From Candidatus Krumholzibacteriota bacterium (lineage in GTDB: Bacteria > Krumholzibacteriota > Krumholzibacteriia > LZORAL124-64-63): a stretch of DNA of 64,000 nt. Shown here in pieces: positions 1-64,000 of the stretch. Numbering within the stretch: the stretch's first letter is position 1; each line of letters opens with the position of its first letter. The translations under genes were made by a program, and so were the position numbers. The notes under the pieces are model-generated. The model searched no databases. It had not been told where the DNA came from and saw only the letters and a program-made list of their open reading frames with translations. The DNA is taken from contig JAKLEB010000001.1 in the NCBI GenBank assembly GCA_022711765.1, forward strand, positions 724,694-788,693, given 5' to 3'.

Positions 1-1108
1 TGACCACCTTCACGAGGCCGCGGTAGCTGCTGCGGCCGCGGTCCTTGCTGATGGACTTGCTGATGATGCGGCTCGACGTGTTGGGCGCCGCATGGATCAT
101 CTTGGCGCCGGCGTCCTGGTGCTGGCCGTTGCCCGCGTAGGCGATCGAGAGCACCTCGCCGTGGGCCCGCTCCCCGAGCAGGTGAACCGCGGGGTACTTC
201 ATCGTCAGCTTCGAGCCGAGGTTCCCGTCGACCCACTCGACGACGGCGTCGCGATACGCGAACGCCCGCTTGGTCACCAGGTTGAAGACGTTGTTCGACC
301 AGTTCTGGATCGTGGTGTACCGGATGTGCGCGCCGGGCAGCGCGATCAGCTCCACGACCGCGGAGTGCAGGCTGTTCGTGGAGTAGACGGGCGCCGTGCA
401 GCCCTCGATGTAATGCACGCTCGAGCCCTCGTCGGCGATGATCAGCGTGCGCTCGAACTGGCCCATGTTCTGGGTATTGATGCGGAAGTAGGCCTGGAGC
501 GGGATCGCGACCTTGGTGTTCCTCGGCACGTAGATGAACGAACCGCCGGACCACACCGCGCTGTTGAGCGCCGCGAATTTGTTGTCGTCGGGCGGGATCA
601 CCGTGGCGAAGTACTGCTTCACGAGGTCATGGTGCAGTTTCAGGCCGCTATCCATGTCGGTGAACAGGACGCCCAGATCCGTGAGCTCCTTCTGGATCGA
701 ATGGTAGACCACCTCGGATTCGTACTGCGCGGTCACGCCCGCGAGGAACTTCTGCTCCGCCTCGGGGATGCCCAGCTTGGTGAAGGTGCGCTTGATGTTC
801 TCCGGCACGTCGGCCCAGTCGCTCGCCGAACCCTCGGACGACCGCACGTAGTAGTGGATGTCGGCGAAGTCGATCGAGCGCAGCAGCTCCTGGTTGCCCC
901 AGCGCGGCATCGGCTTCGCGAGGAACGTGTCCAGGGCCTGGTGGCGGAACGACCGCATCCAGTCCGGCTCCTGCTTGAACCGCGAGATCATCTCCACGGT
1001 CTCGTGGCTGAGGCCCTTCGGCGCCTTGTGCAGGAACTCCTCCGGGTCGTTGAAGCCGTACTTCTCCAGGTAGTCGAGATTCAGGTCGGCAATACGGTCG
1101 GCAGCCAT
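1..1108 (-). CDS. sufB: Fe-S cluster assembly protein SufB; N-terminal ~369 aa present, C-terminus runs off the window start
   Basis: Not in the ORF track because there is no in-window stop. Hand translation of the reverse strand from the ATG at 1108-1106 gives [33 protein letters not shown]...[50 protein letters not shown]..., a typical SufB sequence. It lies 5 nt downstream of the sufC stop. Confidence 0.85.
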
Positions 1109-1113
1109 GGCGG

Positions 1114-1890
1114 TCATCCTCTCGCGGTGGCGGTGGGCGCGGGATCGGCGAGCCAGTCGTAGCCGCGCGTCTCGAGCTCCCGCGCCAGTTCCGGGCCGGC
1201 CGTGCGAACGATGCGGCCGCCCATGAAGACGTGGACGATGTCGGGCTGCACGTAGTCGAGGATCCGCTGGTAGTGGGTCACGAGCAAGAGACCCATCTCG
1301 GCGCGAGCGGCCAGGTTCACGCCGGCCGACACGATCTTGAGGGCGTCGATGTCGAGCCCGCTGTCGGTCTCGTCGAGCAGGGCGACGGCCGGCTCCAGCA
1401 GCAGCATCTGCATGACCTCGAGCCGCTTCTTCTCGCCGCCGGAGAACCCGTCGTTGAGGTAGCGCCCGGTGAAGTTCTTCGGCACCTCGAGCACGTCGAA
1501 CGCCGCCTGCATCTTCTGCCGGAACTCGCGGACCGGCACCTCGCGGCCGAGGCGGGCGGCGAGAGCGGCGCGCAGGAAGCTGGCCACGGTCACGCCGGGG
1601 ACGGCGACGGGATACTGGAACCCGAGGAAGAGACCGCGACGGGCGCGCTCGTCCGGCGACAGCCCGGCGATCGGTTCGCCGCGCAGGAGGATCTCCCCCT
1701 CGACGCGATAGGCCGGATGGCCCATCAGCGCCGCAGCCAGGGTCGACTTGCCCGAGCCGTTGGGACCCATGAGTGCGTGCTTCTCGCCCGTCCTGATCTC
1801 GAGGTCGACACCCTTGACGATCTCCTTGTCGTCGACGAAGACTCGCAGGTCGCGACAGGACAGCAGGCGTTCGTTCGTCGGCAGATTCAT
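1114..1890 (-). CDS. sufC: Fe-S cluster assembly ATPase SufC
   Basis: Internal Met of track ORF 1114..2433 ([10 protein letters not shown]...). Walker [13 protein letters not shown] signature FSGGEKKR, Walker [11 protein letters not shown], 258 aa. The upstream 180 codons of the track ORF are GC-driven read-through. Confidence 0.9.
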
Positions 1891-1895
1891 GCGCG

Positions 1896-2402
1896 TCAGG
1901 CTCCTTCGGACAGGGTGCGTGCGGAATCGCGGTCGTCCGGGTCGTCTTCGATCAGCGGCCAGACGCCCTGCAGCTGGGCATCGACGCTGTGTTCGAGGCG
2001 CAGGAGGTCGGCGACGCTGGTCTGGTCGAGCAATTCGGCAACCTGTTGCTGCAGGTGTCGCCAGACCGCGCGCAGGCCGCAGTCGCCGGTGCGCGGACAG
2101 CCGCCGCTGTTTTCGGGATTGCTCACGCAGGGATGGTCGGGGGCCGGGTCGCCGCCCAGCGCGCGCAGGACCCGGGCCGTCGAGATCTCGCCGGCCGGCG
2201 CCGCGAGCGTGTACCCGCCGTGACGGCCACGAGCCGCCTCGACCACCCCGCCCCGCCGCAGCTGGCCCAGCAGCTTGGCGACGGTCGGTTCCGGCAGGCT
2301 CTCGAGTTCCGCGAGCTGGCCGAGCGTCAGCTGCTCCCCCGCAGCCGCCAGCCGCATGACCAGCCGGGTCGCCTGGTCTTCCGCCTTCGTGATTCTCAAC
2401 AT
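1896..2402 (-). CDS. Rrf2-family transcriptional regulator (IscR/SufR-like) heading the suf operon
   Basis: Internal Met of ORF 1896..2456 ([18 protein letters not shown]...HGGYTLA), Rrf2 wHTH signature, Cys cluster in the C-terminal half ([17 protein letters not shown]). It sits directly upstream of sufC-sufB on the same strand. Confidence 0.8.
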
Positions 2403-2651
2403 GATCACTCGCCTCCAGCGAGGAGCGCGGCACTCTGGTCTCGTGGTCGCGGTCAATTCGGACTCATGTTATCTCAATCACCAAGGTAAATACAATACTA
2501 ATTATGTCAATAATAAATCGCCAGCGTAGCCAACGGGCGGGGAATTCGGGAATTGCGCCTGTTGACGGCAGGCAGTCAGTGTTATCTTTCGCTCCCGGTC
2601 GGGCGCCCAGCCGGCGCCGGACCTGGCCGTCGAACCCCCGGGAGCTGGTCC
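2403..2651. promoter_or_regulatory. Divergent intergenic control region between rrf2-sufCB and the ferredoxin-NADP reductase gene, with a locally AT-rich core
   Basis: The segment around 2460-2520 (tcatgttatctcaatcaccaaggtaaatacaatactaattatgtcaataataaatcg) is strikingly AT-rich for a 70% GC genome. The motif gttatct occurs twice (about 2466 and about 2580) and aattcgg twice (about 2455 and about 2543). Confidence 0.45.
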
Positions 2652-3467
2652 ATGGACTCCGAACCGAACGCCACCGTCACGATGCGCTACGAGATCAATC
2701 ACGGCCTGCTCGTGCTGCAGGTGACCCCGGACGAGGAGATGCTGCCGTTCGTCGCGGGCCAGTACACGACCCTGGGCCTTCCCGGTGCGGCGCCCCGCCA
2801 TTACGCGGCCGAGCCCGAGGATCCGCCGGCAGACCCGGCGAGGGTCATCAAGCGGGCCTACTCGATCGCGTCCTCCAGCCTGCAGGGCCGGTACTTCGAG
2901 TTCTTCGTGGCCCTGGTGCGGACGGGGGCGCTCACGCCGCGCCTGTTCGCGCTCGAGCAAGGCGACCGGGTGTTCCTCGGCCGCCGGATCGTCGGCATGT
3001 TCACGTTGGGCGACGTGCCGCCCGGCAAGGACGTCGTCTTCGTCGCGACCGGGACCGGACTGGCCCCCTACCTCAGCATGCTTCGCTCCCGGTACGCGTT
3101 CGACGCCGGCCAGCGCACGGTCGTGGTCCACGGCAGCCGCGTGTCCTACGACCTCGGCTACCGCAGCGAGCTGGAGGGGCTGGCCGCGCGCTACCCGTCC
3201 TTCCACTACCTGCCGATCATCGACCGCCCTGACCGGGATCCCGGCTGGACCGGACAGGTCGGCTTCGTCGACCGCTACTTCGCGGACGGCACGGTCAGCC
3301 GCTCGCTCGGCCACCCGATCACTCCGGAGAACACGGTCGTCTTCCTGTGCGGCAACCCGCTGATGGTGCAGGGCATGATGGCGTACCTGGGCGCGCTCGG
3401 GTTCCGGCGGCACACCCGGAAGGAGCCGGGCCACCTGTTCGTCGAGGAATTCTGGAAGGAAGACTGA
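2652..3467 (+). CDS. ferredoxin-NADP+ reductase (plant-type FNR/FPR family)
   Basis: Internal Met of ORF 2553..3467 (MDSEPNATVTMRYEI...). FAD-binding RAYSIAS motif and NAD(P)-binding GTGLAP motif. 271 aa. Confidence 0.8.
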   Translation: MDSEPNATVTMRYEINHGLLVLQVTPDEEMLPFVAGQYTTLGLPGAAPRHYAAEPEDPPADPARVIKRAYSIASSSLQGRYFEFFVALVRTGALTPRLFALEQGDRVFLGRRIVGMFTLGDVPPGKDVVFVATGTGLAPYLSMLRSRYAFDAGQRTVVVHGSRVSYDLGYRSELEGLAARYPSFHYLPIIDRPDRDPGWTGQVGFVDRYFADGTVSRSLGHPITPENTVVFLCGNPLMVQGMMAYLGALGFRRHTRKEPGHLFVEEFWKED

Positions 3468-3590
3468 CGGCCCGACGGCGCTCCCACCGGCCCGGCGCAG
3501 GCGAAAATATGTACGCCACGGCGCGCGGGATGGGTTATGCTGTGGCGACCGAAGATGCGCACGATCGCTCAAGGAGAATCAGGACCCGCC

Positions 3591-4721
3591 ATGCACGACC
3601 AGCCCGCCAGCCAGGACTTCGCCGACGACGACACGCCGCAGGAATCCGCCGAATTCGCCGAGCTCCTCGCCGCCAGCGAAGCGAGCCGCCCCGATCCCAA
3701 GCCGGGCGACCGGGTGACCGGCACGGTCGTCCAGATCACCGCCACCGAGGTTTTCGTCGACGTGGGGGCCCGCCACGAGCTCCCCATGTCGCTCGACGAC
3801 TTCCGCGGGCCGGACGGCGCCCTGCTCTGCCAGGAGGGGCAGTCCGTGTCGGCCTACGTGATCAAGACGACCGACGGTCTCGGCCTCGCGAAAACGGTCC
3901 ACCCGGGGGACGCCGGCAAGCGGGCGCTGCAGGCCCTGCAGGCCGCGCAGGCGGCGAATGCGCCGGTCGAGGGCAAGATCACGAGCACGAACAAGGGCGG
4001 CTTCACCGTCGATCTCGGCGGACAGCGAGGCTTCTGCCCCTTCAGCCAGATGGACCTGCGGCGCATCCAGGATCCCGAGCCATTCGTCGGCACCAGCCAG
4101 CGGTTCCTGATCCTCGAGATCTCGGCGGACGGCCGCAACATCGTGCTGTCGCGCCGGGCCTTGCTGCAGCGCGAGCGCGAGGAGAAGGCTGCCAGCATCC
4201 GGCAGTCGCTCGCCGTCGGCGCGATCTTCACGGGCCAGGTGACGCGGCTGATGCCCTACGGTGCGTTCGTCGACATCGGGGGCGTCGAGGGCCTGGTCCA
4301 CATCTCCCAGATCTGCCACCAGCGCATCAGCGATCCCGCGGAGATCCTGCGGGAGGGCCAGGAGGTGCGCGTCGAGGTGGTCGAGATCCAGCACCCGGGC
4401 GAGAACCGCCGGGAGCGGGTCAGCCTGTCGATGAAGAGCCTGGCGACCGACCCCTGGCCCGCGGAGGCCGCCGCGATCCCGGTCGGGCAGGACACGCAGG
4501 GGACGATCACCCGGCTCGTCGACTTCGGTGCCTTCGTCCTGCTGAAGCAGGGCATCGAGGGACTGGTGCACATCAGCGAGCTCGCGGACCGGCGCCTGGT
4601 GCATCCGCGCGAGGTCGTCAAGGAGGGGGACGAGATCACGGTCCGCGTCCTGGAGATCGACCCGCACCGGCGCCGCATCTCGCTCTCGCGGCGTCAGGCG
4701 GGCGACTACGCCGGCGACTGA
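3591..4721 (+). CDS. multi-S1-domain RNA-binding protein (four S1 repeats, ribosomal protein S1-like)
   Basis: Internal Met of ORF 3537..4721, with AAGGAGA 13 nt upstream. Repeated GxV motifs followed by [16 protein letters not shown] and GLVHISEL blocks, typical of tandem S1 domains. Acidic N-terminal tail. Confidence 0.7.
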
Positions 4722-5674
4722 CGGCTCAGCGCCAGCATGCGATCCAGCGGCACGACCGCCCGCCGGCCGAGCGCGGGGTCGACCGTCAGCTCCGGACTGC
4801 GGTCGCGCATGCAGGCCAGCAGCTTGGCGATCGTGTTCTTGCGCATGTGCGGGCACAGGTTGCAGCTGCAGGTCTCGTCGGCTCCCGGCGCGGGGATGAG
4901 GGCCTTGTCGGGATTCTCCTTCTGCATCTGGTGCAAGATGCCCGCCTCGGTCACCACGATGATCTCGCGCGCCGGCGTCCGCCGCGCGAAGGCCAGGATG
5001 CTGCTGGTCGAACCCACGTGGTCGGCCTGGTCGAGGATGATCTCCGGACATTCGGGGTGAGCGGCCACGACCGCGTCCGGGTGCGCCTCGCGCAGCTCCT
5101 CCAGGCGGATCGCCGAGAAGACCTCGTGGACCTCGCAGCTGCCCGGCCACAGCACGAGCGGCCGGCCCGTCTCTTTCGCGACCCACCGGCCGAGGAAGCG
5201 ATCCGGCGCGAAGACCAGCGGCTGGTCCGGCGGAAAGCTCTCGACGACGCGGACCGCGTTGCTGCTCGTGCAGATGATGTCGCTGAGGGCCTTGGTCGCG
5301 GCCGAACAGTTGATGTAGCTGACGACCTTGTGGTCGGGATAGCCGGCGAGCCAGGCGGCGAACGCCTCGGCCGGGCAGCCGTCGGCGAGGCTGCAACCGG
5401 CCGTCAGGTCGGGGACCAGGACCAGCTTGTCCGGGTTGAGGATCTTGGCGGTCTCGGCCATGAAGTGAACGCCGGCGAACACGATCACCTCGGCATCGGT
5501 CGCCGCCGCCTGCTGGGCCAGGTAGAGGCTGTCGCCGACGTGGTCGGCGACGTCCTGGATCGCGGGTTCCTGGTAGAAATGCGCCAGGATGACGGCGTGG
5601 AGCTCCCGCCGCAACCGGTCGATCTCGGCGACGACCGCGGGGTCGGCGAAGGGACGGGCGGGCGTGGCGATCAT
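4706..5674 (-). CDS. nadA: quinolinate synthase NadA
   Basis: Internal Met of ORF 4706..5779 (MIATPARPF...). Conserved NadA blocks HFYQ, ILVPD, three Cys for the 4Fe-4S cluster, and the CSCNLCPHM-like C-terminus. The 3' end overlaps the convergent S1 gene by 16 nt. Confidence 0.85.
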
Positions 5675-5880
5675 GGCGCTGCTTTCGACGGGGTTGTGCG
5701 GTCCAATGTCGTCAAGGGCGCTGGCGCCGGCAAGGGAGAAGCCCTGAGGATCCAAGTGGACTTTCCCCATTCCAGTCATTACTTTTAGCCGTGGTTTACG
5801 GTTTCGGCCGCGACGCGGGACCCTCGCGCCGCGGTTTCGGCCATCCTCCGATGCGAATCCAGCCTGAGGAGTTGCCCACG

Positions 5881-6984
5881 ATGACTGGTGTCCGGGCTAC
5901 CATCCATCGTCCTGCGCTCGCCGGCCTTCTCGCCGTCGGGTCGCTGGGCCTGGCCCTGGCGGTCGGCTGCGGAGACGATGTGAGCGACGTGAGCTTCCCC
6001 GAGCAGCCGGATCCCCCGATCGGCGTCTGGTTCCTCGGCGTCTGGGGCACGGACCCCGACAACGTCTACGTGGTCGGCCAGCCCGGCCTGATCTACCACT
6101 GGAACGGCGACGAGTGGGCTCGCCAGACCAGCGGCACCGAGGTCGCCCTGACCGACGTCTGGGGCGACGGAGCGGGAACGGTCTACATCACCGGCCACCG
6201 CGGGACGGTCCTGCGCCGCAGCTCGGGCGGTGGCTGGTCCGCCATGAACACCGGCACGAGCGCCGACCTCTTCGCGGTCGGCGAGTACCAGGGCACCGTG
6301 ATGGTATGCGGGCGGGACGGGACCCTGCGGCAACTCAGCGGCGGCGGCTGGATCAACGCTCCGGAGGGAATCTACATCCGGGACAACGAGCAGGCCGTGA
6401 CGGACACGCTGGTCCGGAGCGAGGACGTCGAGTCGATCACATCGGTCGCCCACTACGGCGTGACCGCGTCCGAAGGCATCATCCTCATGGACGACCCGGA
6501 GACCGACTGGCTCCTGCGCCGGGTCACCGGCGGCGAGGACTGGGTCACCTGCTCGACCAGCAGCGATCGGCTCTCCGGGAACTTCGTGGCCACCGATGGC
6601 GGCCGGCTGTTCCAGCTGCGCCAAGACGAGAGCGACGCGCTGTCCTGGGAGGAATGGTACAGCCCGGCGCTCGGCGCCGTCGTCTACGGCATCTATACCG
6701 ACGACGCCGATACCGTGTGGGCCGTGACCAACGACGGCAGAATCAACCGGGTCGACCCCCCCGGTCACTCGTTCCGGCCGCTCTACGAGGACGGCCGGGT
6801 CCTCTTCGATATCTGGGGATCCAGCGGCACCAATCTCTACGCGGTCGGCATCGGTGGCCGCGTCCTGCACTTCCACGAGGTCGCCCCCGACGAGTTCGGC
6901 TGGGAGAGCGAAGAGCTGCCGCTGCCCGAGACCAAGAGCCAGACCGAACGGGTGTTCGACAGATTTGGCCGGACCGTTCCCTAG
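5881..6984 (+). CDS. lipoprotein with repetitive beta-propeller-like blades; function unknown
   Basis: Internal Met of ORF 5791..6984, GAGGAG 8 nt upstream. Signal peptide with lipobox LAVGC-G. At least six repeats of the type VY(V/I)(V/T)G...G.(V/I)..W.G..W. Confidence 0.6.
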
Positions 6985-7063
6985 CCGGCCGCCACGATTC
7001 CCCCGGCGAGCCCGGCCCTCCATAGCCGGGCTCCTTCCTGTACCAACCGCTTGGAGGTCCCTC

Positions 7064-8986
7064 ATGTACCAACGCGCGAATGGCCGAGCGTTCGGTCTCG
7101 CGGTGGCGATCGGCTGCGTGCTGCTGGCGCTGCCCGGCCTCGCCTACACGCCGGACGCCGCGGCGCCCCGGTCCAGCATCCCGACCGAGTACCAGTGGCA
7201 GTGGGGGCAGATCTTCCCCACCATCGAAGCCTGGGAAGCCGAACTGGCCGCATTCGACCAGGACATCCCGAAGCTCATGGAATACCAGGGACGCCTCGGC
7301 GAGTCCAAGGACACCCTGAAGGCCGCCCAGCAGCAGGTCTACGAGATGCTGGACCGCTTCTACCGGCTCATGGTCTATGCGCAGCTGCGGTTCGACATCA
7401 ACCAGGGCGACAACGAGGCGCGGACCTGGCAGGGTCGCGTCCAGCAGCTCGGGCCGAAGTTCGGCCAGGCGACGAGCTGGATGCAGCCCGAGCTGCTGAC
7501 CATTCCGCGCGAGACGATCGAGGGCTGGCTCGCGAGCGACCCCGACATCGCCGAGTGGCGCTTCTATTTCGAGGAGATGTGGCGGCAGGCCGAGCACACC
7601 CTCGACGCCGACGGCGAACGCCTGATGGCCACGACCGGCCGCATGCGCGGCACGCCGAGCGATGCGCACGAGGCTCTGCTGAGCGTCGACATCGAGTTCC
7701 CGGAGATCGTCGGCGCGGACGGGCTTCCCAAGCAGCTGACCCTGAACAACTTCAGCACCCTGCGCGCGTCGCCGACCTACGCGGTGCGCAAGCAAGCCGC
7801 CGAGTCGTTCTTCGGCACCCTGCGCTCCTACGAGAACACGTTCAGCGTGCTGCTCGACGGCGTGGTCAAGAGCCACATCGCCTCGAAGGAGGCGCGCGGG
7901 TACGAGAGCTGCCTGCAGACGGCGCTGTCGCCGGACAACATCTCCGAAGCCACCTACCAGAACCTGATCGCGACGGTCCGCGAGAATCTCCCCAAGACGC
8001 TTCACAAGTACATCGCCCTGCGCAAGAAGGTCCTCGGCCTCGAGACCCCGCTGGACTTCGCGAACCTCTACAACCCGCTGCTCGAGGACGTCGAGAAGCC
8101 GATGACCTACGACGAGGCGATGACCGTCGTCGCCGAAGGACTGCGGCCCCTGGGCAAGGAGTACGTCGATCAGGCGAAGATCGGCATGGATCCCCAAAAC
8201 GGCTGGACCGATGTCTATCCCAACGAGGACAAGCGCTCCGGCGCGTACAGCAACGGCGTGCTCGCCCATGATCTCCACCCGTTCGTGCTCCAGAACTTCG
8301 ACAACACCCTCGACGCCATGTACACCACGGCGCACGAGTACGGCCACGCGATGCACAGCTGGTACAGCAGCCGCAACCAGCCGGCGCAGTACCGCGGGTA
8401 CACGACGTTCCTCGCCGAGGTCGCGTCGACCTGCAACGAGGCGCTGGTGACGAACTACCTGCTCAAGAAGTACAAGGACGACCCGGAGATGACGCTCATG
8501 CTGCTCAACCAGCGGCTCGAGAGCATGCGCCTGACGATCTTCCGGCAGACCCTGTTCGCCGACTTCGAGCTGGCGTTCCACGCGCACGCGGAGGCCGGCA
8601 ACCCGTTGACCGCCGAGTGGCTCAACGCCAAGTACAAGGAACTCATCGAGCTCTACTACGGCCCCGAGTACGAGATGGCGGCCAACGACGAATGCGAGTG
8701 GATGTTCATCCCCCACTTCTACTACGACTTCTACGTGTTCAGCTACGCCACGGGTCTCTGCAGCGGCCTGGCCCTGGCGGAGAACATCTCAGCTCACGGC
8801 GAGAAGCCCGCGCAGCAATACATCGACGGGATGCTCAAGGCCGGCTCCAGCGCGCCGCCGCTGGACATCCTGCGCACTGCCGGCGTCGACCTCGAGACCC
8901 CGGCGCCGATCCAGAGCGCCATGGATCTCTTCGCCGCGACGCTGGCCGAGTTCGAGCGGACCTGGATCAAGGCCAACAAGCAATAG
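7064..8986 (+). CDS. pepF: oligoendopeptidase F (peptidase M3B) with an N-terminal signal peptide
   Basis: Internal Met of ORF 6854..8986 (MYQRANGRAFGLAVAIGCVLLALPGLAYT). HEYGH zinc motif. Length and conserved blocks match M3B PepF. Cleavable signal-like N-terminus, which is unusual because PepF is usually cytoplasmic. Confidence 0.8.
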   Translation: MYQRANGRAFGLAVAIGCVLLALPGLAYTPDAAAPRSSIPTEYQWQWGQIFPTIEAWEAELAAFDQDIPKLMEYQGRLGESKDTLKAAQQQVYEMLDRFYRLMVYAQLRFDINQGDNEARTWQGRVQQLGPKFGQATSWMQPELLTIPRETIEGWLASDPDIAEWRFYFEEMWRQAEHTLDADGERLMATTGRMRGTPSDAHEALLSVDIEFPEIVGADGLPKQLTLNNFSTLRASPTYAVRKQAAESFFGTLRSYENTFSVLLDGVVKSHIASKEARGYESCLQTALSPDNISEATYQNLIATVRENLPKTLHKYIALRKKVLGLETPLDFANLYNPLLEDVEKPMTYDEAMTVVAEGLRPLGKEYVDQAKIGMDPQNGWTDVYPNEDKRSGAYSNGVLAHDLHPFVLQNFDNTLDAMYTTAHEYGHAMHSWYSSRNQPAQYRGYTTFLAEVASTCNEALVTNYLLKKYKDDPEMTLMLLNQRLESMRLTIFRQTLFADFELAFHAHAEAGNPLTAEWLNAKYKELIELYYGPEYEMAANDECEWMFIPHFYYDFYVFSYATGLCSGLALAENISAHGEKPAQQYIDGMLKAGSSAPPLDILRTAGVDLETPAPIQSAMDLFAATLAEFERTWIKANKQ

Positions 8987-9020
8987 GGCCCGCCGGCAGG
9001 CGCCGGCTCACGAGCCCGCC

Positions 9021-9049
9021 GAGCCCCCGGCCGCCGCGGCCGGGGGCTC
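9021..9049 (+). terminator. GC-rich perfect hairpin downstream of pepF
   Basis: gagcccccggccg-ccg-cggccgggggctc, a 13 bp perfect inverted repeat beginning 32 nt after the pepF stop, followed by a U-containing tract cgtcgtctct. Confidence 0.55.
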
Positions 9050-9085
9050 CGTCGTCTCTGGCCACGCGTGGGCCACTGGCGAAAG

Positions 9086-9162
9086 TGGTAGGCCGCCCCG
9101 GAATCGAACCGGGCACCCCCTGCTTAAAAGGCAGGTGCTCTAACCTGATGAGCTAGCGGCCC
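9086..9162 (-). tRNA. tRNA-Lys (anticodon UUU)
   Basis: Reverse complement reads GGGCCGCTAGCTCATCAGGTTAGAGCACCTGCC-TTTTAAG-GCAGGGGGTGCCCGGTTCGATTCCGGGGCGGCCTACCA. Cloverleaf fits, with a GGTTCGATTCC T-arm, a 7-nt anticodon loop cTTTTaa, and an encoded CCA. Confidence 0.9.
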
Positions 9163-9172
9163 TCGATCGGTC

Positions 9173-9194
9173 GGCGCGCTCCCTTCGGCGCGCC
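9173..9194 (-). terminator. hairpin between the purA stop and tRNA-Lys
   Basis: ggcgcgc-tcccttcg-gcgcgcc inverted repeat, 24 nt downstream of the purA stop on the transcribed strand. There is no U-tract, so the evidence is weak. Confidence 0.3.
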
Positions 9195-9217
9195 CGGCTC
9201 GCGGCATAGCGACAGCG

Positions 9218-10513
9218 CTACGCGGTGACGCCGGTCGGCGTCATGACCATCTGCTCCCGGCTCTTGCCCACCGAGATCCCGACGACGAGAACCCCGAGCG
9301 ACCGCTCCAGGTACTCCAGGTACTTCCGGGCGTTGGCCGGCAGGTCGGCGAGGCGGCGGCACTTGCCGAGCGGCTTCTCCCAGCCCGGCAGCTCCTTCAG
9401 CACCGGGCGCACCCGACAGCTCTCGTCCGGGCGGATCGGGAAGTCGTCTCGGCGTTCGCCGTCCAGATCGTACGCCTCGGCGACCTTCACGACCGGCAGC
9501 GCGTCCAGCACATCGAGCTTGGTGATCACGAGTCCGACGAGTCCGTTGACCCCGACGGCGTACCGGCCGGCCACCAGGTCGAACCAGCCGCAGCGGCGCG
9601 GCCGACCGGTCGTCGCCCCGTATTCGCGCCCCAGGGTGCGCAGCTGCTCGCCTTCCTCGGCGCGCAGCTCGGTCGGAAACGGCCCATTGCCGACTCGGGT
9701 GCAGTACGCCTTGAACACGCCCACGACTTCGCCGAGGCAACGCGCCGGCAGGCCGGTACCGGTGAGCGCCCCACCGACGGTGGAGTTGCTGCTGGTCACG
9801 AAGGGATAGGTCCCGTGATCGATATCCAGCAGCGTGCCCTGCGCGCCCTCGAAGAGCGCCGATTCGCGGCCCTCGCGCACGCCGCGCAGCGCCGAGTAAC
9901 CGTCGACGATCAGGGGGCGCAGCGACTGGGCCAGGACCACCAGCTCCTCGGCCAACACCTTGGCCGGGAGCGGCTCGGCGTCGAAGGTCTTGGCGAGCAC
10001 CTCGTTGGCCTCGAGGATGTGCTCGATCGCGGCGCGTTCCAGCTTCTCCAGGGGCGCCGTCAGGTCGCCGAAACGCAGCCCGGCGCGGGCCAGCTTGTCC
10101 TGGTAGGCCGGACCGATGCCGCGTCCGGTCGTGCCGATCGACTTGCGCTTGCGCTGGATCTCGCGCAATTCGTCGAACCGCTTGTGGTACGGCATCAGCA
10201 GCTGCGCGGCGCTCGAGACGTGCAGGCGATTGCGGACCCGGACGCCCTGCTCCTCGAGCGCGAGGATCTCGTCGCGGAGCGCCCAGGGGTCGATGACCAT
10301 TCCGTTGCCCAGATAGCAGCGCACCGCCTCCCGGAAGATCCCCGACGGGACCAGGTGCAGCACGTGCTCGCGGGCGCCGACCTGGATGGTATGGCCGGCG
10401 TTGGCGCCGCCCTGGTACCGGATGACCCAGTCGTAGCCTTCGCCGAGGGCGTCGATGACCTTGCCCTTGCCCTCGTCACCCCACTGCCCCCCGATGATGA
10501 CCCGATTCTCCAC
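9218..10513 (-). CDS. purA: adenylosuccinate synthetase PurA
   Basis: GTG start inferred inside ORF 9218..10681 (VENRVIIGGQWGDEGKGK aligns with the canonical PurA N-terminus). Contains the GTTGRGIGPAY and KLDVLD motifs. 432 aa. Confidence 0.85.
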   Translation of the reverse strand: MENRVIIGGQWGDEGKGKVIDALGEGYDWVIRYQGGANAGHTIQVGAREHVLHLVPSGIFREAVRCYLGNGMVIDPWALRDEILALEEQGVRVRNRLHVSSAAQLLMPYHKRFDELREIQRKRKSIGTTGRGIGPAYQDKLARAGLRFGDLTAPLEKLERAAIEHILEANEVLAKTFDAEPLPAKVLAEELVVLAQSLRPLIVDGYSALRGVREGRESALFEGAQGTLLDIDHGTYPFVTSSNSTVGGALTGTGLPARCLGEVVGVFKAYCTRVGNGPFPTELRAEEGEQLRTLGREYGATTGRPRRCGWFDLVAGRYAVGVNGLVGLVITKLDVLDALPVVKVAEAYDLDGERRDDFPIRPDESCRVRPVLKELPGWEKPLGKCRRLADLPANARKYLEYLERSLGVLVVGISVGKSREQMVMTPTGVTA

Positions 10514-10588
10514 GGCATCTCCTCGCCCGCTGGTCGGAATCGCCCGCCGGACGCCAAAAAAAGAGCCCACACCGGGGCCTGGCACTGC

Positions 10589-10611
10589 GGACCGGGCCGA
10601 CGGCCCGGTCC
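10589..10611 (-). terminator. hairpin immediately after the small CxxCH gene
   Basis: ggaccgggcc-gac-ggcccggtcc, a 10 bp perfect inverted repeat 4 nt past the stop at 10615. A T7 run on the transcribed strand (A-run 10556-10562) lies about 26 nt further downstream, ahead of the purA start. Confidence 0.4.
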
Positions 10612-10614
10612 CCG

Positions 10615-11034
10615 CTATTTCAGCTCGAACAGGGCCTTCAACTCGCCCCAGGTGCGGACGTCCACATTGGAACCGCCGCAATCGCCCGCGACGCCCGGGT
10701 TGCTCAACAGCGAGGTCACGTTGCCATCGACGTTGCCGTCCCCCCCGACGTCGCCGAGTTCCACGCCGTTGACGCAGGCGTCACCGTCGGAATCCACGGC
10801 CGCCAGGGTCGCGTTCCAGATCCGGCCATTGGCCAGGAAGTCGGACCCGAAGGAGTTCAGGTCGGCCGGGAGCGGGTCGCTCACGTGGCAGATCAGGCAT
10901 TCGAACGGCTCGACCAGCGGCAATTGCTGCAGATCCAGCTCCGTCGCCCAGGACGGCAAGCTGAACCCGATCGCGGCCAGCACGGCCAGCCCCAGGGCCC
11001 GCCTCGCTCGCCGGCAGTCGCCGTAACGAATCAT
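10615..11034 (-). CDS. small secreted protein (139 aa) with a CxxCH heme-binding motif and three Asp-rich dockerin/EF-hand-like repeats
   Basis: Internal Met of ORF 10615..11079. Signal peptide MIRYGDCRRARRALGLAVLAAIGFSLPSWA. CLICH motif. Repeats DSDGDACVNG, DVGGDGNVDGNV and DCGGSNVDV. Has its own consensus promoter (next feature). Confidence 0.6.
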   Translation of the reverse strand: MIRYGDCRRARRALGLAVLAAIGFSLPSWATELDLQQLPLVEPFECLICHVSDPLPADLNSFGSDFLANGRIWNATLAAVDSDGDACVNGVELGDVGGDGNVDGNVTSLLSNPGVAGDCGGSNVDVRTWGELKALFELK

Positions 11035-11077
11035 CGGTGCTCGATCCTCTCGCCGCAAAGCCGGTGCCTCTGCTCCC

Positions 11078-11107
11078 ATTATATCGACCCCTGGCGGCTA
11101 AAGTCAA
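11078..11107 (-). promoter_or_regulatory. near-consensus sigma70 promoter for the small CxxCH gene
   Basis: Transcribed strand reads TTGACT-18 nt-TATAAT, about 40 nt upstream of the ATG, with GAGAGGA in the leader. The -35 overlaps the engB stop codon. Confidence 0.6.
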
Positions 11108-11697
11108 ACACCATGATCGGCGGCTGTCAAGACCGCCGCCACCCAGCCCAGAACCTCGTCGCGGCCCTGCTTGCGGCGGGTCGAGGTCGGCAGGAACGGC
11201 ACGTCCGGCCCGAGCCCCAGGACGTCGATGACCCTCCGGTAATGCTCGAGGCGGGCCGGGGCGCCGACCTTGTCGATCTTGGTGGCAACCAAGGCGAACG
11301 GACGTTCGCTGCGGACGAGCCAGCCGGAGACCTCGAGATCCTGGTCGCTCGGCGCGTGGCGGCAGTCCATCAGGTGCAGGACGGCCAGGGGCCGGTCCTC
11401 CGTGGTCAGGTAGCGCTCGAACAGCCGCCACCACTGGCGGCGCTGCGCCTGGCTCACCCGGGCGTAGCCATAGCCTGGCAGGTCCACCAGGTAGTAGCGG
11501 CCATCGACCAGGTAGTAGTTCAGGAGGCGCGTCTTGCCCGGTTGCCCGCTCGTCCTCGCCAAGCCCTTGCGCTGCAAGAGGTAGTTGATGAGCGAGGACT
11601 TGCCGCAGTTGCTGCGCCCGACGCAGGCGAACTCGGGCAGCACCGGCGCGGGCCGCTGCGCGAGATCCGGGAAACTGCCGACGAAGATCACCTGCAA
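11104..11697 (-). CDS. engB: ribosome biogenesis GTPase EngB (YsxC/YihA)
   Basis: TTG start inferred inside ORF 11104..12216 (LQVIFVGSF...). G1 motif GRSNCGKSSLIN, with G3 and G4 present. Start is 1 nt from the lon stop, the same lon-ysxC synteny as in Bacillus. Confidence 0.8.
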   Translation of the reverse strand: MQVIFVGSFPDLAQRPAPVLPEFACVGRSNCGKSSLINYLLQRKGLARTSGQPGKTRLLNYYLVDGRYYLVDLPGYGYARVSQAQRRQWWRLFERYLTTEDRPLAVLHLMDCRHAPSDQDLEVSGWLVRSERPFALVATKIDKVGAPARLEHYRRVIDVLGLGPDVPFLPTSTRRKQGRDEVLGWVAAVLTAADHGV

Positions 11698-11699
11698 GA

Positions 11700-14051
11700 T
11701 CAGGCCCCGTCGATCAGGGCCAGGTCCAGGACAGTGTCCATGGTCTCGACGAGATGCACGGTCAACTGCTTGCGAATCAGCGGGCTGAGTTCCCGGAATT
11801 CCTTCTCGTTGTCGCGCGGGATGATCAGGTGCCTGGCCCCCGCGCGGACGGCGGCCACGGCTTTCTCGGGCAATCCGCCGATCGGCAGGACCTTGCCGCG
11901 CAGGGTGACCTCGCCGGTCATCGCCACGTCCTTGCGCACCTTGCGGTCGGTCAGCAAGGACACCATGGCCGTGGCCATCGCGACCCCCGCCGACGGACCG
12001 TCCTTGGGAATCGCGCCCTCCGGCACGTGGACGTGGATCTGGTGCTCCTGGAACCAGTCGCCGCCGCGATCCGGGCAGTGGACGCGGGCGTAGCTCAGGG
12101 CCGTCTCCGCCGATTCCTTCATGACGTCCTTGAGGTTGCCCGTCAGGACCAGCTTGCCCGAGCCCGACATCGCGCTCGTCTCGATCTCGAGGATCTCGCC
12201 TCCGGCCTCGGTCCACGCGAGGCCCACGACCACGCCGACCTCCGGATCACGGTCCACCTGCTGTCTCAGGTAGCGCGGGACGCCCAGGTAGTGCGACACG
12301 TTGCGGGCCGTGATCCAGCCTGGATACCGGTCGCGTTCCGCCCGATGCTTCGCCACCTTCCGGCAGATGGCGCCGATCTCGCGTTCCAGGTTGCGCACGC
12401 CGGCTTCGCGCGTGTAGCCGTCGATGATGGTCTGCAGCGCCTTCGCGCGGAACCCGGCGTCCCAGCTCTTGATGCCGCTGCGTTCGAGCTGCCGCGGGAC
12501 CAGGAACCGCTCGGCGATCGCCAGCTTCTCGTGCTCCAGGTAGCCCGGCAGGCGGATGATCTCCATCCGGTCCTCCAGCGCGGGCGGGATCGCGTGCAGG
12601 CTGTTCGCGGTCGTGATGAACAGGACCTGCGACAGGTCGAAATCGACCTCGAGGTAGTGATCCGAGAAGTGCGAGTTCTGCTCGGGGTCGAGGACCTCCA
12701 GCAGGGCCGCCGACGGGTCGCCGCGGTAGTCGGCGCCGAGCTTGTCGATCTCGTCCAGCAGGAAGACCGGGTTCCGCGTGCCCGCCTTGCGCAGCGACTC
12801 GATGATGCGGCCCGGCTTGCTGCCGATGTAGGTACGGCGGTGGCCGCGGATCTCCGCCTCGTCGCGCACGCCGCCGAGGCTGATCCGCACGAACCGCCGG
12901 CCGAGGCTCCCGGCGATGCTGCGGCCGAGACTGGTCTTGCCCACGCCCGGGGGACCGACGAGGCACAGGATCGAGCCCTGCATCTTGCGCGTCAGCTTGT
13001 AGACGGCCAGGAACTCGATGATCCGGTCCTTGACCTTGTCCAGCCCGTAATGGTCGGCATCGAGCTGGCGGCGGACCTTGCGCGTGTCGATGCGGTCGCG
13101 CGAGCGCTTCTTCCAGGGCAATTCCAGCAGCGTGTCGAGGTAGTTGCGCACGACCGTGGCCTCGGGGGACATGCCGGGCATGCGCGCGAGCCGGGACAGC
13201 TCGCGCTGGGCCGCGTCGTTGACCTCCGGCGGCAGATCGCACGCCTTGATCTTCTCCGCGTACTCCTCGACCTCGGAATCCTCGTCCGAGTGGTAGCCGA
13301 GCTCCTTGCGGATGGCCCGCAGCTGCTCGTTCAGGTAGAACTCCCGCTGGTTCTTCTGGACCTGGCTCTGGACCTCGCTGTCGATCCGCCGCTCGATCTC
13401 GAGGATCTCCAGCTCGTCGGCGAGGATCTGGTTGATCCGCGACAGCCGCGTGAAGAGGTTGGCTTCGGCGAGCAACTCCTGCTTGAGCGAGGTCTTGCCG
13501 AGGATGTAGCCGCTGATGGAGTCCGCCATGCGGTCGATCGCCTCGAGGTTCAGCACCGAGAGCAACACCTCGTCAGGCAGCCGCTTGTTGAGCCGGACGT
13601 AGTCCTTGAAGCGGTCCTTGATCGAACGGCTGAGCGCCTCGATCCGCGGTCCCTCCTCCGTCTCCTCCACGCGCGGCGAGACGGCGACCGTCAGGTACTC
13701 GCCGGTGTCGCCGGTCTCGCCGAGGTCCACCCGCGCCAGGCCCTCGACGAGGATCTTCAGGGTCTCGTCCGGCGTGCGGATCACCTGCAGGACCTTGATC
13801 ACGGTCCCGACGTCGTGGAGTTCGTCGCGGCCGGGCTCCTCGATGTCCGCCTCCGTCTGGGCCACGACGCAGAGCAGCTTCTCGGCGACCATGGCGGCCT
13901 CGACGGCGGCGACGGAGGCGGCGCGCCCGACCAGGAGCGGCGTCACCATGAACGGGAACACGACCACGTCGCGCAGCGGCAGTAGCGGCAGGAACGAGGG
14001 GACGGCGTGGTCCTCGTCGTCCCGGTGGATGACGAATTCGCGGTCGGCCAT
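11700..14051 (-). CDS. lon: ATP-dependent protease Lon
   Basis: 783 aa. Lon N-domain, AAA+ Walker A GPPGVGKTS, and protease domain with catalytic PKDGPSAG. Confidence 0.95.
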   Translation of the reverse strand: MADREFVIHRDDEDHAVPSFLPLLPLRDVVVFPFMVTPLLVGRAASVAAVEAAMVAEKLLCVVAQTEADIEEPGRDELHDVGTVIKVLQVIRTPDETLKILVEGLARVDLGETGDTGEYLTVAVSPRVEETEEGPRIEALSRSIKDRFKDYVRLNKRLPDEVLLSVLNLEAIDRMADSISGYILGKTSLKQELLAEANLFTRLSRINQILADELEILEIERRIDSEVQSQVQKNQREFYLNEQLRAIRKELGYHSDEDSEVEEYAEKIKACDLPPEVNDAAQRELSRLARMPGMSPEATVVRNYLDTLLELPWKKRSRDRIDTRKVRRQLDADHYGLDKVKDRIIEFLAVYKLTRKMQGSILCLVGPPGVGKTSLGRSIAGSLGRRFVRISLGGVRDEAEIRGHRRTYIGSKPGRIIESLRKAGTRNPVFLLDEIDKLGADYRGDPSAALLEVLDPEQNSHFSDHYLEVDFDLSQVLFITTANSLHAIPPALEDRMEIIRLPGYLEHEKLAIAERFLVPRQLERSGIKSWDAGFRAKALQTIIDGYTREAGVRNLEREIGAICRKVAKHRAERDRYPGWITARNVSHYLGVPRYLRQQVDRDPEVGVVVGLAWTEAGGEILEIETSAMSGSGKLVLTGNLKDVMKESAETALSYARVHCPDRGGDWFQEHQIHVHVPEGAIPKDGPSAGVAMATAMVSLLTDRKVRKDVAMTGEVTLRGKVLPIGGLPEKAVAAVRAGARHLIIPRDNEKEFRELSPLIRKQLTVHLVETMDTVLDLALIDGA

Positions 14052-14056
14052 GGGGG

Positions 14057-15322
14057 CTAGGCTTCCTTGACGTCCACGTCGGGATCGCCGCTGATGACTT
14101 CCGGCGCAGCGCCCTCGGTCACCGTCTCGCGCGTGATGACCACCCGGCGAACGTCGTCCTGGGAGGGAATCTCGAACATCACGTCACGCATCGCGGCTTC
14201 GATGATCGAACGCAGGCCGCGGGCGCCCGTCTTGCGGCCGATGGCCTCGTCGGCGATCGCCTCGAGGGCTCCCGGCGCGAAGACCAGCTCCACGTTCTCC
14301 ATCTCGAGCAGCTTCTGGAACTGCTTCGTGAGCGCGTTGCGCGGCTCGGTCAGGATGCGGATCATCGACGTGCGATCCAGCTCCTCCGTATGCACGACCA
14401 CCGGCAAGCGGCCGATCAGCTCGGGGATCAGGCCGTACTGCATCAGATCCTGGGGCTCGACCTGCGCGAGGGTCTCGCCGCGCCGCGCGTGATGGTGGCG
14501 CTGCTCCGCCTCGCGGCCGAAACCGAGCGCGCCCTGACCGATGCGGCGGGTCACGATCCGGTCCAGACCCTCGAAGGCGCCACCGCAGATGAACAGGATA
14601 TTCCGGGTGTTGACCTCGAGGTACTTCTGCTGCGGATGCTTGCGGCCGCCCTGCGGGGGCACGTTGGCGACGGTCCCCTCGAGGATCTTCAGCAGGGCCT
14701 GCTGGACGCCCTCGCCGGAGACGTCGCGAGTGATGGAGGGATTGCCGCTCTTGCGCCCGATCTTGTCGATCTCGTCGATGTAGATGATGCCCTGCTCCGC
14801 CGAGGCGATGTTGTAGTCCGCCGCCTGCAGCAGGCGCACCAGGATGTTCTCGACGTCCTCGCCGACGTAGCCCGCCTCGGTGAGCGCGGTCGCATCGGCG
14901 ATCGCGAACGGTACGTTCAGGAACCGGGCGAGCGTCTGCGCGAGCAGGGTCTTGCCAGTGCCGGTATTGCCGATCAAGAGGATATTGCTCTTGTCGATCT
15001 CGACCCCGTCTCGGCTCGCCTTCTGGTTGATCCGCTTGTAGTGGTTGTAGACCGCGACCGCGAGCGAGACCTTGGCCTCGTCCTGGCCGATCACGTACTG
15101 GTCGAGGTGGTCCTTGATCTCGAGCGGCTTCGGGAACTCGGGCGGCGCGAGGCTCGCCTCGTCCATGAACTCGCCCTCGAGGATATCGTTGCAGAGCTTG
15201 ATGCACTCGTTGCAGATGTAGACGCTGTTCGGGCCGGCGACGAGCTTCGCCACCTCGTCCTGGCCGCGCGCGCAGAACGAGCACTTGATCATCTGGGGGC
15301 TGCCGTTCTGCCGCCGCTTCAT
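14057..15322 (-). CDS. clpX: ATP-dependent Clp protease ATP-binding subunit ClpX
   Basis: N-terminal zinc finger CSFC...CNEC, Walker A GNTGTGKT, 421 aa. Start is 5 nt after the lon-adjacent stop. Confidence 0.95.
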
Positions 15323-15344
15323 GTTGCCTCCCGGACCTGCCCGA

Positions 15345-15947
15345 CTACTTCTTCTTGGCGTCGATCTCCGAACGACTCTCGATGACCTTGTCGACTAGAC
15401 CATACGCCAGCGCTTCCTCGGCCGACATGAAAAAGTCCCGGTCGCTATCCTCGGCGATCTTCTTCTGGGGCTGGCCCGTGTGCTTGGCGAGGATGGCGTA
15501 CAGCGTGTCGCGGATCTTGAGGATTTCTTTAGTGTAGATCTCGATCATGCTGGCCTGGCCCTGACTCCCGCCCAGCGGCTGGTGGATCATCACCCGGGAG
15601 TTCTTGAGAGCCGACCGCTTGCCCGCGGCTCCCGCAGCCAGCAAAACCGCGCCCATGCTCGAAGCCTGACCCATGCAGATCGTCACGACGTCATTGGTAA
15701 TGTATTGCATCGTATCGTAGATAGCAAGACCGGCCGAGACGCTGCCGCCGGGCGTGTTGACGTACAGGTAGATGTCCCGCTCCGGATCCTCGGCCTGCAG
15801 GTAGAGCAACTGGGCGATGACGAGGTTCGCCACGACGTCATCCACCGGCGACCCCAGGAAAACAATACGATCCTTCAACAAACGCGAATAAATGTCATAA
15901 CCGCGCTCGCCATGGCCCGTCTGCTCCACCACCATCGGCACCAGCAT
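15345..15947 (-). CDS. clpP: ATP-dependent Clp protease proteolytic subunit ClpP
   Basis: 200 aa, Ser-His-Asp triad context ([13 protein letters not shown]). Confidence 0.95.
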
Positions 15948-16038
15948 GTCCGCTCCTTTTGACGCGACGTCGCGTGTCCTGATTACCCCGTACTCCAGCG
16001 CCGGTTCCCATCCATGATACAGCGCCGCCGGGCAATCG

Positions 16039-17355
16039 TCAGTCCTGGTCTTCGACCGGCGCCTGGGTGATTTGAGCGCGGGATAGCAGGAAGTCGTACG
16101 TCAACCGCTCTTCCAGGCCGTGCCGGATCCGGTCCTTCTCGTCGCCATGTTCCACGAACTGGCGGTACTTCTCCAGATCGAAACCGTGGTCGGCGGCGAT
16201 CGCCGCGATCCGGGCGTCCACGTCCTCGGCCGAAACCTCGATCTTCTCCTGGCGGCGCACCGCTTCGAGCAGGAACATGCCCTTGATCTGCCGCTCGGCG
16301 ACCGGTCGCGCGGCCTCGCGGTAGCGCGCATCCTCCTGTTCGCTGTCCGGCCGTCCGAGCTGTTCGTTCCGCTGGTGCAGCTCCTGGAGACCCGAGCGCA
16401 ACCAGGCCTCCACCATGCTGGGCGGCACCGGGACCTCGTTGCGGGCGATCAGGCCGTCGAACAGCTGCTCATCGAGCTCCTCCGCGGCGCGCCGGCGGGC
16501 TTCGGCCTCGAGACCCTCCCGGATGCGGCCGCGCAGCTCCAGGAGTGTCTGCCCGTCCTGCAGCCGGGACGCGAAGGCGTCGTCCGCCTCCGGGAGGATC
16601 TTGGCCTGCACGGCGCCGATCCGGCAGTGGAACGTGACCGTGCGGTCCCGCATCGCCGGGTTGGGGTAGTCCTCGGCGTACGTGACGGTGATGTCGCGCT
16701 CCTGGCCCGCCTCCACGCCGACCAGGGCCTCGTTGAAGGCAGGGAGATTCTGCTCCGCGCCGATGACCACCGGCTGGGCGGCCAGTTGCCTGTCCGTGTC
16801 GAGGCTCCCGTCGTCGCGCCGCGGCACGAGGTCCACCACGACCTGGTCGCCGGTCGCCGCCGGGCGCTGCACGGTCTCGAAGATGGCGCGGTTCTCGCGC
16901 AGGCGCTCGAGGACCTGGTCGACCTCGGAGGTCTTGACCTCGACCGCGCGCTCCGTGACCGGCAGTCCGTCGTAATCCGCGGCGGTCACGTCCGGGCGCA
17001 CCTCGACCCGGAGATCGAAGGCCAGGTCCTTGTCCTCGTCGAAGACGAGGTTCTCGAGAGCCGGCTCGGTGATCGGCAGCAGCCGGTGCTCGATCACCGC
17101 GGCGCGGAAGGCCTGCGGCACGAGCGCCTCGAAGGTCTCGGCGCGCAGGCGGCCGCCCACCTCCTTCTCGACGATCGCCGGCGGAGTCTTGCCCTTGCGG
17201 AATCCCGGGCGCTGATGGCCGCGGATCGCGGCGGCGAGGCGACGCTGGTACTGGCGGTTGTACTCGGCGCGAGGCACCTCCACCTTGATCACCCGCACGC
17301 ACGGCTCGGGCGCCTCGACCGCGAGGCGGAACGGAAGGTTGCTCGGTTCGGGCAT
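16039..17355 (-). CDS. tig: trigger factor (ribosome-associated PPIase chaperone)
   Basis: 438 aa. N-terminal ribosome-binding GFRKGK motif. Conserved position upstream of clpP-clpX-lon. Confidence 0.9.
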
Positions 17356-17405
17356 CAGGGACCTACCTCACAAAGAGCCGACGCCGCCGGCGCCGGACGC
17401 GGTCG

Positions 17406-17490
<85 letters not shown>

Positions 17491-17526
17491 AAAAAACGGC
17501 CCGAGACGGCCCGGACCTGGCGACCC

Positions 17527-17555
17527 AATGTAGCCCGGCCGCCACACGCGGTCAA
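17527..17555 (-). promoter_or_regulatory. candidate sigma70 promoter upstream of tRNA-Leu
   Basis: Transcribed strand reads TTGACC-17 nt-TACATT, about 40 nt before the tRNA 5' end. A GC dyad plus T6 run (gggccgtctcgggccgtttttt) lies between this promoter and the tRNA, so either the promoter or the terminator-like element may not be functional as named. Confidence 0.35.
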
Positions 17556-17584
17556 GCCGGCGACAGCGGGCCTATCCGCCCGGT

Positions 17585-18952
17585 TCACTTCAGCTTGCGG
17601 TAGATCGTCCGCGCATTGATGCCGAGGATCCTGGCCGCGGTTTCCTTGTCGCCGCCCGTCGCGTGGAGCGTGGCCTCGATGAGCTGGAGTTCGGCCTGGT
17701 AGAGCGGAGTGCCGACCGGAATCACGACCTGCTCGTAGCGCGATTTGCCCGCCAGGACCGTCGGCGGCAATACGTCCACGTCCACGAACGGTCCCTTGCT
17801 GAGCACGACGCAGCGCTCGATGCAGTTTTCCAGCTCGCGGACGTTGCCGGGCCAGCCGTGCCGGCTCAGCGCCTCGACCGCCTGCCGCGTGAAACCGCCG
17901 AGGCTCTTGCCGTTCTTCTGGTTGTAGAGCTGCAGGAAGTAGTGGGCGAGCAGGATCACGTCCTCGCCGCGGTTGCGCAGCGGCGGAAGCTCGAGGTTGA
18001 TCACGTTCAGGCGGTAGAACAGGTCCTCGCGGAACTGCCCGCGCTGGACCCGCGCGGCGAGGTCGGCGTTCGTCGCGGCGAGCAGGCGGACGTCCACCGT
18101 ACGGGTCTCGCTGCTGCCCAGGCGCTCGTAGGTCCCCTCCTGGATGACGCGCAGCAGCTTGATCTGGGTGGTGGGGCTCATCTCCCCCACCTCGTCCAGG
18201 AAGAGCGTGCCCCGGTCGGCGAGCTCGAAGCGGCCGGTGCGGCGCCCGACCGCGCCGGTGAAGGCGCCCGGCTCGTAGCCGAAGAGCTCGGCCTCGAGCA
18301 GGGTCTCGGGCAACGCCGCGCAGCTGACCTTCACCAGCGCCTGCTTGCGGCGGTCGCTCCAGCGGTGGATCGCATCGGCGAAGATCTCCTTGCCGGTCCC
18401 GCTCTCCCCGGTCAAGAGCACGGTCGCGGTGCTGGCGGCGACCTGCCGCGCGGTCTCCACGACCTGACGCATGACGTCGCTGCGGCCGATGATGTCGTGG
18501 CGATCCTGGACTTCCTCCAGCCGCCGGCGGAGCTCGAGATTCTCCGCCTGCAATCGCTGCTTTTCCACCGCCTTGCGCACGGTCTTCAAGGTCAGGGCGG
18601 ACGTGAACGGCTTCTCGACGAAATCGTAGGCGCCCAGCTTCATCGCATCGACGGCGACCTCGATGGTCCCGTGGCCGGTGATGATCACGAACTCGGTCCC
18701 GGGCGAGATGACCTTGCCGGTCCGCAGGAGGTCGAGGCCGCCCATCTTGGGCATCACGAGATCCGTCAAAACCAGGTGGATCTCGTGCTGCCGGAGCAGC
18801 CGCAGCGCCTCCTCGCCGTCGCCGGCGGTGAGCACCTGGTAGCCGTTGCGGGTCAGGAGCTTGCTCAGCGCCCGGCAGAGTTCGGGCTCGTCGTCGACCA
18901 CCAGGACCTGGGGTTCTGGCCCGGAGATGGCGGCGGTTTCGCGGTCGGGCAT
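17585..18952 (-). CDS. sigma-54-dependent response regulator (NtrC family: REC + AAA+ sigma54 activator + HTH)
   Basis: 455 aa. REC domain with DDE..D, AAA+ with GESGTGKE and the GAFTGA motif, C-terminal Fis-type HTH. Confidence 0.9.
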   Translation of the reverse strand: MPDRETAAISGPEPQVLVVDDEPELCRALSKLLTRNGYQVLTAGDGEEALRLLRQHEIHLVLTDLVMPKMGGLDLLRTGKVISPGTEFVIITGHGTIEVAVDAMKLGAYDFVEKPFTSALTLKTVRKAVEKQRLQAENLELRRRLEEVQDRHDIIGRSDVMRQVVETARQVAASTATVLLTGESGTGKEIFADAIHRWSDRRKQALVKVSCAALPETLLEAELFGYEPGAFTGAVGRRTGRFELADRGTLFLDEVGEMSPTTQIKLLRVIQEGTYERLGSSETRTVDVRLLAATNADLAARVQRGQFREDLFYRLNVINLELPPLRNRGEDVILLAHYFLQLYNQKNGKSLGGFTRQAVEALSRHGWPGNVRELENCIERCVVLSKGPFVDVDVLPPTVLAGKSRYEQVVIPVGTPLYQAELQLIEATLHATGGDKETAARILGINARTIYRKLK

Positions 18953-19093
18953 GACGGCCTCCGGGGCGGTTGCGGATGGGCTTGGACAGATTGAGGGGGG
19001 CTGGTCCGGGTGTCAAGACCCGCGGTTTGGAGACACCCGTCTCTTGATGTAGATTGGGCGGATTCACGCGTTCGCCCAGCAAAGGAAGGTACG

Positions 19094-20536
19094 ATGGCAG
19101 CCGCCGACTCCGACTCCCCCGCCGCCGGTCGCGCCACCTGGCGTTTCTCGAGGCCGTTCTGGGTCGCCAACGGCGTCGAGGTCCTCGAGCGCGCGGCCTG
19201 GTACGGGGTGTTCGTCGCGATCACGATCTACCTGAGCCGCGTCCTCGGCTTCAACGACGTGCAGGCGGGCGTGATCTCCGGGCTCTTCTCGGCCGGCCTC
19301 TACCTGCTGCCGACGTTCAGCGGCGCGTACGCCGACCGGATCGGGTTCCGCGCGTCCCTGCTCCTGGCGTTCGGCCTGCTCACGGTCGGCTACGCCAGCA
19401 TGTGGGTGTTGCCGGCGCTGATCGAGGCGGGCGGCCTGGCCGCCTACGGGCGAGAGGTCGAGTTCACGGGTCTCGAGCTCACCTGGTACAAGTGGCTCTT
19501 CATCCCGGTGATGCTGGTGGTGATGGTCGGCGGCTCGTTCATCAAGTCCGTCATCACCGGCACGGTCGCCCGGGAAACCAACGAGATCAACCGGGCGCGG
19601 GGCTACTCGATCTTCTACGCGATGGTCAACGTCGGTTCGTTCAGCGGCAAGACGATCGTCCAGCCCCTGCGCGTGAGCCTGGGCGACGAGGGCCTGATCG
19701 TCCTGAACCTGTACGCCGCCGGCATGACGCTCCTCGCGCTCGTCCTCGTCGCGAGATTCTACCGGGCCAGCCGGCCGGCGCAACGGGCGAAGACCCTCGC
19801 CGAGATCTGGCGCTCGCTGGTCGCGGTCTGCACGCGCTGGCGCCTGCTCGCCCTGATCCTCATCATCACCGGCTTCTGGATGGTACAGGCGCAGCTCTAC
19901 GCGACCATGCCGAAGTACGTGCTGCGCATGGCGGGGGAAGGCTCGGCGTTCTCCTGGTACGCCAACGTGAATCCGGCCGTCGTCGTGCTCACGGTGGCCT
20001 GGATCACCCAGTTGATGCGCCGTCGCAGCGCCCTCGCCTCGATGACGGTCGGCATGTTCATCATGCCGCTGTCCGCCTTCTGCATGGCGGCCGGCAACAT
20101 GATCGCGAGCGGCACCCTGTTCGGCGTCAGTGCGATCGCGGCGATGATGCTGATCGGGATCGCGTTCCAGGGCCTCGCGGAGAGCTTCATCTCGCCGCGC
20201 TTCCTCGAGTACTTCTCGAAGCAGGCGCCGGAGGGAGAGGAGGGGCTCTACCTCGGATTCAGCCACCTGCATTCCTTCCTCTCGGCGGTCTTCGGCTTCT
20301 CGCTCTCGGGAGTCCTGCTGCAGCGGTGGTGCCCGGAGCCGACCACGCTCCCGGACGCCGTCCAGCAGCAGCGGCTGCGCGCGCTCGCGGGCGACGCTCC
20401 CTGGCCGGACGCGTACGCCCACGCCCACTACATCTGGTTCGTCTTCGTGGGCGTCGCCATCGTCTCGGCGGTCGCGCTGATCGCCTTCGGCGTGATCACC
20501 CGCCGTCTCGACGAACGGGCGGCGCGGGGCGCGTGA
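19094..20536 (+). CDS. MFS-type membrane transporter (12-14 TM helices; POT/DtpT-like features possible)
   Basis: Internal Met of ORF 19010..20536, with AAGGAAGG 6 nt upstream. Highly hydrophobic repeated helices. A TTGGAG-17-TAGATT sigma70-like element lies about 50 nt upstream. Confidence 0.65.
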   Translation: MAAADSDSPAAGRATWRFSRPFWVANGVEVLERAAWYGVFVAITIYLSRVLGFNDVQAGVISGLFSAGLYLLPTFSGAYADRIGFRASLLLAFGLLTVGYASMWVLPALIEAGGLAAYGREVEFTGLELTWYKWLFIPVMLVVMVGGSFIKSVITGTVARETNEINRARGYSIFYAMVNVGSFSGKTIVQPLRVSLGDEGLIVLNLYAAGMTLLALVLVARFYRASRPAQRAKTLAEIWRSLVAVCTRWRLLALILIITGFWMVQAQLYATMPKYVLRMAGEGSAFSWYANVNPAVVVLTVAWITQLMRRRSALASMTVGMFIMPLSAFCMAAGNMIASGTLFGVSAIAAMMLIGIAFQGLAESFISPRFLEYFSKQAPEGEEGLYLGFSHLHSFLSAVFGFSLSGVLLQRWCPEPTTLPDAVQQQRLRALAGDAPWPDAYAHAHYIWFVFVGVAIVSAVALIAFGVITRRLDERAARGA

Positions 20537-20561
20537 CCCGGGGGCCGGCCCCGTTCACGCC

Positions 20562-20593
20562 GACGGCCCCGTTTCCGCAGGAACGGGGCCGTC
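20562..20593. terminator. bidirectional hairpin between the convergent MFS and kor genes
   Basis: gacggccccgtt-tccgcagg-aacggggccgtc, a 12 bp perfect inverted repeat, 26 nt after the MFS stop and 28 nt after the korB stop on the other strand. Confidence 0.55.
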
Positions 20594-20620
20594 TCGCTGG
20601 TCGCGGGCGCCGGCGTCGCG

Positions 20621-22054
20621 CTAGCTCCGCTGTCCCCGCCGCGCCGCCACAGCATCCCAGCCGGCGGCGAACGCGCGCAGGTTCATCTCCAGGAGGTCCC
20701 GCTTCTTGACGATGACCCGGAGCGTGTCCTTCACGTAATCCGCCGAGAAGATGCCGGTCGCCGCGCAGATCGCGCCGAGCATCACCACGTTGGCGACCTT
20801 CGCCGTGCCCACCTGGTCGGCGAGCTCCGTGGCGGGGAGCATGGTGACCTTGAGCCGCTTCGCGTCCGGCTCCGACGTGCAGATGCCGCTGTCCACGAAG
20901 ATCCAGCCGCCGTCGCGCACGTCCTTCTCGAACATCTCGAGCGACGGCTGGTTCATCACGACCAGGACGTTCGGATGCTCCACGGTCGGCGCGCCGATCC
21001 GGCTCCGGCAGATGTTGACCGAGCAGTTCGCGGTGCCCCCGCGCATCTCCGGACCGTAGGCGGGGAACCAGCTGACCTGGTGGCCGGCCTTCATGCCGAT
21101 CTGCGCCAGGAAGAGCCCCAGCGTGAGGATGCCCTGCCCGCCGAATCCGGCGAACTTGCAATTGAGATCCAGCGGCAGCTCGACGGGGTCGAGCGAGAGG
21201 GGAGTCTGCATCGCCTGGAGGTACTCATGCCGCTTCGCGACGTCGAACGGCTCGCTCGTGCGGTCCCACGCATTCGCTTCCACCTCGTCGCTGCGATCCT
21301 TGAACACGCCGAGCGGGAAGACCTCCTCCATGACGGTCACCAGGTGCTCGCGCGCGTCCGTCGGGTCCATCTTCCAGCCGGTCGGACAGGGCGACAGGAT
21401 CTCGACGAAGCTGTAGCCCTTACCTTCGATCTGGTTCTGCAGCGCCTTGCGGATGGCCTTGCGGGTCTGCATGATCTGCTTGCTGTTGCCCAGGGCCACC
21501 CGGGTGATGTAGGTCGGCGCCGGCAGCGTCGCGAGCAGCTCGCACACCCGGATCGGGTTGCCGTGCACGACCTCCGCGCGCCCGCGCGGGGTGGTCGTCG
21601 TGCGCTGGCCGATCATCGTCGTGGGCGCCATCTGGCCGCCGGTCATCCCGTAGATCGCGTTGTTGATGAAGAACACCGAGATGTTCTCGCCGCGATTCGC
21701 GGCATGGATGGTCTCGGCGGTGCCGATCGCCGCGAGGTCGCCGTCGCCCTGGTAGCTGATCACGATCGCCCGGGGATTCGTGCGTTTGATCCCGGTCGCG
21801 ACCGCCGGCGCGCGACCATGCGCGGACTGGACGTTGCCGCTGTTGAAGTAGTAGTAGCCGAAGACGGAACAGCCGACCGGGCTGACGAACACCGAGCGCT
21901 CGGCGACCCCGAGGTCCTCGAGCGCCTCGGCGATCATCTTGTGGACGTTGCCGTGTCCGCAACCGGGGCAGTAATGGGTCGTCTTCTTGCCGCCAGCGGA
22001 CTTGCGTTCGAACTCGCTGTAGAAGCTGGCGGGTTTCTCGAATACCTTAGCCAT
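20621..22054 (-). CDS. korB: 2-oxoacid:ferredoxin oxidoreductase beta subunit (TPP-binding) with a fused C-terminal gamma domain
   Basis: Internal Met of ORF 20621..22270 (MAKVFEKP...). TPP-binding GDG...NN motif region and four Cys (CPGCGHG...C). The C-terminal ~180 aa resemble gamma/POR_N subunits. The start codon overlaps the korA stop by 1 nt. Confidence 0.8.
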   Translation of the reverse strand: MAKVFEKPASFYSEFERKSAGGKKTTHYCPGCGHGNVHKMIAEALEDLGVAERSVFVSPVGCSVFGYYYFNSGNVQSAHGRAPAVATGIKRTNPRAIVISYQGDGDLAAIGTAETIHAANRGENISVFFINNAIYGMTGGQMAPTTMIGQRTTTTPRGRAEVVHGNPIRVCELLATLPAPTYITRVALGNSKQIMQTRKAIRKALQNQIEGKGYSFVEILSPCPTGWKMDPTDAREHLVTVMEEVFPLGVFKDRSDEVEANAWDRTSEPFDVAKRHEYLQAMQTPLSLDPVELPLDLNCKFAGFGGQGILTLGLFLAQIGMKAGHQVSWFPAYGPEMRGGTANCSVNICRSRIGAPTVEHPNVLVVMNQPSLEMFEKDVRDGGWIFVDSGICTSEPDAKRLKVTMLPATELADQVGTAKVANVVMLGAICAATGIFSADYVKDTLRVIVKKRDLLEMNLRAFAAGWDAVAARRGQRS

Positions 22055-23115
22055 CAGCGCTGACCTCCCGCCAGGATCTGCTCGTACTGAGCCAGGATCT
22101 CCGCGCCGCCCGGCACCATGCCGCCGCAACGGCCGTAGAAGTGCACGGGGCAACGCCCTTCCACCGCCAGCCGCACGTCCTCGACCATCTGACCGGTCGA
22201 CAGCTCGATCGCCAGGAAGTGGTGGACGCGGGACGCCAGCTTGACGATCGCCGCCGTGGGGAACGGCCACACCGTGATGGGTCGCAAGAGTCCCACCTTG
22301 AGCCCCCGGTCGCGGGCCTCGTCGATCGTGGAGTAGACGATGCGGCTCACGACGCCGTAGGCGACGACCACCAGTTCCGCGTCATCGGTGCGGTACTCCT
22401 CGAACCGGACCTCGCGCTGCTTGATCTCCTGGTACTTCCGATCGAGCGCGAGGTTGTGCCGTTCCAGCACCTCCGGCTCCAGGTAGATCGAGCTGATCAG
22501 GTTGTCGCGGGTCGCGGCGTCGCCGCGGACGGCCCAGCTCGTGTGGTCGAAGGGCACGAGCTTGGGCTCGGGGATCTCGACGACCTCCATCATCTGGCCG
22601 GTGATGCCGTCGGCCAGGATGCAGGCCGGGTTGCGGTAGCGGTCCGCGAGATCGAACGCGAGCATCGTCAGGTCGCACATCTCCTGAGCGCTGTTGGGCG
22701 CGAGGGCGATCAGCCGGTAATTGCCGTGGCCGCCGCCCTTGGTGACCTGGAAGTAGTCGGCCTGCTCGGGGGCGATGTTGCCGAGGCCGGGGCCGCCGCG
22801 CACGACGTTCACCACGACGCAGGGCAGTTCGGCGCCGGCGATGTAGCTGAGCCCTTCCTGCTTGAGGCTGAATCCCGGCGAGGACGAGGCGGTCATCGCG
22901 CGGATCCCCATGCCGGCGGTGCCGTAGACCATGTTGATGGCCGCGACCTCGCTCTCCGCCTGGATGAAGACGCCGCCGAGCGCCGGGAAATGCGTGGCGG
23001 CGGCATGGGCGATCTCGCTCGCGGGCGTGATCGGGTAGCCGAAGTAGGAGCGGCAGCCCGCCGCCAGGGCCCCCATGATGATCGCGTCGTTGCCCTTCAT
23101 GAACTGTCTGGCCAT
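22054..23115 (-). CDS. korA: 2-oxoacid:ferredoxin oxidoreductase alpha subunit
   Basis: Internal Met of ORF 22054..23202 (MARQFMKGNDAIIMGALAAG...), with GGAGGATT 7 nt upstream. Conserved alpha-subunit N-terminus and TK-like fold blocks. Confidence 0.8.
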   Translation of the reverse strand: MARQFMKGNDAIIMGALAAGCRSYFGYPITPASEIAHAAATHFPALGGVFIQAESEVAAINMVYGTAGMGIRAMTASSSPGFSLKQEGLSYIAGAELPCVVVNVVRGGPGLGNIAPEQADYFQVTKGGGHGNYRLIALAPNSAQEMCDLTMLAFDLADRYRNPACILADGITGQMMEVVEIPEPKLVPFDHTSWAVRGDAATRDNLISSIYLEPEVLERHNLALDRKYQEIKQREVRFEEYRTDDAELVVVAYGVVSRIVYSTIDEARDRGLKVGLLRPITVWPFPTAAIVKLASRVHHFLAIELSTGQMVEDVRLAVEGRCPVHFYGRCGGMVPGGAEILAQYEQILAGGQR

Positions 23116-23132
23116 GGAGAATCCTCCAGTCC

Positions 23133-23357
23133 TCAAGGTTTGACGACCCGGATCGCGCCCGGCTCGGGACAGGCGTAGAAGCACAGGCCGCAGCCGGTGC
23201 AACCCTCGCCGGTGTAGTACGCCGGGTGGTAGCTGGAGCTGTTGAGCTTCTCGCTGATGGCGATGACGCTCTTCGGACAGACGTCGAGGCAGAGCTGGCA
23301 GCCTTTGCAGAGCTCGGCGTCGACTTCCATGAAGGGGGTTTGGATCGTCACGGGCAT
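23133..23357 (-). CDS. 2x[4Fe-4S] ferredoxin (delta subunit of the oxidoreductase)
   Basis: 74 aa at the C-terminus of ORF 23133..24380. Two CxxCxxCxxxCP clusters ([12 protein letters not shown] and [12 protein letters not shown]). Lies 18 nt upstream of korA. Confidence 0.8.
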
Positions 23358-23440
23358 CACCTCGCGAGGAAGGATCGGGTTTGACCGTGGACCAAACATA
23401 ATCAACGCGTCCGGCCCGCGAAAAAAGAAAGTTGCCGGGC

Positions 23441-24223
23441 TCAGCGGTGCCGGAACTCGGGAGGCCGCTTCGCGAGGAACGCCTGACAACCCTCGGCGGC
23501 GTCGGCGCTCGCGCAGGTCACGCCGAAGAGGGCCGCCTCCAGCCGGACCGCCGCATCGGCGGACATGCCCGCGCCCTCGTTGACGGCCTTGAGCGCCGCG
23601 CGCAGCGCGACCGCCGGCCGGCACGCGAGGCGCGCCGCCAGGTCCAGGGCCTGCGGCAGCACTTCGGCTCGCGGCAGGACACGAGTGACCAGGCCCCAGG
23701 CCAGCGCCTGATCGGCCGTGATCGGCTCGCCGCCGAGGATCATCTCCAGGGCGCGGCCGCGGCCCACGAGCCGCGGCAGCCGCTGGGTGCCCCCGAAACC
23801 GGGAATCAGTCCCAGACCGGTCTCGGGAAGGCCGAGCCTGGCGCTGTCCGCCGCCCAGCGGATCGTGCACGCGAGCGCGAGCTCGAGCCCGCCGCCCAGG
23901 GCGAAACCGCCGATGGCCGCGACGACCGGCTTGCCGAGATTCTCGATGCGCCACATCAGGCTCTGACCGGTGGCGGCGTAGCGCTCGGCGCCGGGCGGGT
24001 CGAGCGCGGCCAGCTCGGCGATGTCGGCACCGGCCACGAAGGCCCGGTCCCCCGCGCCGGTCAGCACGACCGCCCGGATCCCGTCGTCCTGGCCCAGCTC
24101 GGCGAAAACGCGGCCGAGGTCGCTGATCGTGGCGATATCGAGAGCGTTCAGTCGCTGGGGGCGGTCGACGACCACGGTCGCCACGGCCCCCTCGCGCCGG
24201 CACTGCAAGCTCGGACTGGACAT
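23441..24223 (-). CDS. enoyl-CoA hydratase/isomerase (crotonase family)
   Basis: Internal Met of ORF 23441..24271. Crotonase fold blocks ([25 protein letters not shown]). Confidence 0.8.
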
Positions 24224-24406
24224 GGATCGATTCCTCCTGTTTGATGTCGACCCGACCGGATCGCTTGTCACCCCGCAATTTAGCGCGAGTGGCGGGCGTT
24301 GGCTTCACCATCGGTTGGCGCGGTGTTCGACCCCCGTGGTATGATTGAGTCGGGCGAGGGGGCGAAGATCCAGGCGTCACCCGCGGAGAGCGAGAGACGG
24401 GGACGT

Positions 24407-25807
24407 ATGCACGCGACAGGGATCGTCATCCTCACGATCGGCGCGAGCCTCGCGGTCGGGCTCGCCGCCGGCGTCTGGATCGGATGGCGCTGGTACCGAC
24501 GGCGTGCGCGTGGCGGCGCCGACGGCGAGAGCGCCGACCTGCGCCAGCACCTCCAGCGCGCCCAGCGCATGGAAGCGCTCGGCATCCTCAGCGGCAGCAT
24601 CATGCACAACCTCAACAACCTTCTCTCGGTGGTGATCGGGCAGGCGCGTCTCGTTCGCGATGATCTGACGGCGGACACGCCGCCCTGGCGCAGTCTGGGG
24701 CAGGTCATCCAGGCGGCGGAGGTCGCCGCCGAGTTGAGTCGCGAGGTCGACGGCTACCAGAGCGAGATCGACCACGACCGCCGGCCCGTCCGGCTGCAGG
24801 CTGTCGTGCGCGCGACGGTCAAGCTGCTGCGCGACATCCTTCCCGACACCGTCCACATCGAGACCGACCTCGATCCGGGCTGCGGCCCGGTGCTCGCCAG
24901 CACGACCCAGGTCCAGCAGGTCCTGATGAGCCTGTGCAGCAACGCCTACCACGCGATGTACCGCCGTCGCGGCCGCATCTCGGTCTCGATGACGCCGACG
25001 GAGATCGCCACGAAGCGTCCCGCCGTGCCGCGGGATCTCGAGCCGGGTTCCTACGTCCAGCTGTCGGTCGCCGACAACGGCCGCGGCATGGACACCGAGA
25101 CGCTCCAGCACATCTTCGAGCCGTACTTCAGCGCGCGCTCGCCGCGACGCGGCGCGGGTCTGGGCCTGACGATGGTGTCGCGCCTTTTGGCCGCCAACGA
25201 GGGCGTGACGATCCCCAGCAGCTTGCCGGGACACGGCACGCGTTTCGACATCTACTTCCCGATCATCGCGCGGGGCGTGCGGGCCGAGAGGGAACCGGGG
25301 ACGCCGGCGCCCGGCGCCGAGCCGACCGCCCCCGGCCTGCCGCCGGCCCTCGACGCGTACCAGGCGCCCGCGATCGCCGAGTTCGCGGCGGTGCCTCCCC
25401 AGCGCGCGCTCCGACCGGCCCACATCCTCGTGGTCGAGGACGACAGCATGGTGGCGGACACGGTTCGCACCTGCCTCGAGCGTTCGGGCATGCGGGTGAC
25501 CACGCACGACGACGGGGCGGCGGCGCTGGCCGCCTTCGCGGCCGACCCCGGCGCCTACGATCTGCTGTTGACGGACCAGTTCATGCGCGGGCTCGACGGG
25601 CGCGAGGTCATCGCCGAGGTGCGGCGCGTGCGCCCGCGCTTGCCGGTCATCCTGATGTCCGGCCACCCCGAGGGGCTCCGCCGCGAGGAGATCGCGGCGC
25701 TGGGCATGAGCGGCGCGCTCGCCAAGCCGTTCTCGCCGGCCCAGCTCGTCGGGACGGTCCGCACCGCCCTGCGCGCCGACCAGCGCGTGCGCGAGGGACA
25801 GGCCTAG
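24407..25807 (+). CDS. hybrid sensor histidine kinase / response regulator (TM-HisKA-HATPase-REC)
   Basis: Internal Met of ORF 24299..25807. One TM helix, H-box [10 protein letters not shown] boxes, and a C-terminal REC domain (ILVVEDD...D...K). Confidence 0.8.
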
Positions 25808-25809
25808 CC

Positions 25810-27360
25810 TCACAGCGGGATCAGGCCGTGCTTCTTCGGCGGCCGCGCCGCGCGTTTGGTCCGCAGGGCCGCGAGCGCGTGCACCAGGTACCGGCGGGTC
25901 TCCGCCGGTTCGATGATGTCGTCGACCATGCCGCGGCCCGCCGCCACGTAGGGATTGGCGAACGTCTCGGTGTACTCCCGGATCTTCTCCAGCCTCATTT
26001 CGGCCGGGCTCGCCGCCTCCTCGATGTCCCGGCGGTAGAGCACGTTGACCGCGCCCTCGGCGCCCATCACCGCGATCTCGGCGCTGGGCCAGGCGGCGAC
26101 CCGATCCGCGCCCATGCTCTTGCCGCACATGGCGAGATAGGCGCCGCCGTACGCCTTGCGGGTCACCACGGTGACCTTGGGCACGATCGAAGCGCCGTAG
26201 GCGAAGAGCATCTTGGCGCCGTGCCGGATGATGCCGCCGTACTCCTGCTGCACGCCCGGCAGGAAGCCGGGCACGTCCACGAACGTCACGACCGGGAGGT
26301 CGAAGGCATTGCAGAAACGGATGAAGCGCGCGCCCTTGCAGCTGCTGTCGATGTCCAGCACGCCGGCCTTGTGCTGCGGATTGTTGCCGACGATGCCGAC
26401 GGCGTGGCCGTCGAGGCGGCCGAATCCGACGACCAGGTTCGGCGCGAAATCCCGCTGGACCTCGAGGAAGTCCGCGCCGTCGACCACGCCCAGGATGACC
26501 TGGTGCATGTCATACGCCTCGCGCGGATTGTCCGGGACGATGGCGTCGAGCGACCGGTTCGCTGCGGCGGCGTCATCGCGCCGCCCGGGGACGACCGGCG
26601 GCTGGCCGGCGTTGCTGCTCGGCAGGAAGCTCAGGAGCTTGCGACAGATCGCGAACGCCTCGGCCTCGGTCTGCGCGACGAAATGCGTCACGCCGCTGTA
26701 GCGGGCGTGGCTCTGCGCGCCGCCGAGGTCCTCAGGCGTCACGCGCTCGCCGGTCACCTGCTCGATGACCTTGGGCCCGGTGATGAACATCTGGCCGATG
26801 CCCTGCACCTGGATCACGAAGTCGGTGAGCGCCGGCGAGTAGACCGCGCCGCCCGCGCACGGGCCGGCGATGATGCAGATCTGCGGGACGACGCCGGAGA
26901 GCTGGATGTTGCGATAGAAGATGGCGCCGTAGCCGTCCAACGAGTCGACGCCTTCCTGGATGCGGGCGCCGCCGGAGTCGTTGATGAAGACGAATGGGTT
27001 GCCGGTGGCGAGAGCCTGGTCCTGGATCTCGCAGATCTTCCGGGCCGTCGCCTCGCCCACGGCGCCGCCCGCGACCGTGAAATCCTGGCTCGCGGCGTAG
27101 AGCGGGCGCCCGTCGACCAGACCGTGGCCGGTCACCACGCCCTCGCCCGGGAACTCCTGGTTCTCCAGGCCGAAGTGGCTGCACCGGTGCTTCATGAAGA
27201 GGTGCATCTCGCGGAAGGTGTCGCCGTCGAAGAGCAGGGCGAGCCGCTCGCGCGCCGTCAGCTTGCCCTTCTCGTGCTGCTGGACGATCCGCTTCGCGCC
27301 CCCGCCCTGGCCGAGGCGTTCCTTCTCCCGCAGCAGCCGGTCGATCTTGTCCGAGCCCAT
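25810..27360 (-). CDS. acyl-CoA carboxylase carboxyltransferase subunit (propionyl-CoA carboxylase beta / methylmalonyl-CoA decarboxylase alpha family)
   Basis: Internal Met of ORF 25810..27414 (MGSDKIDRLLREKERL...). Carboxyltransferase N and C domains, 516 aa. Confidence 0.8.
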   Translation of the reverse strand: MGSDKIDRLLREKERLGQGGGAKRIVQQHEKGKLTARERLALLFDGDTFREMHLFMKHRCSHFGLENQEFPGEGVVTGHGLVDGRPLYAASQDFTVAGGAVGEATARKICEIQDQALATGNPFVFINDSGGARIQEGVDSLDGYGAIFYRNIQLSGVVPQICIIAGPCAGGAVYSPALTDFVIQVQGIGQMFITGPKVIEQVTGERVTPEDLGGAQSHARYSGVTHFVAQTEAEAFAICRKLLSFLPSSNAGQPPVVPGRRDDAAAANRSLDAIVPDNPREAYDMHQVILGVVDGADFLEVQRDFAPNLVVGFGRLDGHAVGIVGNNPQHKAGVLDIDSSCKGARFIRFCNAFDLPVVTFVDVPGFLPGVQQEYGGIIRHGAKMLFAYGASIVPKVTVVTRKAYGGAYLAMCGKSMGADRVAAWPSAEIAVMGAEGAVNVLYRRDIEEAASPAEMRLEKIREYTETFANPYVAAGRGMVDDIIEPAETRRYLVHALAALRTKRAARPPKKHGLIPL

Positions 27361-27495
27361 GCGCCGCTCGCTCCTGTCATCTGGTTGCGCACCGTCCTCG
27401 TCACCCTCGCCCAAAGGTACCGGCGCGCGGCGACGCCGGCCACTGATTTGTGACAGGAACAGGCTGCTTTTCGCCGCGGCGGAGCGGCGCCGACC

Positions 27496-28611
27496 TTACT
27501 TGAGGTTCTCGGGGTTGAGGCCCTGCAGATCAGCCGGCACGAAGCGCCCGTCCTTGCGGACGAGGACTCCGTCGAAGGTGATCTCGCCGCCGCCCCATTC
27601 GGGCGTCTGGATCGAGACGAGATCCCAGTGCAGCGCCGACTTGTTGCCGTTCCAGGCCCTCTCGTAGGCATTGCCCGGAGTCAGGTGGAAGCTGCCGCCG
27701 ATCTTCTCGTCGAACAGGGTGTCGAGCATGGGTCGCGTGATGTGGGGATTCACGCCGAGGGCGAACTCGCCGAAGAACCGCGCGCCCGCGTCGACGTCGA
27801 GGAACTCGTTCAGCTTGCGCGCGTCGCCGTCGCAGGTCGCCTCGACGATCCTCCCCCCGCGCACGACGAAGCGGATGTTCTGGAACTTGATCCCGCTGCG
27901 CATGGTCGCCGCGTTGTACGTGATCACGCCCTCGACACTGTCGCGGACCGGCGCCGTGTAGACCTCGCCGTCCGGGATGTTGCGGCCGCCGTCGCACTTC
28001 ACCGCGCCGATCCCCTTGACGCTGAACCGCAGATCCGTGCCGGGGCCGGCGACCTGGACGCGGTCCGTCCGGTTGATCAGGTCGGCGAGAGGGTCCATCG
28101 CGCGCGACATCCGCGCGTAGTCGAGGCAGCAGACGTCGTAGTAGAAATCCGCGAAGACCTCCGTCGGCTGCTCCGCCAGCTGCGCCATGGCCGGGTTGGG
28201 GTAGCGCAGGACGCACCATTTCTTCTTCAGCCGGACCGGGATGTGGACCTCGTCCCAATACGCCTGGTCGTGCCACTTCATCCGCTCCGCCGGGACGTCG
28301 GCGAGATCGAAGGGATTCGTGGAGCCGCGGATGCCGAGGTAGGCGTCGACGGATTCCATGATCGGACGATGGAACCGGCCCCAGGCCTGGAACTGGGCCT
28401 GGCTGGCGTGGCGGATGAACGGCCGGCTCAGCTCCTCGTCGTTGTAGTACCAGAACGGCACGCCACCGGCCACGGTCGCCGCCTCGATGACGGCGCGGCC
28501 CAGCTCGAGCGCGTGGAGGCCCTTGATCTCGACGTAGAGCTTCTCGCCCGGCTGGAGCTTGACGCTGTAGGTAACGAGCTGCTCGGCGAGCCGGCGGTTG
28601 CGGGGGTCCAT
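27496..28611 (-). CDS. aminopeptidase, peptidase family M29 (AmpS/PepS-like)
   Basis: Internal Met of ORF 27496..28683, with GGAGGAA 3 nt upstream. M29 conserved blocks throughout, 371 aa. Confidence 0.75.
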   Translation of the reverse strand: MDPRNRRLAEQLVTYSVKLQPGEKLYVEIKGLHALELGRAVIEAATVAGGVPFWYYNDEELSRPFIRHASQAQFQAWGRFHRPIMESVDAYLGIRGSTNPFDLADVPAERMKWHDQAYWDEVHIPVRLKKKWCVLRYPNPAMAQLAEQPTEVFADFYYDVCCLDYARMSRAMDPLADLINRTDRVQVAGPGTDLRFSVKGIGAVKCDGGRNIPDGEVYTAPVRDSVEGVITYNAATMRSGIKFQNIRFVVRGGRIVEATCDGDARKLNEFLDVDAGARFFGEFALGVNPHITRPMLDTLFDEKIGGSFHLTPGNAYERAWNGNKSALHWDLVSIQTPEWGGGEITFDGVLVRKDGRFVPADLQGLNPENLK

Positions 28612-28771
28612 GGTTCCTCCTCGGCACGGTGGTGGCGGACGATCCAGCGATGGATCATAGCCAGAGACCGCCGGTCGAGGCAACCACCGAACGCCGGATC
28701 CGGGCTTGCCGGCGCCTCGCCGCGGCGCTTAAATACGGGCGACGCGAAGGTCTCCGAGCAAAGGAACGACC

Positions 28772-29209
28772 ATGACCGCTTTCCCCGAGCTTCCGGCGGG
28801 CGCCGCCGGCTTCGTGGACCACATCGGCATCGCGGTGCCCGATCTCGACGCGGCGCTCCTGCTCTACCGCGACCTGCTCGGCCTGGAGCTGGAGCGCACC
28901 GAGGAGGTGCCGAGCGAGAAGGTCAAGGTGGCCATGCTGAAGCTCGACCGCGCCGGCGCCGCGGGCCACGTCGAACTCCTCGCGCCGCTGAGCGACGACT
29001 GCAACATCGCGCGGTTCATCGCCAAGCGAGGGCCGGGCCTGCACCACCTCGCCCTGGCTGCGGCGAACCTCGAACTCGTGGTCCAGCGCTGTCGCGCCGC
29101 GGGGCTCCGCGTACTCGACGAGTCCCCGCGCGGCGGCGCCGGCGGCAAGCGGATCGTGTTCCTGCACCCCAAGGATACCGCCGGAGTGCTGCTCGAGATC
29201 TGCCAGTAG
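28772..29209 (+). CDS. methylmalonyl-CoA epimerase (VOC/glyoxalase fold)
   Basis: 145 aa. HIGIAV...H...E metal ligand pattern typical of MM-CoA epimerase. AAAGGAAC upstream. Confidence 0.8.
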   Translation: MTAFPELPAGAAGFVDHIGIAVPDLDAALLLYRDLLGLELERTEEVPSEKVKVAMLKLDRAGAAGHVELLAPLSDDCNIARFIAKRGPGLHHLALAAANLELVVQRCRAAGLRVLDESPRGGAGGKRIVFLHPKDTAGVLLEICQ

Positions 29210-29212
29210 GCG

Positions 29213-29893
29213 CTACTCGCGCGGCGCCCGGGCGCGGTAGATCCCGACGTTCGCATAGCCGATCTTGCACGGAGCGGCCGCGAGGTCCGGCTCGACGGTC
29301 GGATTGAGGACCGCAGGCGCGTAGCCGGCGCCGAAGAAGTAGTTCTCCTGGCTCGCGTCCGTGGTCCCCACGTAGCCGGCGTAGATGCCGGCGTCGCCGC
29401 ATCCCTCCAGATCCGCGCAGGTCGGCACACCCGCCGGGTCGAGCGCGAACCGCACGTTGCTGGCCGGCCCGGCCAGCGTGACCGTCCAGTGGCAGAGCAC
29501 GAGGCGCCCGTCCTTGATCAGCTCGCCGGGCACCGTGCCCACCCGGCACTGGGCCGGGCCGGACCCGAAGTCGCGGTGCGGGATGTCGACCGTCTTGGCG
29601 AGGGTCACCTCGTCGGCGCCCTCGACCAGGAGCGTGAGCTCGAAGCCGCCGAGGGCCAGGAACACGCCGCCGGGACCCTCCACCTGGGCCACCTCGTCGA
29701 GGACCGCCCAGACGTCCACCCGGACGACACCGTTCGAATCGGGCGGCGCGTCCTTGACCGCCTGCAGATCGGGCCCCGGGGTGAACGACAGCTTCACCAC
29801 GCCGTTGCCGCCGCAGAAGATGGTCGCCGCGGCCGGGCCAGCCGCGATGAGGGCGCCCCCGACGAGCGCCGCGGCCAGGATTCTCGACGTCAT
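29213..29893 (-). CDS. secreted hypothetical protein (signal peptide, 8 Cys), last gene of the ABC-2 cluster
   Basis: 226 aa. Signal peptide MTSRILAAALVGGALIAAGPAAA. No recognisable domain. Confidence 0.5.
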   Translation of the reverse strand: MTSRILAAALVGGALIAAGPAAATIFCGGNGVVKLSFTPGPDLQAVKDAPPDSNGVVRVDVWAVLDEVAQVEGPGGVFLALGGFELTLLVEGADEVTLAKTVDIPHRDFGSGPAQCRVGTVPGELIKDGRLVLCHWTVTLAGPASNVRFALDPAGVPTCADLEGCGDAGIYAGYVGTTDASQENYFFGAGYAPAVLNPTVEPDLAAAPCKIGYANVGIYRARAPRE

Positions 29894-29905
29894 GACCGTC
29901 TCCTC

Positions 29906-30748
29906 TCAGCTTCCGGTGCTCGTGTAGCGTCGCAGACCCGCGCGCCACACTGTGTAGGCCAGCGCCATCACGAGCACCCCCACCAGCGGGGTGCACATCG
30001 CCCAGCGCCGGACGTCGGGCCCGCCCACGAACCAGGTGGCGGGCAGGTAGGCCACCCAGGCGAAGGGCAGCACGAAGGTCAGGAAAGCTTGCACCCCGCG
30101 ACCGTAGATGGTCAAGGGGTACCGGGCGAACCGGATGACGTTGTAGATCGGCGGCGCCAGGCCCAGGCGGTCCTCGAACCAGAACGAGACCGCGGCGAGA
30201 CCGAGGAAGACGGCCGTGTAGACCAGCGCGGCCGACGGCACCAGCACGGCGAAGACGGCGATGTCCCAGGGCCCCGGCCGCAGCTCGAGCGCGACCGCGG
30301 CGTAGCCCATGATCCCGGCGCCCAGCATGATCTCGTTGAGGCCGGAGACGTTGAAGGACTCGAAGAGCACCTGGGCGAGCGGGTTGACCGGCCTGAGCAG
30401 CACGCGATCGAGATTGCCGTCGGCGATGTAGTGCTCGGCGAAGCTGTAGATGTTGATGCTGATCAGGTTGAAGAGTCCCAGCGGCAGCAGGCTGAATCCG
30501 TAGATGAACAGGACCTGTTCGAAGCTCCAGCCCTTCAGCGCGGTGACCTTGTCGAACAGCACGGTCAAGGTCGCGAGCTGCACGCCGACGGCGACGAGGT
30601 TCGCCGCCAGGTCGACCAGGAAATCGACGCGGTAGACCAGCCGGGTCTTCAGGAACTGCGCGAAGTACGCGACGATGATCTGCAGTTGCCAGCCGGCGCG
30701 CTGCCAGCGCGTCCGCTGCGGGCCGGCGGCGAGCTGGATCCCGTTCAC
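29906..30748 (-). CDS. ABC-2 family transporter permease (paralogue 2)
   Basis: GTG start (VNGIQ...) overlapping the upstream stop as GTGA. Six TM helices. Paralogous to 31395..32252 (shared FLKxRLxYRxxF and LPxxWFxG blocks). Confidence 0.65.
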   Translation of the reverse strand: MNGIQLAAGPQRTRWQRAGWQLQIIVAYFAQFLKTRLVYRVDFLVDLAANLVAVGVQLATLTVLFDKVTALKGWSFEQVLFIYGFSLLPLGLFNLISINIYSFAEHYIADGNLDRVLLRPVNPLAQVLFESFNVSGLNEIMLGAGIMGYAAVALELRPGPWDIAVFAVLVPSAALVYTAVFLGLAAVSFWFEDRLGLAPPIYNVIRFARYPLTIYGRGVQAFLTFVLPFAWVAYLPATWFVGGPDVRRWAMCTPLVGVLVMALAYTVWRAGLRRYTSTGS

Positions 30749-31392
30749 GGCCGGCCTCCCGCGCGGAGCCAGACCGCGGGCAACAGGGCCGCCTCGACCA
30801 CGCGGTAGTGCGGCGCCCAGCGCTCGGCGTAGCGTGCGCTGTGGTGGATCAGGGGCCAGACGCCGCGGACCTCGCGGTCGAGATCCCGCAGGGCGCCGGG
30901 AGCGACGCGCCCGCGCCAGAGCGCCGAGTCGGCGACGGCGGCCGACCAGAGCGCGGCCAGCTGGTCGGGATCGCCCCGCCAGCGCCGGGCCGTCCGCGTG
31001 AACGCCGCGGCCAGCGTGTCGAGCGCCGCGGGCCCGGCCGCGGGCCCCTCCGCCGCGACCAGGTGCCGGAGCCGCACGAGGTCCACCCGGACGAGACGGC
31101 CGTCGGGCCGCAGAGCGACGAAGAGCGGCGGTCGCCCCGCCGGCGCGAGCCGACCGGCTGCGTCCCACTCGTCCTGGAGCCGGCGGCGGGCCTCGCCCGC
31201 CGAGTCCACGGCGTGAGCGGGGCCCATCACTCCCTGGAAGAGGAACTTGTAGAGATCGGCCGGATCGTCGGCGCCCGTGCGGTCCAGCTCGGCGGCGAGC
31301 AGCTCGCGCCAGGCCGCGTAACCGTCGGGCGCCTCGTCGGCGCGGCAGCCGGCGATCAGCGCGATGAGCAGCGTCGCGGCGACGACCCGCAT
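30745..31392 (-). CDS. lipoprotein of unknown function embedded between the two ABC-2 permeases
   Basis: Internal Met of ORF 30745..32229 (MRVVATLLIALIAGC lipobox). Start is 2 nt after the upstream permease stop. 215 aa, Ala/Arg-rich soluble domain. Confidence 0.55.
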   Translation of the reverse strand: MRVVAATLLIALIAGCRADEAPDGYAAWRELLAAELDRTGADDPADLYKFLFQGVMGPAHAVDSAGEARRRLQDEWDAAGRLAPAGRPPLFVALRPDGRLVRVDLVRLRHLVAAEGPAAGPAALDTLAAAFTRTARRWRGDPDQLAALWSAAVADSALWRGRVAPGALRDLDREVRGVWPLIHHSARYAERWAPHYRVVEAALLPAVWLRAGGRP

Positions 31393-31394
31393 GG

Positions 31395-32252
31395 TCAACC
31401 TCCCTGCAGGGTCACCGAGCGCACGGCCCGGGCCCACAGCAGGCGACCCGCGAGGAAGAGCCCGATCGCCCAGGCCGCCTGCACGAGCAAAGCCGACGCG
31501 AGATCGGGACCCGCGCGCTTGCCGAGATAGATCATGACGGGCACGTAGCTCAGGCCCTGGAAGGGCAGCCAGGCCGCCAGCGTCTGGACCCAGCCCGGGA
31601 AGAAGCTGAACGGCACCAGGACGCCCGCGAGGAAATCGAGGGTGATGGCCTTCGCCCGGATCACCCCATCGATGTTCTTGAGGTAGAAGGCCAGGCAGCC
31701 GACGAGGAAGTTCAGCTGACAGTTGATCACCATGCCCAGCAGGAAGCTCAGGAGCGTCCAGCCGTAGAGCGCGGCGCGCGGCGGTCCGCCGATGTCGAAG
31801 AGCGGCACCACCACGATCATGATCGGCAGCGTGAACAGCAGCAGCCGGAAGCCGGCCTCCCCCGCCGCCTCGAACATCGTCACGGTCTGCACGTGGAATG
31901 GCTTGATCAGCTGCATCGCGATCTCGCCCTGCTGGATCTGGTGGGCCAGCGTGCGGTCGATGTTGTTGAACATGAAGCTGCGCCCGATCCACGAGACCGC
32001 GATGTAGGTGATCATCTCGGGCAGGGTGAAGCCGCCGATCTCGACGCCGCCGGCCGTCTCCGGCCGGCTGGCGAAGAGCGCGCGGAAGAGATAGGCGTTG
32101 CCCGTGACGAAGATCGTGTAGCTTACGACGCCGGTGTAGTACCGCAACCGGTACGCCAGGTATTTCAGGAACGCCAGGCGCGCGAAGCCGAGGTACAGGC
32201 GGAGGCTCGCGCCCGGGGCGCGCCGCCACGGCGCGAGGACGAGCTCACTCAA
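31395..32252 (-). CDS. ABC-2 family transporter permease (paralogue 1)
   Basis: 285 aa, six TM helices. Overlaps the ATPase gene by 8 nt. Confidence 0.7.
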   Translation of the reverse strand: MSELVLAPWRRAPGASLRLYLGFARLAFLKYLAYRLRYYTGVVSYTIFVTGNAYLFRALFASRPETAGGVEIGGFTLPEMITYIAVSWIGRSFMFNNIDRTLAHQIQQGEIAMQLIKPFHVQTVTMFEAAGEAGFRLLLFTLPIMIVVVPLFDIGGPPRAALYGWTLLSFLLGMVINCQLNFLVGCLAFYLKNIDGVIRAKAITLDFLAGVLVPFSFFPGWVQTLAAWLPFQGLSYVPVMIYLGKRAGPDLASALLVQAAWAIGLFLAGRLLWARAVRSVTLQGG

Positions 32253-33273
32253 GGTTCGCCTCCTGCCCGGGCTGCAGACCCTCGCGGTAGATGCGGCGGA
32301 CGACGTCCTCGATCGCCGGCTCGGTGAGCGCCATGTCGCGCAGCCGGTGCGCGGCGAGAACCCTCGAGAGGATGGCCGCCGCCGTCGTTTCCGCGCGGGA
32401 GAAGAGCGCGCAGTGGCGGTGGGCGCCGTCGCTCTCCCACTGGACCGGCAGGTCGCGCGTCGCCGCCGCCAGGGCGGCCGCGGTCACGGGCTCGGCCAGG
32501 TCCAGGCACAGGCGCAGGCGGTGGCCGGGGCCACGGCGCAGGTCCTCGAGGAGTCCATCGTAGAGCACCTTGCCGTGGTCGATGATGATGACGCGGCGGC
32601 AGAGCTGTTCGATGTCGCCGAGGTCGTGGGTCGTCAGGATCACGGTCACGCCCAGCGTGTCGCGCGCCCGGCGAAGGAACCCGCGCACGTTCTCCTTGGC
32701 CACCACGTCGAGGCCGATCGTCGGCTCATCGAGGAACAACACGCGGGGCTCGTGGACCAGCGCCGCGGCCAGGTCGCAGCGCATGCGCTGCCCGAGGCTC
32801 AGCTTGCGGACCGGCTGGTTGAGGAACTCGTCGATCCCGAGCAGCTCGGCGAAGAACGCCATCTGCGAGCGGTAGCGGTCCTCCGGGACCTCGAAGATCC
32901 GCTGCAGCAGGCGGAAGCTCTCGACCACCGCCAGATCCCACCACAGCTGGGTCCGCTGGCCGAACACGACGCCGATGTGCCGCGTGTAGCTCTGCCGCTG
33001 GCGATAGGGCACCAGCCCGCCCACCCGGACCTCGCCGGAGGTCGGCGTGAGGATCCCGGTGAGCACCTTGATCGTCGTGCTCTTGCCGGCGCCGTTGGCT
33101 CCGATGTAACCGACCATCTCGCCCGGGTCGATCGTGAACGAGACCTCGTCGACCGCCCGCAGGATCCGCTTGCGCGGGCGCACCAGATCGACGATCCCGC
33201 CCTTGACGCCCTCGCGGCGCACGGTGAGCCGGTAGTCCTTGGTCAGACGATCGACGGTGATCAGCGGCGCCAT
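32245..33273 (-). CDS. ABC transporter ATP-binding protein with ~100 aa C-terminal extension
   Basis: Walker A GANGAGKST, signature LSLGQRMR, Walker B LFLDEPT, H-loop. Confidence 0.85.
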   Translation of the reverse strand: MAPLITVDRLTKDYRLTVRREGVKGGIVDLVRPRKRILRAVDEVSFTIDPGEMVGYIGANGAGKSTTIKVLTGILTPTSGEVRVGGLVPYRQRQSYTRHIGVVFGQRTQLWWDLAVVESFRLLQRIFEVPEDRYRSQMAFFAELLGIDEFLNQPVRKLSLGQRMRCDLAAALVHEPRVLFLDEPTIGLDVVAKENVRGFLRRARDTLGVTVILTTHDLGDIEQLCRRVIIIDHGKVLYDGLLEDLRRGPGHRLRLCLDLAEPVTAAALAAATRDLPVQWESDGAHRHCALFSRAETTAAAILSRVLAAHRLRDMALTEPAIEDVVRRIYREGLQPGQEANLE

Positions 33274-33274
33274 G

Positions 33275-33511
33275 TCAGATCTGGTCCGGCTCGTCGGCGG
33301 GAGCCAGCCGCACCACGAGGTCGCGGACCTCGCGGTCGGTCCGCTCCAGCCGCGCGCGGCAGGCCGCGATCAGCTCCACCGCACGCTCGACCTCGGCGGC
33401 CAGCTCGTCCACGTCCGTCTGTTCGCTCTCGAGCCTCGCCACGATGGCCTCGACCTCGGCCACCGCCTCGCTAAAAGAGAGCTTGCTGATCGGGGTCTTC
33501 CTTGCCGCCAC
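33275..33511 (-). CDS. xseB: exodeoxyribonuclease VII small subunit
   Basis: 78 aa coiled-coil protein with the XseB signature SFEEAL-like FSEAVAEVEAIVARLE. Overlaps the xseA 3' end by 41 nt. Confidence 0.75.
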   Translation of the reverse strand: MAARKTPISKLSFSEAVAEVEAIVARLESEQTDVDELAAEVERAVELIAACRARLERTDREVRDLVVRLAPADEPDQI

Positions 33512-34778
33512 CTCGGCCTCCCTTGCGCACCACGCTGGTGACTTCGCCGTCGGCGAACCGTGTCCGGAGCGATTGCCGCGGCCGGACGTCCGCCGCTCGC
33601 CGCACGAGCCGGCCGCCGGCGTCCAGGGTCAGGGTGAAACCGCGCTCCAGCAGGCGGCGCGGATCCAGAAGCCGGATCCGCTCGGACTGCAGCTCGAGCC
33701 GCGCGCGACAGTCCTGCAGCCGGCGGGGCGCTTCGCGGCGGAGTCGGCTGGCAAGATAGTCCGTCCGCGCCCGGGCCGCCGCCGAGCGCCCGCGCACGCC
33801 GCCCGCGAGCCGTCCCACGGCCAGCTGGAGCCAGCGGCTCGTCTCGCGCAACCGCCCGACCGCCGCCGCGGCGAGCCGCTCCGTCGCGTCGTCCAGGCGC
33901 TCGTCCGCGGCGCGCACGCGTTCCACCAGGAACTCGGCGGCCGCGGTCGGCGTCCTCGCGCGCGTGTGCGCGCAGAGGTCGGCGAGGCTCGTGTCGATCT
34001 CGTGGCCGATGGCGGTCACCACGGGCAGCGGACAGCGCGCGATCGCCACGCAGAGATCCTGCTGGTCGAACCAGCTGAGGTCGGCCCGGGACCCGCCGCC
34101 CCGGGTGATCACGATCACGTCGAGGTCGAGGCGGGCGAGGTGCGCGAGCGCGGCGGAGATCTGCGGCGCGGTCTGCTCGCCCTGCATCCGGCAATCGGCC
34201 AGCCGGACCGCGAACGGATAGCGGCTCGCCGCGAGCCCGCTGCAAAAATCCAGCTCCGCCGCGCTGCCCGCGCTCGTCACGAGCCCGACCCGCAGCGGCA
34301 GGTCCGCGAGGACCCGGGTCTGATTGAGCGCGAGCAGACCCTGCGCCTCGAGCCAGGCCAGCACCTGGCGCCGACGCCGCTCGAGCTGTCCCAGCGAGTA
34401 CTCCGGATCGATGCCGACGACCTTGAGGCTGATCTTGCCGTACGGCGGATAGAAATCCACCCGGCAGAGCAAGCAGACCTCGAGCTGGTCCTGCAGGCGC
34501 AGCAGCGGGTCGGAACCGTCGAGATAGCGCGCGAGGCCGAAGCGATCGCGGTCCCAGCCGAGGATCGCGGCCGGGATCTGGAAACTCGCGGCGCCCCCGG
34601 CGCCGCCCTCGTGGAGCTCGAAGTAGACGTGCTTGCGCCGGGCCGCGTCGGGACCGAGGCGCTGGACCTCGCCCTTGACCCACAGGGGTTCGGGGAACGA
34701 CGTCTGCAAGGCGGTCTGGATGGCCTCGTTGAGCTGCCGGACGCTCAGGATGCGGCGGTCGGGCGTGGTCAAGGACAC
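33471..34778 (-). CDS. xseA: exodeoxyribonuclease VII large subunit
   Basis: 435 aa, N-terminal OB-fold followed by the catalytic domain. Confidence 0.8.
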   Translation of the reverse strand: MSLTTPDRRILSVRQLNEAIQTALQTSFPEPLWVKGEVQRLGPDAARRKHVYFELHEGGAGGAASFQIPAAILGWDRDRFGLARYLDGSDPLLRLQDQLEVCLLCRVDFYPPYGKISLKVVGIDPEYSLGQLERRRRQVLAWLEAQGLLALNQTRVLADLPLRVGLVTSAGSAAELDFCSGLAASRYPFAVRLADCRMQGEQTAPQISAALAHLARLDLDVIVITRGGGSRADLSWFDQQDLCVAIARCPLPVVTAIGHEIDTSLADLCAHTRARTPTAAAEFLVERVRAADERLDDATERLAAAAVGRLRETSRWLQLAVGRLAGGVRGRSAAARARTDYLASRLRREAPRRLQDCRARLELQSERIRLLDPRRLLERGFTLTLDAGGRLVRRAADVRPRQSLRTRFADGEVTSVVRKGGRGGGKEDPDQQALF

Positions 34779-34781
34779 CTC

Positions 34782-36140
34782 CTACAGGCGGATCCGCAGC
34801 CAGCGCCGCCTCAGGAACAAGCGGGTCATCAGGAACGCGTGCAACGCGAACCAGAGGGTCAGCGCCCACCACGCTCCCCGCAACCCGCCGCGGAACGCCA
34901 CCGCGAACAACCAGGCAACCGGCAGCATGAAGCCGGCGCCGGTGCCGACGTCGACGGCGAGGACCCGGTCGGTCGCGCCCGCGCCGCGCAGGACACCGGC
35001 GAACGTCAGCCCCGCGGCGGCCAGCACCTGGACGAGGGCGGTGATCCGCAGGATCCCGCGCCCCGCGGCGAGCACCGGTTCGTCGACGGCGAACGCGCGC
35101 AGGACGAGGTCGGGCCACAGCAGGAACGGCAGGCCGAGCAGGGCCATGAGCGCCGCCGAGAGCCAGAATCCCGCGAGTCCCACGCGCCAGGCGCCCCGCG
35201 CGTCGCGCGCGCCCAGGCAGCGGCTCACGAGGGTCTGGACCGCCACGCCGACGCCGACCGCCGCCATCAGACACATCGCGGCGAGCCGCATGATGATGTT
35301 GCCGGCGGCGACGGCGACGGTGGACACCTGTCCGAGGATCCCGTAGAAGACGACCAGACCCCCGACCAGACCGAGCCCCTGCGCCGCCTGCGGCAAGCCG
35401 ACGCGCAGCAGCGGCCGCAGCAGGTCGCGCCTCAGGCTGCCGCGGCCGAACAGGCGATGGGGGCGCCGCACCGACGGCCGCAGCGCGACGCTCAGGATGA
35501 TCAGCGCCGAGATCAACGCCGACAGGCTCGTCGCCAGCGCGGCGCCGCCGACGCCCATCGCCGGCGCACCGAGCCGACCGTAGATCAACACCCAGTTGAG
35601 GACCACGTTGAGGCCGTTCATCACGAAGCTCGTCACCATGCCGACCCTGGTCAGGCCGAGGCCGTCGAAGCACGAGCGGCTCAAGGCGAAGAAGAGGAAC
35701 GGCAGGAGCCCGGCGCATCGCCAGTAGTAATACTCCGCACCGAGCCGGATCACCTCGGGGTCGCCGCTCACGAGGGCGATCCCCAGGTGCGGCCAGCGCA
35801 TCCCGGCGGCGGTCGCGATCGAGCCGGCGACGAGGGCGAGCAGCAGCCCGGAGCCCAGGACCGCCCCCACCTCGGGCGAACGCCCCTCGCCCTCCCGGCG
35901 CGCGGTGAACGTCTGCACGGCGACGTCGAGCGCGCGCAGAGTCGTCGCCAGCGCCGAGAAGAGCAGGGTGCCGATGCCGACGGCGGCAATCGCCGCCGTC
36001 CCCAGGCGGCCCACCATCAACGTGTCCACGAGACCCATGAGGGTCTGGGAGAGATTGGCGAGGACGACCGGGCCCGACAGCCGGACCAGGAGGCTCACCA
36101 GGCGGCTCCGCGGGAGCCGGCCCAGGCGCTCAGCCGACAA
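34782..36140 (-). CDS. MATE family efflux transporter
   Basis: 452 aa, 12 TM helices, MATE N-terminal pattern. Confidence 0.8.
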   Translation of the reverse strand: MSAERLGRLPRSRLVSLLVRLSGPVVLANLSQTLMGLVDTLMVGRLGTAAIAAVGIGTLLFSALATTLRALDVAVQTFTARREGEGRSPEVGAVLGSGLLLALVAGSIATAAGMRWPHLGIALVSGDPEVIRLGAEYYYWRCAGLLPFLFFALSRSCFDGLGLTRVGMVTSFVMNGLNVVLNWVLIYGRLGAPAMGVGGAALATSLSALISALIILSVALRPSVRRPHRLFGRGSLRRDLLRPLLRVGLPQAAQGLGLVGGLVVFYGILGQVSTVAVAAGNIIMRLAAMCLMAAVGVGVAVQTLVSRCLGARDARGAWRVGLAGFWLSAALMALLGLPFLLWPDLVLRAFAVDEPVLAAGRGILRITALVQVLAAAGLTFAGVLRGAGATDRVLAVDVGTGAGFMLPVAWLFAVAFRGGLRGAWWALTLWFALHAFLMTRLFLRRRWLRIRL

Positions 36141-37614
36141 GGATCTCCACCGCGCGGGCGAGGAGTCGCGCCCCGAACCCGGTCCCGCCGCGCGGGCCCA
36201 GCGGTCCGCCCTTGTCGGTCCAGGCCGGGCCGGCGAGATCCACGTGAGCCCAGGCGATGTCCTCGGGAACGAATTGCGAGAGGAACGCGGCCGCGGTGAG
36301 CGCGCCGCCTTCGCGCGGACCCAGGTTCTTGAGGTCCGCGACCTTCGACTGGAGCGCCTCGCGATGAGCGTCGACCAGGGGCAGCGGCCAGACCCGCTCG
36401 CCCGTTTCGCCGCCGGCCTGCTCGAGGACCGCGACGAGTTCGCTGCTGTTGCCCAGGAGACCGGCGAAATCCTGGCCCAGTGCGATCACACAGGCGCCGG
36501 TGAGGGTGGCGGCGTCGATCAGGTAGTCGGGCCGCCGGCGGCACGTCCAGTGCAGGGCGTCGGCGAGGATCAACCGTCCCTCGGCATCCGTGTTCAAGAC
36601 CTCCACCGTCGTGCCGCTGGCCATCGTCAGGACGTCCGACGGTTTGATCGCCCCGCCGTCCGGCATGTTCTCGGCCGTCGGCACCACGACCAGCAGGCGC
36701 ACGGGGAGCCGGCGCGCGGCGACGATGACGGCGGCGCCCAGGACGGCGGCCGCGCCGGCCATGTCGCACTTCATCACTTCCATCTTGGCGCCGGGTTTCA
36801 GGCTGATGCCGCCCGAGTCGAAGGTCACGCCCTTGCCGACGAGCGCGACCGTCGGCGCGCCGCGCGGCGCGCCGCGCGACTCCAGGCTGATCAGGCGCGG
36901 CGCGTTGCGGCTGCCCTGGCCGACGCCGAGCAGGCCGCCCATCTTCAACGTGCGCAGCTGCGCCGGCCCGAGGACGGTGCACCGGTATCCGGACCGCTTG
37001 GCGATGCCCCGGGCCGCTTCGGCGAGCAGCTGCGGCGTGAGCTGGTTGGGCGGTAGGTTCACCAGCCGGCGAGCCTCGAGACAACCAGCGGCGGCGACCT
37101 CGCCCTGGCTCACGCCCCGCCGCAGCGCCTCGCGGTCCCGCTCGCGCTCGGCCACCACCTTGCCGACCAGAGGCCCGTGCGTCGCGCTGCGCCGCGCGTC
37201 GGCGGTCCCGGCGGGCGCCAGCCCCATCTCGAAACCCTCGACCCAGCAGCGCGCGACCGTCTCGGCATCGAGTCCAGTTTCGGCGGCGAGCGGCGCGACG
37301 ACCACCGTGCGGGCCCGCATCGAACGGGCCTGTTGAGCGGCGGTGCCGGCGGCCTTGCGCACGGTCTCCAGCGAGATCCGGTCGGGTTTGCCCAGTCCGA
37401 CGAGCAAAATCCACCCCGTCGCCGGGCCGGCGCAGAAGACCGGCAGCGTGCTGGCCGCCGCGCCGCGGAACCCCGCACGCTCGACGATGGCCGCCAGGTC
37501 GTCGCGACCGCCGGTCAGACGCTGGACGGCGGCGAGGTCCCCCTCCACGACGGGCAGGATCAGGAGATCCCCACCGGTTCGAGCCACACCACTCTTGACC
37601 ACGCTCCAGCGCAT
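36130..37614 (-). CDS. pepA: leucyl aminopeptidase PepA (peptidase M17)
   Basis: Second Met of ORF 36130..37632 preferred (GGAAGGAGA 5 nt upstream; MRWSVVKSG aligns with the E. coli MEFSVKSGS start). NTDAEGRL active-site motif, and VGKGVTFDSGGISLKP. Confidence 0.85.
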   Translation of the reverse strand: MRWSVVKSGVARTGGDLLILPVVEGDLAAVQRLTGGRDDLAAIVERAGFRGAAASTLPVFCAGPATGWILLVGLGKPDRISLETVRKAAGTAAQQARSMRARTVVVAPLAAETGLDAETVARCWVEGFEMGLAPAGTADARRSATHGPLVGKVVAERERDREALRRGVSQGEVAAAGCLEARRLVNLPPNQLTPQLLAEAARGIAKRSGYRCTVLGPAQLRTLKMGGLLGVGQGSRNAPRLISLESRGAPRGAPTVALVGKGVTFDSGGISLKPGAKMEVMKCDMAGAAAVLGAAVIVAARRLPVRLLVVVPTAENMPDGGAIKPSDVLTMASGTTVEVLNTDAEGRLILADALHWTCRRRPDYLIDAATLTGACVIALGQDFAGLLGNSSELVAVLEQAGGETGERVWPLPLVDAHREALQSKVADLKNLGPREGGALTAAAFLSQFVPEDIAWAHVDLAGPAWTDKGGPLGPRGGTGFGARLLARAVEILVG

Positions 37615-37786
37615 CGTCGTCTCCTTCCGCACGCGGCCCGTGCAGGATGACGGTTTCGCTGGACCAATTCAACGGAAACCTGCCTGCTTCGCCATTGTGG
37701 CGGCTCCCCGGTCGCACTAGAATTCTGAAACGAACGGCGCGCCGCTGCGTAGGCGTTCCGGCCTCGACGCACCGAAAGGACCACCC

Positions 37787-38413
37787 TTGAGCCTGGCCAG
37801 CCTCGACCCTCCCCCGTGGGAACGGCGGCGCGAGTACGGGACGCTCAATGCCCTGGTCGTGACCATCCGCCTCGTCCTGTTCTCGCCGGACCGCCTGTTC
37901 AGCCGCATGCCCGTCGGACTCGGCCTGCTCCAGCCGCTGCTCTTCGCCGTGGTGGTGGCGCTCGTCGGCGCCCTGTTCGACTGGATGTGGGCGCTGGCGA
38001 CCGGCAACCTGCCGTCCGTCCTGGCGCCGGGCCTCGCCCGTGCCATCCGCGGCCCTTACTTCACGGCCGCGCATTTCCTGCTGAGCCCGGCGGTCGCGGT
38101 GGTCGTCGTCTTCGTGCGGGCGGCTGTGTTCCACGGCGTCCTTGTCGTGCTCGGATGCAACCGGCTGGGCTTCGAGGCCACGTTCCGCGTGGTCGCGTAC
38201 TGCCGCGCCACGCGACTGCTCTCGATCCTGCCGTTCTGCGGCGGCATCGCCGGCCTCGTCTGGGAACTGGTCGCGACGGTCATCGGGCTCGCGCGGATCC
38301 ACGACTGCGCGACGGGCAAGGCCGTCCTCGCGGTGGTGCTGCCGGTCGTCGTGATCGCCGTGAGCCTCGGCGGCTGGATCCTGACCTTGCTCGGAATGGC
38401 GGCGTTGCGATGA
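37787..38413 (+). CDS. Yip1-domain integral membrane protein
   Basis: TTG start as given by the track, 208 aa, five TM helices, Yip1-like topology. Overlaps the next gene as ATGA. Confidence 0.55.
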   Translation: MSLASLDPPPWERRREYGTLNALVVTIRLVLFSPDRLFSRMPVGLGLLQPLLFAVVVALVGALFDWMWALATGNLPSVLAPGLARAIRGPYFTAAHFLLSPAVAVVVVFVRAAVFHGVLVVLGCNRLGFEATFRVVAYCRATRLLSILPFCGGIAGLVWELVATVIGLARIHDCATGKAVLAVVLPVVVIAVSLGGWILTLLGMAALR

Positions 38414-38814
38414 GATTGGGCGCCGGCGACGCGCCGCTCGCGCGGCAGCTCGGGATCGCCGCCGCGATCCTCCTGCCCCTCGGGATCCGCTGGCTGGCGC
38501 ACGACCCGGCGGCGCTGTCGGCCCTGACCGGGCCGTGTCCCCTGCGCGCGTTGTCCGGGCTGCCCTGTCCGACCTGCGGCGGGACCCGCGCGCTGGTCGC
38601 CCTGGCGGATGGCCGCCTGGTCGCCGCCGTGGCGGACAACGCGCTGGTCACCGTCGCCGTGCTCGCGGTCGCCGCCTGGAGCCTCGGCGCCCTGGCCGCC
38701 ACCGTCGTCCCCGCCTGGCGGCGACGCATCGTCGCGGACGCCGGCGACCGGCGGCGGCTCGTGGTCCTGGGTGGCGGTCTGATCGCGGCCGGCTGGGTCT
38801 GGCTGCTGCTCTAG
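38410..38814 (+). CDS. DUF2752-like small membrane protein (CPTCGGTR motif)
   Basis: Internal Met of ORF 37816..38814 (MRLGAGDAPL...). CPLRALSGLPCPTCGGTRA motif plus two TM helices. Confidence 0.55.
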   Translation: MRLGAGDAPLARQLGIAAAILLPLGIRWLAHDPAALSALTGPCPLRALSGLPCPTCGGTRALVALADGRLVAAVADNALVTVAVLAVAAWSLGALAATVVPAWRRRIVADAGDRRRLVVLGGGLIAAGWVWLLL

Positions 38815-39959
38815 CCGACGCGGCCGGCCAGGGTCTGCCGTGCGATCACCAGGCGCTGGATCTCGCTCGTCCCCTCGTAGATCCGCGTGACCCGCGCATC
38901 GCGGTAGTACCGTTCGACCGGATACTCCTTCACGTAGCCGTACCCGCCGTGGATCTGCAGCGCTTCGTCGGCGGCGCGGCCCGCGGCCTCGGTGGCGAAG
39001 AGCTTGGCCATGGCCGCCTCGCGCGTGTGCGGGCGCCCCTCGTCCTTGAGCCAGGCCGCGCGCAGCGCCAGCAGGCGGGCCGCCTCGAGCTCGGTCGTCA
39101 TGTCGGCGATCTTGTGCTGGATGACCGGCTGTTCCGCAAGCGTCCTGCCGAAGGTCTCCCGCTGCCGCGCGTACTTCAGCGCTTCCTCGAGGCACGCCCG
39201 GCCGATGCCGATCGCCTGGAACGCGACCCCGATCCGGCCGCCGTCGAGCGCGGTCATGGCGATCCGGAATCCGCCGCCCTCTTCGCCCAGGCGGTGCGTC
39301 GCCGGCACGCGCACACCGTCGAGGGCGATCACGACCGTGTCGCTCGCGCGCAGTCCGAGCTTGTCCTCCTTCTTGGCGACCGCGAGGCCCGGCGTGTCGC
39401 GCTCGACGAGGAACGCGTGGATGCCGCGGTGGCCCGCAGTCCCCGGCGTCCGCGCGAGGATCACGAAGAACCGCGCGCGCGAACCGTTCGTGACCCAGAC
39501 CTTCGAGCCGTCGAGGATGTAGTCGTCGCCCTCGCGCCGCGCCGTGCTCGCGAGCGCCGCCGCGTCGCTGCCGGCGTTCGGTTCGGAGATGCAGAACGCC
39601 GCGAGTTCCCCGGCCGCCATGCGCGGCAGGTACCGCGCCTGCAGCTCGGCGCTGCCGAACCCGGCCACCGGATAGTAGCCCACGCTGTTGTGCACGGTGA
39701 CCATGATGCAGATGCCGGCGCTCTGACGCGCCAGCTCCTCCACCACCAGGCCATAGGTGACCGTGTCGAGGCCGAGGCCGCCGTAGCGCTCGGGATAGGC
39801 GAGGCCGAAGAACCCGGCCTCGCGCATCTTCGCGAGGAGCGCGTCCGGGACCTCACCGGTCGCGTCCATCGCGTGCGCGAGCGGCGCGATCTCCCGGGCG
39901 GCGAAATCCCGCGTCATGTCGCGCAGCAGGCGCTGGTTCTCGCTGAGCTCGAAGTCCAT
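38811..39959 (-). CDS. acyl-CoA dehydrogenase (short/medium-chain, butyryl-CoA dehydrogenase-like)
   Basis: C-terminal 382 aa of track ORF 38811..42638 from MDFELSENQ. ACAD N, middle and C domains, and catalytic-base region YGGYGY..EYPVERYYRDARV..IYEGTSEIQ. The remainder of the 1275-aa ORF is read-through over two other genes. Confidence 0.85.
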   Translation of the reverse strand: MDFELSENQRLLRDMTRDFAAREIAPLAHAMDATGEVPDALLAKMREAGFFGLAYPERYGGLGLDTVTYGLVVEELARQSAGICIMVTVHNSVGYYPVAGFGSAELQARYLPRMAAGELAAFCISEPNAGSDAAALASTARREGDDYILDGSKVWVTNGSRARFFVILARTPGTAGHRGIHAFLVERDTPGLAVAKKEDKLGLRASDTVVIALDGVRVPATHRLGEEGGGFRIAMTALDGGRIGVAFQAIGIGRACLEEALKYARQRETFGRTLAEQPVIQHKIADMTTELEAARLLALRAAWLKDEGRPHTREAAMAKLFATEAAGRAADEALQIHGGYGYVKEYPVERYYRDARVTRIYEGTSEIQRLVIARQTLAGRVG

Positions 39960-39970
39960 CGGGCGTCCTG

Positions 39971-40810
39971 TCAGTAAGGGTAGAACCCGCGTCCGGTCTT
40001 GCGGCCGAGCTGGCCAGCGTCGACGAGCCGCCGCAGCAGCGGGCAGGGACGGTACTTGTCGTCGCCGAGGCCCGCGTGGAGGACCTCCATGATGTCCAGG
40101 CAGACGTCCAGCCCGATGAAGTCCGCGAGCGCGAGCGGGCCCATGGGGTGCGCCATGCCCAGCTTCATGACCTCGTCGATCGCCTCGCGCGTGGCGACTC
40201 CTTCCATGAGGCAGAAGACCGCCTCGTTGATCATGGGCATCAGCACCCGGTTGCTCACGAATCCCGGATAGTCCTGCACCGTGACCGGCACCTTGCCGAG
40301 CGCCTTCGCCGCCTCGGTGACGAAGGCGAGCGTCTCGGGACTCGTGGCCTGGCCGCAGATCACCTCCACGAGCTTCATGACCGGCACGGGGTTCATGAAA
40401 TGCATGCCGATCGTGCGGTCCGGCCGCCGCGTCGCCGCGCCGATCCTCGTCAGGCTGATGCTGCTCGTGTTGCTGGCGAGGATGGTCTCGTCGGCGCAGA
40501 CCTCGTCCAGGCGGACGAAGATCTGCTGCTTCACCGCGAGGTCCTCGAACACCGCCTCGACCACGAGCCGGCTGCCCGCCGCCAGCGCGAGGTCGGTCCC
40601 CGGGTGCACGCGCGCGCGGGTCGCCTGGGCATCCGCCGGCGTGATGGCTTCCTTCTTCACCTGGCGGGCGAGGTTCGCCTCGATGGTGGCCAGGGCGCGG
40701 TCGAGCGCCGCCGGCTGGGCGTCGATCAGGACGACCTCGTGCCCGTGCTGGGCGAAGACGTGAGCGATGCCGTTGCCCATGGTCCCGCCCCCGATCACCG
40801 CGACCTTCAC
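39971..40810 (-). CDS. 3-hydroxyacyl-CoA (3-hydroxybutyryl-CoA) dehydrogenase
   Basis: 279 aa, Rossmann VIGGGTMG, and the HFMNP and NTSS motifs. Confidence 0.85.
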
Positions 40811-40831
40811 GTCGTTCCTCCTTCGGCCCGC

Positions 40832-42019
40832 CTACCGGCGGCGGATGGTGAGCGCGACGGCGTCGCCGCCGCCGAGGCAGAGCGTCGCCAGACCCTGCTC
40901 CCCGCCCGTGTCCTCGAGGGCGTGGAGCAAGGTCACCAGGATGCGCGCGCCGGAGCAGCCGATCGGATGGCCGAGGCTGACGCCGCCGCCGCGCAAGTTC
41001 GTTCGCTCGAGGTCCAGCTCGAGCTCGCGCGAGACGGCGATCGCCTGCGCCGCGAAGGCCTCGTTGACCTCGTAGAGGTCGTAGTCGCCGATCTTCGTGC
41101 GGGTCCGCTCGAGCAGACGGCTCACCGCGGTCACGGGCGCCATCATCACCTCGTTGGGCTGGACCGCGCCGGTGCCGTACGCCGTGATCTCGGCGCGGAC
41201 CGCGAGCCCGTGGGCCCTCGCGAACTCCTCGTCGCAGACGAGCAGGGCCGCCGCGCCGTCGTTGATCGTCGAGGCGTTGCCCGCGGTAACCGTGCCGCCG
41301 TCGCGCTTGAACGCCGGCCGCAGCGCCCCCAGACTCTCGACGGTGGTGTCGGCGCGCGGGCCCTCGTCGCGGTCGACCACCAGGGGATCCCCCCGGCGCT
41401 GCGGGATGCTCACGGGCGCGACCTCGCGCGCGAACGCGCCCTCGGCCCAGGCCGTCACGGCGCGCCGGTGGCTCTCGGCCGCGAAGGCATCCTGGTCGGC
41501 GCGGCTCACCCGGTAGGTGTCGACGACCCACTCGGCCGTCATGCCCATGTGGTAGTCGTTGTAGACGTCCCAGAGGCCGTCGTGGACCAGCAGGTCGACG
41601 ACCTTGCCGTCGCCCAGCCTCAGGCCCGCGCGCACCTGGGGCAAGGCGTACGGGATGTTGCTCATGCTCTCGAAGCCGCCCGCGAGCACGCAGCGCGCGT
41701 CGCCGGCGCGGATCGCCTGGGCCGCCAGGGCGACCGCCTTGAGGCCGGACCCGCAGACCTTGTTGACCGTCATCGCGCTCACGCCGGCCGGCACCCCGCC
41801 GAAGATGGCCGCCTGGCGCGCGGGATTCTGGTGCTGGCCCGCCTGGACGACGTTGCCGAGGATCACCTCGTCGAGCGCGGCCGGGTCGATTCCCGTGCGC
41901 GATAGCAGGGCCTTGACCGCCTCGGCGCCGAGCTGCGGCGCCCGCAGGGGGGCCAGGCCGCCCTGGAACCTTCCGATCGGAGTTCGCACTCCGCCACAGA
42001 TCACGACCCGCTTGCTCAC
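40832..42019 (-). CDS. acetyl-CoA C-acetyltransferase (thiolase II)
   Basis: 395 aa. Active-site Cys in VNKVCGSGLKA, C-terminal GHPIGCSGARI and the NEAFA...H motif. Confidence 0.85.
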   Translation of the reverse strand: MSKRVVICGGVRTPIGRFQGGLAPLRAPQLGAEAVKALLSRTGIDPAALDEVILGNVVQAGQHQNPARQAAIFGGVPAGVSAMTVNKVCGSGLKAVALAAQAIRAGDARCVLAGGFESMSNIPYALPQVRAGLRLGDGKVVDLLVHDGLWDVYNDYHMGMTAEWVVDTYRVSRADQDAFAAESHRRAVTAWAEGAFAREVAPVSIPQRRGDPLVVDRDEGPRADTTVESLGALRPAFKRDGGTVTAGNASTINDGAAALLVCDEEFARAHGLAVRAEITAYGTGAVQPNEVMMAPVTAVSRLLERTRTKIGDYDLYEVNEAFAAQAIAVSRELELDLERTNLRGGGVSLGHPIGCSGARILVTLLHALEDTGGEQGLATLCLGGGDAVALTIRRR

Positions 42020-42115
42020 GTGACACCTCGCCGTCGAGTGCCGGGACCGCGGAAACCAGGAGTCCGGCTCCGCCGCGGCGGCGGGGCCGGACTCGCGGTA
42101 GGATAACCACGATCG

Positions 42116-42769
42116 CTAGCGCCAGCGAGCCTTCACCGTGCTCCAGGTCGCGCCCTCGGCTGGCGTCTCGTCGCAGAGATTGGCGGCGGCGGGCGTGGGA
42201 TCGCAGCCGTTGCCCTGCGGCTCGTCGTCGCCGTCGTAGGGATTCAGCCCGTCGAAGAGGGACCACGTCCCACCGTCGGGTTCGCGGCCGCCGGAGCGGT
42301 CGTCGGCGCCCTCGTGCTCCAGGTAGGTCTTCTCGTCGACGACGTCGAGCAGGTCCGGATTCTCGGGGTCGGTCTTGAGCAGCTGGATGGTGTCCCCCGC
42401 GTTGTTGAGCGAGAAGCCAGAGGAGCCGCCGCCGTTCTCCTGCTGCCACGCCACCGCGTGATGCCCGTAGAACACCGCGACCTGGTCCGGCTCGAGCACG
42501 CCGAAGAGGTTCAGGTGCGGCGTCTCCCCCAGTCCGTCGCGCAGCCAGTACGCCGTCAGGCTCACGGCGTCGGGACCGGGATTGTAGACCTCCACCCATT
42601 CGTCGAGAGTCGAGTGGACCTCGCCGTCGCCGTTCCAATCGGTGGCGGGGTCGGCCAGGAACTCGTTGATCATGACCTCGGCCCGGGCCAGGTCAGGTTC
42701 CAGGCAGAAGCTGAGCGAGAGGGCCCACAGCAGGATGCCCAGGCCCGTGCGCCAGGATCCGTCGCGCAT
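42116..42769 (-). CDS. secreted lamin-tail-domain (LTD) protein
   Basis: Internal Met of ORF 42116..43489. Signal peptide, then EVMINEFLADP...EWVEVYNPGPDAVSL...WLRDG...FSLNNAGDTIQL, the characteristic LTD signature. Confidence 0.6.
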   Translation of the reverse strand: MRDGSWRTGLGILLWALSLSFCLEPDLARAEVMINEFLADPATDWNGDGEVHSTLDEWVEVYNPGPDAVSLTAYWLRDGLGETPHLNLFGVLEPDQVAVFYGHHAVAWQQENGGGSSGFSLNNAGDTIQLLKTDPENPDLLDVVDEKTYLEHEGADDRSGGREPDGGTWSLFDGLNPYDGDDEPQGNGCDPTPAAANLCDETPAEGATWSTVKARWR

Positions 42770-42955
42770 GCGGTTGCTCCTTGCGGGAGGTGGATCTACG
42801 CTGCGGGCGGACCCCGGCCGCCCGCTCGGCCGGGGACTCGCACGATCCGGACCGGTCCGGCGGCGCCAGGGGCGACGTCGCCGATCGTGGTCGAGCGCGC
42901 TTCGCCGGCCGCCGGCTGACCACCCGCGACCTCGCCCCGGAAGTGACCACTCGCG

Positions 42956-43927
42956 ATGACGCTCCGCGTGGGAATCGTCGGCGCCGGGATCCACGGCACC
43001 CGCTACCTCCGTCACCTCGAGCACGACGCGCCCGGACTCGCGCCGGCGGCGCTCTGCCGCCGCGACCCCCGCGCGGGCCAGGAACTCGGCGCGGGGCTCG
43101 GCATCCCGTGGTTCGCAAGCTACGAGGACCTGATCGACCACCCCGGGGTCGATTCCGTGATCGTCGCCACGCCGCCGGCGAGCCACTTCGCCATCGCCGC
43201 GCGCGCGCTCGCCGCCGGCAAGCCGGTCCTGGTCGAGAAGCCGATGACCGGGACGCTGGCCGAGGCGAGGCGGCTCGCGACGCTGGCGGCGGCGCCCGGC
43301 GCGCCTCTGCTCATGGTGGCCCAGACGTTGCGCTGGAATCCGGTCCTGCAGCGCGTCCGCTCGCTGTGGCCGCGGCTCGGGCGCGTCCACCTGGTGCGGT
43401 TCGCGCAGCGGCTCGCCCCCACGGCTCTGACCTGGCAGCGCGAGCCGGCCGAGACCGTCGGCGGCTCCGTCCTCTTGACCGGCGTGCACGGCTTCGATCT
43501 CGTGCGCTGGCTCACCGGCCGCGAGTTCCGTCGCATGGATTCTCGCCAGCGCCAGGTGCTCAATCCCGTGGTCGAGGACCTGTTCCTCGCGCGCGCCGAA
43601 CTGGACGACGGCTGCTGGGTGAGCTGCGAGGTCAGCAAGTTCACGCAGAGCCAGGCGTGCTGGCTCGAGGCCGTCGGCGAGGCGGGACAGATCTGGGCCG
43701 ACTACCTCGACGGCGGCCTCGTGCTGCGATGCGGCCGCGAGGAGTTCCGCGAGACGGTCGACGCGCGGTCGCCGACGCTGCCCTCAGTGCTCGACGCCTG
43801 GCGTGACGCGATCGAGCGCGAGCGGCCAGCCCCGGTAACGGCCGTCGACGGGCTGCGCACCCTCGAGGTCGCCGACGCGTGCTACCGCTCGCAGCGGCGC
43901 GGCGGCGCCGTGGGCCTCGAGCTCTAG
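42956..43927 (+). CDS. Gfo/Idh/MocA family NAD(P)-dependent oxidoreductase
   Basis: Rossmann VGIVGAGIHG N-terminus and the GKPVLVEKP motif. 323 aa. Confidence 0.75.
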   Translation: MTLRVGIVGAGIHGTRYLRHLEHDAPGLAPAALCRRDPRAGQELGAGLGIPWFASYEDLIDHPGVDSVIVATPPASHFAIAARALAAGKPVLVEKPMTGTLAEARRLATLAAAPGAPLLMVAQTLRWNPVLQRVRSLWPRLGRVHLVRFAQRLAPTALTWQREPAETVGGSVLLTGVHGFDLVRWLTGREFRRMDSRQRQVLNPVVEDLFLARAELDDGCWVSCEVSKFTQSQACWLEAVGEAGQIWADYLDGGLVLRCGREEFRETVDARSPTLPSVLDAWRDAIERERPAPVTAVDGLRTLEVADACYRSQRRGGAVGLEL

Positions 43928-45013
43928 GCTCGCGCGGGCCGCCGTGATGTCGCAGGAGTGCAGGAGCGAGCCGGCGCCGAAGTCGCGGATGGTCGCCTGG
44001 ACCCAGGCGCGACCGTCGCGATCGGTCACGGCCATGGGCTCGGGCAGGAGCTCCACCTCCGTTTCGGCCGGCAGCCGCTCGCTGGCGGCCATCGCCTCCA
44101 GGATCAGGCGATCGCGCCGCCCCCAGCTGCGCGCGCGTCCCAGGGTCTCGCAGCCCAGCAGGCCGACGACCTCGCCGCGCCGCCGCACCGGCACCACCAT
44201 CAGGCTCGCGATGCCCTGGTCGAGCCAGCGGGCCAGCTCGGGGACGTCGGCCGCCGACAGCGTACGCAGGTCGGGAACGAGGATCGCCCCCTCGTCGCGC
44301 AGCCGCGCGACGAGCCAGGGAAACTGCGCGAGGGCCGGCAGAGTCTGGTCGCCCGCGAGCGGAGAGACGCCCTCGGCGTACCACTGGCGCACGCTGACCA
44401 GGCTCGTCCGGTCGGCGCTGCTCTCGTAGTGGTAGCACCGATCGGCGCGGAGTTGCCGGCCGATCTCGGCCAGGCCGCCGCTGACCACGAGCTCGATCTC
44501 GTCCGGACTGACCGCCGCGGCATCCGGATCGGGCGCGAAGAACCCGCGCCAGCCGGCGACGCGGCCGCGCTCGAGGCTCGCAGCCAGCCGCAGCGACGCC
44601 GGGACGGTCGCGCCGTCGCGACAGCGGAGCCAGTACGAGTGGACCCGGACGCCCGAGCCCGCGCCGGCCCGATCGAGGTCCTGCAGCAGGCGAGTCCTGT
44701 CCTCGGGCGCGACGAGATCGCCGAGCGTCAGGCCGCAGTGCAGGTCGCGGTCCCGGTAGCCCGTGAGGACCTGGAACGCGCGGTTCGTGTACGTCACGAC
44801 CAGGCTGGCGTTGGCCTCGAAGAGGACCCCGTCCAGGAGATCGCCTACCGCATCGAGACGGGCGGTGCTACGCTGGTAGATGCGACCGGTCTCGGTCCAG
44901 GCGGCCCGGACCTGGCGGCGCAGGCGGAGGATCAGGAGACCCGAGACGGCGAGGGCCGAACCGGCCGCGGCGAGCGCTGCGACCGGCCAGGAAGCGATCA
45001 CGGCCGGCACCAT
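43784..45013 (-). CDS. membrane-anchored PAS-GAF sensor protein without output domain
   Basis: 409 aa. N-terminal TM helix, PAS-like block (VTYTNRAFQVLTGY), then a GAF-like block. The last 48 codons overlap the convergent oxidoreductase gene, so the true stop is uncertain. Confidence 0.5.
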   Translation of the reverse strand: MVPAVIASWPVAALAAAGSALAVSGLLILRLRRQVRAAWTETGRIYQRSTARLDAVGDLLDGVLFEANASLVVTYTNRAFQVLTGYRDRDLHCGLTLGDLVAPEDRTRLLQDLDRAGAGSGVRVHSYWLRCRDGATVPASLRLAASLERGRVAGWRGFFAPDPDAAAVSPDEIELVVSGGLAEIGRQLRADRCYHYESSADRTSLVSVRQWYAEGVSPLAGDQTLPALAQFPWLVARLRDEGAILVPDLRTLSAADVPELARWLDQGIASLMVVPVRRRGEVVGLLGCETLGRARSWGRRDRLILEAMAASERLPAETEVELLPEPMAVTDRDGRAWVQATIRDFGAGSLLHSCDITAARASLELEAHGAAAPLRAVARVGDLEGAQPVDGRYRGWPLALDRVTPGVEH

Positions 45014-45129
45014 GGCGCATCCACTTTCGTCTGGCGCCTTCCGTGCGCGCGACAGGCTCCCTCACGCGAGTTCTGCAGTATGATTAAGGATGTCACGTAG
45101 TGTCAAGAAGGAACCCCGAGGCCAGGCCG

Positions 45130-46773
45130 ATGACGGACGTTCTCAAGGCCCTGGGAGCCACGATCCTGCTGGTTGCCGGGTGCTCCGGCGGACCTCCGGT
45201 CCGTTCGGATCTCTGGCGGGATCAGCCCTACGATCCCGGATCCCTCGACCTGCCGAGCGCCGCCGCGAGCGAGTGCCCCGACCGGAGCCGGTCCCGGACG
45301 GCCACGGGGTTCCGGCTCGCCCTGCCCGGAGAGATCGATCCGGCCGCCGCGCCGCTGCCACGGACCGAGGCCGAGCGTCACGTCTTCCACAACCTCTACG
45401 AGACCCTGGTGAGGATCGATTGCGAGGGCCGGCTGCGGGTGGGGCTCGCGGCGACCTGGCAAGCCTACGACGGCGGCCGGGTCTGGACGTTCACCCTTCG
45501 CGACGACGCGCGCTTCTGGGACGGCACGCCGCTCGGCGCGATCGACGTGATCGCGTCCTGGCGGCGCGCCCAGGATCTCTGCGAACGTCGAGGCGAGCCG
45601 TCGCCGTTCCTGCTCTTCGATCCCCGCGGCCCGGGCCTCGCGCCGGCCGGCGCGCGCGAGCTCGTGATCAGGCTGGACGTGGCGAGCGACGAGCTGCCTC
45701 TCGCGCTCGTGCATCCTGCGCTCGCGGTCGTGGGCGGTCCTGGCGGGAGGGGCTGGCTCCTGGGCAGCGGCCCCTGCCGCCCGGACAGCACGACCGGCGG
45801 CGGCGCACTCGTCCTGGTGCCGACGCCCGGTCACCCGGACGCGCCCCCCTGGCGGCGGGTCGAGGTCCTGACCGACGGCGGGCGCGATCCGCGCGAGTAC
45901 CTCGACATCGGGGCGGACGCGCTCGTGACCCGCGAGCGGGAGGTCGTCGCCTACTACGCCGGACGCCGGGCCACCCGCGTCGAGCCGCTGCCGTGGGACC
46001 GCTGGTACTACCTCGTCGCCCCGGCGGGGCCTGACGCGGACCGACTGCGCTGGACTGCCGGGTGGGACCGCCTGGAGCTGGCGCGCGAGGTCGTGGCGCA
46101 GGATGCCGCGCCGGCCGACTTCTTTCCCTGGGAACCGGCCGAGGGATCCTGCCCCGCGATCCCGCCGCCGGTGGCGGCGCTCGGCGCCCCCGCGCTTCCG
46201 GACGCGGATGTCCGCGCCTCGCGCGACGCCGACCTGGTGCTCTGGCCCGGCGACGACGCCGACGCGGGGCGCCTCGCGGAGCGGCTCGCCGCGATCGCCG
46301 CTCGACCGATCGGCGCCGACCCGAACGTCGTCAGCCGCGGGCCGCTCGCCCGACCGTTCCCCCCGGGGCCGGGCGTCGCCGCGGAGGCGCTCGCCGTCCC
46401 CGAGCGGGACCTCACCGCCCACCTGCAGGCAGCCCGCGCCGGCGCGGTGATCCTGCCCTGGCCGCGCCGTCTCCCGACGCCGTGCGGCGAGCTCGCCCGG
46501 CTGCTCTCGCTCGCCGAGTGGTTGCGTGAGGCCGGCCTCGAGCCGGGTCCCGACACCGGCAAGATCCCCCCCGGAGCGACGGCGGCCCGCCCCCTCGACG
46601 CCGCGGAGCCCGTCCGGACCCTGGCCATCGCCCGCCGGCTCGAGCGAGACCGGACGGTCCAGCCGCTGATCCGCACCCGGGCGCACCTCATTCACGCGCC
46701 GGATCTCGCGGGATTCGGCGCCAGCTTCGACGGCGCGCTCGAGTTGTGGTCTGCCGGCTGGCAGTCGCGCTAG
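45130..46773 (+). CDS. ABC transporter substrate-binding lipoprotein, family 5 (peptide/nickel type), orphan
   Basis: Internal Met of ORF 45100..46773. Lipobox LLVAGCSG. Family-5 SBP blocks (FHNLYETLVRID, WTFTLRDDARFWDG). No cognate permease or ATPase genes nearby. Confidence 0.65.
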   Translation: MTDVLKALGATILLVAGCSGGPPVRSDLWRDQPYDPGSLDLPSAAASECPDRSRSRTATGFRLALPGEIDPAAAPLPRTEAERHVFHNLYETLVRIDCEGRLRVGLAATWQAYDGGRVWTFTLRDDARFWDGTPLGAIDVIASWRRAQDLCERRGEPSPFLLFDPRGPGLAPAGARELVIRLDVASDELPLALVHPALAVVGGPGGRGWLLGSGPCRPDSTTGGGALVLVPTPGHPDAPPWRRVEVLTDGGRDPREYLDIGADALVTREREVVAYYAGRRATRVEPLPWDRWYYLVAPAGPDADRLRWTAGWDRLELAREVVAQDAAPADFFPWEPAEGSCPAIPPPVAALGAPALPDADVRASRDADLVLWPGDDADAGRLAERLAAIAARPIGADPNVVSRGPLARPFPPGPGVAAEALAVPERDLTAHLQAARAGAVILPWPRRLPTPCGELARLLSLAEWLREAGLEPGPDTGKIPPGATAARPLDAAEPVRTLAIARRLERDRTVQPLIRTRAHLIHAPDLAGFGASFDGALELWSAGWQSR

Positions 46774-46803
46774 GAAGAATTATTTCTCAAGATTACGGAC
46801 AAT

Positions 46804-47388
46804 ATGTCGAAATGGAACGAGATCTTGATGCGTGGATCCGCCAGCGACAAGGGGACCTCGATGTCGACGCGTCACGACGGTACGGCCGTGCTGGAATCCA
46901 CCGAGGTGGGTCGCCGCCTGGCCGGCAAGTACATGGGTTTCAAGCTGGGCGCCGAGAACTTCGCCCTGGAGATCCTCAAGGTCCAGGAGATCATCGGCTT
47001 GATGAACATCACCGCCGTGCCGCGCACGCCGGAATTCGTCCGCGGCGTGATCAACCTGCGCGGCAAGGTCATTCCCGTGATCGACCTGCGCCTGAAGTTC
47101 GGCATGCCCGCCAAGGAGTACACCGAACTGACCTGCATCATGGTCGTCCAGGTGGCGCTGAACGACGACCAGGTGACCATGGGCGTCATCGTGGACCAGG
47201 TCTCCGAGGTCATGGACATCAAGGCCGACCAGGTCGAGGAGCCCCCGCACTTCGGGGCGGGAGACGCCGGGCAGTTCCTGCTCGGCATGGGCAAGTTCCA
47301 GAACACCGTGGTCATGCTCCTGGACGCGGACAGCATCCTCACCGCGGGTGAGATGACGATGGTCGACGCCATGAGCGACGAAGCTTGA
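46804..47388 (+). CDS. cheW: CheW-like chemotaxis coupling protein (orphan)
   Basis: CheW domain (YMGFKLGAENFALEILKVQEIIGL...VRGVINLRGKVIPVIDLR). The start may instead be the ATG at 46861, which has AAGGGGA 5 nt upstream. Confidence 0.75.
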   Translation: MSKWNEILMRGSASDKGTSMSTRHDGTAVLESTEVGRRLAGKYMGFKLGAENFALEILKVQEIIGLMNITAVPRTPEFVRGVINLRGKVIPVIDLRLKFGMPAKEYTELTCIMVVQVALNDDQVTMGVIVDQVSEVMDIKADQVEEPPHFGAGDAGQFLLGMGKFQNTVVMLLDADSILTAGEMTMVDAMSDEA

Positions 47389-47418
47389 CCCCCCTGCTCC
47401 ATCACTGTGGCGTCGCCG

Positions 47419-47443
47419 GGCCCCGCGGTCGTACCGCGGGGCC
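47419..47443 (+). terminator. hairpin terminator after cheW
   Basis: ggccccgcgg-tcgta-ccgcggggcc, a 10 bp perfect inverted repeat followed by tttcgtcgt. It lies 30 nt after the cheW stop and 20 nt before the next start. Confidence 0.55.
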
Positions 47444-47463
47444 TTTCGTCGTATCATGGTGGC

Positions 47464-49410
47464 ATGCGCACGCTCCTCGCCGCCACGCTCCTGGCCGCCG
47501 CCGCGGCCCGCGTCGTCTGGCCCGCGCCGGCCGACAAGTTCAGCGCCGCCGAGCCCTGGCCCGGCCGGATCCCCGCCGCTGACGACCGCGGCTTCGACGT
47601 GCTGCAGTACGACCTCGAGGTGGACCTGGACATCGACGCCGGCGCGCCCGTGGAACGGCGGCTCTGGCTCGACGGCGTGATGCGCGTCATCCTGCGTCTG
47701 GCCGCCCCGCTGCCGCCCGAGGTGCGCCTCGACCTCGTGGACTCGCTCGGGGCGATCGAGGTCCGCTGGCAGGACGTCCCGACGCCGTTCGTCCAGGCCG
47801 GAGACAGCCTGCGCGTCGCGACCGGCCCCGGCGCCGCGGCCGGCGACACCGTCACCGTGACCGTGACCTACGGAGGGTACGTCCAGCGCCATGGGCCGAT
47901 GTCCGCCGGTCTCCTCACGCGAGCGCATGCCGGCGGGCGGCCAAGCGTGGGCAACGTGAACCAGCCGTATTCCAGCCACAGCTGGTTCCCGTGCAAGGAC
48001 CACCCGTCGGACAAGGCCGCGCTGCGCTTCGCGGTGACGGTCCCCGACACCCTCGCCGCGGTCGCGAGCGGCCGGCTCCTGGGGACCGAGGAACCGGCCC
48101 CGGGCCGCCGCACCTGGCGCTGGGCGACCGACCACCCGATCGCGCCGTACCTCGTCGGCCTCGCGGTGAGCGACTTCGCGGTCTGGGACGAAGACTGCGA
48201 CGGGGTGCCCCTGCAGTACCTCGTGTTTCCCGAACACCGCGCCGCCGCCGAGGCCGTGTTCGCCGAGACCTGCGCGATGATGCGCTGGCTCGGCGATCTC
48301 TGCGGTCCCTACCCGTTCGCCGACGAGAAATACGCGCAGGCCGAGTTCGTCTGGGGCGGCGCGATGGAGAACCAGACCGCGACCGTGATCGGTCAGACCG
48401 TGTTCGCGCAGCCGGTGCGCGACGCGCAGCTCACCGTGGTCCACGAGCTGTCGCACCACTGGTTCGGCGACAGCCTGACTCCGCGCCACTGGCGCGACAT
48501 CTGGCTCAACGAGGGTTTCGCGCGCTACGTCGAGCTGCTCTGGCTCGAGCACACCGAGGGCCCGCAGGCGTATCGCGAGCGCCTCCAGGGACTGAAGCCC
48601 GCCGACCTCTTCCAGGGCGACGGCCTGCTCGGCGATCCGGATCCCGTCCTGCAGCGGCTCGTCTACGACAAGGGAGCCTGGGTGCTGCACATGCTGCGGC
48701 TGTACCTCGGCGACCCGACGTTCTTCGCGTTCCTCCGCGAGTACGCCACCGATCCCGACCTGGCGTACGCGCACACCGATCGAGCCGCGCTCACCGCCGC
48801 GCTCGGCCGCGCCGCGGGCCGCGACCTGGCGCCGTTCCTCGCACCCTGGCTCGACACGGAGGCGCTGCCCGCGATCGGCGCGCGCTGGCGCGCCGGCGGC
48901 GGCTCGCGCACCCTGGTGGAGGTCGTCCAGAGCCAGGGCGAGCCGTTCTTCCCGCTCGTGGTGCCCGTGCGCGTGCACGCCGGCCTCGAGACCCGGGACC
49001 TGCTGCTGCGCATGGACGACCTGCTCGCCAGCGCGGAGGTCACGACCACGATGCCGGTCGACAGTGTCGTCGTCGATCCGGACGACCTCCTGCTGCGCGT
49101 GACCGCGGCCACGCCGCAGCCGCGGTTGCTCGCGGCCCAGGTCCGGCCCAATCCGGCCTCCGGCGCGACCGTCCTGGCGTACTGGCTCGCGGGCGCCGAC
49201 CGGGTCGCGGCCGCCGTGTACGATGTGCGCGGACGGCTCGTCAGGCGCATGGACCTCGGCGCGCAGCCGGCGACCGGCGACGGCGAGCCGCGCCTCTGGG
49301 TCTGGGATGGCCGCGACGAGGCCGGCCGGCGCGCCGCGGCCGGCGTCTACTGGCTGGAGCTCCGCACCCGCGACGACCGCGCGGCGCGCAAGGTCACGCT
49401 GCTGCGCTAG
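47464..49410 (+). CDS. M1-family aminopeptidase with signal peptide and C-terminal FlgD-Ig/T9SS-like sorting domain
   Basis: Internal Met of ORF 47407..49410. GAMEN motif (GGAMENQ), HELSHHWFGD...E zinc site. C-terminal ~80 aa (VRPNPASGATVLAYW...VYDVRGRLV...AGVYWLELRT...KVTLLR) shared with two other proteins in the window. Confidence 0.8.
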   Translation: MRTLLAATLLAAAAARVVWPAPADKFSAAEPWPGRIPAADDRGFDVLQYDLEVDLDIDAGAPVERRLWLDGVMRVILRLAAPLPPEVRLDLVDSLGAIEVRWQDVPTPFVQAGDSLRVATGPGAAAGDTVTVTVTYGGYVQRHGPMSAGLLTRAHAGGRPSVGNVNQPYSSHSWFPCKDHPSDKAALRFAVTVPDTLAAVASGRLLGTEEPAPGRRTWRWATDHPIAPYLVGLAVSDFAVWDEDCDGVPLQYLVFPEHRAAAEAVFAETCAMMRWLGDLCGPYPFADEKYAQAEFVWGGAMENQTATVIGQTVFAQPVRDAQLTVVHELSHHWFGDSLTPRHWRDIWLNEGFARYVELLWLEHTEGPQAYRERLQGLKPADLFQGDGLLGDPDPVLQRLVYDKGAWVLHMLRLYLGDPTFFAFLREYATDPDLAYAHTDRAALTAALGRAAGRDLAPFLAPWLDTEALPAIGARWRAGGGSRTLVEVVQSQGEPFFPLVVPVRVHAGLETRDLLLRMDDLLASAEVTTTMPVDSVVVDPDDLLLRVTAATPQPRLLAAQVRPNPASGATVLAYWLAGADRVAAAVYDVRGRLVRRMDLGAQPATGDGEPRLWVWDGRDEAGRRAAAGVYWLELRTRDDRAARKVTLLR

Positions 49411-51749
49411 CGCACGAGGGTGATCTTGAGGATCGCCTGGCCGCCCGGTCCGGCCGCGCGGACCCAGTACACGCCGCTCGCGCAGTCGCGCCCGCGATCG
49501 TCGCGACCGTTCCAGACCTCGCGGTATCGCCCGCCGGGCCGGAAGCCGTCGGCCAGCGCGCGGACCTGCCGCCCCGCGGCGTCGTGGATGGCGAGGCGGA
49601 CCGTTCCCGCGGCGGGGACCGTGAAGTAGATCGAGGCATGCGGGTTGAAGGGGTTGGGGACGCAGGGTCCCAGACGCAGCGCGGTCGCGTCAGGGACGTC
49701 GGTGGTCGAGCCGGCGATCGCGAAGACCGCGCTCTGATCCCAGCCGAGATTGCCGGCCGCGTCGCGGGCCAGCGCCCGCAGGCAAGCGCTGGCGCAGGCG
49801 AGGTCGGGCACCGTCCACGCCGCGCTGCCGTTCGCGGCGAGGCCGGTCAACGCCGTCGGCGCCCAGTGCTCGCCGCCGTCGCAGCTCAGCTCGAGGTCGA
49901 CCGCGACGACGGCGACGTTGTCGGCCGATTGCCAGGCGACCGTCACGACGGCGCCGGGTTCGAGCACCGCGCCCGCCGGCGGGCCCGCGCTCCACAGGAC
50001 TCCGGGCCCGTAGCGATCGCGCAGCGCGAAGACGCCGCTCTGGGCGACGCCGGCGTTGCCCTCGGGGTCGCGCGCCGTGACCCGCACCCGCAACGCCTCG
50101 CCCGGCACCGCGCCGAGGCTGCCGGTCCAGGTCCCCGCGTTCGCGAGGTTCCGCGCCAGGACCACCGGGTAGGTCGCGCCGCCGTCGCGGCTGAGGTGGA
50201 GGTCGACGGCGACGACGCCGCTCGCGTCCGTGGCCGTCCAGCGCACCGCCTGCGGATCGCCGAGAGTCCCGGCCTCGCCCGCGGCAGGCTGCAGGACGGA
50301 GACCGCGGGCGGCGTCTGGTCGAGGTCCACGACGCCGATCGCGACGGTGATGGTCGCCGGGTCGCGGGGCGCCAGGACATCGCGCACGTCGACGTCGGTG
50401 CGGGCGCCTCCGTTGGTCCGCGACGCCGGCAGCGTCGTCGCGGCGAAGCGCACCGCGCCGCTCGAGCCGGGCCAGGGATCGCCCGCGTCGCCGCGGTTCG
50501 CGCCGACCTGGTCCAGGCCGTCGGCCTGCTCCAAGGCGATCCCGGCGATCGGGCCCGCGTTGACCTCGTTCAGCGCCCGCGCGGCCGCGATCACCGACCC
50601 GTCGACGTGCCAGATCAGGAGGCCCGCTGCGGGGAGCGACGCGTCGAAACCGGTCCGCCGCCGGTTCTCGACCAGGAAGAGCTCCCCCGCAGCCATGTCC
50701 GGATCCCGGACCACGAGCACGTGGCCGGCCGGCAGGGTGACCGGGCCGTCCTCGCGCACGTCCACGACCGGCCCCCAGCCGAGGTCTCGCCGGCTCCAGG
50801 CGCACGGCAGCGACGGCGACGACGGCGTCCGCCCGTCGCCCCCCCAGCTGCCGGTCCCCATGAGCCCCCAGCCGCCGATGCCGGCGCCGCCGCCCACCGT
50901 GTCATAGAGGTCGGGCAGGCCCAGGACGTGGCCGTACTCGTGGCAGATCACGCCGATCTCGATCGCGCCGCCCGCGCAGCTCAGCTCGGGCACCAGGACG
51001 TAGTCGTCGACCTTGATGAAGCCGCCGCCCGCCCGCGCGGTCGCCGTGACGTAGGCGCCGTAGCCCCAGCCGGCGAGGAAGAAGCAATGGCTCCAGAGCT
51101 CGCTCGAACCGCATTCGCCGCCCTTGCCGGCGTGCATCACGACGACGCAGTCGACGTAGCCGTCGTCGTCGCCGCTGTTCGGCGCGCCGTCGGGACCGTC
51201 GTCGTCGTAGCGGCCCCAGTCGAAGCCCTGGACGTCGGCCGCCGCCACGACGTCGTACACGAAGCGGCCGGCGTTGTCGGGCGCGGCCCACACGTCCATG
51301 CCGTTGTGGTCGCCTGCGTAGTCGCCGACCGCGCGCGGTGCGCGCTTCCAGTCGATCACCTCGCCCACGACCTCGAGGGCGCCCCCGCTCGCCGCGAGGT
51401 AGTAGTCGCGGACGGAGTTCGTCCCGGTGAACCGCGCCTGCAGGGTCGCCTTCGGGATCGTGACCGCGCGGTCGCTGAATCCGCCCGGGATCACGAGGAG
51501 GCGCCTCGTGTCGGTCGCGCCCTTGTCACCGCCGGCGCCGACCGCCAGCCGCGACGGGAAGCCTGGGCGCGGGCCGGTCCAGCGCTCGAGCGCGGACGGC
51601 AGCGTCGCGCCCGAACCGGGGCGCGGCGGCGCGATGGCGAGGCCAGGCTGTGCGCCCGCCGCGGCGAGCGCCATCAGCGCCGCGCTGCAGAATGCGCGTG
51701 CACGGGCCGCTCGCTTGCGGTGGCCGCCTCGCACAACCGATTGCGACAT
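49407..51749 (-). CDS. M6-family (immune inhibitor A-like) metalloprotease with Ig-like repeats and C-terminal FlgD-Ig/T9SS-like sorting domain
   Basis: 780 aa. Signal peptide. HEYGHVLGLPDLYD, the M6 HExxHxxGxxD signature. Repeated beta-sandwich segments. C-terminus CVPNPFNPHASIYFTV...VRLAIHDAAGRQV...GVYWVRAAG...KITLVR. Confidence 0.75.
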   Translation of the reverse strand: MSQSVVRGGHRKRAARARAFCSAALMALAAAGAQPGLAIAPPRPGSGATLPSALERWTGPRPGFPSRLAVGAGGDKGATDTRRLLVIPGGFSDRAVTIPKATLQARFTGTNSVRDYYLAASGGALEVVGEVIDWKRAPRAVGDYAGDHNGMDVWAAPDNAGRFVYDVVAAADVQGFDWGRYDDDGPDGAPNSGDDDGYVDCVVVMHAGKGGECGSSELWSHCFFLAGWGYGAYVTATARAGGGFIKVDDYVLVPELSCAGGAIEIGVICHEYGHVLGLPDLYDTVGGGAGIGGWGLMGTGSWGGDGRTPSSPSLPCAWSRRDLGWGPVVDVREDGPVTLPAGHVLVVRDPDMAAGELFLVENRRRTGFDASLPAAGLLIWHVDGSVIAAARALNEVNAGPIAGIALEQADGLDQVGANRGDAGDPWPGSSGAVRFAATTLPASRTNGGARTDVDVRDVLAPRDPATITVAIGVVDLDQTPPAVSVLQPAAGEAGTLGDPQAVRWTATDASGVVAVDLHLSRDGGATYPVVLARNLANAGTWTGSLGAVPGEALRVRVTARDPEGNAGVAQSGVFALRDRYGPGVLWSAGPPAGAVLEPGAVVTVAWQSADNVAVVAVDLELSCDGGEHWAPTALTGLAANGSAAWTVPDLACASACLRALARDAAGNLGWDQSAVFAIAGSTTDVPDATALRLGPCVPNPFNPHASIYFTVPAAGTVRLAIHDAAGRQVRALADGFRPGGRYREVWNGRDDRGRDCASGVYWVRAAGPGGQAILKITLVR

Positions 51750-51841
51750 CTCGCGCTACGCTCCCTGGTCACGCACCGCGCGGTGCGGTCCTGCACGGTC
51801 GGCAGATCGTGCCGGCGACCGGTGCAAGATGCGCGCCCGGG

Positions 51842-54064
51842 TCAGTCGACCGGGTGCAGGGGCGCGAAGCGCGGCAGGATATGCTTGCGGCCGTGGTCGA
51901 GGAACTCGACGGTGACCTCGAGGTCGTCGCCCGCTCCCTCGACCCGCACGACGGTGCCGGCGCCGAAGCTCGCGTGCACCACCGTCTGCCCCTCGTAGAA
52001 CGGCGACACCTGGGCGACGTCGCGGTCCCAGCTCGACGCGGGGGAGCGCGCGCGGCGCCCGGCGATCGCGGACGCCGAATAGCGGTCGGCGTCGGCCGAG
52101 GCGGTCCTTGGCGGCGGCAGCCGCCAGCCGTGGTCGATCTGGCGGCGCTCGCAGAGCTCCGCGGGGATCTCGCCGAGGAACCGCGACGGCAGGCTGTCCT
52201 CGTAGGCGCCGTAGCGGCGGCGGCGCGCGGCGTGCAGCAGGTAGAGGCGGGTGCGCGCGCGGGTCAGGGCGACGTAGAAGAGACGGCGCTCCTCCTCCAC
52301 GCCGGCCGCGGTGTCGCTGCTCGTCGCGTGCGGCAACAGGTCGTCCTCGCAGCCGGTCACGACGACCACGGGGAATTCCAGGCCCTTGGCCGTGTGCACG
52401 GTCATCAGGCGGACGGCGCCCTCGCCGTCGCGGATCGCGTCCTGGTCGGCCACGAGCGCGATCTGTTCGAGGAACTGGACCAGCGTGCCGCCGTCCGCCG
52501 CCTCGTGGAAGGCGTGGGCGCCGTTGAGCAGCTCGGCGACGTTCTCGAGGCGGCCGAGAGCGGTCTCGGGCTCGTCGTCGCGCAGGAACGCCTCGTACTG
52601 GATGTCGGCGATGATGCGTTCGAGCAGCGCCGGCACCGGCTTGCCATCGGCGGCGTCGCGGCGCCAGGCGGCGAGCTGGCCCAGGAACTGGAGCACGCGC
52701 TGGGCGGCCGCGGGCCCGAGCGCGTCGCGCAGCAGGTCCGACCGCATGACGAGATCGCCGGCCGCGATCGCGTGCTCGCGGGCGCAGGCCAAGAGGCGGG
52801 ACACGGTCGTGTCGCCGATCTTGCGCTTCGGCTGGTTGATGATCCGCTGCAGCGAGACCTCGTCGGCGGGATTCGCGGTGAGCTTGAGGTAGGCCAGCAG
52901 ATCGCGGATCTCGCGCCGCTCGTAGAACTGGACGCTGCCCACGACCTGGTGGGGCACGCGCGCGCGGCGGAGCGCGTCCTCCAGCAGGCGCGACTGCGCG
53001 TTCGTGCGGTACATCACCGTGATGTCGCCGCGCTCGCGGCCGAGCGACTGCTCGCGCCGGACGATCTCCACGACCCGCGCCGCCTCGTCCTCGGCGTCCA
53101 GGTGCTCCTCGACGGAGATCGGGTCGCCGCGGGCGGCCTCGGTCCAGAGGTTCTTGCCCTTGCGGCGCTTGTTGTTGGCGATCAGCGCGTTGGCCGCGTC
53201 GAGGATGATCCCGACCGAGCGGTAGTTCTGTTCGAGCCGGTAGAGGTGCGTGCCCGGGAAGTGCTGCTCGAACTCCAGCATGTTCTCCACGCGCGCCCCG
53301 CGCCAGCCGTAGATCGACTGGTCGTCGTCGCCGACGACGAAGACATTGCCGTGCACGCTGCTCAACAGGCGGACCAGCAGCAGCTGCAGCGCGTTCGTGT
53401 CCTGGAACTCGTCGACGAGCACGTGGCGGAACTTGCCGGCGTACAGATCGCGGACGTCGTCGCAGGTCTCGAGCAGATGGACGGTCTCGAGGATGAGGTC
53501 GTCGAAGTCGACGGCCTTGCACGCGCGCAGGGCCTTCTGGTAGCCCTCGTAGACCTTGACGTAGGTCTCCTCGACGAAGGTCTTCGCCTTGCTGCGAGCC
53601 TGCTCGGGCGAGTCGTCCTCGTTCTTCCAGGTGCTGATCGCCGCGCGCGCAGCCGGGATCGCGAACTGCTTCGCGTCCACGTTCAGGTCGGCGAAGACGT
53701 TCTTCAGGAGGCGTTTCTGGTCGTCCGTGTCGTAGATCGCGAAGTCGCGGGCGAGGCCGAGGCGGTCGGCGTGGCTGCGCAGGATGCGGGCGCCGGTCGC
53801 GTGGAAGGTGCCGATCCAGAACGGCGCGTTGGTCTCGCCGACCAGGGTCGCCACCCGCTCCTTCATCTGGTTGGCGGCCCGGTTGGTGAAGGTGTAGGCG
53901 AGGACCTGCGACGGATAGACGCCGTGCTCGAGGAGCCAGGCGACGCGCGTGGTGAGGACCCGCGTCTTGCCCGAGCCCGCGCCGGCGACGACGAGGACCG
54001 GACCGTCGGGCGCGGTGACGGCGGCGCGCTGGGCGGAGTTGAGGGACTCGAGGAGGTCGGTCAC
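51842..54064 (-). CDS. ATP-dependent DNA helicase, UvrD/PcrA family
   Basis: 740 aa. Motif I AGAGSGKT, motif II DEFQDTN, motifs III-VI in order. Confidence 0.9.
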   Translation of the reverse strand: MTDLLESLNSAQRAAVTAPDGPVLVVAGAGSGKTRVLTTRVAWLLEHGVYPSQVLAYTFTNRAANQMKERVATLVGETNAPFWIGTFHATGARILRSHADRLGLARDFAIYDTDDQKRLLKNVFADLNVDAKQFAIPAARAAISTWKNEDDSPEQARSKAKTFVEETYVKVYEGYQKALRACKAVDFDDLILETVHLLETCDDVRDLYAGKFRHVLVDEFQDTNALQLLLVRLLSSVHGNVFVVGDDDQSIYGWRGARVENMLEFEQHFPGTHLYRLEQNYRSVGIILDAANALIANNKRRKGKNLWTEAARGDPISVEEHLDAEDEAARVVEIVRREQSLGRERGDITVMYRTNAQSRLLEDALRRARVPHQVVGSVQFYERREIRDLLAYLKLTANPADEVSLQRIINQPKRKIGDTTVSRLLACAREHAIAAGDLVMRSDLLRDALGPAAAQRVLQFLGQLAAWRRDAADGKPVPALLERIIADIQYEAFLRDDEPETALGRLENVAELLNGAHAFHEAADGGTLVQFLEQIALVADQDAIRDGEGAVRLMTVHTAKGLEFPVVVVTGCEDDLLPHATSSDTAAGVEEERRLFYVALTRARTRLYLLHAARRRRYGAYEDSLPSRFLGEIPAELCERRQIDHGWRLPPPRTASADADRYSASAIAGRRARSPASSWDRDVAQVSPFYEGQTVVHASFGAGTVVRVEGAGDDLEVTVEFLDHGRKHILPRFAPLHPVD

Positions 54065-54165
54065 GGTCTGGGGAGGTCCTTCTCCGGAGGTGTCAGGGTC
54101 GCGGCGACGCGGGCACGCCGGCCAAGGATAGTCGCGCGCCCGGCCGTGTCAAACGCGGTTGTCGG

Positions 54166-54594
54166 TCAGCGCAGGAGCACCGCCTTCGTGGTGCGGATCG
54201 CGGACTCCGTGGTCAGGCGCACGAGGTACGCGCCCGACGGGAGGGCGCGGCCGGCGTCGTCCGTGCCGCGCCAGCTGAGGATGTGGCGGCCGGCGGGGCG
54301 GGGGGTGTCGAGGAGCGTGACCAGGCGGCGGCCGCGGAGGTCGTGGATGGTGACGGTGGCGTGGGTCGGGCACGGGAGATCGAAGGAGATCGTCGTTGCC
54401 GGGTTGAAGGGGTTGGGGGTGGCGGGGTGGAGGATGATGGCTGCGGCCGCCACGCCAACGGGTTCCTCCGGCCCCTCTGGGTGATCAACCGGCAGAATGT
54501 CGTGGCAATCGACCGGGAGAAGGTGACGGACCGCAGGCGAGGTAGACCTCTCCATCGAACTCGCGGATACGGATCTCCGAGTAGTCCGGCACAT
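54166..54594 (-). pseudogene. orphan FlgD-Ig/T9SS-like C-terminal sorting domain without signal peptide or passenger domain; probable gene remnant
   Basis: 142-aa ORF whose last ~85 aa match the sorting domains of the M1 and M6 proteases (ATPNPFNPATTISFDLP...VTIHDLRGRRLV...GAYLVRLTT...KAVLLR). The N-terminal 55 aa are Arg/Ser-rich with no signal peptide. Upstream DNA is the AT-rich promoter of the HNH gene. Confidence 0.35.
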
Positions 54595-54713
54595 CGCAAC
54601 GACGACCAGCGTGTGCCTTTCCGCAGCATGGGATTCTCCCTCCGGAACTCGCCCACGACCCCACGATGATACGTCGATCTCAGCAACATTGTCGATCGTC
54701 CGCTCTTACCCCA

Positions 54714-54745
54714 TTGACAACGCGCCAATCTTTTCGTCTAATTTT
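54714..54745 (+). promoter_or_regulatory. sigma70-like promoter in an AT-rich patch upstream of the HNH endonuclease gene
   Basis: TTGACA (54714-54719), then a 17-19 nt spacer, then a tcTAATtt -10 region, about 35 nt before the ATG at 54778. The local sequence (attgtcgatcgtccgctcttaccccattgacaacgcgccaatcttttcgtctaattttcg) is well below the genomic GC. Confidence 0.45.
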
Positions 54746-54777
54746 CGCCATCACCCCCTCCCGGAACCCAGGCCCCG

Positions 54778-55908
54778 ATGTCCTTCGTACCAGACGACTT
54801 CCGCCCCGGTCTGTCCGCCACCGAGGTCGACCGCGCCCTGCGCGGCGCCGTGTCGGCCTACGACCGCGCCCGCCGCAACGTCGCCCTCTGGTTCACCGAC
54901 GCCCTCGAGCGCGGCCTCTACCGCGACCTGGGCCACGCCAGCATGGAGATCTACGCCCGCGAGGGTCTCGGCTTCTCCCCCGGCCGCACGCGACAGTTCC
55001 TCGCCCTCGCCCGCGACCTGCGCCGGCTGCCGCACCTGCGCGCCGCGGTCACGGACGGGCGCCTCGGCTGGACCAAGGCGCAGGAGGTGGCGCGGGTGGT
55101 GGCGCCGGCGAGCGAAGCGGCGTGGGTCGAGCGCGCCGTCGCGTTGCCGCGGGACGAGCTGCGGCGCGAGGTGGCGACCGCGCGGGCGCGGGCGCGCGGT
55201 GCGCGGCTCGCGGCGCGGGGCAAGGCCGCGGGCCAGCTGGAGTCGTCGACCACCCGTGCGACGTCGACCCGCGGCGACGGATCGTCGCGCGCGGCGGCCC
55301 CCGCAGCCGCGCCGGCGACCATCCCGCCGACCACGATCGCGATCCAGCTCGACGCCCTCGAGCTCGCCCGCTTCGACGCCCTCGTCACGGCCGCGAGGAG
55401 ATCCGGCGCCGTCGCCGCCGACGCGACGCGCGCCGAGATCGTGCTCTCCGGACTCGCCGCCCTTACGAAAACTCCGCAGCGCGTACGCCGCGGACGTGGC
55501 GTCGGCCGCACGCACGGCAGCGCAAGCTGTCAGTATAACGGCGCGCGCCACCTTGCCCCGGCCGCCACGGTGATCGTGCAGCGATGTCCGGAGTGCGACG
55601 CCGCCTTCGCGCTCACGACCGCGGGACCCAAGCGGCTCGACCGCGCCGCGGACGCCGCGCTCGCCTGCGACCACGTCGCGCGGGACGCGCGCGGGCACAA
55701 CCGCAGCGCGGTCCCGCCGGCCGTCCGGCGGCAGGTGCTCGATCGCGACGGGCATCGCTGCACGACAGCGGGTTGCGATAACACGCGCTTCCTAGAGGTC
55801 CATCACGTCGTGCCCAGAGCGCAGGGAGGGACCAACACGACGGATAACCTGACGACGTTGTGCGCGCGGTGCCACCGGTTCGCGCACGAGCGGGCCCCCG
55901 CCCCCTAG
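54778..55908 (+). CDS. HNH endonuclease with N-terminal DUF222-like domain (actinobacterial 13E12-repeat type)
   Basis: 376 aa. C-terminal HNH motif C..C...H..HH.....GG.N..DNL..LC..CH, preceded by an Ala/Arg-rich helical domain. Stop overlaps the convergent Omp85-fusion gene by 4 nt. Confidence 0.75.
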   Translation: MSFVPDDFRPGLSATEVDRALRGAVSAYDRARRNVALWFTDALERGLYRDLGHASMEIYAREGLGFSPGRTRQFLALARDLRRLPHLRAAVTDGRLGWTKAQEVARVVAPASEAAWVERAVALPRDELRREVATARARARGARLAARGKAAGQLESSTTRATSTRGDGSSRAAAPAAAPATIPPTTIAIQLDALELARFDALVTAARRSGAVAADATRAEIVLSGLAALTKTPQRVRRGRGVGRTHGSASCQYNGARHLAPAATVIVQRCPECDAAFALTTAGPKRLDRAADAALACDHVARDARGHNRSAVPPAVRRQVLDRDGHRCTTAGCDNTRFLEVHHVVPRAQGGTNTTDNLTTLCARCHRFAHERAPAP

Positions 55909-58900
55909 AAATCCGGTCCGATCGAGAAGTGGAACACGCTGCCGTCGACGTGGCGCAGGTCGGTCCGCCAGGCCCAGTCGAACTTGAGCGGCAGCCAGAA
56001 CACGTTGGCGCGCAGGCCGAAGCCGAAGTCGCCGCGGAGGTCGCCGAACGCCCCGTCGTCGAAGAACTGGACCTCGTCGGTCCAGGCGCAGCCGGCGTCG
56101 AAGAAGACGGCGCCGCCGATGCCCGTGAGGCCCCACTGGCCGGGCCAGCCGAAGATCAGGTAGTCGACGAAGGGCAGGCGGTACTCGAGGCTCGCGAGGG
56201 CCATCTTGGTGCCGGCGAGGTTGTCGAGGGTCTGGTAGTCGTAGTAGCGGTAGCCGCGGAGGGTCCAGGGGCCGCCGATCACGAAGCCGCGCGGATCCTC
56301 GCCCGCCGAGTGGGCGTAGGTGAGGCGCAGGGCGAGGCTGTTGCGCCGCAGCGGCAGCCAGTATTTGCGGAGGTCGCCGACGAAGTTGAAGCGGTCGAGG
56401 CTGCTGTCGGAGAGCGGCAGGCCCTTGGCGACGCTCAGCGACCAGCGGCTGCCGGCCACGGGGCCGTGCAGGCCGTACAGCGCGTTGTCGTGGACGAAGC
56501 TGAGCGCCGGTTGCAGGAGGCGGCTCCGCCGCTTGGCGACCGGCACCAGGAAGCCGAACTCGTCGAAATCGTAGTCGGTGCGGTCGCTGTTGAGGATCTC
56601 CACATCGAAATCGACGCGCTCGAAGACCGACAGCGGGTAGCTCGCGCGGCCGAAAAATCCGTAGTTGCGCTCCTTGAAGAGGGTCTCGTCGGTCAACAGC
56701 TCGCCCACGCTGGTGATGACCGAGTTGTAGTAGTTGTTGTACAGGAACGCGCCGGCCGACAGGTCGACGCGGCGCTTGAGGAAGGTGTAGGCTGCGGCGA
56801 GGTCGCTGTTGTCGACGGCGCCGTAGAAATTCACCAGGAAGTCGAGGCGGCGGTCGCCGAGGTCGTCGGTCAGCGTGATGACGTTGGCGAAGCCGAGGCC
56901 GCCCGCGCTCGTCCAGTACACGGCGCCGCCGGCCCCGGCGCGGGTCGCGTCGAGGCGGAAGCGGGGGCGGTAGCGTTCGACGAGGCCGATGCGGTCGGGG
57001 TCGATCCGCACGGTGTCGGGGGGACCGGCGCGCGTGACGAGCTGCGGCGGTTCGATCACGACCGGGCCCGGCGCCGTGCCGCCCGGCGTCCGCGCCGACC
57101 AGCTGCCGCGGAACTGGTCGGCGGCGTAGAGATCGTAGCCTGCGTTATGGAACGCGCTGAAGACGAGGCGGTCGCCGGCGACCGCGTAGGTGAGATGCTG
57201 CAAGCCGCCGAGGAGGTTCGTCAGCGGGCGGTCGCTGGCCACGGCCGAGCCTGTCGAATCGAGCGCCACGAGCGACAGGTTGTCGATGCCGTTCGCGCCG
57301 TCGACCACGACGAGCGCGCGATCGTCGATCCACACGGGGTCGCGGCGGCGGTCGCGGGACGCGAAGAGGCGGCTCCGCGCGCCGTCAAGCGCGAGGACCT
57401 CGACCGCCGGCGGCGGCGCCGTCCGGGTCGTGTCGAGGGCCGCCTCGCCCACGAGGCGCGCCTGGCGCAGGCGCTTGGCGCCGTCCGCCAGCAGCTCGAT
57501 CTCGAAGGCGACCTCGGCCAGCGGATTGAACGAGAAGGCGAGCCGCGAGCCGTCCGGCGACCAGGCCGGCGAACTCTCGTCGCCGGCGTCGTCCGTCAGG
57601 CGCACGAGGCGCGCGCCGTCCGGCAGTCGGCGCGGCGGCGCGGCGGCGGCGACCCCGAGGCTGTCGAGCGCGCCGGGGACCATCTCCACGAGGTAGAGAT
57701 CGGTGCGGCCGCGGTCGGTGCCCACGAGGGCGACCAGGCGGCCGTCGGGCGACCAGGCCGGATCGGCGGCGACGTCGAGCTCGAGATCCCAGCTGCGGGT
57801 CACGTCGCCGTTCGCCGCGTCGATCGTGTGCAGCGTCTCCCGGTTGCCGCTCTTCGCGACCAGGACGACCTCGCGGCCGTCCGGCGACCAGCCCAGGCCC
57901 GAGCGGAAACTGTGGAAGCTCTCGAAGCGGCTCGCGCGCATGCTGCGGCCGAGGCGACGGATCACCTGGCCGTCGATGGCCGACAGGAGATAGAGGTCGA
58001 TCAGACCGTCGCGGTCGGTGAAGCAGGCGACCAGGTCGCCGTCGGGATTCAGGGCGGGCCGACCGTAGAACGACGCCTCGTCCGTCTCGACGCCGGTCAG
58101 CGGCCGCGAGATGTCCTCCATCTGCTCGAGGTCGCTGAAGCCCGGCCAGTAGCGCTGGCGGAGGGACCGGTGGTAGAGCTCCTCGAATTCCTCCATCGTC
58201 AGACCGTAGGTGAGCGCGAGCGCGCGGTCGACGCTGCGCACGCGGCCGACGGTGCGCCAGAACTCGTTGAGGCGCTCGGCGCCGTAGCGATCGGAGAGCA
58301 GGCGCATCGCCGCCTGGCCCTGCTTGTAGACCAGGTAGCCGCCGACCCGCTCGAGCGGCTGCAGGTAGTCGTTGATCGTGGCGTCGCGGATGACCATGTC
58401 GGCGTTCGCGTCCCAGCCCGAGCTGAGCCACTCGGCCACGCCCTCGGCGAACCACAGGGGGATATTGAAGAAGGCGTTGCGGCCGAGGTCGACGCTGCGG
58501 GAGCCGAAGGCCATGTCGAACATGAAGACGTGGACCAGCTCGTGGCGGATCACGTGCACGAGGTCGGCGTGCGAGCCGTTGTACGGCAGGACCATGCGGT
58601 TGCGGAACGGCTCGGAGAAGCCGCCGGTGCCCTCGCCGATGAGGTAGTCGGAGATGTTGGTCTGCGCGAATTCGGCGTGGCTCGAGTAGAGGATCAGCGG
58701 CGTGCGCAGCGGCAGATCGCGGTCGAGGCGATCGGCGTACTCCTTGTAGGCGCGCTCGGCGATGATCGCCGCGCGGAACGCGAGCTCCTCGGCGCCGTCG
58801 TGGAAGTGCAGGTCGAAGTGCGGAGTCGTGAGCACGCGCCAGTCGTGGTCGCCGGTCTGGACCTTGTTCTTGCCGTACCGCTGCGCCTGCGCCGGTACGG

Positions 58901-58979
58901 CGCAGGCGATCGCGCACAGCACGACCACGAGCGCTCTAGTACTCGAAACGATACTTGAGATCGAGATTGTACGTCGCAT
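55905..58979 (-). CDS. Omp85-superfamily outer-membrane beta-barrel protein whose periplasmic region is an HExxH zinc-peptidase-like domain plus a PD40/TolB-type beta-propeller instead of POTRA domains
   Basis: 1024 aa. Signal peptide. HELVHVFMFD...WFAEGVAEW around residue 150. At least three WSPDG PD40 repeats between residues 330 and 480. C-terminal ~380 aa with the Omp85 L6 RGY motif (GGPWTLRGYRYYD) and terminal aromatic signature ...FHFSIGPDF. The 5' end overlaps the tamB-like gene by 44 nt. Confidence 0.7.
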   Translation of the reverse strand: MRRTISISSIVSSTRALVVVLCAIACAVPAQAQRYGKNKVQTGDHDWRVLTTPHFDLHFHDGAEELAFRAAIIAERAYKEYADRLDRDLPLRTPLILYSSHAEFAQTNISDYLIGEGTGGFSEPFRNRMVLPYNGSHADLVHVIRHELVHVFMFDMAFGSRSVDLGRNAFFNIPLWFAEGVAEWLSSGWDANADMVIRDATINDYLQPLERVGGYLVYKQGQAAMRLLSDRYGAERLNEFWRTVGRVRSVDRALALTYGLTMEEFEELYHRSLRQRYWPGFSDLEQMEDISRPLTGVETDEASFYGRPALNPDGDLVACFTDRDGLIDLYLLSAIDGQVIRRLGRSMRASRFESFHSFRSGLGWSPDGREVVLVAKSGNRETLHTIDAANGDVTRSWDLELDVAADPAWSPDGRLVALVGTDRGRTDLYLVEMVPGALDSLGVAAAAPPRRLPDGARLVRLTDDAGDESSPAWSPDGSRLAFSFNPLAEVAFEIELLADGAKRLRQARLVGEAALDTTRTAPPPAVEVLALDGARSRLFASRDRRRDPVWIDDRALVVVDGANGIDNLSLVALDSTGSAVASDRPLTNLLGGLQHLTYAVAGDRLVFSAFHNAGYDLYAADQFRGSWSARTPGGTAPGPVVIEPPQLVTRAGPPDTVRIDPDRIGLVERYRPRFRLDATRAGAGGAVYWTSAGGLGFANVITLTDDLGDRRLDFLVNFYGAVDNSDLAAAYTFLKRRVDLSAGAFLYNNYYNSVITSVGELLTDETLFKERNYGFFGRASYPLSVFERVDFDVEILNSDRTDYDFDEFGFLVPVAKRRSRLLQPALSFVHDNALYGLHGPVAGSRWSLSVAKGLPLSDSSLDRFNFVGDLRKYWLPLRRNSLALRLTYAHSAGEDPRGFVIGGPWTLRGYRYYDYQTLDNLAGTKMALASLEYRLPFVDYLIFGWPGQWGLTGIGGAVFFDAGCAWTDEVQFFDDGAFGDLRGDFGFGLRANVFWLPLKFDWAWRTDLRHVDGSVFHFSIGPDF

Positions 58980-61900
58980 CGCCCTGGTACTCGTCGATCC
59001 GGCGGCGGATCTCCGTCTGCAGCAGCAGGTGGTTGGTGATCTGGTACTCGATCAGCAGGTCCCGGTCGTTCTGGTTCACGCCCTGCGCGTACGTGATGTA
59101 GAGGTCGGTGCCGACATACTTGCCAACGCCGATCAACGGGTCGAGGCCGGTCTCGCCGCTCGTCTGCTGGCGCTGGATCTGCTCGATCTCGACCGTGTCG
59201 AAGATACCGATCTCCGAGGCGATCTCGCGCTCGAGGATGTTCAAGCCGGCCGAGATCGACGCGTTCGCGAGGACGTCGCTGTCGCCCTGCGCGTCCGGAT
59301 AGGGCGAGAGGCCGAGCAGCATGCGCTCGATCGCCGCGCGCGGATAGCCGCTCTCGCTCGAATAGCTGATCTCCATGGCATCGGCCGGGCCGGTCGCGTG
59401 GACGGTGATCAGCTCGACCACGCTCGCGCCCTGGACCTGGCTCGGCAGGCGCACGCGGGTCTCGGCGTCGATGTCGACGTTGGGCACCACGCCGACCGCC
59501 CGGCTGAAATCGAGGCGGCCGCGCACGACCTTGAAGGTGTTGTTGAACACCGGCAGGCGGCCGTTGTCGATGTCCATGCCGCCCTTGATGATCATCCCGT
59601 CGGCGTCGCGCACGACGGTGACGTCGCCGGAGAGGTCGAGATCCATCGTGCGGTTGACGATGCGGGCGGTGCGCGGCGGACCGCTGACCCGCACGTCCGC
59701 GAGCCAGTTCGGCGCGACCGTGCCGAGGGTCGGATCGAGGGTGCCCTCGGTGGCGGCGAAGTTGCCCGTGTAGCGCCCGCGGATCAACTCGAAGTCGCCG
59801 GTGAAATGAGGCACCAGGGTGCTGTCCGGACCGACGGGCACGCCGGTGAGGCGGCCGTTGTCCGTCCGGACCAGGGCCCGCAGGTCGGGGATCGAGGCCA
59901 CCAGGAATCGATCGGCGGCGAACGCGATGTCCCAGGTCTTCAGCACGAGTCCCGCGAAGGTCACGGAGCCGGAGCCCGTGAAGACGCCGCGCTGGCCTTC
60001 CTGGCCGCGCAGCTCCTGGACGATCAGCAGATCGTCCTGGAAGACCCCGCGCGCGCGGCAGTCATGGTAGACCTCCTCGTTGCCGCGCAGGACGAACGCG
60101 ACGTCATCGACGGCGATCGTGCCCTGGTAGACGGGGTGCGAGAGCGGGCCGGACACGATCAGGTCGGCCTGGCCGCGGCCGGAGCAACGGCTGAACGCGT
60201 TGGTCGCGTCCAGAAGCGGCGCCAGGTCGGTTCCGGCGGGCACGACGAGGTGGCCGAAGAACGGGCCGTCCGGGGGCGTCGTCGGCGCCGCCAGCAGGTC
60301 AAAGCTCAGCGGCAGCTCGAGGCGGCCCTCCAGGCGGAGTTCGTCCTGGTTGCCGCGCAGATCGCCGAACGCGAGCTGCCCGTCCTCGGCGCGGACGGTG
60401 CCGGTGAGCCGATCCAGGTGCAGCCACTGGAAGTGGAAGGGCGCGCTGTCGAGATCGCCGGTCACCAGCGGGTCCTCGCTCGTCCCGGCCAGGTGCAGGT
60501 CGCCGCGGAACCGGCCCGCGAGCCGGTCGAGCGCCGGCAGCTGGAATTGCTCGAGGAACGCCCAGTCGCCGTCCGGGATCTCGATGTCGAGGTCCAGCGA
60601 CGCGCCCGGCCAGAACTCGCGGAGGCTGGCGCCCCGGTGGCTCACCGTGCCGGCCAGACGGACCCTGCCGAACTCGCTGGCCACGTCGACCGCATCGATC
60701 GTCACCGTGCCGCGGCGGAGGTGCGCGGCCACCCTGAGCGAATCGACGCGGGCGAGCGGGAACCTCGCGTCCACGAGGTCGCCGCGCAGGGTGACCGTGG
60801 GCGAATCGGGCCGCCCGCCGACCTCCACGAGAGCGGTCGCGCGGCCGCCCGTCTGCACCGACCGGCGCAGCAGCGGGTCCAGCAGGTCGAGATCGAAGTT
60901 CGTCGCCTCCAGGCGACCGTTGAGCAGATCGTCGGCGGCGCGGTAGTCGACGGACGCGGTGAAATCGCCGTGGTCGGAGACGAGGCGCAAACGCGGGACC
61001 TGCACGAGGCCGTCGCCGACGGCGGCCGCCACGGCGGCGTCGGTGCGCCATTCGTTGCCGGCGAAGTCGATCGCGAGCCCGGCGACATTCAGATCGGCCC
61101 GCCCCGGCGACAGGTCGGCGCGGCCGCGGCAGGCGACGACCGTATCGCCGTGGACCGTGCGCAGGGAGTCGACCTCGACGCTGGTCGGGCCGACCCGGGT
61201 CCACAGGAGGTAGCGGCCGAGCGGCACGCCGCCGAGCGCGAAGCCGTCGCCCTCGGTCGCGGCGCTCAGGGACCAGTCCTCGCCCAGGACCCGCTCGGCG
61301 AGCACGTCCGCGGTGCCGGTCGTCGCGGTCAACGTGCCCACGGCGAGGTCGGCGAACTCGAGGGTGCCGGCGGCCTCGAGCGCATCGAGCGGCCCGTCGA
61401 GCGCGACCTGCCCGGCGAGCCGGCCGCCGAGCGCCGGCCAGCCCCAGCCGGGCGGGACGCTGCGCAGGTCGGCGCAGGCGACGTCGAGCCAGCCGGCGAA
61501 GACCTCGTCGCGATCGCTGGTGCCGGCCAGTCGCGCCCGCAGCGCGCCGTGGCTCAGGTCGACGGAGCGGAAATGGAGCGAGTCCCCCCGGGCCCAGACA
61601 TCGACCCGGCACGTATCGAAGGGCATGATCTCGATCTCGCCGTCGACGATCAGCCCGCTCACCCGCGTCGCCTCGTCGGCGGTCGTGTGCACGATCTCGA
61701 GCCGGCCGTGGCCCGCGGTCCGCGGCAGGTCCGCGACCTCCGGGATCAGGCCGGCGCGCAGGTCGAGATCGCGCGCATCGCCGGCGATCGTGATGACCGT
61801 GCCGGCTGGGTCGCGGGCGTCGACGCGCAGCGTCCCGTCGAACCAGGCGCCGCCGACCCCGCCGCGCAGCACCGCGAACTCGGCCACCCCGCCCGAGACC

Positions 61901-62799
61901 ACCGCCTCGCCCCGGACGGCGTCGAGGTTCCACTGCTCGAAGCGCCCGGAGAAATCGCCGGCGAAGCGCACGGTATCGTCGTGGGCCGTGACCGTGCAAT
62001 CGACGTCGCCGGCCGCGTCGAAGTCGAGGGACAGCCCGACGAGATCGTTCACGGCCGCGACCGAAACGCCGCGCGCGGCCACGGCCACCGCCACGCCGGC
62101 CTCGGTGACGCCGCCGTCGACGGTCACGCGGCCGTCGTTCCACAGCGCGCTGAGGTCCCTCGCCCGCACGCCGTCTTTCGCGATGGTGAGCTCGCCGTAG
62201 AGCCGGTCCAACGTCGACCTGCGGGTGTCCCAGCGCACCGAGCCGCCCCGCGAGACCAGCCGGAGGCGCTCGCCGTCGCCACGGATCCCGCCGCGCCACC
62301 CGACGTCCTGCAGGAGCTCGCGCTGCCGGCCGTCGGCGTCGGCGATCTCGATCCGCGCGTTGCGGACATCGACGAGATCCACCTCGATCCGCGGGATCGC
62401 CCGCGGCTCGTCGTCCGCGGCCGCCGCCGGCTCGGTCGCCGGCGGCTGGTTGTGATAGACCTCCACCCCGCGCATCGCCAGCCGACGCAGCCGCAGCCGG
62501 GGTCCCAGGACCTCCCGCAGGCGGAAGTCGATCTCGAGCGTGTCCACCGCGACGAGCGTCAGGCCGCCCCGTTCGCCGCGGACGGTCAGGGTGGCGTCGT
62601 AGGCGTCCAGGCCGCCGAACGCGCGCACGTGGTAGGCGCCGACCCGCAGATGGCCGTTCAGGCGCGCTTCGAGCTGCCGGTTCACGAGGCGGGTCGCGAA
62701 CGGCGCCAGGACCTGCGGATTGCGGTCGAGCAGGACCACTCCCCCCGCCAGCAGCAGGAGGGTGAGGATGGCCGGCCAGCGGATGCGTCGTCGCGCCAT
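58936..62799 (-). CDS. tamB: TamB-like translocation and assembly module protein (AsmA/DUF490 family)
   Basis: Internal Met of ORF 58936..63669 (MARRRIRWPAILTLLLLAGGVVLLD signal-anchor). 1288 aa of repetitive beta-rich sequence. C-terminal DUF490-like region (...GKYVGTDLYITYAQG...DLKYRFEY). Located 2 nt downstream of an Omp85 gene. Confidence 0.8.
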   Translation of the reverse strand: MARRRIRWPAILTLLLLAGGVVLLDRNPQVLAPFATRLVNRQLEARLNGHLRVGAYHVRAFGGLDAYDATLTVRGERGGLTLVAVDTLEIDFRLREVLGPRLRLRRLAMRGVEVYHNQPPATEPAAAADDEPRAIPRIEVDLVDVRNARIEIADADGRQRELLQDVGWRGGIRGDGERLRLVSRGGSVRWDTRRSTLDRLYGELTIAKDGVRARDLSALWNDGRVTVDGGVTEAGVAVAVAARGVSVAAVNDLVGLSLDFDAAGDVDCTVTAHDDTVRFAGDFSGRFEQWNLDAVRGEAVVSGGVAEFAVLRGGVGGAWFDGTLRVDARDPAGTVITIAGDARDLDLRAGLIPEVADLPRTAGHGRLEIVHTTADEATRVSGLIVDGEIEIMPFDTCRVDVWARGDSLHFRSVDLSHGALRARLAGTSDRDEVFAGWLDVACADLRSVPPGWGWPALGGRLAGQVALDGPLDALEAAGTLEFADLAVGTLTATTGTADVLAERVLGEDWSLSAATEGDGFALGGVPLGRYLLWTRVGPTSVEVDSLRTVHGDTVVACRGRADLSPGRADLNVAGLAIDFAGNEWRTDAAVAAAVGDGLVQVPRLRLVSDHGDFTASVDYRAADDLLNGRLEATNFDLDLLDPLLRRSVQTGGRATALVEVGGRPDSPTVTLRGDLVDARFPLARVDSLRVAAHLRRGTVTIDAVDVASEFGRVRLAGTVSHRGASLREFWPGASLDLDIEIPDGDWAFLEQFQLPALDRLAGRFRGDLHLAGTSEDPLVTGDLDSAPFHFQWLHLDRLTGTVRAEDGQLAFGDLRGNQDELRLEGRLELPLSFDLLAAPTTPPDGPFFGHLVVPAGTDLAPLLDATNAFSRCSGRGQADLIVSGPLSHPVYQGTIAVDDVAFVLRGNEEVYHDCRARGVFQDDLLIVQELRGQEGQRGVFTGSGSVTFAGLVLKTWDIAFAADRFLVASIPDLRALVRTDNGRLTGVPVGPDSTLVPHFTGDFELIRGRYTGNFAATEGTLDPTLGTVAPNWLADVRVSGPPRTARIVNRTMDLDLSGDVTVVRDADGMIIKGGMDIDNGRLPVFNNTFKVVRGRLDFSRAVGVVPNVDIDAETRVRLPSQVQGASVVELITVHATGPADAMEISYSSESGYPRAAIERMLLGLSPYPDAQGDSDVLANASISAGLNILEREIASEIGIFDTVEIEQIQRQQTSGETGLDPLIGVGKYVGTDLYITYAQGVNQNDRDLLIEYQITNHLLLQTEIRRRIDEYQGDATYNLDLKYRFEY

Positions 62800-62801
62800 G
62801 A

Positions 62802-64000
62802 TCAGAACACGTGCCCCAGCGAGAAGTGGAGCCGCCAGCGGTCGTCGACCAGGGTCTTCTCGAGGCTCTGGTACCGGGCCCGCTTCAGGGGGAAACCGAG
62901 GTCGAGCCGGAACGGCCCGAACGGCGTGTCCAGCCGCAGGCCGGTCCCGACACTGTAACGATAATCCCAGATCTTGGTGCTCGTCGGATCTTCCGGGTCG
63001 CCCGGGTACGAACGCAAGCGAAAGGCGTCGAGCGTGATGTCGTCGAGGTCCTCCCAGACGTTGCCGCCGTCGCAGAACAGGACGCTGCTGAGGTGCCAGC
63101 GTGAGAGCCAGGGCAGCGGGAAGCGCCACTCGGCGTTCGTGATGAGCTGGTAGTTGCCGCCGCGGGCCGGATCGTCGGGCAGCGGGACGTCGCTCCCCCA
63201 GCCGATCTCCGCCTGCTCCTCGGGGTCGGTGATCTGCGGACCGAGGCTGTTCTCGCGATAGCCGCGGACGCTGTAGGCCCCGCCCGCGAAGAAGCGGTCG
63301 TCGTACGGGACGCCGTCGCTGCCGAGCTCGCGCGAATCGCCGTAGGGACGGACCGCGCCGAGGCGCACGCGGGCCGCGACGACGCCGCCCAGCAACGGCC
63401 GGTAGTCCTGCAGGGAGCCGCTCCACTTCAGGAAGCTGTTGTCGCCGCCGAGCAGCCCGCCGGCCAGTTCGAGCTGGCTCGTGAAGTACTGTCCGCGGAC
63501 CGGGTTGAAGGCGTCGTCGCGTCCCTCGCGGAACAGCGAGTGGATGACCGAGCGCGTCGTGCTGGCCGTGACGCCGGCCGCCTCGAAATCCTCCTGCAGA
63601 TCGGACGGCGCCAGCGGATGGACCGCGGGATCGACCGTGCGCAGGCTGAGGTCCAGACGGTTGGTCCACAGCAGGTCGTCGCGGCGCTGGGTGCCGACCA
63701 GGATGCCGTAGATCGTCTGGATCAGGCCCGATTCGCCGCGCGTCGCGCGCTTGGCGTAGACGTTCACGTCCAGCGGGTAGTCGCGGCCGAACAGGTGCGG
63801 ATTGTCGTAGAGGACGTCCGCGCGGTAGTTGAGGTCGCCCTCGGCGAAGATGCGCGGCTCGCCGATGATCTCCTCGACGTTCCAGTAGCCACGCAGCCGC
63901 AGCTGCAGGCGCCGGCCGCTCCCCCAGAGGTTGTTGTGGCCCCAGGCCACCATCGCGCGGATCCGCTCGCGGCTGCCGAAGCCCGCGCCGAACTCGTAGA
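62802..64000 (-). CDS. Omp85-family outer-membrane protein (TamA/BamA-like); C-terminal ~390 aa of barrel, N-terminus beyond the window end
   Basis: Barrel motifs RFFAGGAYSVRGYREN (L6 VRGY motif) and C-terminal ...RLHFSLGHVF. No stop in frame up to 64000, so the gene continues upstream. Confidence 0.8.
   Translation of the reverse strand, partial: YEFGAGFGSRERIRAMVAWGHNNLWGSGRRLQLRLRGYWNVEEIIGEPRIFAEGDLNYRADVLYDNPHLFGRDYPLDVNVYAKRATRGESGLIQTIYGILVGTQRRDDLLWTNRLDLSLRTVDPAVHPLAPSDLQEDFEAAGVTASTTRSVIHSLFREGRDDAFNPVRGQYFTSQLELAGGLLGGDNSFLKWSGSLQDYRPLLGGVVAARVRLGAVRPYGDSRELGSDGVPYDDRFFAGGAYSVRGYRENSLGPQITDPEEQAEIGWGSDVPLPDDPARGGNYQLITNAEWRFPLPWLSRWHLSSVLFCDGGNVWEDLDDITLDAFRLRSYPGDPEDPTSTKIWDYRYSVGTGLRLDTPFGPFRLDLGFPLKRARYQSLEKTLVDDRWRLHFSLGHVF

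Follow-up and report, generated by a model that had tools for sequence, protein, structure and literature searches.

In Escherichia coli the last strand of TamB pairs with β1 of the TamA barrel (PMC12800296). POTRA domains, those of TamA as well as those of BamA, are a further contact site for TamB (PMC12800296, PMC11361582), and autotransporters are among the complex outer-membrane proteins known to be assisted by the TAM (PMC12800296, PMC11341756). An earlier, sequence-only reading of the DNA studied here took the known TAM systems to be two-gene tamA–tamB units, which is incomplete: BamA–TamB operons are already known and have been regarded as probably ancestral (Heinz, Selkrig, Lithgow et al. 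2015, PMC4494059), and the TamB of Borrelia burgdorferi binds BamA (PMC5582053, PMC11361582). Among the roughly ten subfamilies of Omp85 proteins, the WD40-like subfamily, catalogued in 2014, is widespread and strongly conserved; its members were read as a possible ‘BamA–BamB fusion’, with neither genomic context nor function given (PMC4104836), and the subfamily has been called not well characterised (PMC11116518). In PlpD, the N-terminal enzyme domain, once thought to be secreted, has been shown to be periplasmic (PMC11116518), and the zinc metalloproteases BepA, YcaL and LoiP act at BAM (PMC13067283). A search of the open-access literature, in which a subscription paper could be missed, returned nothing on a link between WD40-like Omp85 proteins and bamA–tamB or on the function of these proteins, and the text of PMC4494059 held nothing on WD40 or propeller domains.

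The DNA analysed here is a stretch of 64 kb (the window), in which positions 55905–64000 hold a partial bamA, tamB and a fusion gene as three minus-strand ORFs (Table 1), all with a strong coding signal (GC3 of 0.93–0.94). The bamA/tamB junction reads TGA-tc-ATG, a gap of 2 nt, tamB runs from an ATG at 62799 to a stop at 58936, and the ATG of the fusion gene (58979) lies inside the 3′ end of tamB, giving an overlap of 44 nt; the sequence-only reading had given the strand, both junctions and the extent of the first barrel gene (62802 to the window end) in the same way. It had also proposed a search of the junctions for promoters and terminators, and no promoter-like or terminator-like sites were found in 55905–64000. 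On the source contig, the string upstream of the window end is rpsB-tsf-pyrH-frr-uppS-cdsA-dxr-rseP-(126-aa ORF)-bamA, in which the 126-aa ORF is a small lipoprotein gene, so that the full order reads ...uppS-cdsA-dxr-rseP-(small lipoprotein gene)-bamA-tamB-[WD40-like Omp85]-uvrD. No further Omp85 genes were found in the 64-kb window. The neighbours in the window include genes for secreted-looking M1 and M6 peptidases.

Table 1. Features of the bamA–tamB–fusion gene locus, with positions in the window.
Feature	Position	Strand	Description
bamA, 3′ part	62802..64000	−	Residues ~292–689 of a 689-aa protein; barrel domain; ends in HFSLGHVF
tamB	58936..62799	−	1287 aa; AsmA-like/TamB; N-terminal anchor and C-terminal DUF490; ends in YNLDLKYRFEY
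Fusion gene	55905..58979	−	1024 aa; signal peptide, putative gluzincin peptidase, six-bladed propeller, linker, Omp85 barrel; alternative start GTG 58928
Peptidase domain	58110..58847	−	Residues ~45–290; gluzincin fold (predicted)
HELVH zinc-binding/catalytic motif	58530..58544	−	Residues 146–150; putative third ligand E179 in WFAEGVAEW
PD40/TolB-like β-propeller	57117..58082	−	Residues ~300–621; six blades
Linker	56901..57116	−	Residues ~622–693; conserved motif IGxVxxYxPRFxLD
Omp85-type β-barrel	55908..56900	−	Residues ~694–1024; loop-6 TLRGY at 906–910; C-terminal β-signal FHFSIGPDF

Only the barrel-encoding part of bamA lies in the window (ORF 62802–63998 and on to the window end; 398 codons; Pfam Omp85, E = 1.6e-50), the 5′ part, which encodes a signal peptide and three POTRA domains, being beyond the window end. 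The whole gene, which comes immediately after rseP, was recovered from the source contig (L001:7929-9998), and its 689-aa product matches Pfam Omp85 (E = 8e-50) and POTRA (E = 1.7e-17); extension of the contig had been suggested by the sequence-only reading as a way to look for POTRA domains, and three were found. Residues 27–326 align with BamA residues 165–460, the equivalents of POTRA3–5, and the protein departs from the five-POTRA proteobacterial canon in having three such domains only. The TIGR03303 BamA model gave 240.9 bits over profile positions 149–731, under its equivalog cutoff of 297, compared with 95.9 bits for TamL and 66.2 bits for TamA (model NF047950, cutoff 625), and among solved structures the BamA chains in the PDB matched with E = 1.5e-27 and TamA with E = 3e-10. 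The three POTRA domains had raised the idea of a TamA identity, which we rejected because of the far better BamA scores and the place of the gene after rseP. On these matches the gene encodes a BamA-type Omp85 in the classical cdsA–dxr–rseP–bamA position, and not the TamA of a TAM pair for which the sequence-only reading had taken it. That reading had weighed the possibility of a bamA gene in a standard bamA–skp–lpxD context, of which the first part is borne out, bamA being in its standard position, while the second is not, since skp and lpxD do not follow.

The second gene had been described as TamB-like with 1288 aa; the gene stands as described, but its product has 1287 aa, the higher figure counting the stop codon. 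At its N-terminus, MARRRIRWPAILTLLLLAGGVVLL, the protein has a hydrophobic anchor, the stretch after MARRRIRW having been read by eye from the sequence. At the other end, the TamB/DUF490 domain expected by the sequence-only reading was found (Pfam PF04357; residues 930–1287, E = 6.8e-34, profile positions 3–381 of 381), residues 1053–1262 match the solved TamB chain 23sp_B, and the C-terminal end, ...KYRFEY, resembles a β-signal. The proteobacterial TamB equivalog model NF047952 gave 55 bits (cutoff 825), a low score of the kind expected outside Proteobacteria, and by these matches the protein is best classed as a distant TamB orthologue.

Public gene callers start the fusion gene at GTG 58928, which gives a protein of 1007 aa and a gap of 8 nt after tamB. 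We favour ATG 58979, because the conserved mature N-terminus (YGKNKVQ) comes just 58 nt after the tamB stop, which leaves too little room for a normal signal peptide, and because an ATG at −44 is also found in five close relatives, although this ATG lies within the conserved TamB C-terminus (codons GAT-GCG) and its conservation is therefore no independent proof of the start. The tight packing of tamB and the fusion gene holds with either start.

The third gene had been called an atypical Omp85 fusion, and this description was borne out by the peptidase, propeller and barrel domains found in its product, for which the AF2 model has a mean pLDDT of 83.9 and a pTM of 0.83. For the N-terminal domain, Pfam Peptidase_MA_2 gave 23.6 bits on the window copy, under the cutoff of 32.4, and 32–41 bits on relatives, at or over the cutoff. 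Foldseek matched the domain to M9 collagenase and M1 aminopeptidase catalytic domains (templates 4ar8, 4ar1, 3qnf and 1z1w; E = 3.7e-5, TMq 0.57). In 42 homologues, down to 38% identity, H146, E147, H150, E179, G180, A182 and E183 are invariant, as are G665, Y670 and D677 of the linker. With an intact HExxH...E on a modelled thermolysin-like fold, the domain is a putative clan MA gluzincin, for which catalytic activity is predicted. The propeller was matched by Pfam PD40 (E = 5e-10) and, at the sequence level, by TolB structure chains (E ~1e-14); in the AF2 model it has 24–25 strands in six four-stranded sheets, and its Foldseek match is again TolB. The barrel has 16 strands, matches Pfam Omp85 (PF01103, E = 3.1e-13) and finds BamA barrels as its top Foldseek matches (E = 3.5e-12, TMt 0.68), and in its loop-6 neither T906 nor R908 varies, while at least 90% of sequences have G909; the TamA model NF047950 gave 17.8 bits. 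Neither Pfam nor NCBIfam matched a POTRA domain in the fusion protein, and the linker in the AF2 model has no POTRA-type fold; a patatin domain, sought with the same two libraries, gave no match either. We also considered whether the protein might be a lipoprotein, there being cysteines in the signal peptide, and discarded the idea, as a lipobox is missing and the cysteines show no conservation. Sequence and model together place the fusion protein in the WD40-like Omp85 subfamily, which was catalogued in 2014, and the protein is hence not new.

The order bamA–tamB–fusion gene, tightly spaced, was found in ~60 loci from genomes labelled Krumholzibacteriota, Eisenbacteria and Latescibacterota, so that the comparison of synteny in related genomes, also proposed by the sequence-only reading, showed the trio to be conserved across phylum-level lineages. 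It is present in all 22 related genome loci (53–78% identity) and in many metagenome loci, and the juxtaposition is therefore not due to chance; it is also present in more distant loci (L029–L031 and L113), in Eisenbacteria-type loci, where the trio is kept even though dxr does not adjoin rseP, and in one Latescibacterota record. In 26 of 27 loci the spacing of bamA and tamB is between −1 and 18 nt, and the median gap between tamB and the fusion gene is 13.5 nt (44 loci). In each of 18 genome comparisons the fusion protein was more conserved than BamA and TamB (means of 58, 54 and 46%, respectively), with a conservation similar to that of RseP. The linkage extends beyond the trio, since in 43 of the 44 tamB-linked loci the fusion gene is followed, often after ~25 nt, by uvrD in the same orientation, and synteny reaches on to gatCAB, an LTD-domain gene and meaB; as uvrD is functionally unrelated and equally linked, linkage in this region alone does not imply a shared function. 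One locus (L048) keeps rseP–fusion gene–uvrD without bamA–tamB. One Latescibacterota record has a 541-aa, DUF490-only ‘short TamB’ directly before the fusion gene and lacks an upstream bamA; this was considered as evidence for a specific TamB–fusion pairing and rejected, a 100-N assembly gap being what truncates tamB.

The wider family was gathered by jackhmmer. The N-terminal domain of the WD40-like Omp85 proteins, taken alone, forms at least 614 clusters at 50% identity. An NJ tree, in which nine sequences sit on artefactually long branches (untrimmed stop-to-stop ORFs) and of which the three-clade pattern alone was used, shows that the tamB–fusion order is kept in two deep clades. In the third clade, a large one (28–33% identity), tamB is absent within 10 kb of the gene, which often follows murA, and the function of the fusion protein thus cannot depend on an adjacent tamB. 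The sequence-only reading had proposed a three-component assembly or secretion module; the tight and conserved coupling that it noted holds up, but the complex does not follow from it, because with uvrD as closely linked and one clade without tamB gene order alone cannot prove a complex.

Beyond the observed identities, architecture, conservation and tight spacing, the reading that we prefer, and to which we give about an even chance, is that the locus forms the distal end of a conserved string of genes with a housekeeping role in envelope biogenesis, in which the fusion protein would be an outer-membrane-anchored, periplasm-facing protease working alongside BAM and TamB. [quoted passage not shown] Omp85 barrels have their N-termini on the periplasmic side, and by analogy with PlpD we infer that the peptidase and propeller stay periplasmic, tethered below the outer membrane by the barrel. 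There the protease may act on envelope proteins that are unfolded or stalled, the propeller perhaps serving as a substrate filter or docking platform, and the fusion protein would be found beside BAM and TamB without necessarily being a stoichiometric subunit. Its conservation above that of BamA and TamB, together with the invariant catalytic and loop-6 RG motifs, points to a housekeeping character.

The same loci could also reflect inherited gene order without any specific functional link, the trio being part of an old, slowly rearranging housekeeping cluster in which the job of the fusion protein is unrelated to BAM and TAM; this we regard as rather unlikely. The position of uvrD, the synteny as far as meaB, the L048 locus and the existence of the murA-linked clade all agree with it, and in E. 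coli rnhB and dnaE likewise follow the lpx genes, a parallel for the mere inheritance of gene order. In a variant of this explanation, the fusion protein might have a peptidoglycan- or Tol–Pal-related role, as hinted at by the TolB-like propeller and the murA neighbour elsewhere. However, all three products are of the outer-membrane-biogenesis type, two of them being Omp85 barrels, the trio survives a change of upstream neighbours in the Eisenbacteria-type loci, and the genes overlap or lie so close together that co-translation is implied. The translationally coupled order of tamB and the fusion gene, kept in two deep clades (with the 44-nt overlap in the window lineage), speaks for a true three-component machine, in which the POTRA-less barrel of the fusion protein, as a or the docking partner of TamB in the outer membrane and an analogue of TamA or TamL, would take the C-terminal β-strand of TamB into a hybrid barrel, the protease and propeller would add built-in quality control, and BamA would be separate or a second partner. 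The β-signal-like end of TamB and the loop-6 RG motif retained by the fusion barrel are consistent with such docking, and the TamB–TamA β1 pairing of E. coli needs a barrel, not necessarily a POTRA domain (PMC12800296). Yet the fusion protein has none of the POTRA domains that TamB also touches in TamA and BamA (PMC12800296, PMC11361582), the upstream three-POTRA BamA is already TamA-like in architecture, a large clade of the family has no neighbouring tamB, and uvrD is an example of possibly non-functional linkage at this very place; we consider this machine unlikely. More doubtful still is its extended form, in which the WD40-like Omp85 is the dedicated third subunit of an ancestral BAM–TAM supercomplex of Krumholzibacteriota, Eisenbacteria and allied phyla, with the POTRA-less barrel taking the TamB strand and the protease and propeller policing arrivals.

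It seems very improbable that the fusion protein is a dedicated substrate of the BamA–TamB pair, an alternative named in the sequence-only reading, or a self-exported surface protease that this pair assembles, with the protease and propeller displayed as a type V-like passenger. The TAM does aid autotransporters and complex outer-membrane proteins (PMC12800296, PMC11341756), fusions of an enzyme to an Omp85 barrel were formerly classed as type Vd secretion, and the M1 and M6 peptidase genes lie nearby in the window; but the type Vd paradigm has been overturned by the periplasmic enzyme domain of PlpD (PMC11116518), and a folded six-bladed propeller with a 250-aa peptidase makes an unlikely passenger for a 16-strand barrel whose loop-6 plug motif is intact. 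There is no POTRA domain, and the fact that the protein is more conserved than BamA agrees better with a core function than with a nutritional or surface role.

Each part of the locus comes from a known family, and what appears to be new, judged from the open-access literature searched, is the linkage of a WD40-like Omp85 to bamA–tamB. Its coupled place right behind these genes, together with a conservation greater than that of BamA, may be the first contextual clue to a core role in outer-membrane biogenesis, a modest one that comes from synteny in uncultured lineages where the unrelated uvrD is just as tightly linked. The locus is also one more case in favour of the view that BamA–TamB is ancestral and TamA–TamB is not, the BamA in this case having three POTRA domains. 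If the third-subunit explanation were true, the fusion protein would be a replacement for TamA or TamL with built-in quality control, and this would be the first function for its Omp85 subfamily.

The E. coli cluster runs rpsB-tsf-pyrH-frr-dxr-uppS-cdsA-rseP-bamA-skp-lpxD..., and the string from rpsB through bamA is shared with the present locus. The place of skp-lpxD-fabZ-lpxAB is taken here by tamB and the WD40-like Omp85 gene, followed by uvrD where E. coli has rnhB-dnaE. The proteobacterial TAM, known from cryo-EM (PMC12800296), has a TamB of the same family and a three-POTRA Omp85 encoded immediately upstream; this contrasts with the upstream barrel described here, which scores as BamA rather than TamA and sits in the bamA locus after rseP, and with the second barrel gene after tamB. 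In the BamA–TamB operons (PMC4494059, PMC5582053, PMC11361582), a TamB with DUF490 adjoins, in tight linkage, a BamA-type Omp85 and not TamA, and the bamA-then-tamB order reported for Acidobacteria is the same as here (PMC4494059), although the three papers make no mention of a third, Omp85-encoding gene after tamB or of a three-POTRA BamA. PlpD and the patatin-like Omp85 proteins (PMC11116518) share with the fusion protein an N-terminal enzyme domain joined to a 16-strand Omp85 barrel, but carry a patatin lipase and one POTRA domain in place of the zinc peptidase and propeller without POTRA. By analogy, the fusion protein may also resemble BepA, YcaL and LoiP (PMC13067283), which pair a periplasmic HExxH zinc protease with a protein-interaction domain and are proposed to remove stalled outer-membrane proteins, although these are M48 proteins with TPR, soluble or lipoproteins, neither homologous nor fused to a barrel. 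The closest match in architecture is the WD40-like Omp85 subfamily as surveyed in cultured bacteria (Bacteroidetes, Chlorobi, Myxococcales, Vibrio and others, with Gemmatimonas, Rhodothermus and Caldithrix among the carriers) rather than in the candidate phyla studied here (Heinz & Lithgow 2014, PMC4104836): its members have the same barrel, TolB-like WD40/PD40 propeller and M1/M9-like ‘aminopeptidase’ without POTRA, and share the structural templates 4ar1, 3qnf and 1z5h/1z1w (Table S3 of that survey).

In the window (G+C about 70%; third-position GC of at least 0.9 marks the real genes), the three minus-strand ORFs listed in the table lie where the sequence-only reading had placed them and with the junctions it had described, although its length of 1288 aa for TamB counts the stop codon. 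Two bases (tc) separate bamA (ORF 1) from tamB (ORF 2), and the start of the fusion gene (ORF 3), taken from its ATG, overlaps the end of tamB by 44 nt. A consensus scan of 55905-64000 found neither promoter-like nor terminator-like sites, the junctions included, and a convergent HNH-endonuclease gene closes the unit. Public gene calls on identical contigs start ORF 3 at GTG 58928, which shortens the protein to 1007 aa and leaves 8 nt between the two genes. We prefer the ATG as the probable start, because only 58 nt lie between the tamB stop and the conserved mature N-terminus of ORF 3 (YGKNKVQ), the signal peptides of its homologues comprise 23-45 residues, and an ATG at -44 is also found in five close relatives; since the ATG falls within a conserved stretch of TamB codons, its conservation does not count as independent evidence.

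Features of the bamA-tamB-fusion region and predicted parts of the fusion protein
Feature	Position	Strand	Remarks
ORF 1 (bamA 3' part)	62802 to window end	-	398 codons in window; C-terminal HFSLGHVF-TGA
ORF 2 (tamB)	ATG 62799 to stop 58936	-	1287 aa
ORF 3 (fusion gene)	ATG 58979 to stop 55905	-	1024 aa
HNH-endonuclease gene	54778-55908	+	376 aa; HNH domain residues 333-371
Small FlgD_ig-only ORF	near 54166-54594		
PcrA/UvrD-type helicase gene	51842-54064	-	
Peptidase_M1 and Peptidase_M6 genes	47389-51755	+ (M1), - (M6)	both with FlgD_ig-like domain
Signal peptide	fusion protein 1-33		AlphaFold2 model
Alpha/beta peptidase domain	fusion protein ~45-290		AlphaFold2 model
Propeller	fusion protein ~300-621		six four-stranded blades; AlphaFold2 model
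Linker	between propeller and barrel		~70 residues, without POTRA fold; AlphaFold2 model
Barrel	fusion protein ~694-1020		AlphaFold2 model

The in-window part of ORF 1 is an Omp85 barrel (Pfam, E 1.6e-50). Looking up the exact TamB sequence gave metagenome-assembled contigs of 2.06-2.16 Mb, with which the locus was extended past the window end (L001); bamA continues for about 0.9 kb beyond position 64000, and the full protein (689 aa) has a signal peptide and POTRA domains. The extended string reads rpsI-rpsB-tsf-pyrH-frr-uppS-cdsA-dxr-rseP-(126-aa ORF, opposite strand)-ORF 1, and the place after rseP is where bamA classically lies, as in E. coli. BamA is both the best family (TIGR03303, 240.9 bits, against 95.9 for TamL and 66.2 for TamA) and the best solved relative (E 1.5e-27, against 3e-10 for TamA), so that the first barrel is not the TamA of a TAM pair, as had been proposed; no further BamA occurs within the 64-kb window. 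The match to TIGR03303 begins at position 149 of the profile, and the counterpart of residues 27-326 is BamA 165-460; the N-terminus therefore holds equivalents of POTRA3-5 only, which makes ORF 1 a BamA-type protein with a TamA-like POTRA number. ORF 2 is TamB: the DUF490 domain on which this assignment had been made to hang covers residues 930-1287 (Pfam, E 6.8e-34), and a solved TamB chain is the counterpart of residues 1053-1262. The protein begins with a hydrophobic anchor, and its C-terminal end carries a beta-signal-like KYRFEY.

The 126-aa ORF between rseP and bamA (L001:7445-7822, minus strand, about 0.1-0.5 kb upstream of the bamA start) has a lipoprotein-type signal (LLALAGC) and no Pfam match. 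By tblastn it is present in every Krumholzibacteriota-type locus reaching that far (49-66% identity) and absent from Eisenbacteria-type loci; its product is conceivably a BAM-associated lipoprotein that has so far escaped recognition.

The AlphaFold2 model of the fusion protein, built from a 42-sequence alignment (mean pLDDT 83.9, pTM 0.83), is four-part. Foldseek matches the barrel to BamA barrels (E 3.5e-12, TMt 0.68), the propeller to TolB and the N-domain, modelled alone (pLDDT 84), to the catalytic domains of M9 collagenase and M1 aminopeptidase (E 3.7e-5, TMq 0.57). In the TolB, tricorn and prolyl-oligopeptidase/DPP-IV families, propellers serve to bind partners or to gate substrates. 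Among 42 homologues, down to 38% identity, H146-E147-x-x-H150, E179 within WFAEGxAEW, T906 and R908 of the loop-6 motif TLRGY, and F1018 and I1020 of the C-terminal FHFSIGPEF are invariant, and G909 is kept in at least 90% of the sequences; the spacing from second His to Glu (29 residues) presumably resembles that of M9 collagenases. Such a pattern is to be expected if the gluzincin is active and the Omp85 barrel that carries it functional. The peptidase domain is nearly confined to residues 20-50 of proteins 900-1130 aa long and occurs in at least 614 clusters at E <=1e-30 (1.84 billion representatives searched), so that the architecture is fixed and the family large. The analysis thus establishes the identities and domain architecture of the three genes and their intact catalytic and barrel motifs. 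In a group at about 40% identity (1080-1170 aa), the pre-barrel linker is lengthened by 60-120 residues of low complexity, among which acidic residues, Pro and Ala abound (columns ~700-870 of the homologue alignment A1); this insert is missing in the window protein.

Relatives of the fusion protein gave 3362 scored matches, with source names including Candidatus Krumholzibacteriia, Latescibacteria and "Gemmatimonadetes" MAGs; an identical protein lies on a 2.16-Mb contig. In related genomes synteny is kept: 22 loci (53-78% identity) show dxr-rseP-small ORF-bamA-tamB-fusion as far as their contigs extend. At about 40% identity, three loci (L029, L030 and L113) keep the rseP-to-fusion order, and in a fourth (L031) only the tamB-fusion part is visible. 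Iterative HMM searches (80 metagenome loci) added a clade at 32-37% identity, labelled Candidatus Eisenbacteria by homology search, with rseP-bamA-tamB-fusion and without dxr beside rseP. Of 27 loci, 26 have a bamA-tamB spacing of -1 to 18 nt, and the tamB-fusion spacing has a median of 13.5 nt (n=44; range, 62-nt overlap to 269-nt gap). Mean identities are 58% for the fusion protein, 54% for BamA and 46% for TamB, the fusion protein being highest in 18 of 18 genome pairs and on a par with RseP. The unit thus shows tight spacing, wide conservation and strong purifying selection. What seemed to be a "DUF490-only TamB + fusion" pair in a Candidatus Latescibacterota record labelled as a single 4.3-Mb sequence (CP070677.1, L112) was ruled out: a run of 100 N inside tamB (L112:8154-8253) caused the gene to be called as a 541-aa protein and leaves the upstream addAB context unreliable.

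We favour, at about even confidence for the whole, a composite reading in which the near-certain identities are joined to a more tentative function. The fusion barrel would insert in the outer membrane, and its N-terminal domains would stay in the periplasm, because every studied Omp85 barrel has, to our knowledge, a periplasmic N-terminus of strand 1 and because the enzyme of PlpD is periplasmic. A predicted zinc endo- or exopeptidase would thereby be held beneath the outer membrane beside the propeller, expressed together with BamA and TamB, and its most plausible role is that of a protease for quality control or processing in the envelope. Display of the protease on the surface, as a TAM substrate, is in comparison very improbable. 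In a true three-part machine the fusion barrel would be the docking site for the C-terminal strand of TamB, the part played by beta1 in TamA (PMC12800296); we consider this unlikely, though less so than surface display, because an unrelated gene is equally syntenic: of 44 tamB-linked loci, 43 have a same-strand PcrA/UvrD helicase gene 3' of the fusion gene, in many cases after only about 25 nt. In a rough NJ tree, moreover, full-length members of the family with 28-33% identity form a clade of their own, which has no tamB within up to 10 kb, and one relative locus (L048:1113-6388) runs from rseP to the fusion gene to uvrD, with bamA-tamB missing from the usual place as if excised or relocated in that lineage. 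An inherited neighbourhood without a specific functional link is somewhat less doubtful than the machine: synteny runs on to gatCAB, an LTD-domain gene and meaB in several lineages, so gene order here is kept far past any plausible functional unit. Synteny is the sole evidence for a functional link, and an unrelated gene shares it. The earlier interpretation is supported in part: the conserved, coupled third gene stands, and its module is tempered by uvrD and the tamB-less clade.

The link of uvrD, a DNA-repair gene, to an envelope gene string is unexpectedly stable. In the window, the HNH gene and the small FlgD_ig gene are inserted between it and the fusion gene; the former overlaps the fusion stop by 4 nt, is confined to the window lineage and one relative locus (L009), and looks like an insertion, as uvrD lies directly 3' of the fusion gene in other relatives. 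The FlgD_ig-like domains possibly serve this lineage as a common tag for secretion or sorting. Metagenome loci without tamB (L063-L111) show a second, different conserved neighbourhood of the family: in 18 of about 30, a ~425-aa EPSP-synthase/MurA-family gene (PF00275, E 1.6e-102) lies directly upstream on the same strand, and from its typical N-terminus we read it as a probable murA.

All three parts come from known families, and BamA-TamB linkage is already known: the premise that TAM systems are always tamA-tamB is contradicted by BamA-TamB operons, argued to be the ancestral TAM state (PMC4494059), and by Borrelia, where TamB binds the BamA POTRA domains (PMC5582053, PMC11361582). The ORF 3 product agrees with the subfamily that Heinz & Lithgow described as "WD40-like" Omp85, whose members have a TolB-like propeller and were likened to a BamA-BamB fusion (PMC4104836); its structural templates overlap those of Table S3 there, in which about 100 such proteins have a BamA-barrel match, a TolB match and a "best aminopeptidase hit" (1z5h, 4kxd, 4ar1, 3qnf). 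Later papers still term the subfamily uncharacterised (PMC11116518, PMC11358297), the words WD40 and propeller are absent from the 2015 TAM paper (PMC4494059), and no link to tamB was found in the open-access literature on Omp85/TamB/BamA with WD40/PD40. The model for the topology is PlpD, the one tested enzyme-Omp85 fusion, whose enzyme is periplasmic despite earlier secretion claims (PMC11116518), and in function the protein may be reminiscent of BepA, which acts at BAM (PMC13067283). With its conserved, coupled third gene the BamA-TamB arrangement appears here in a new form, which gives a first clue from genomic context to an orphan Omp85 subfamily.
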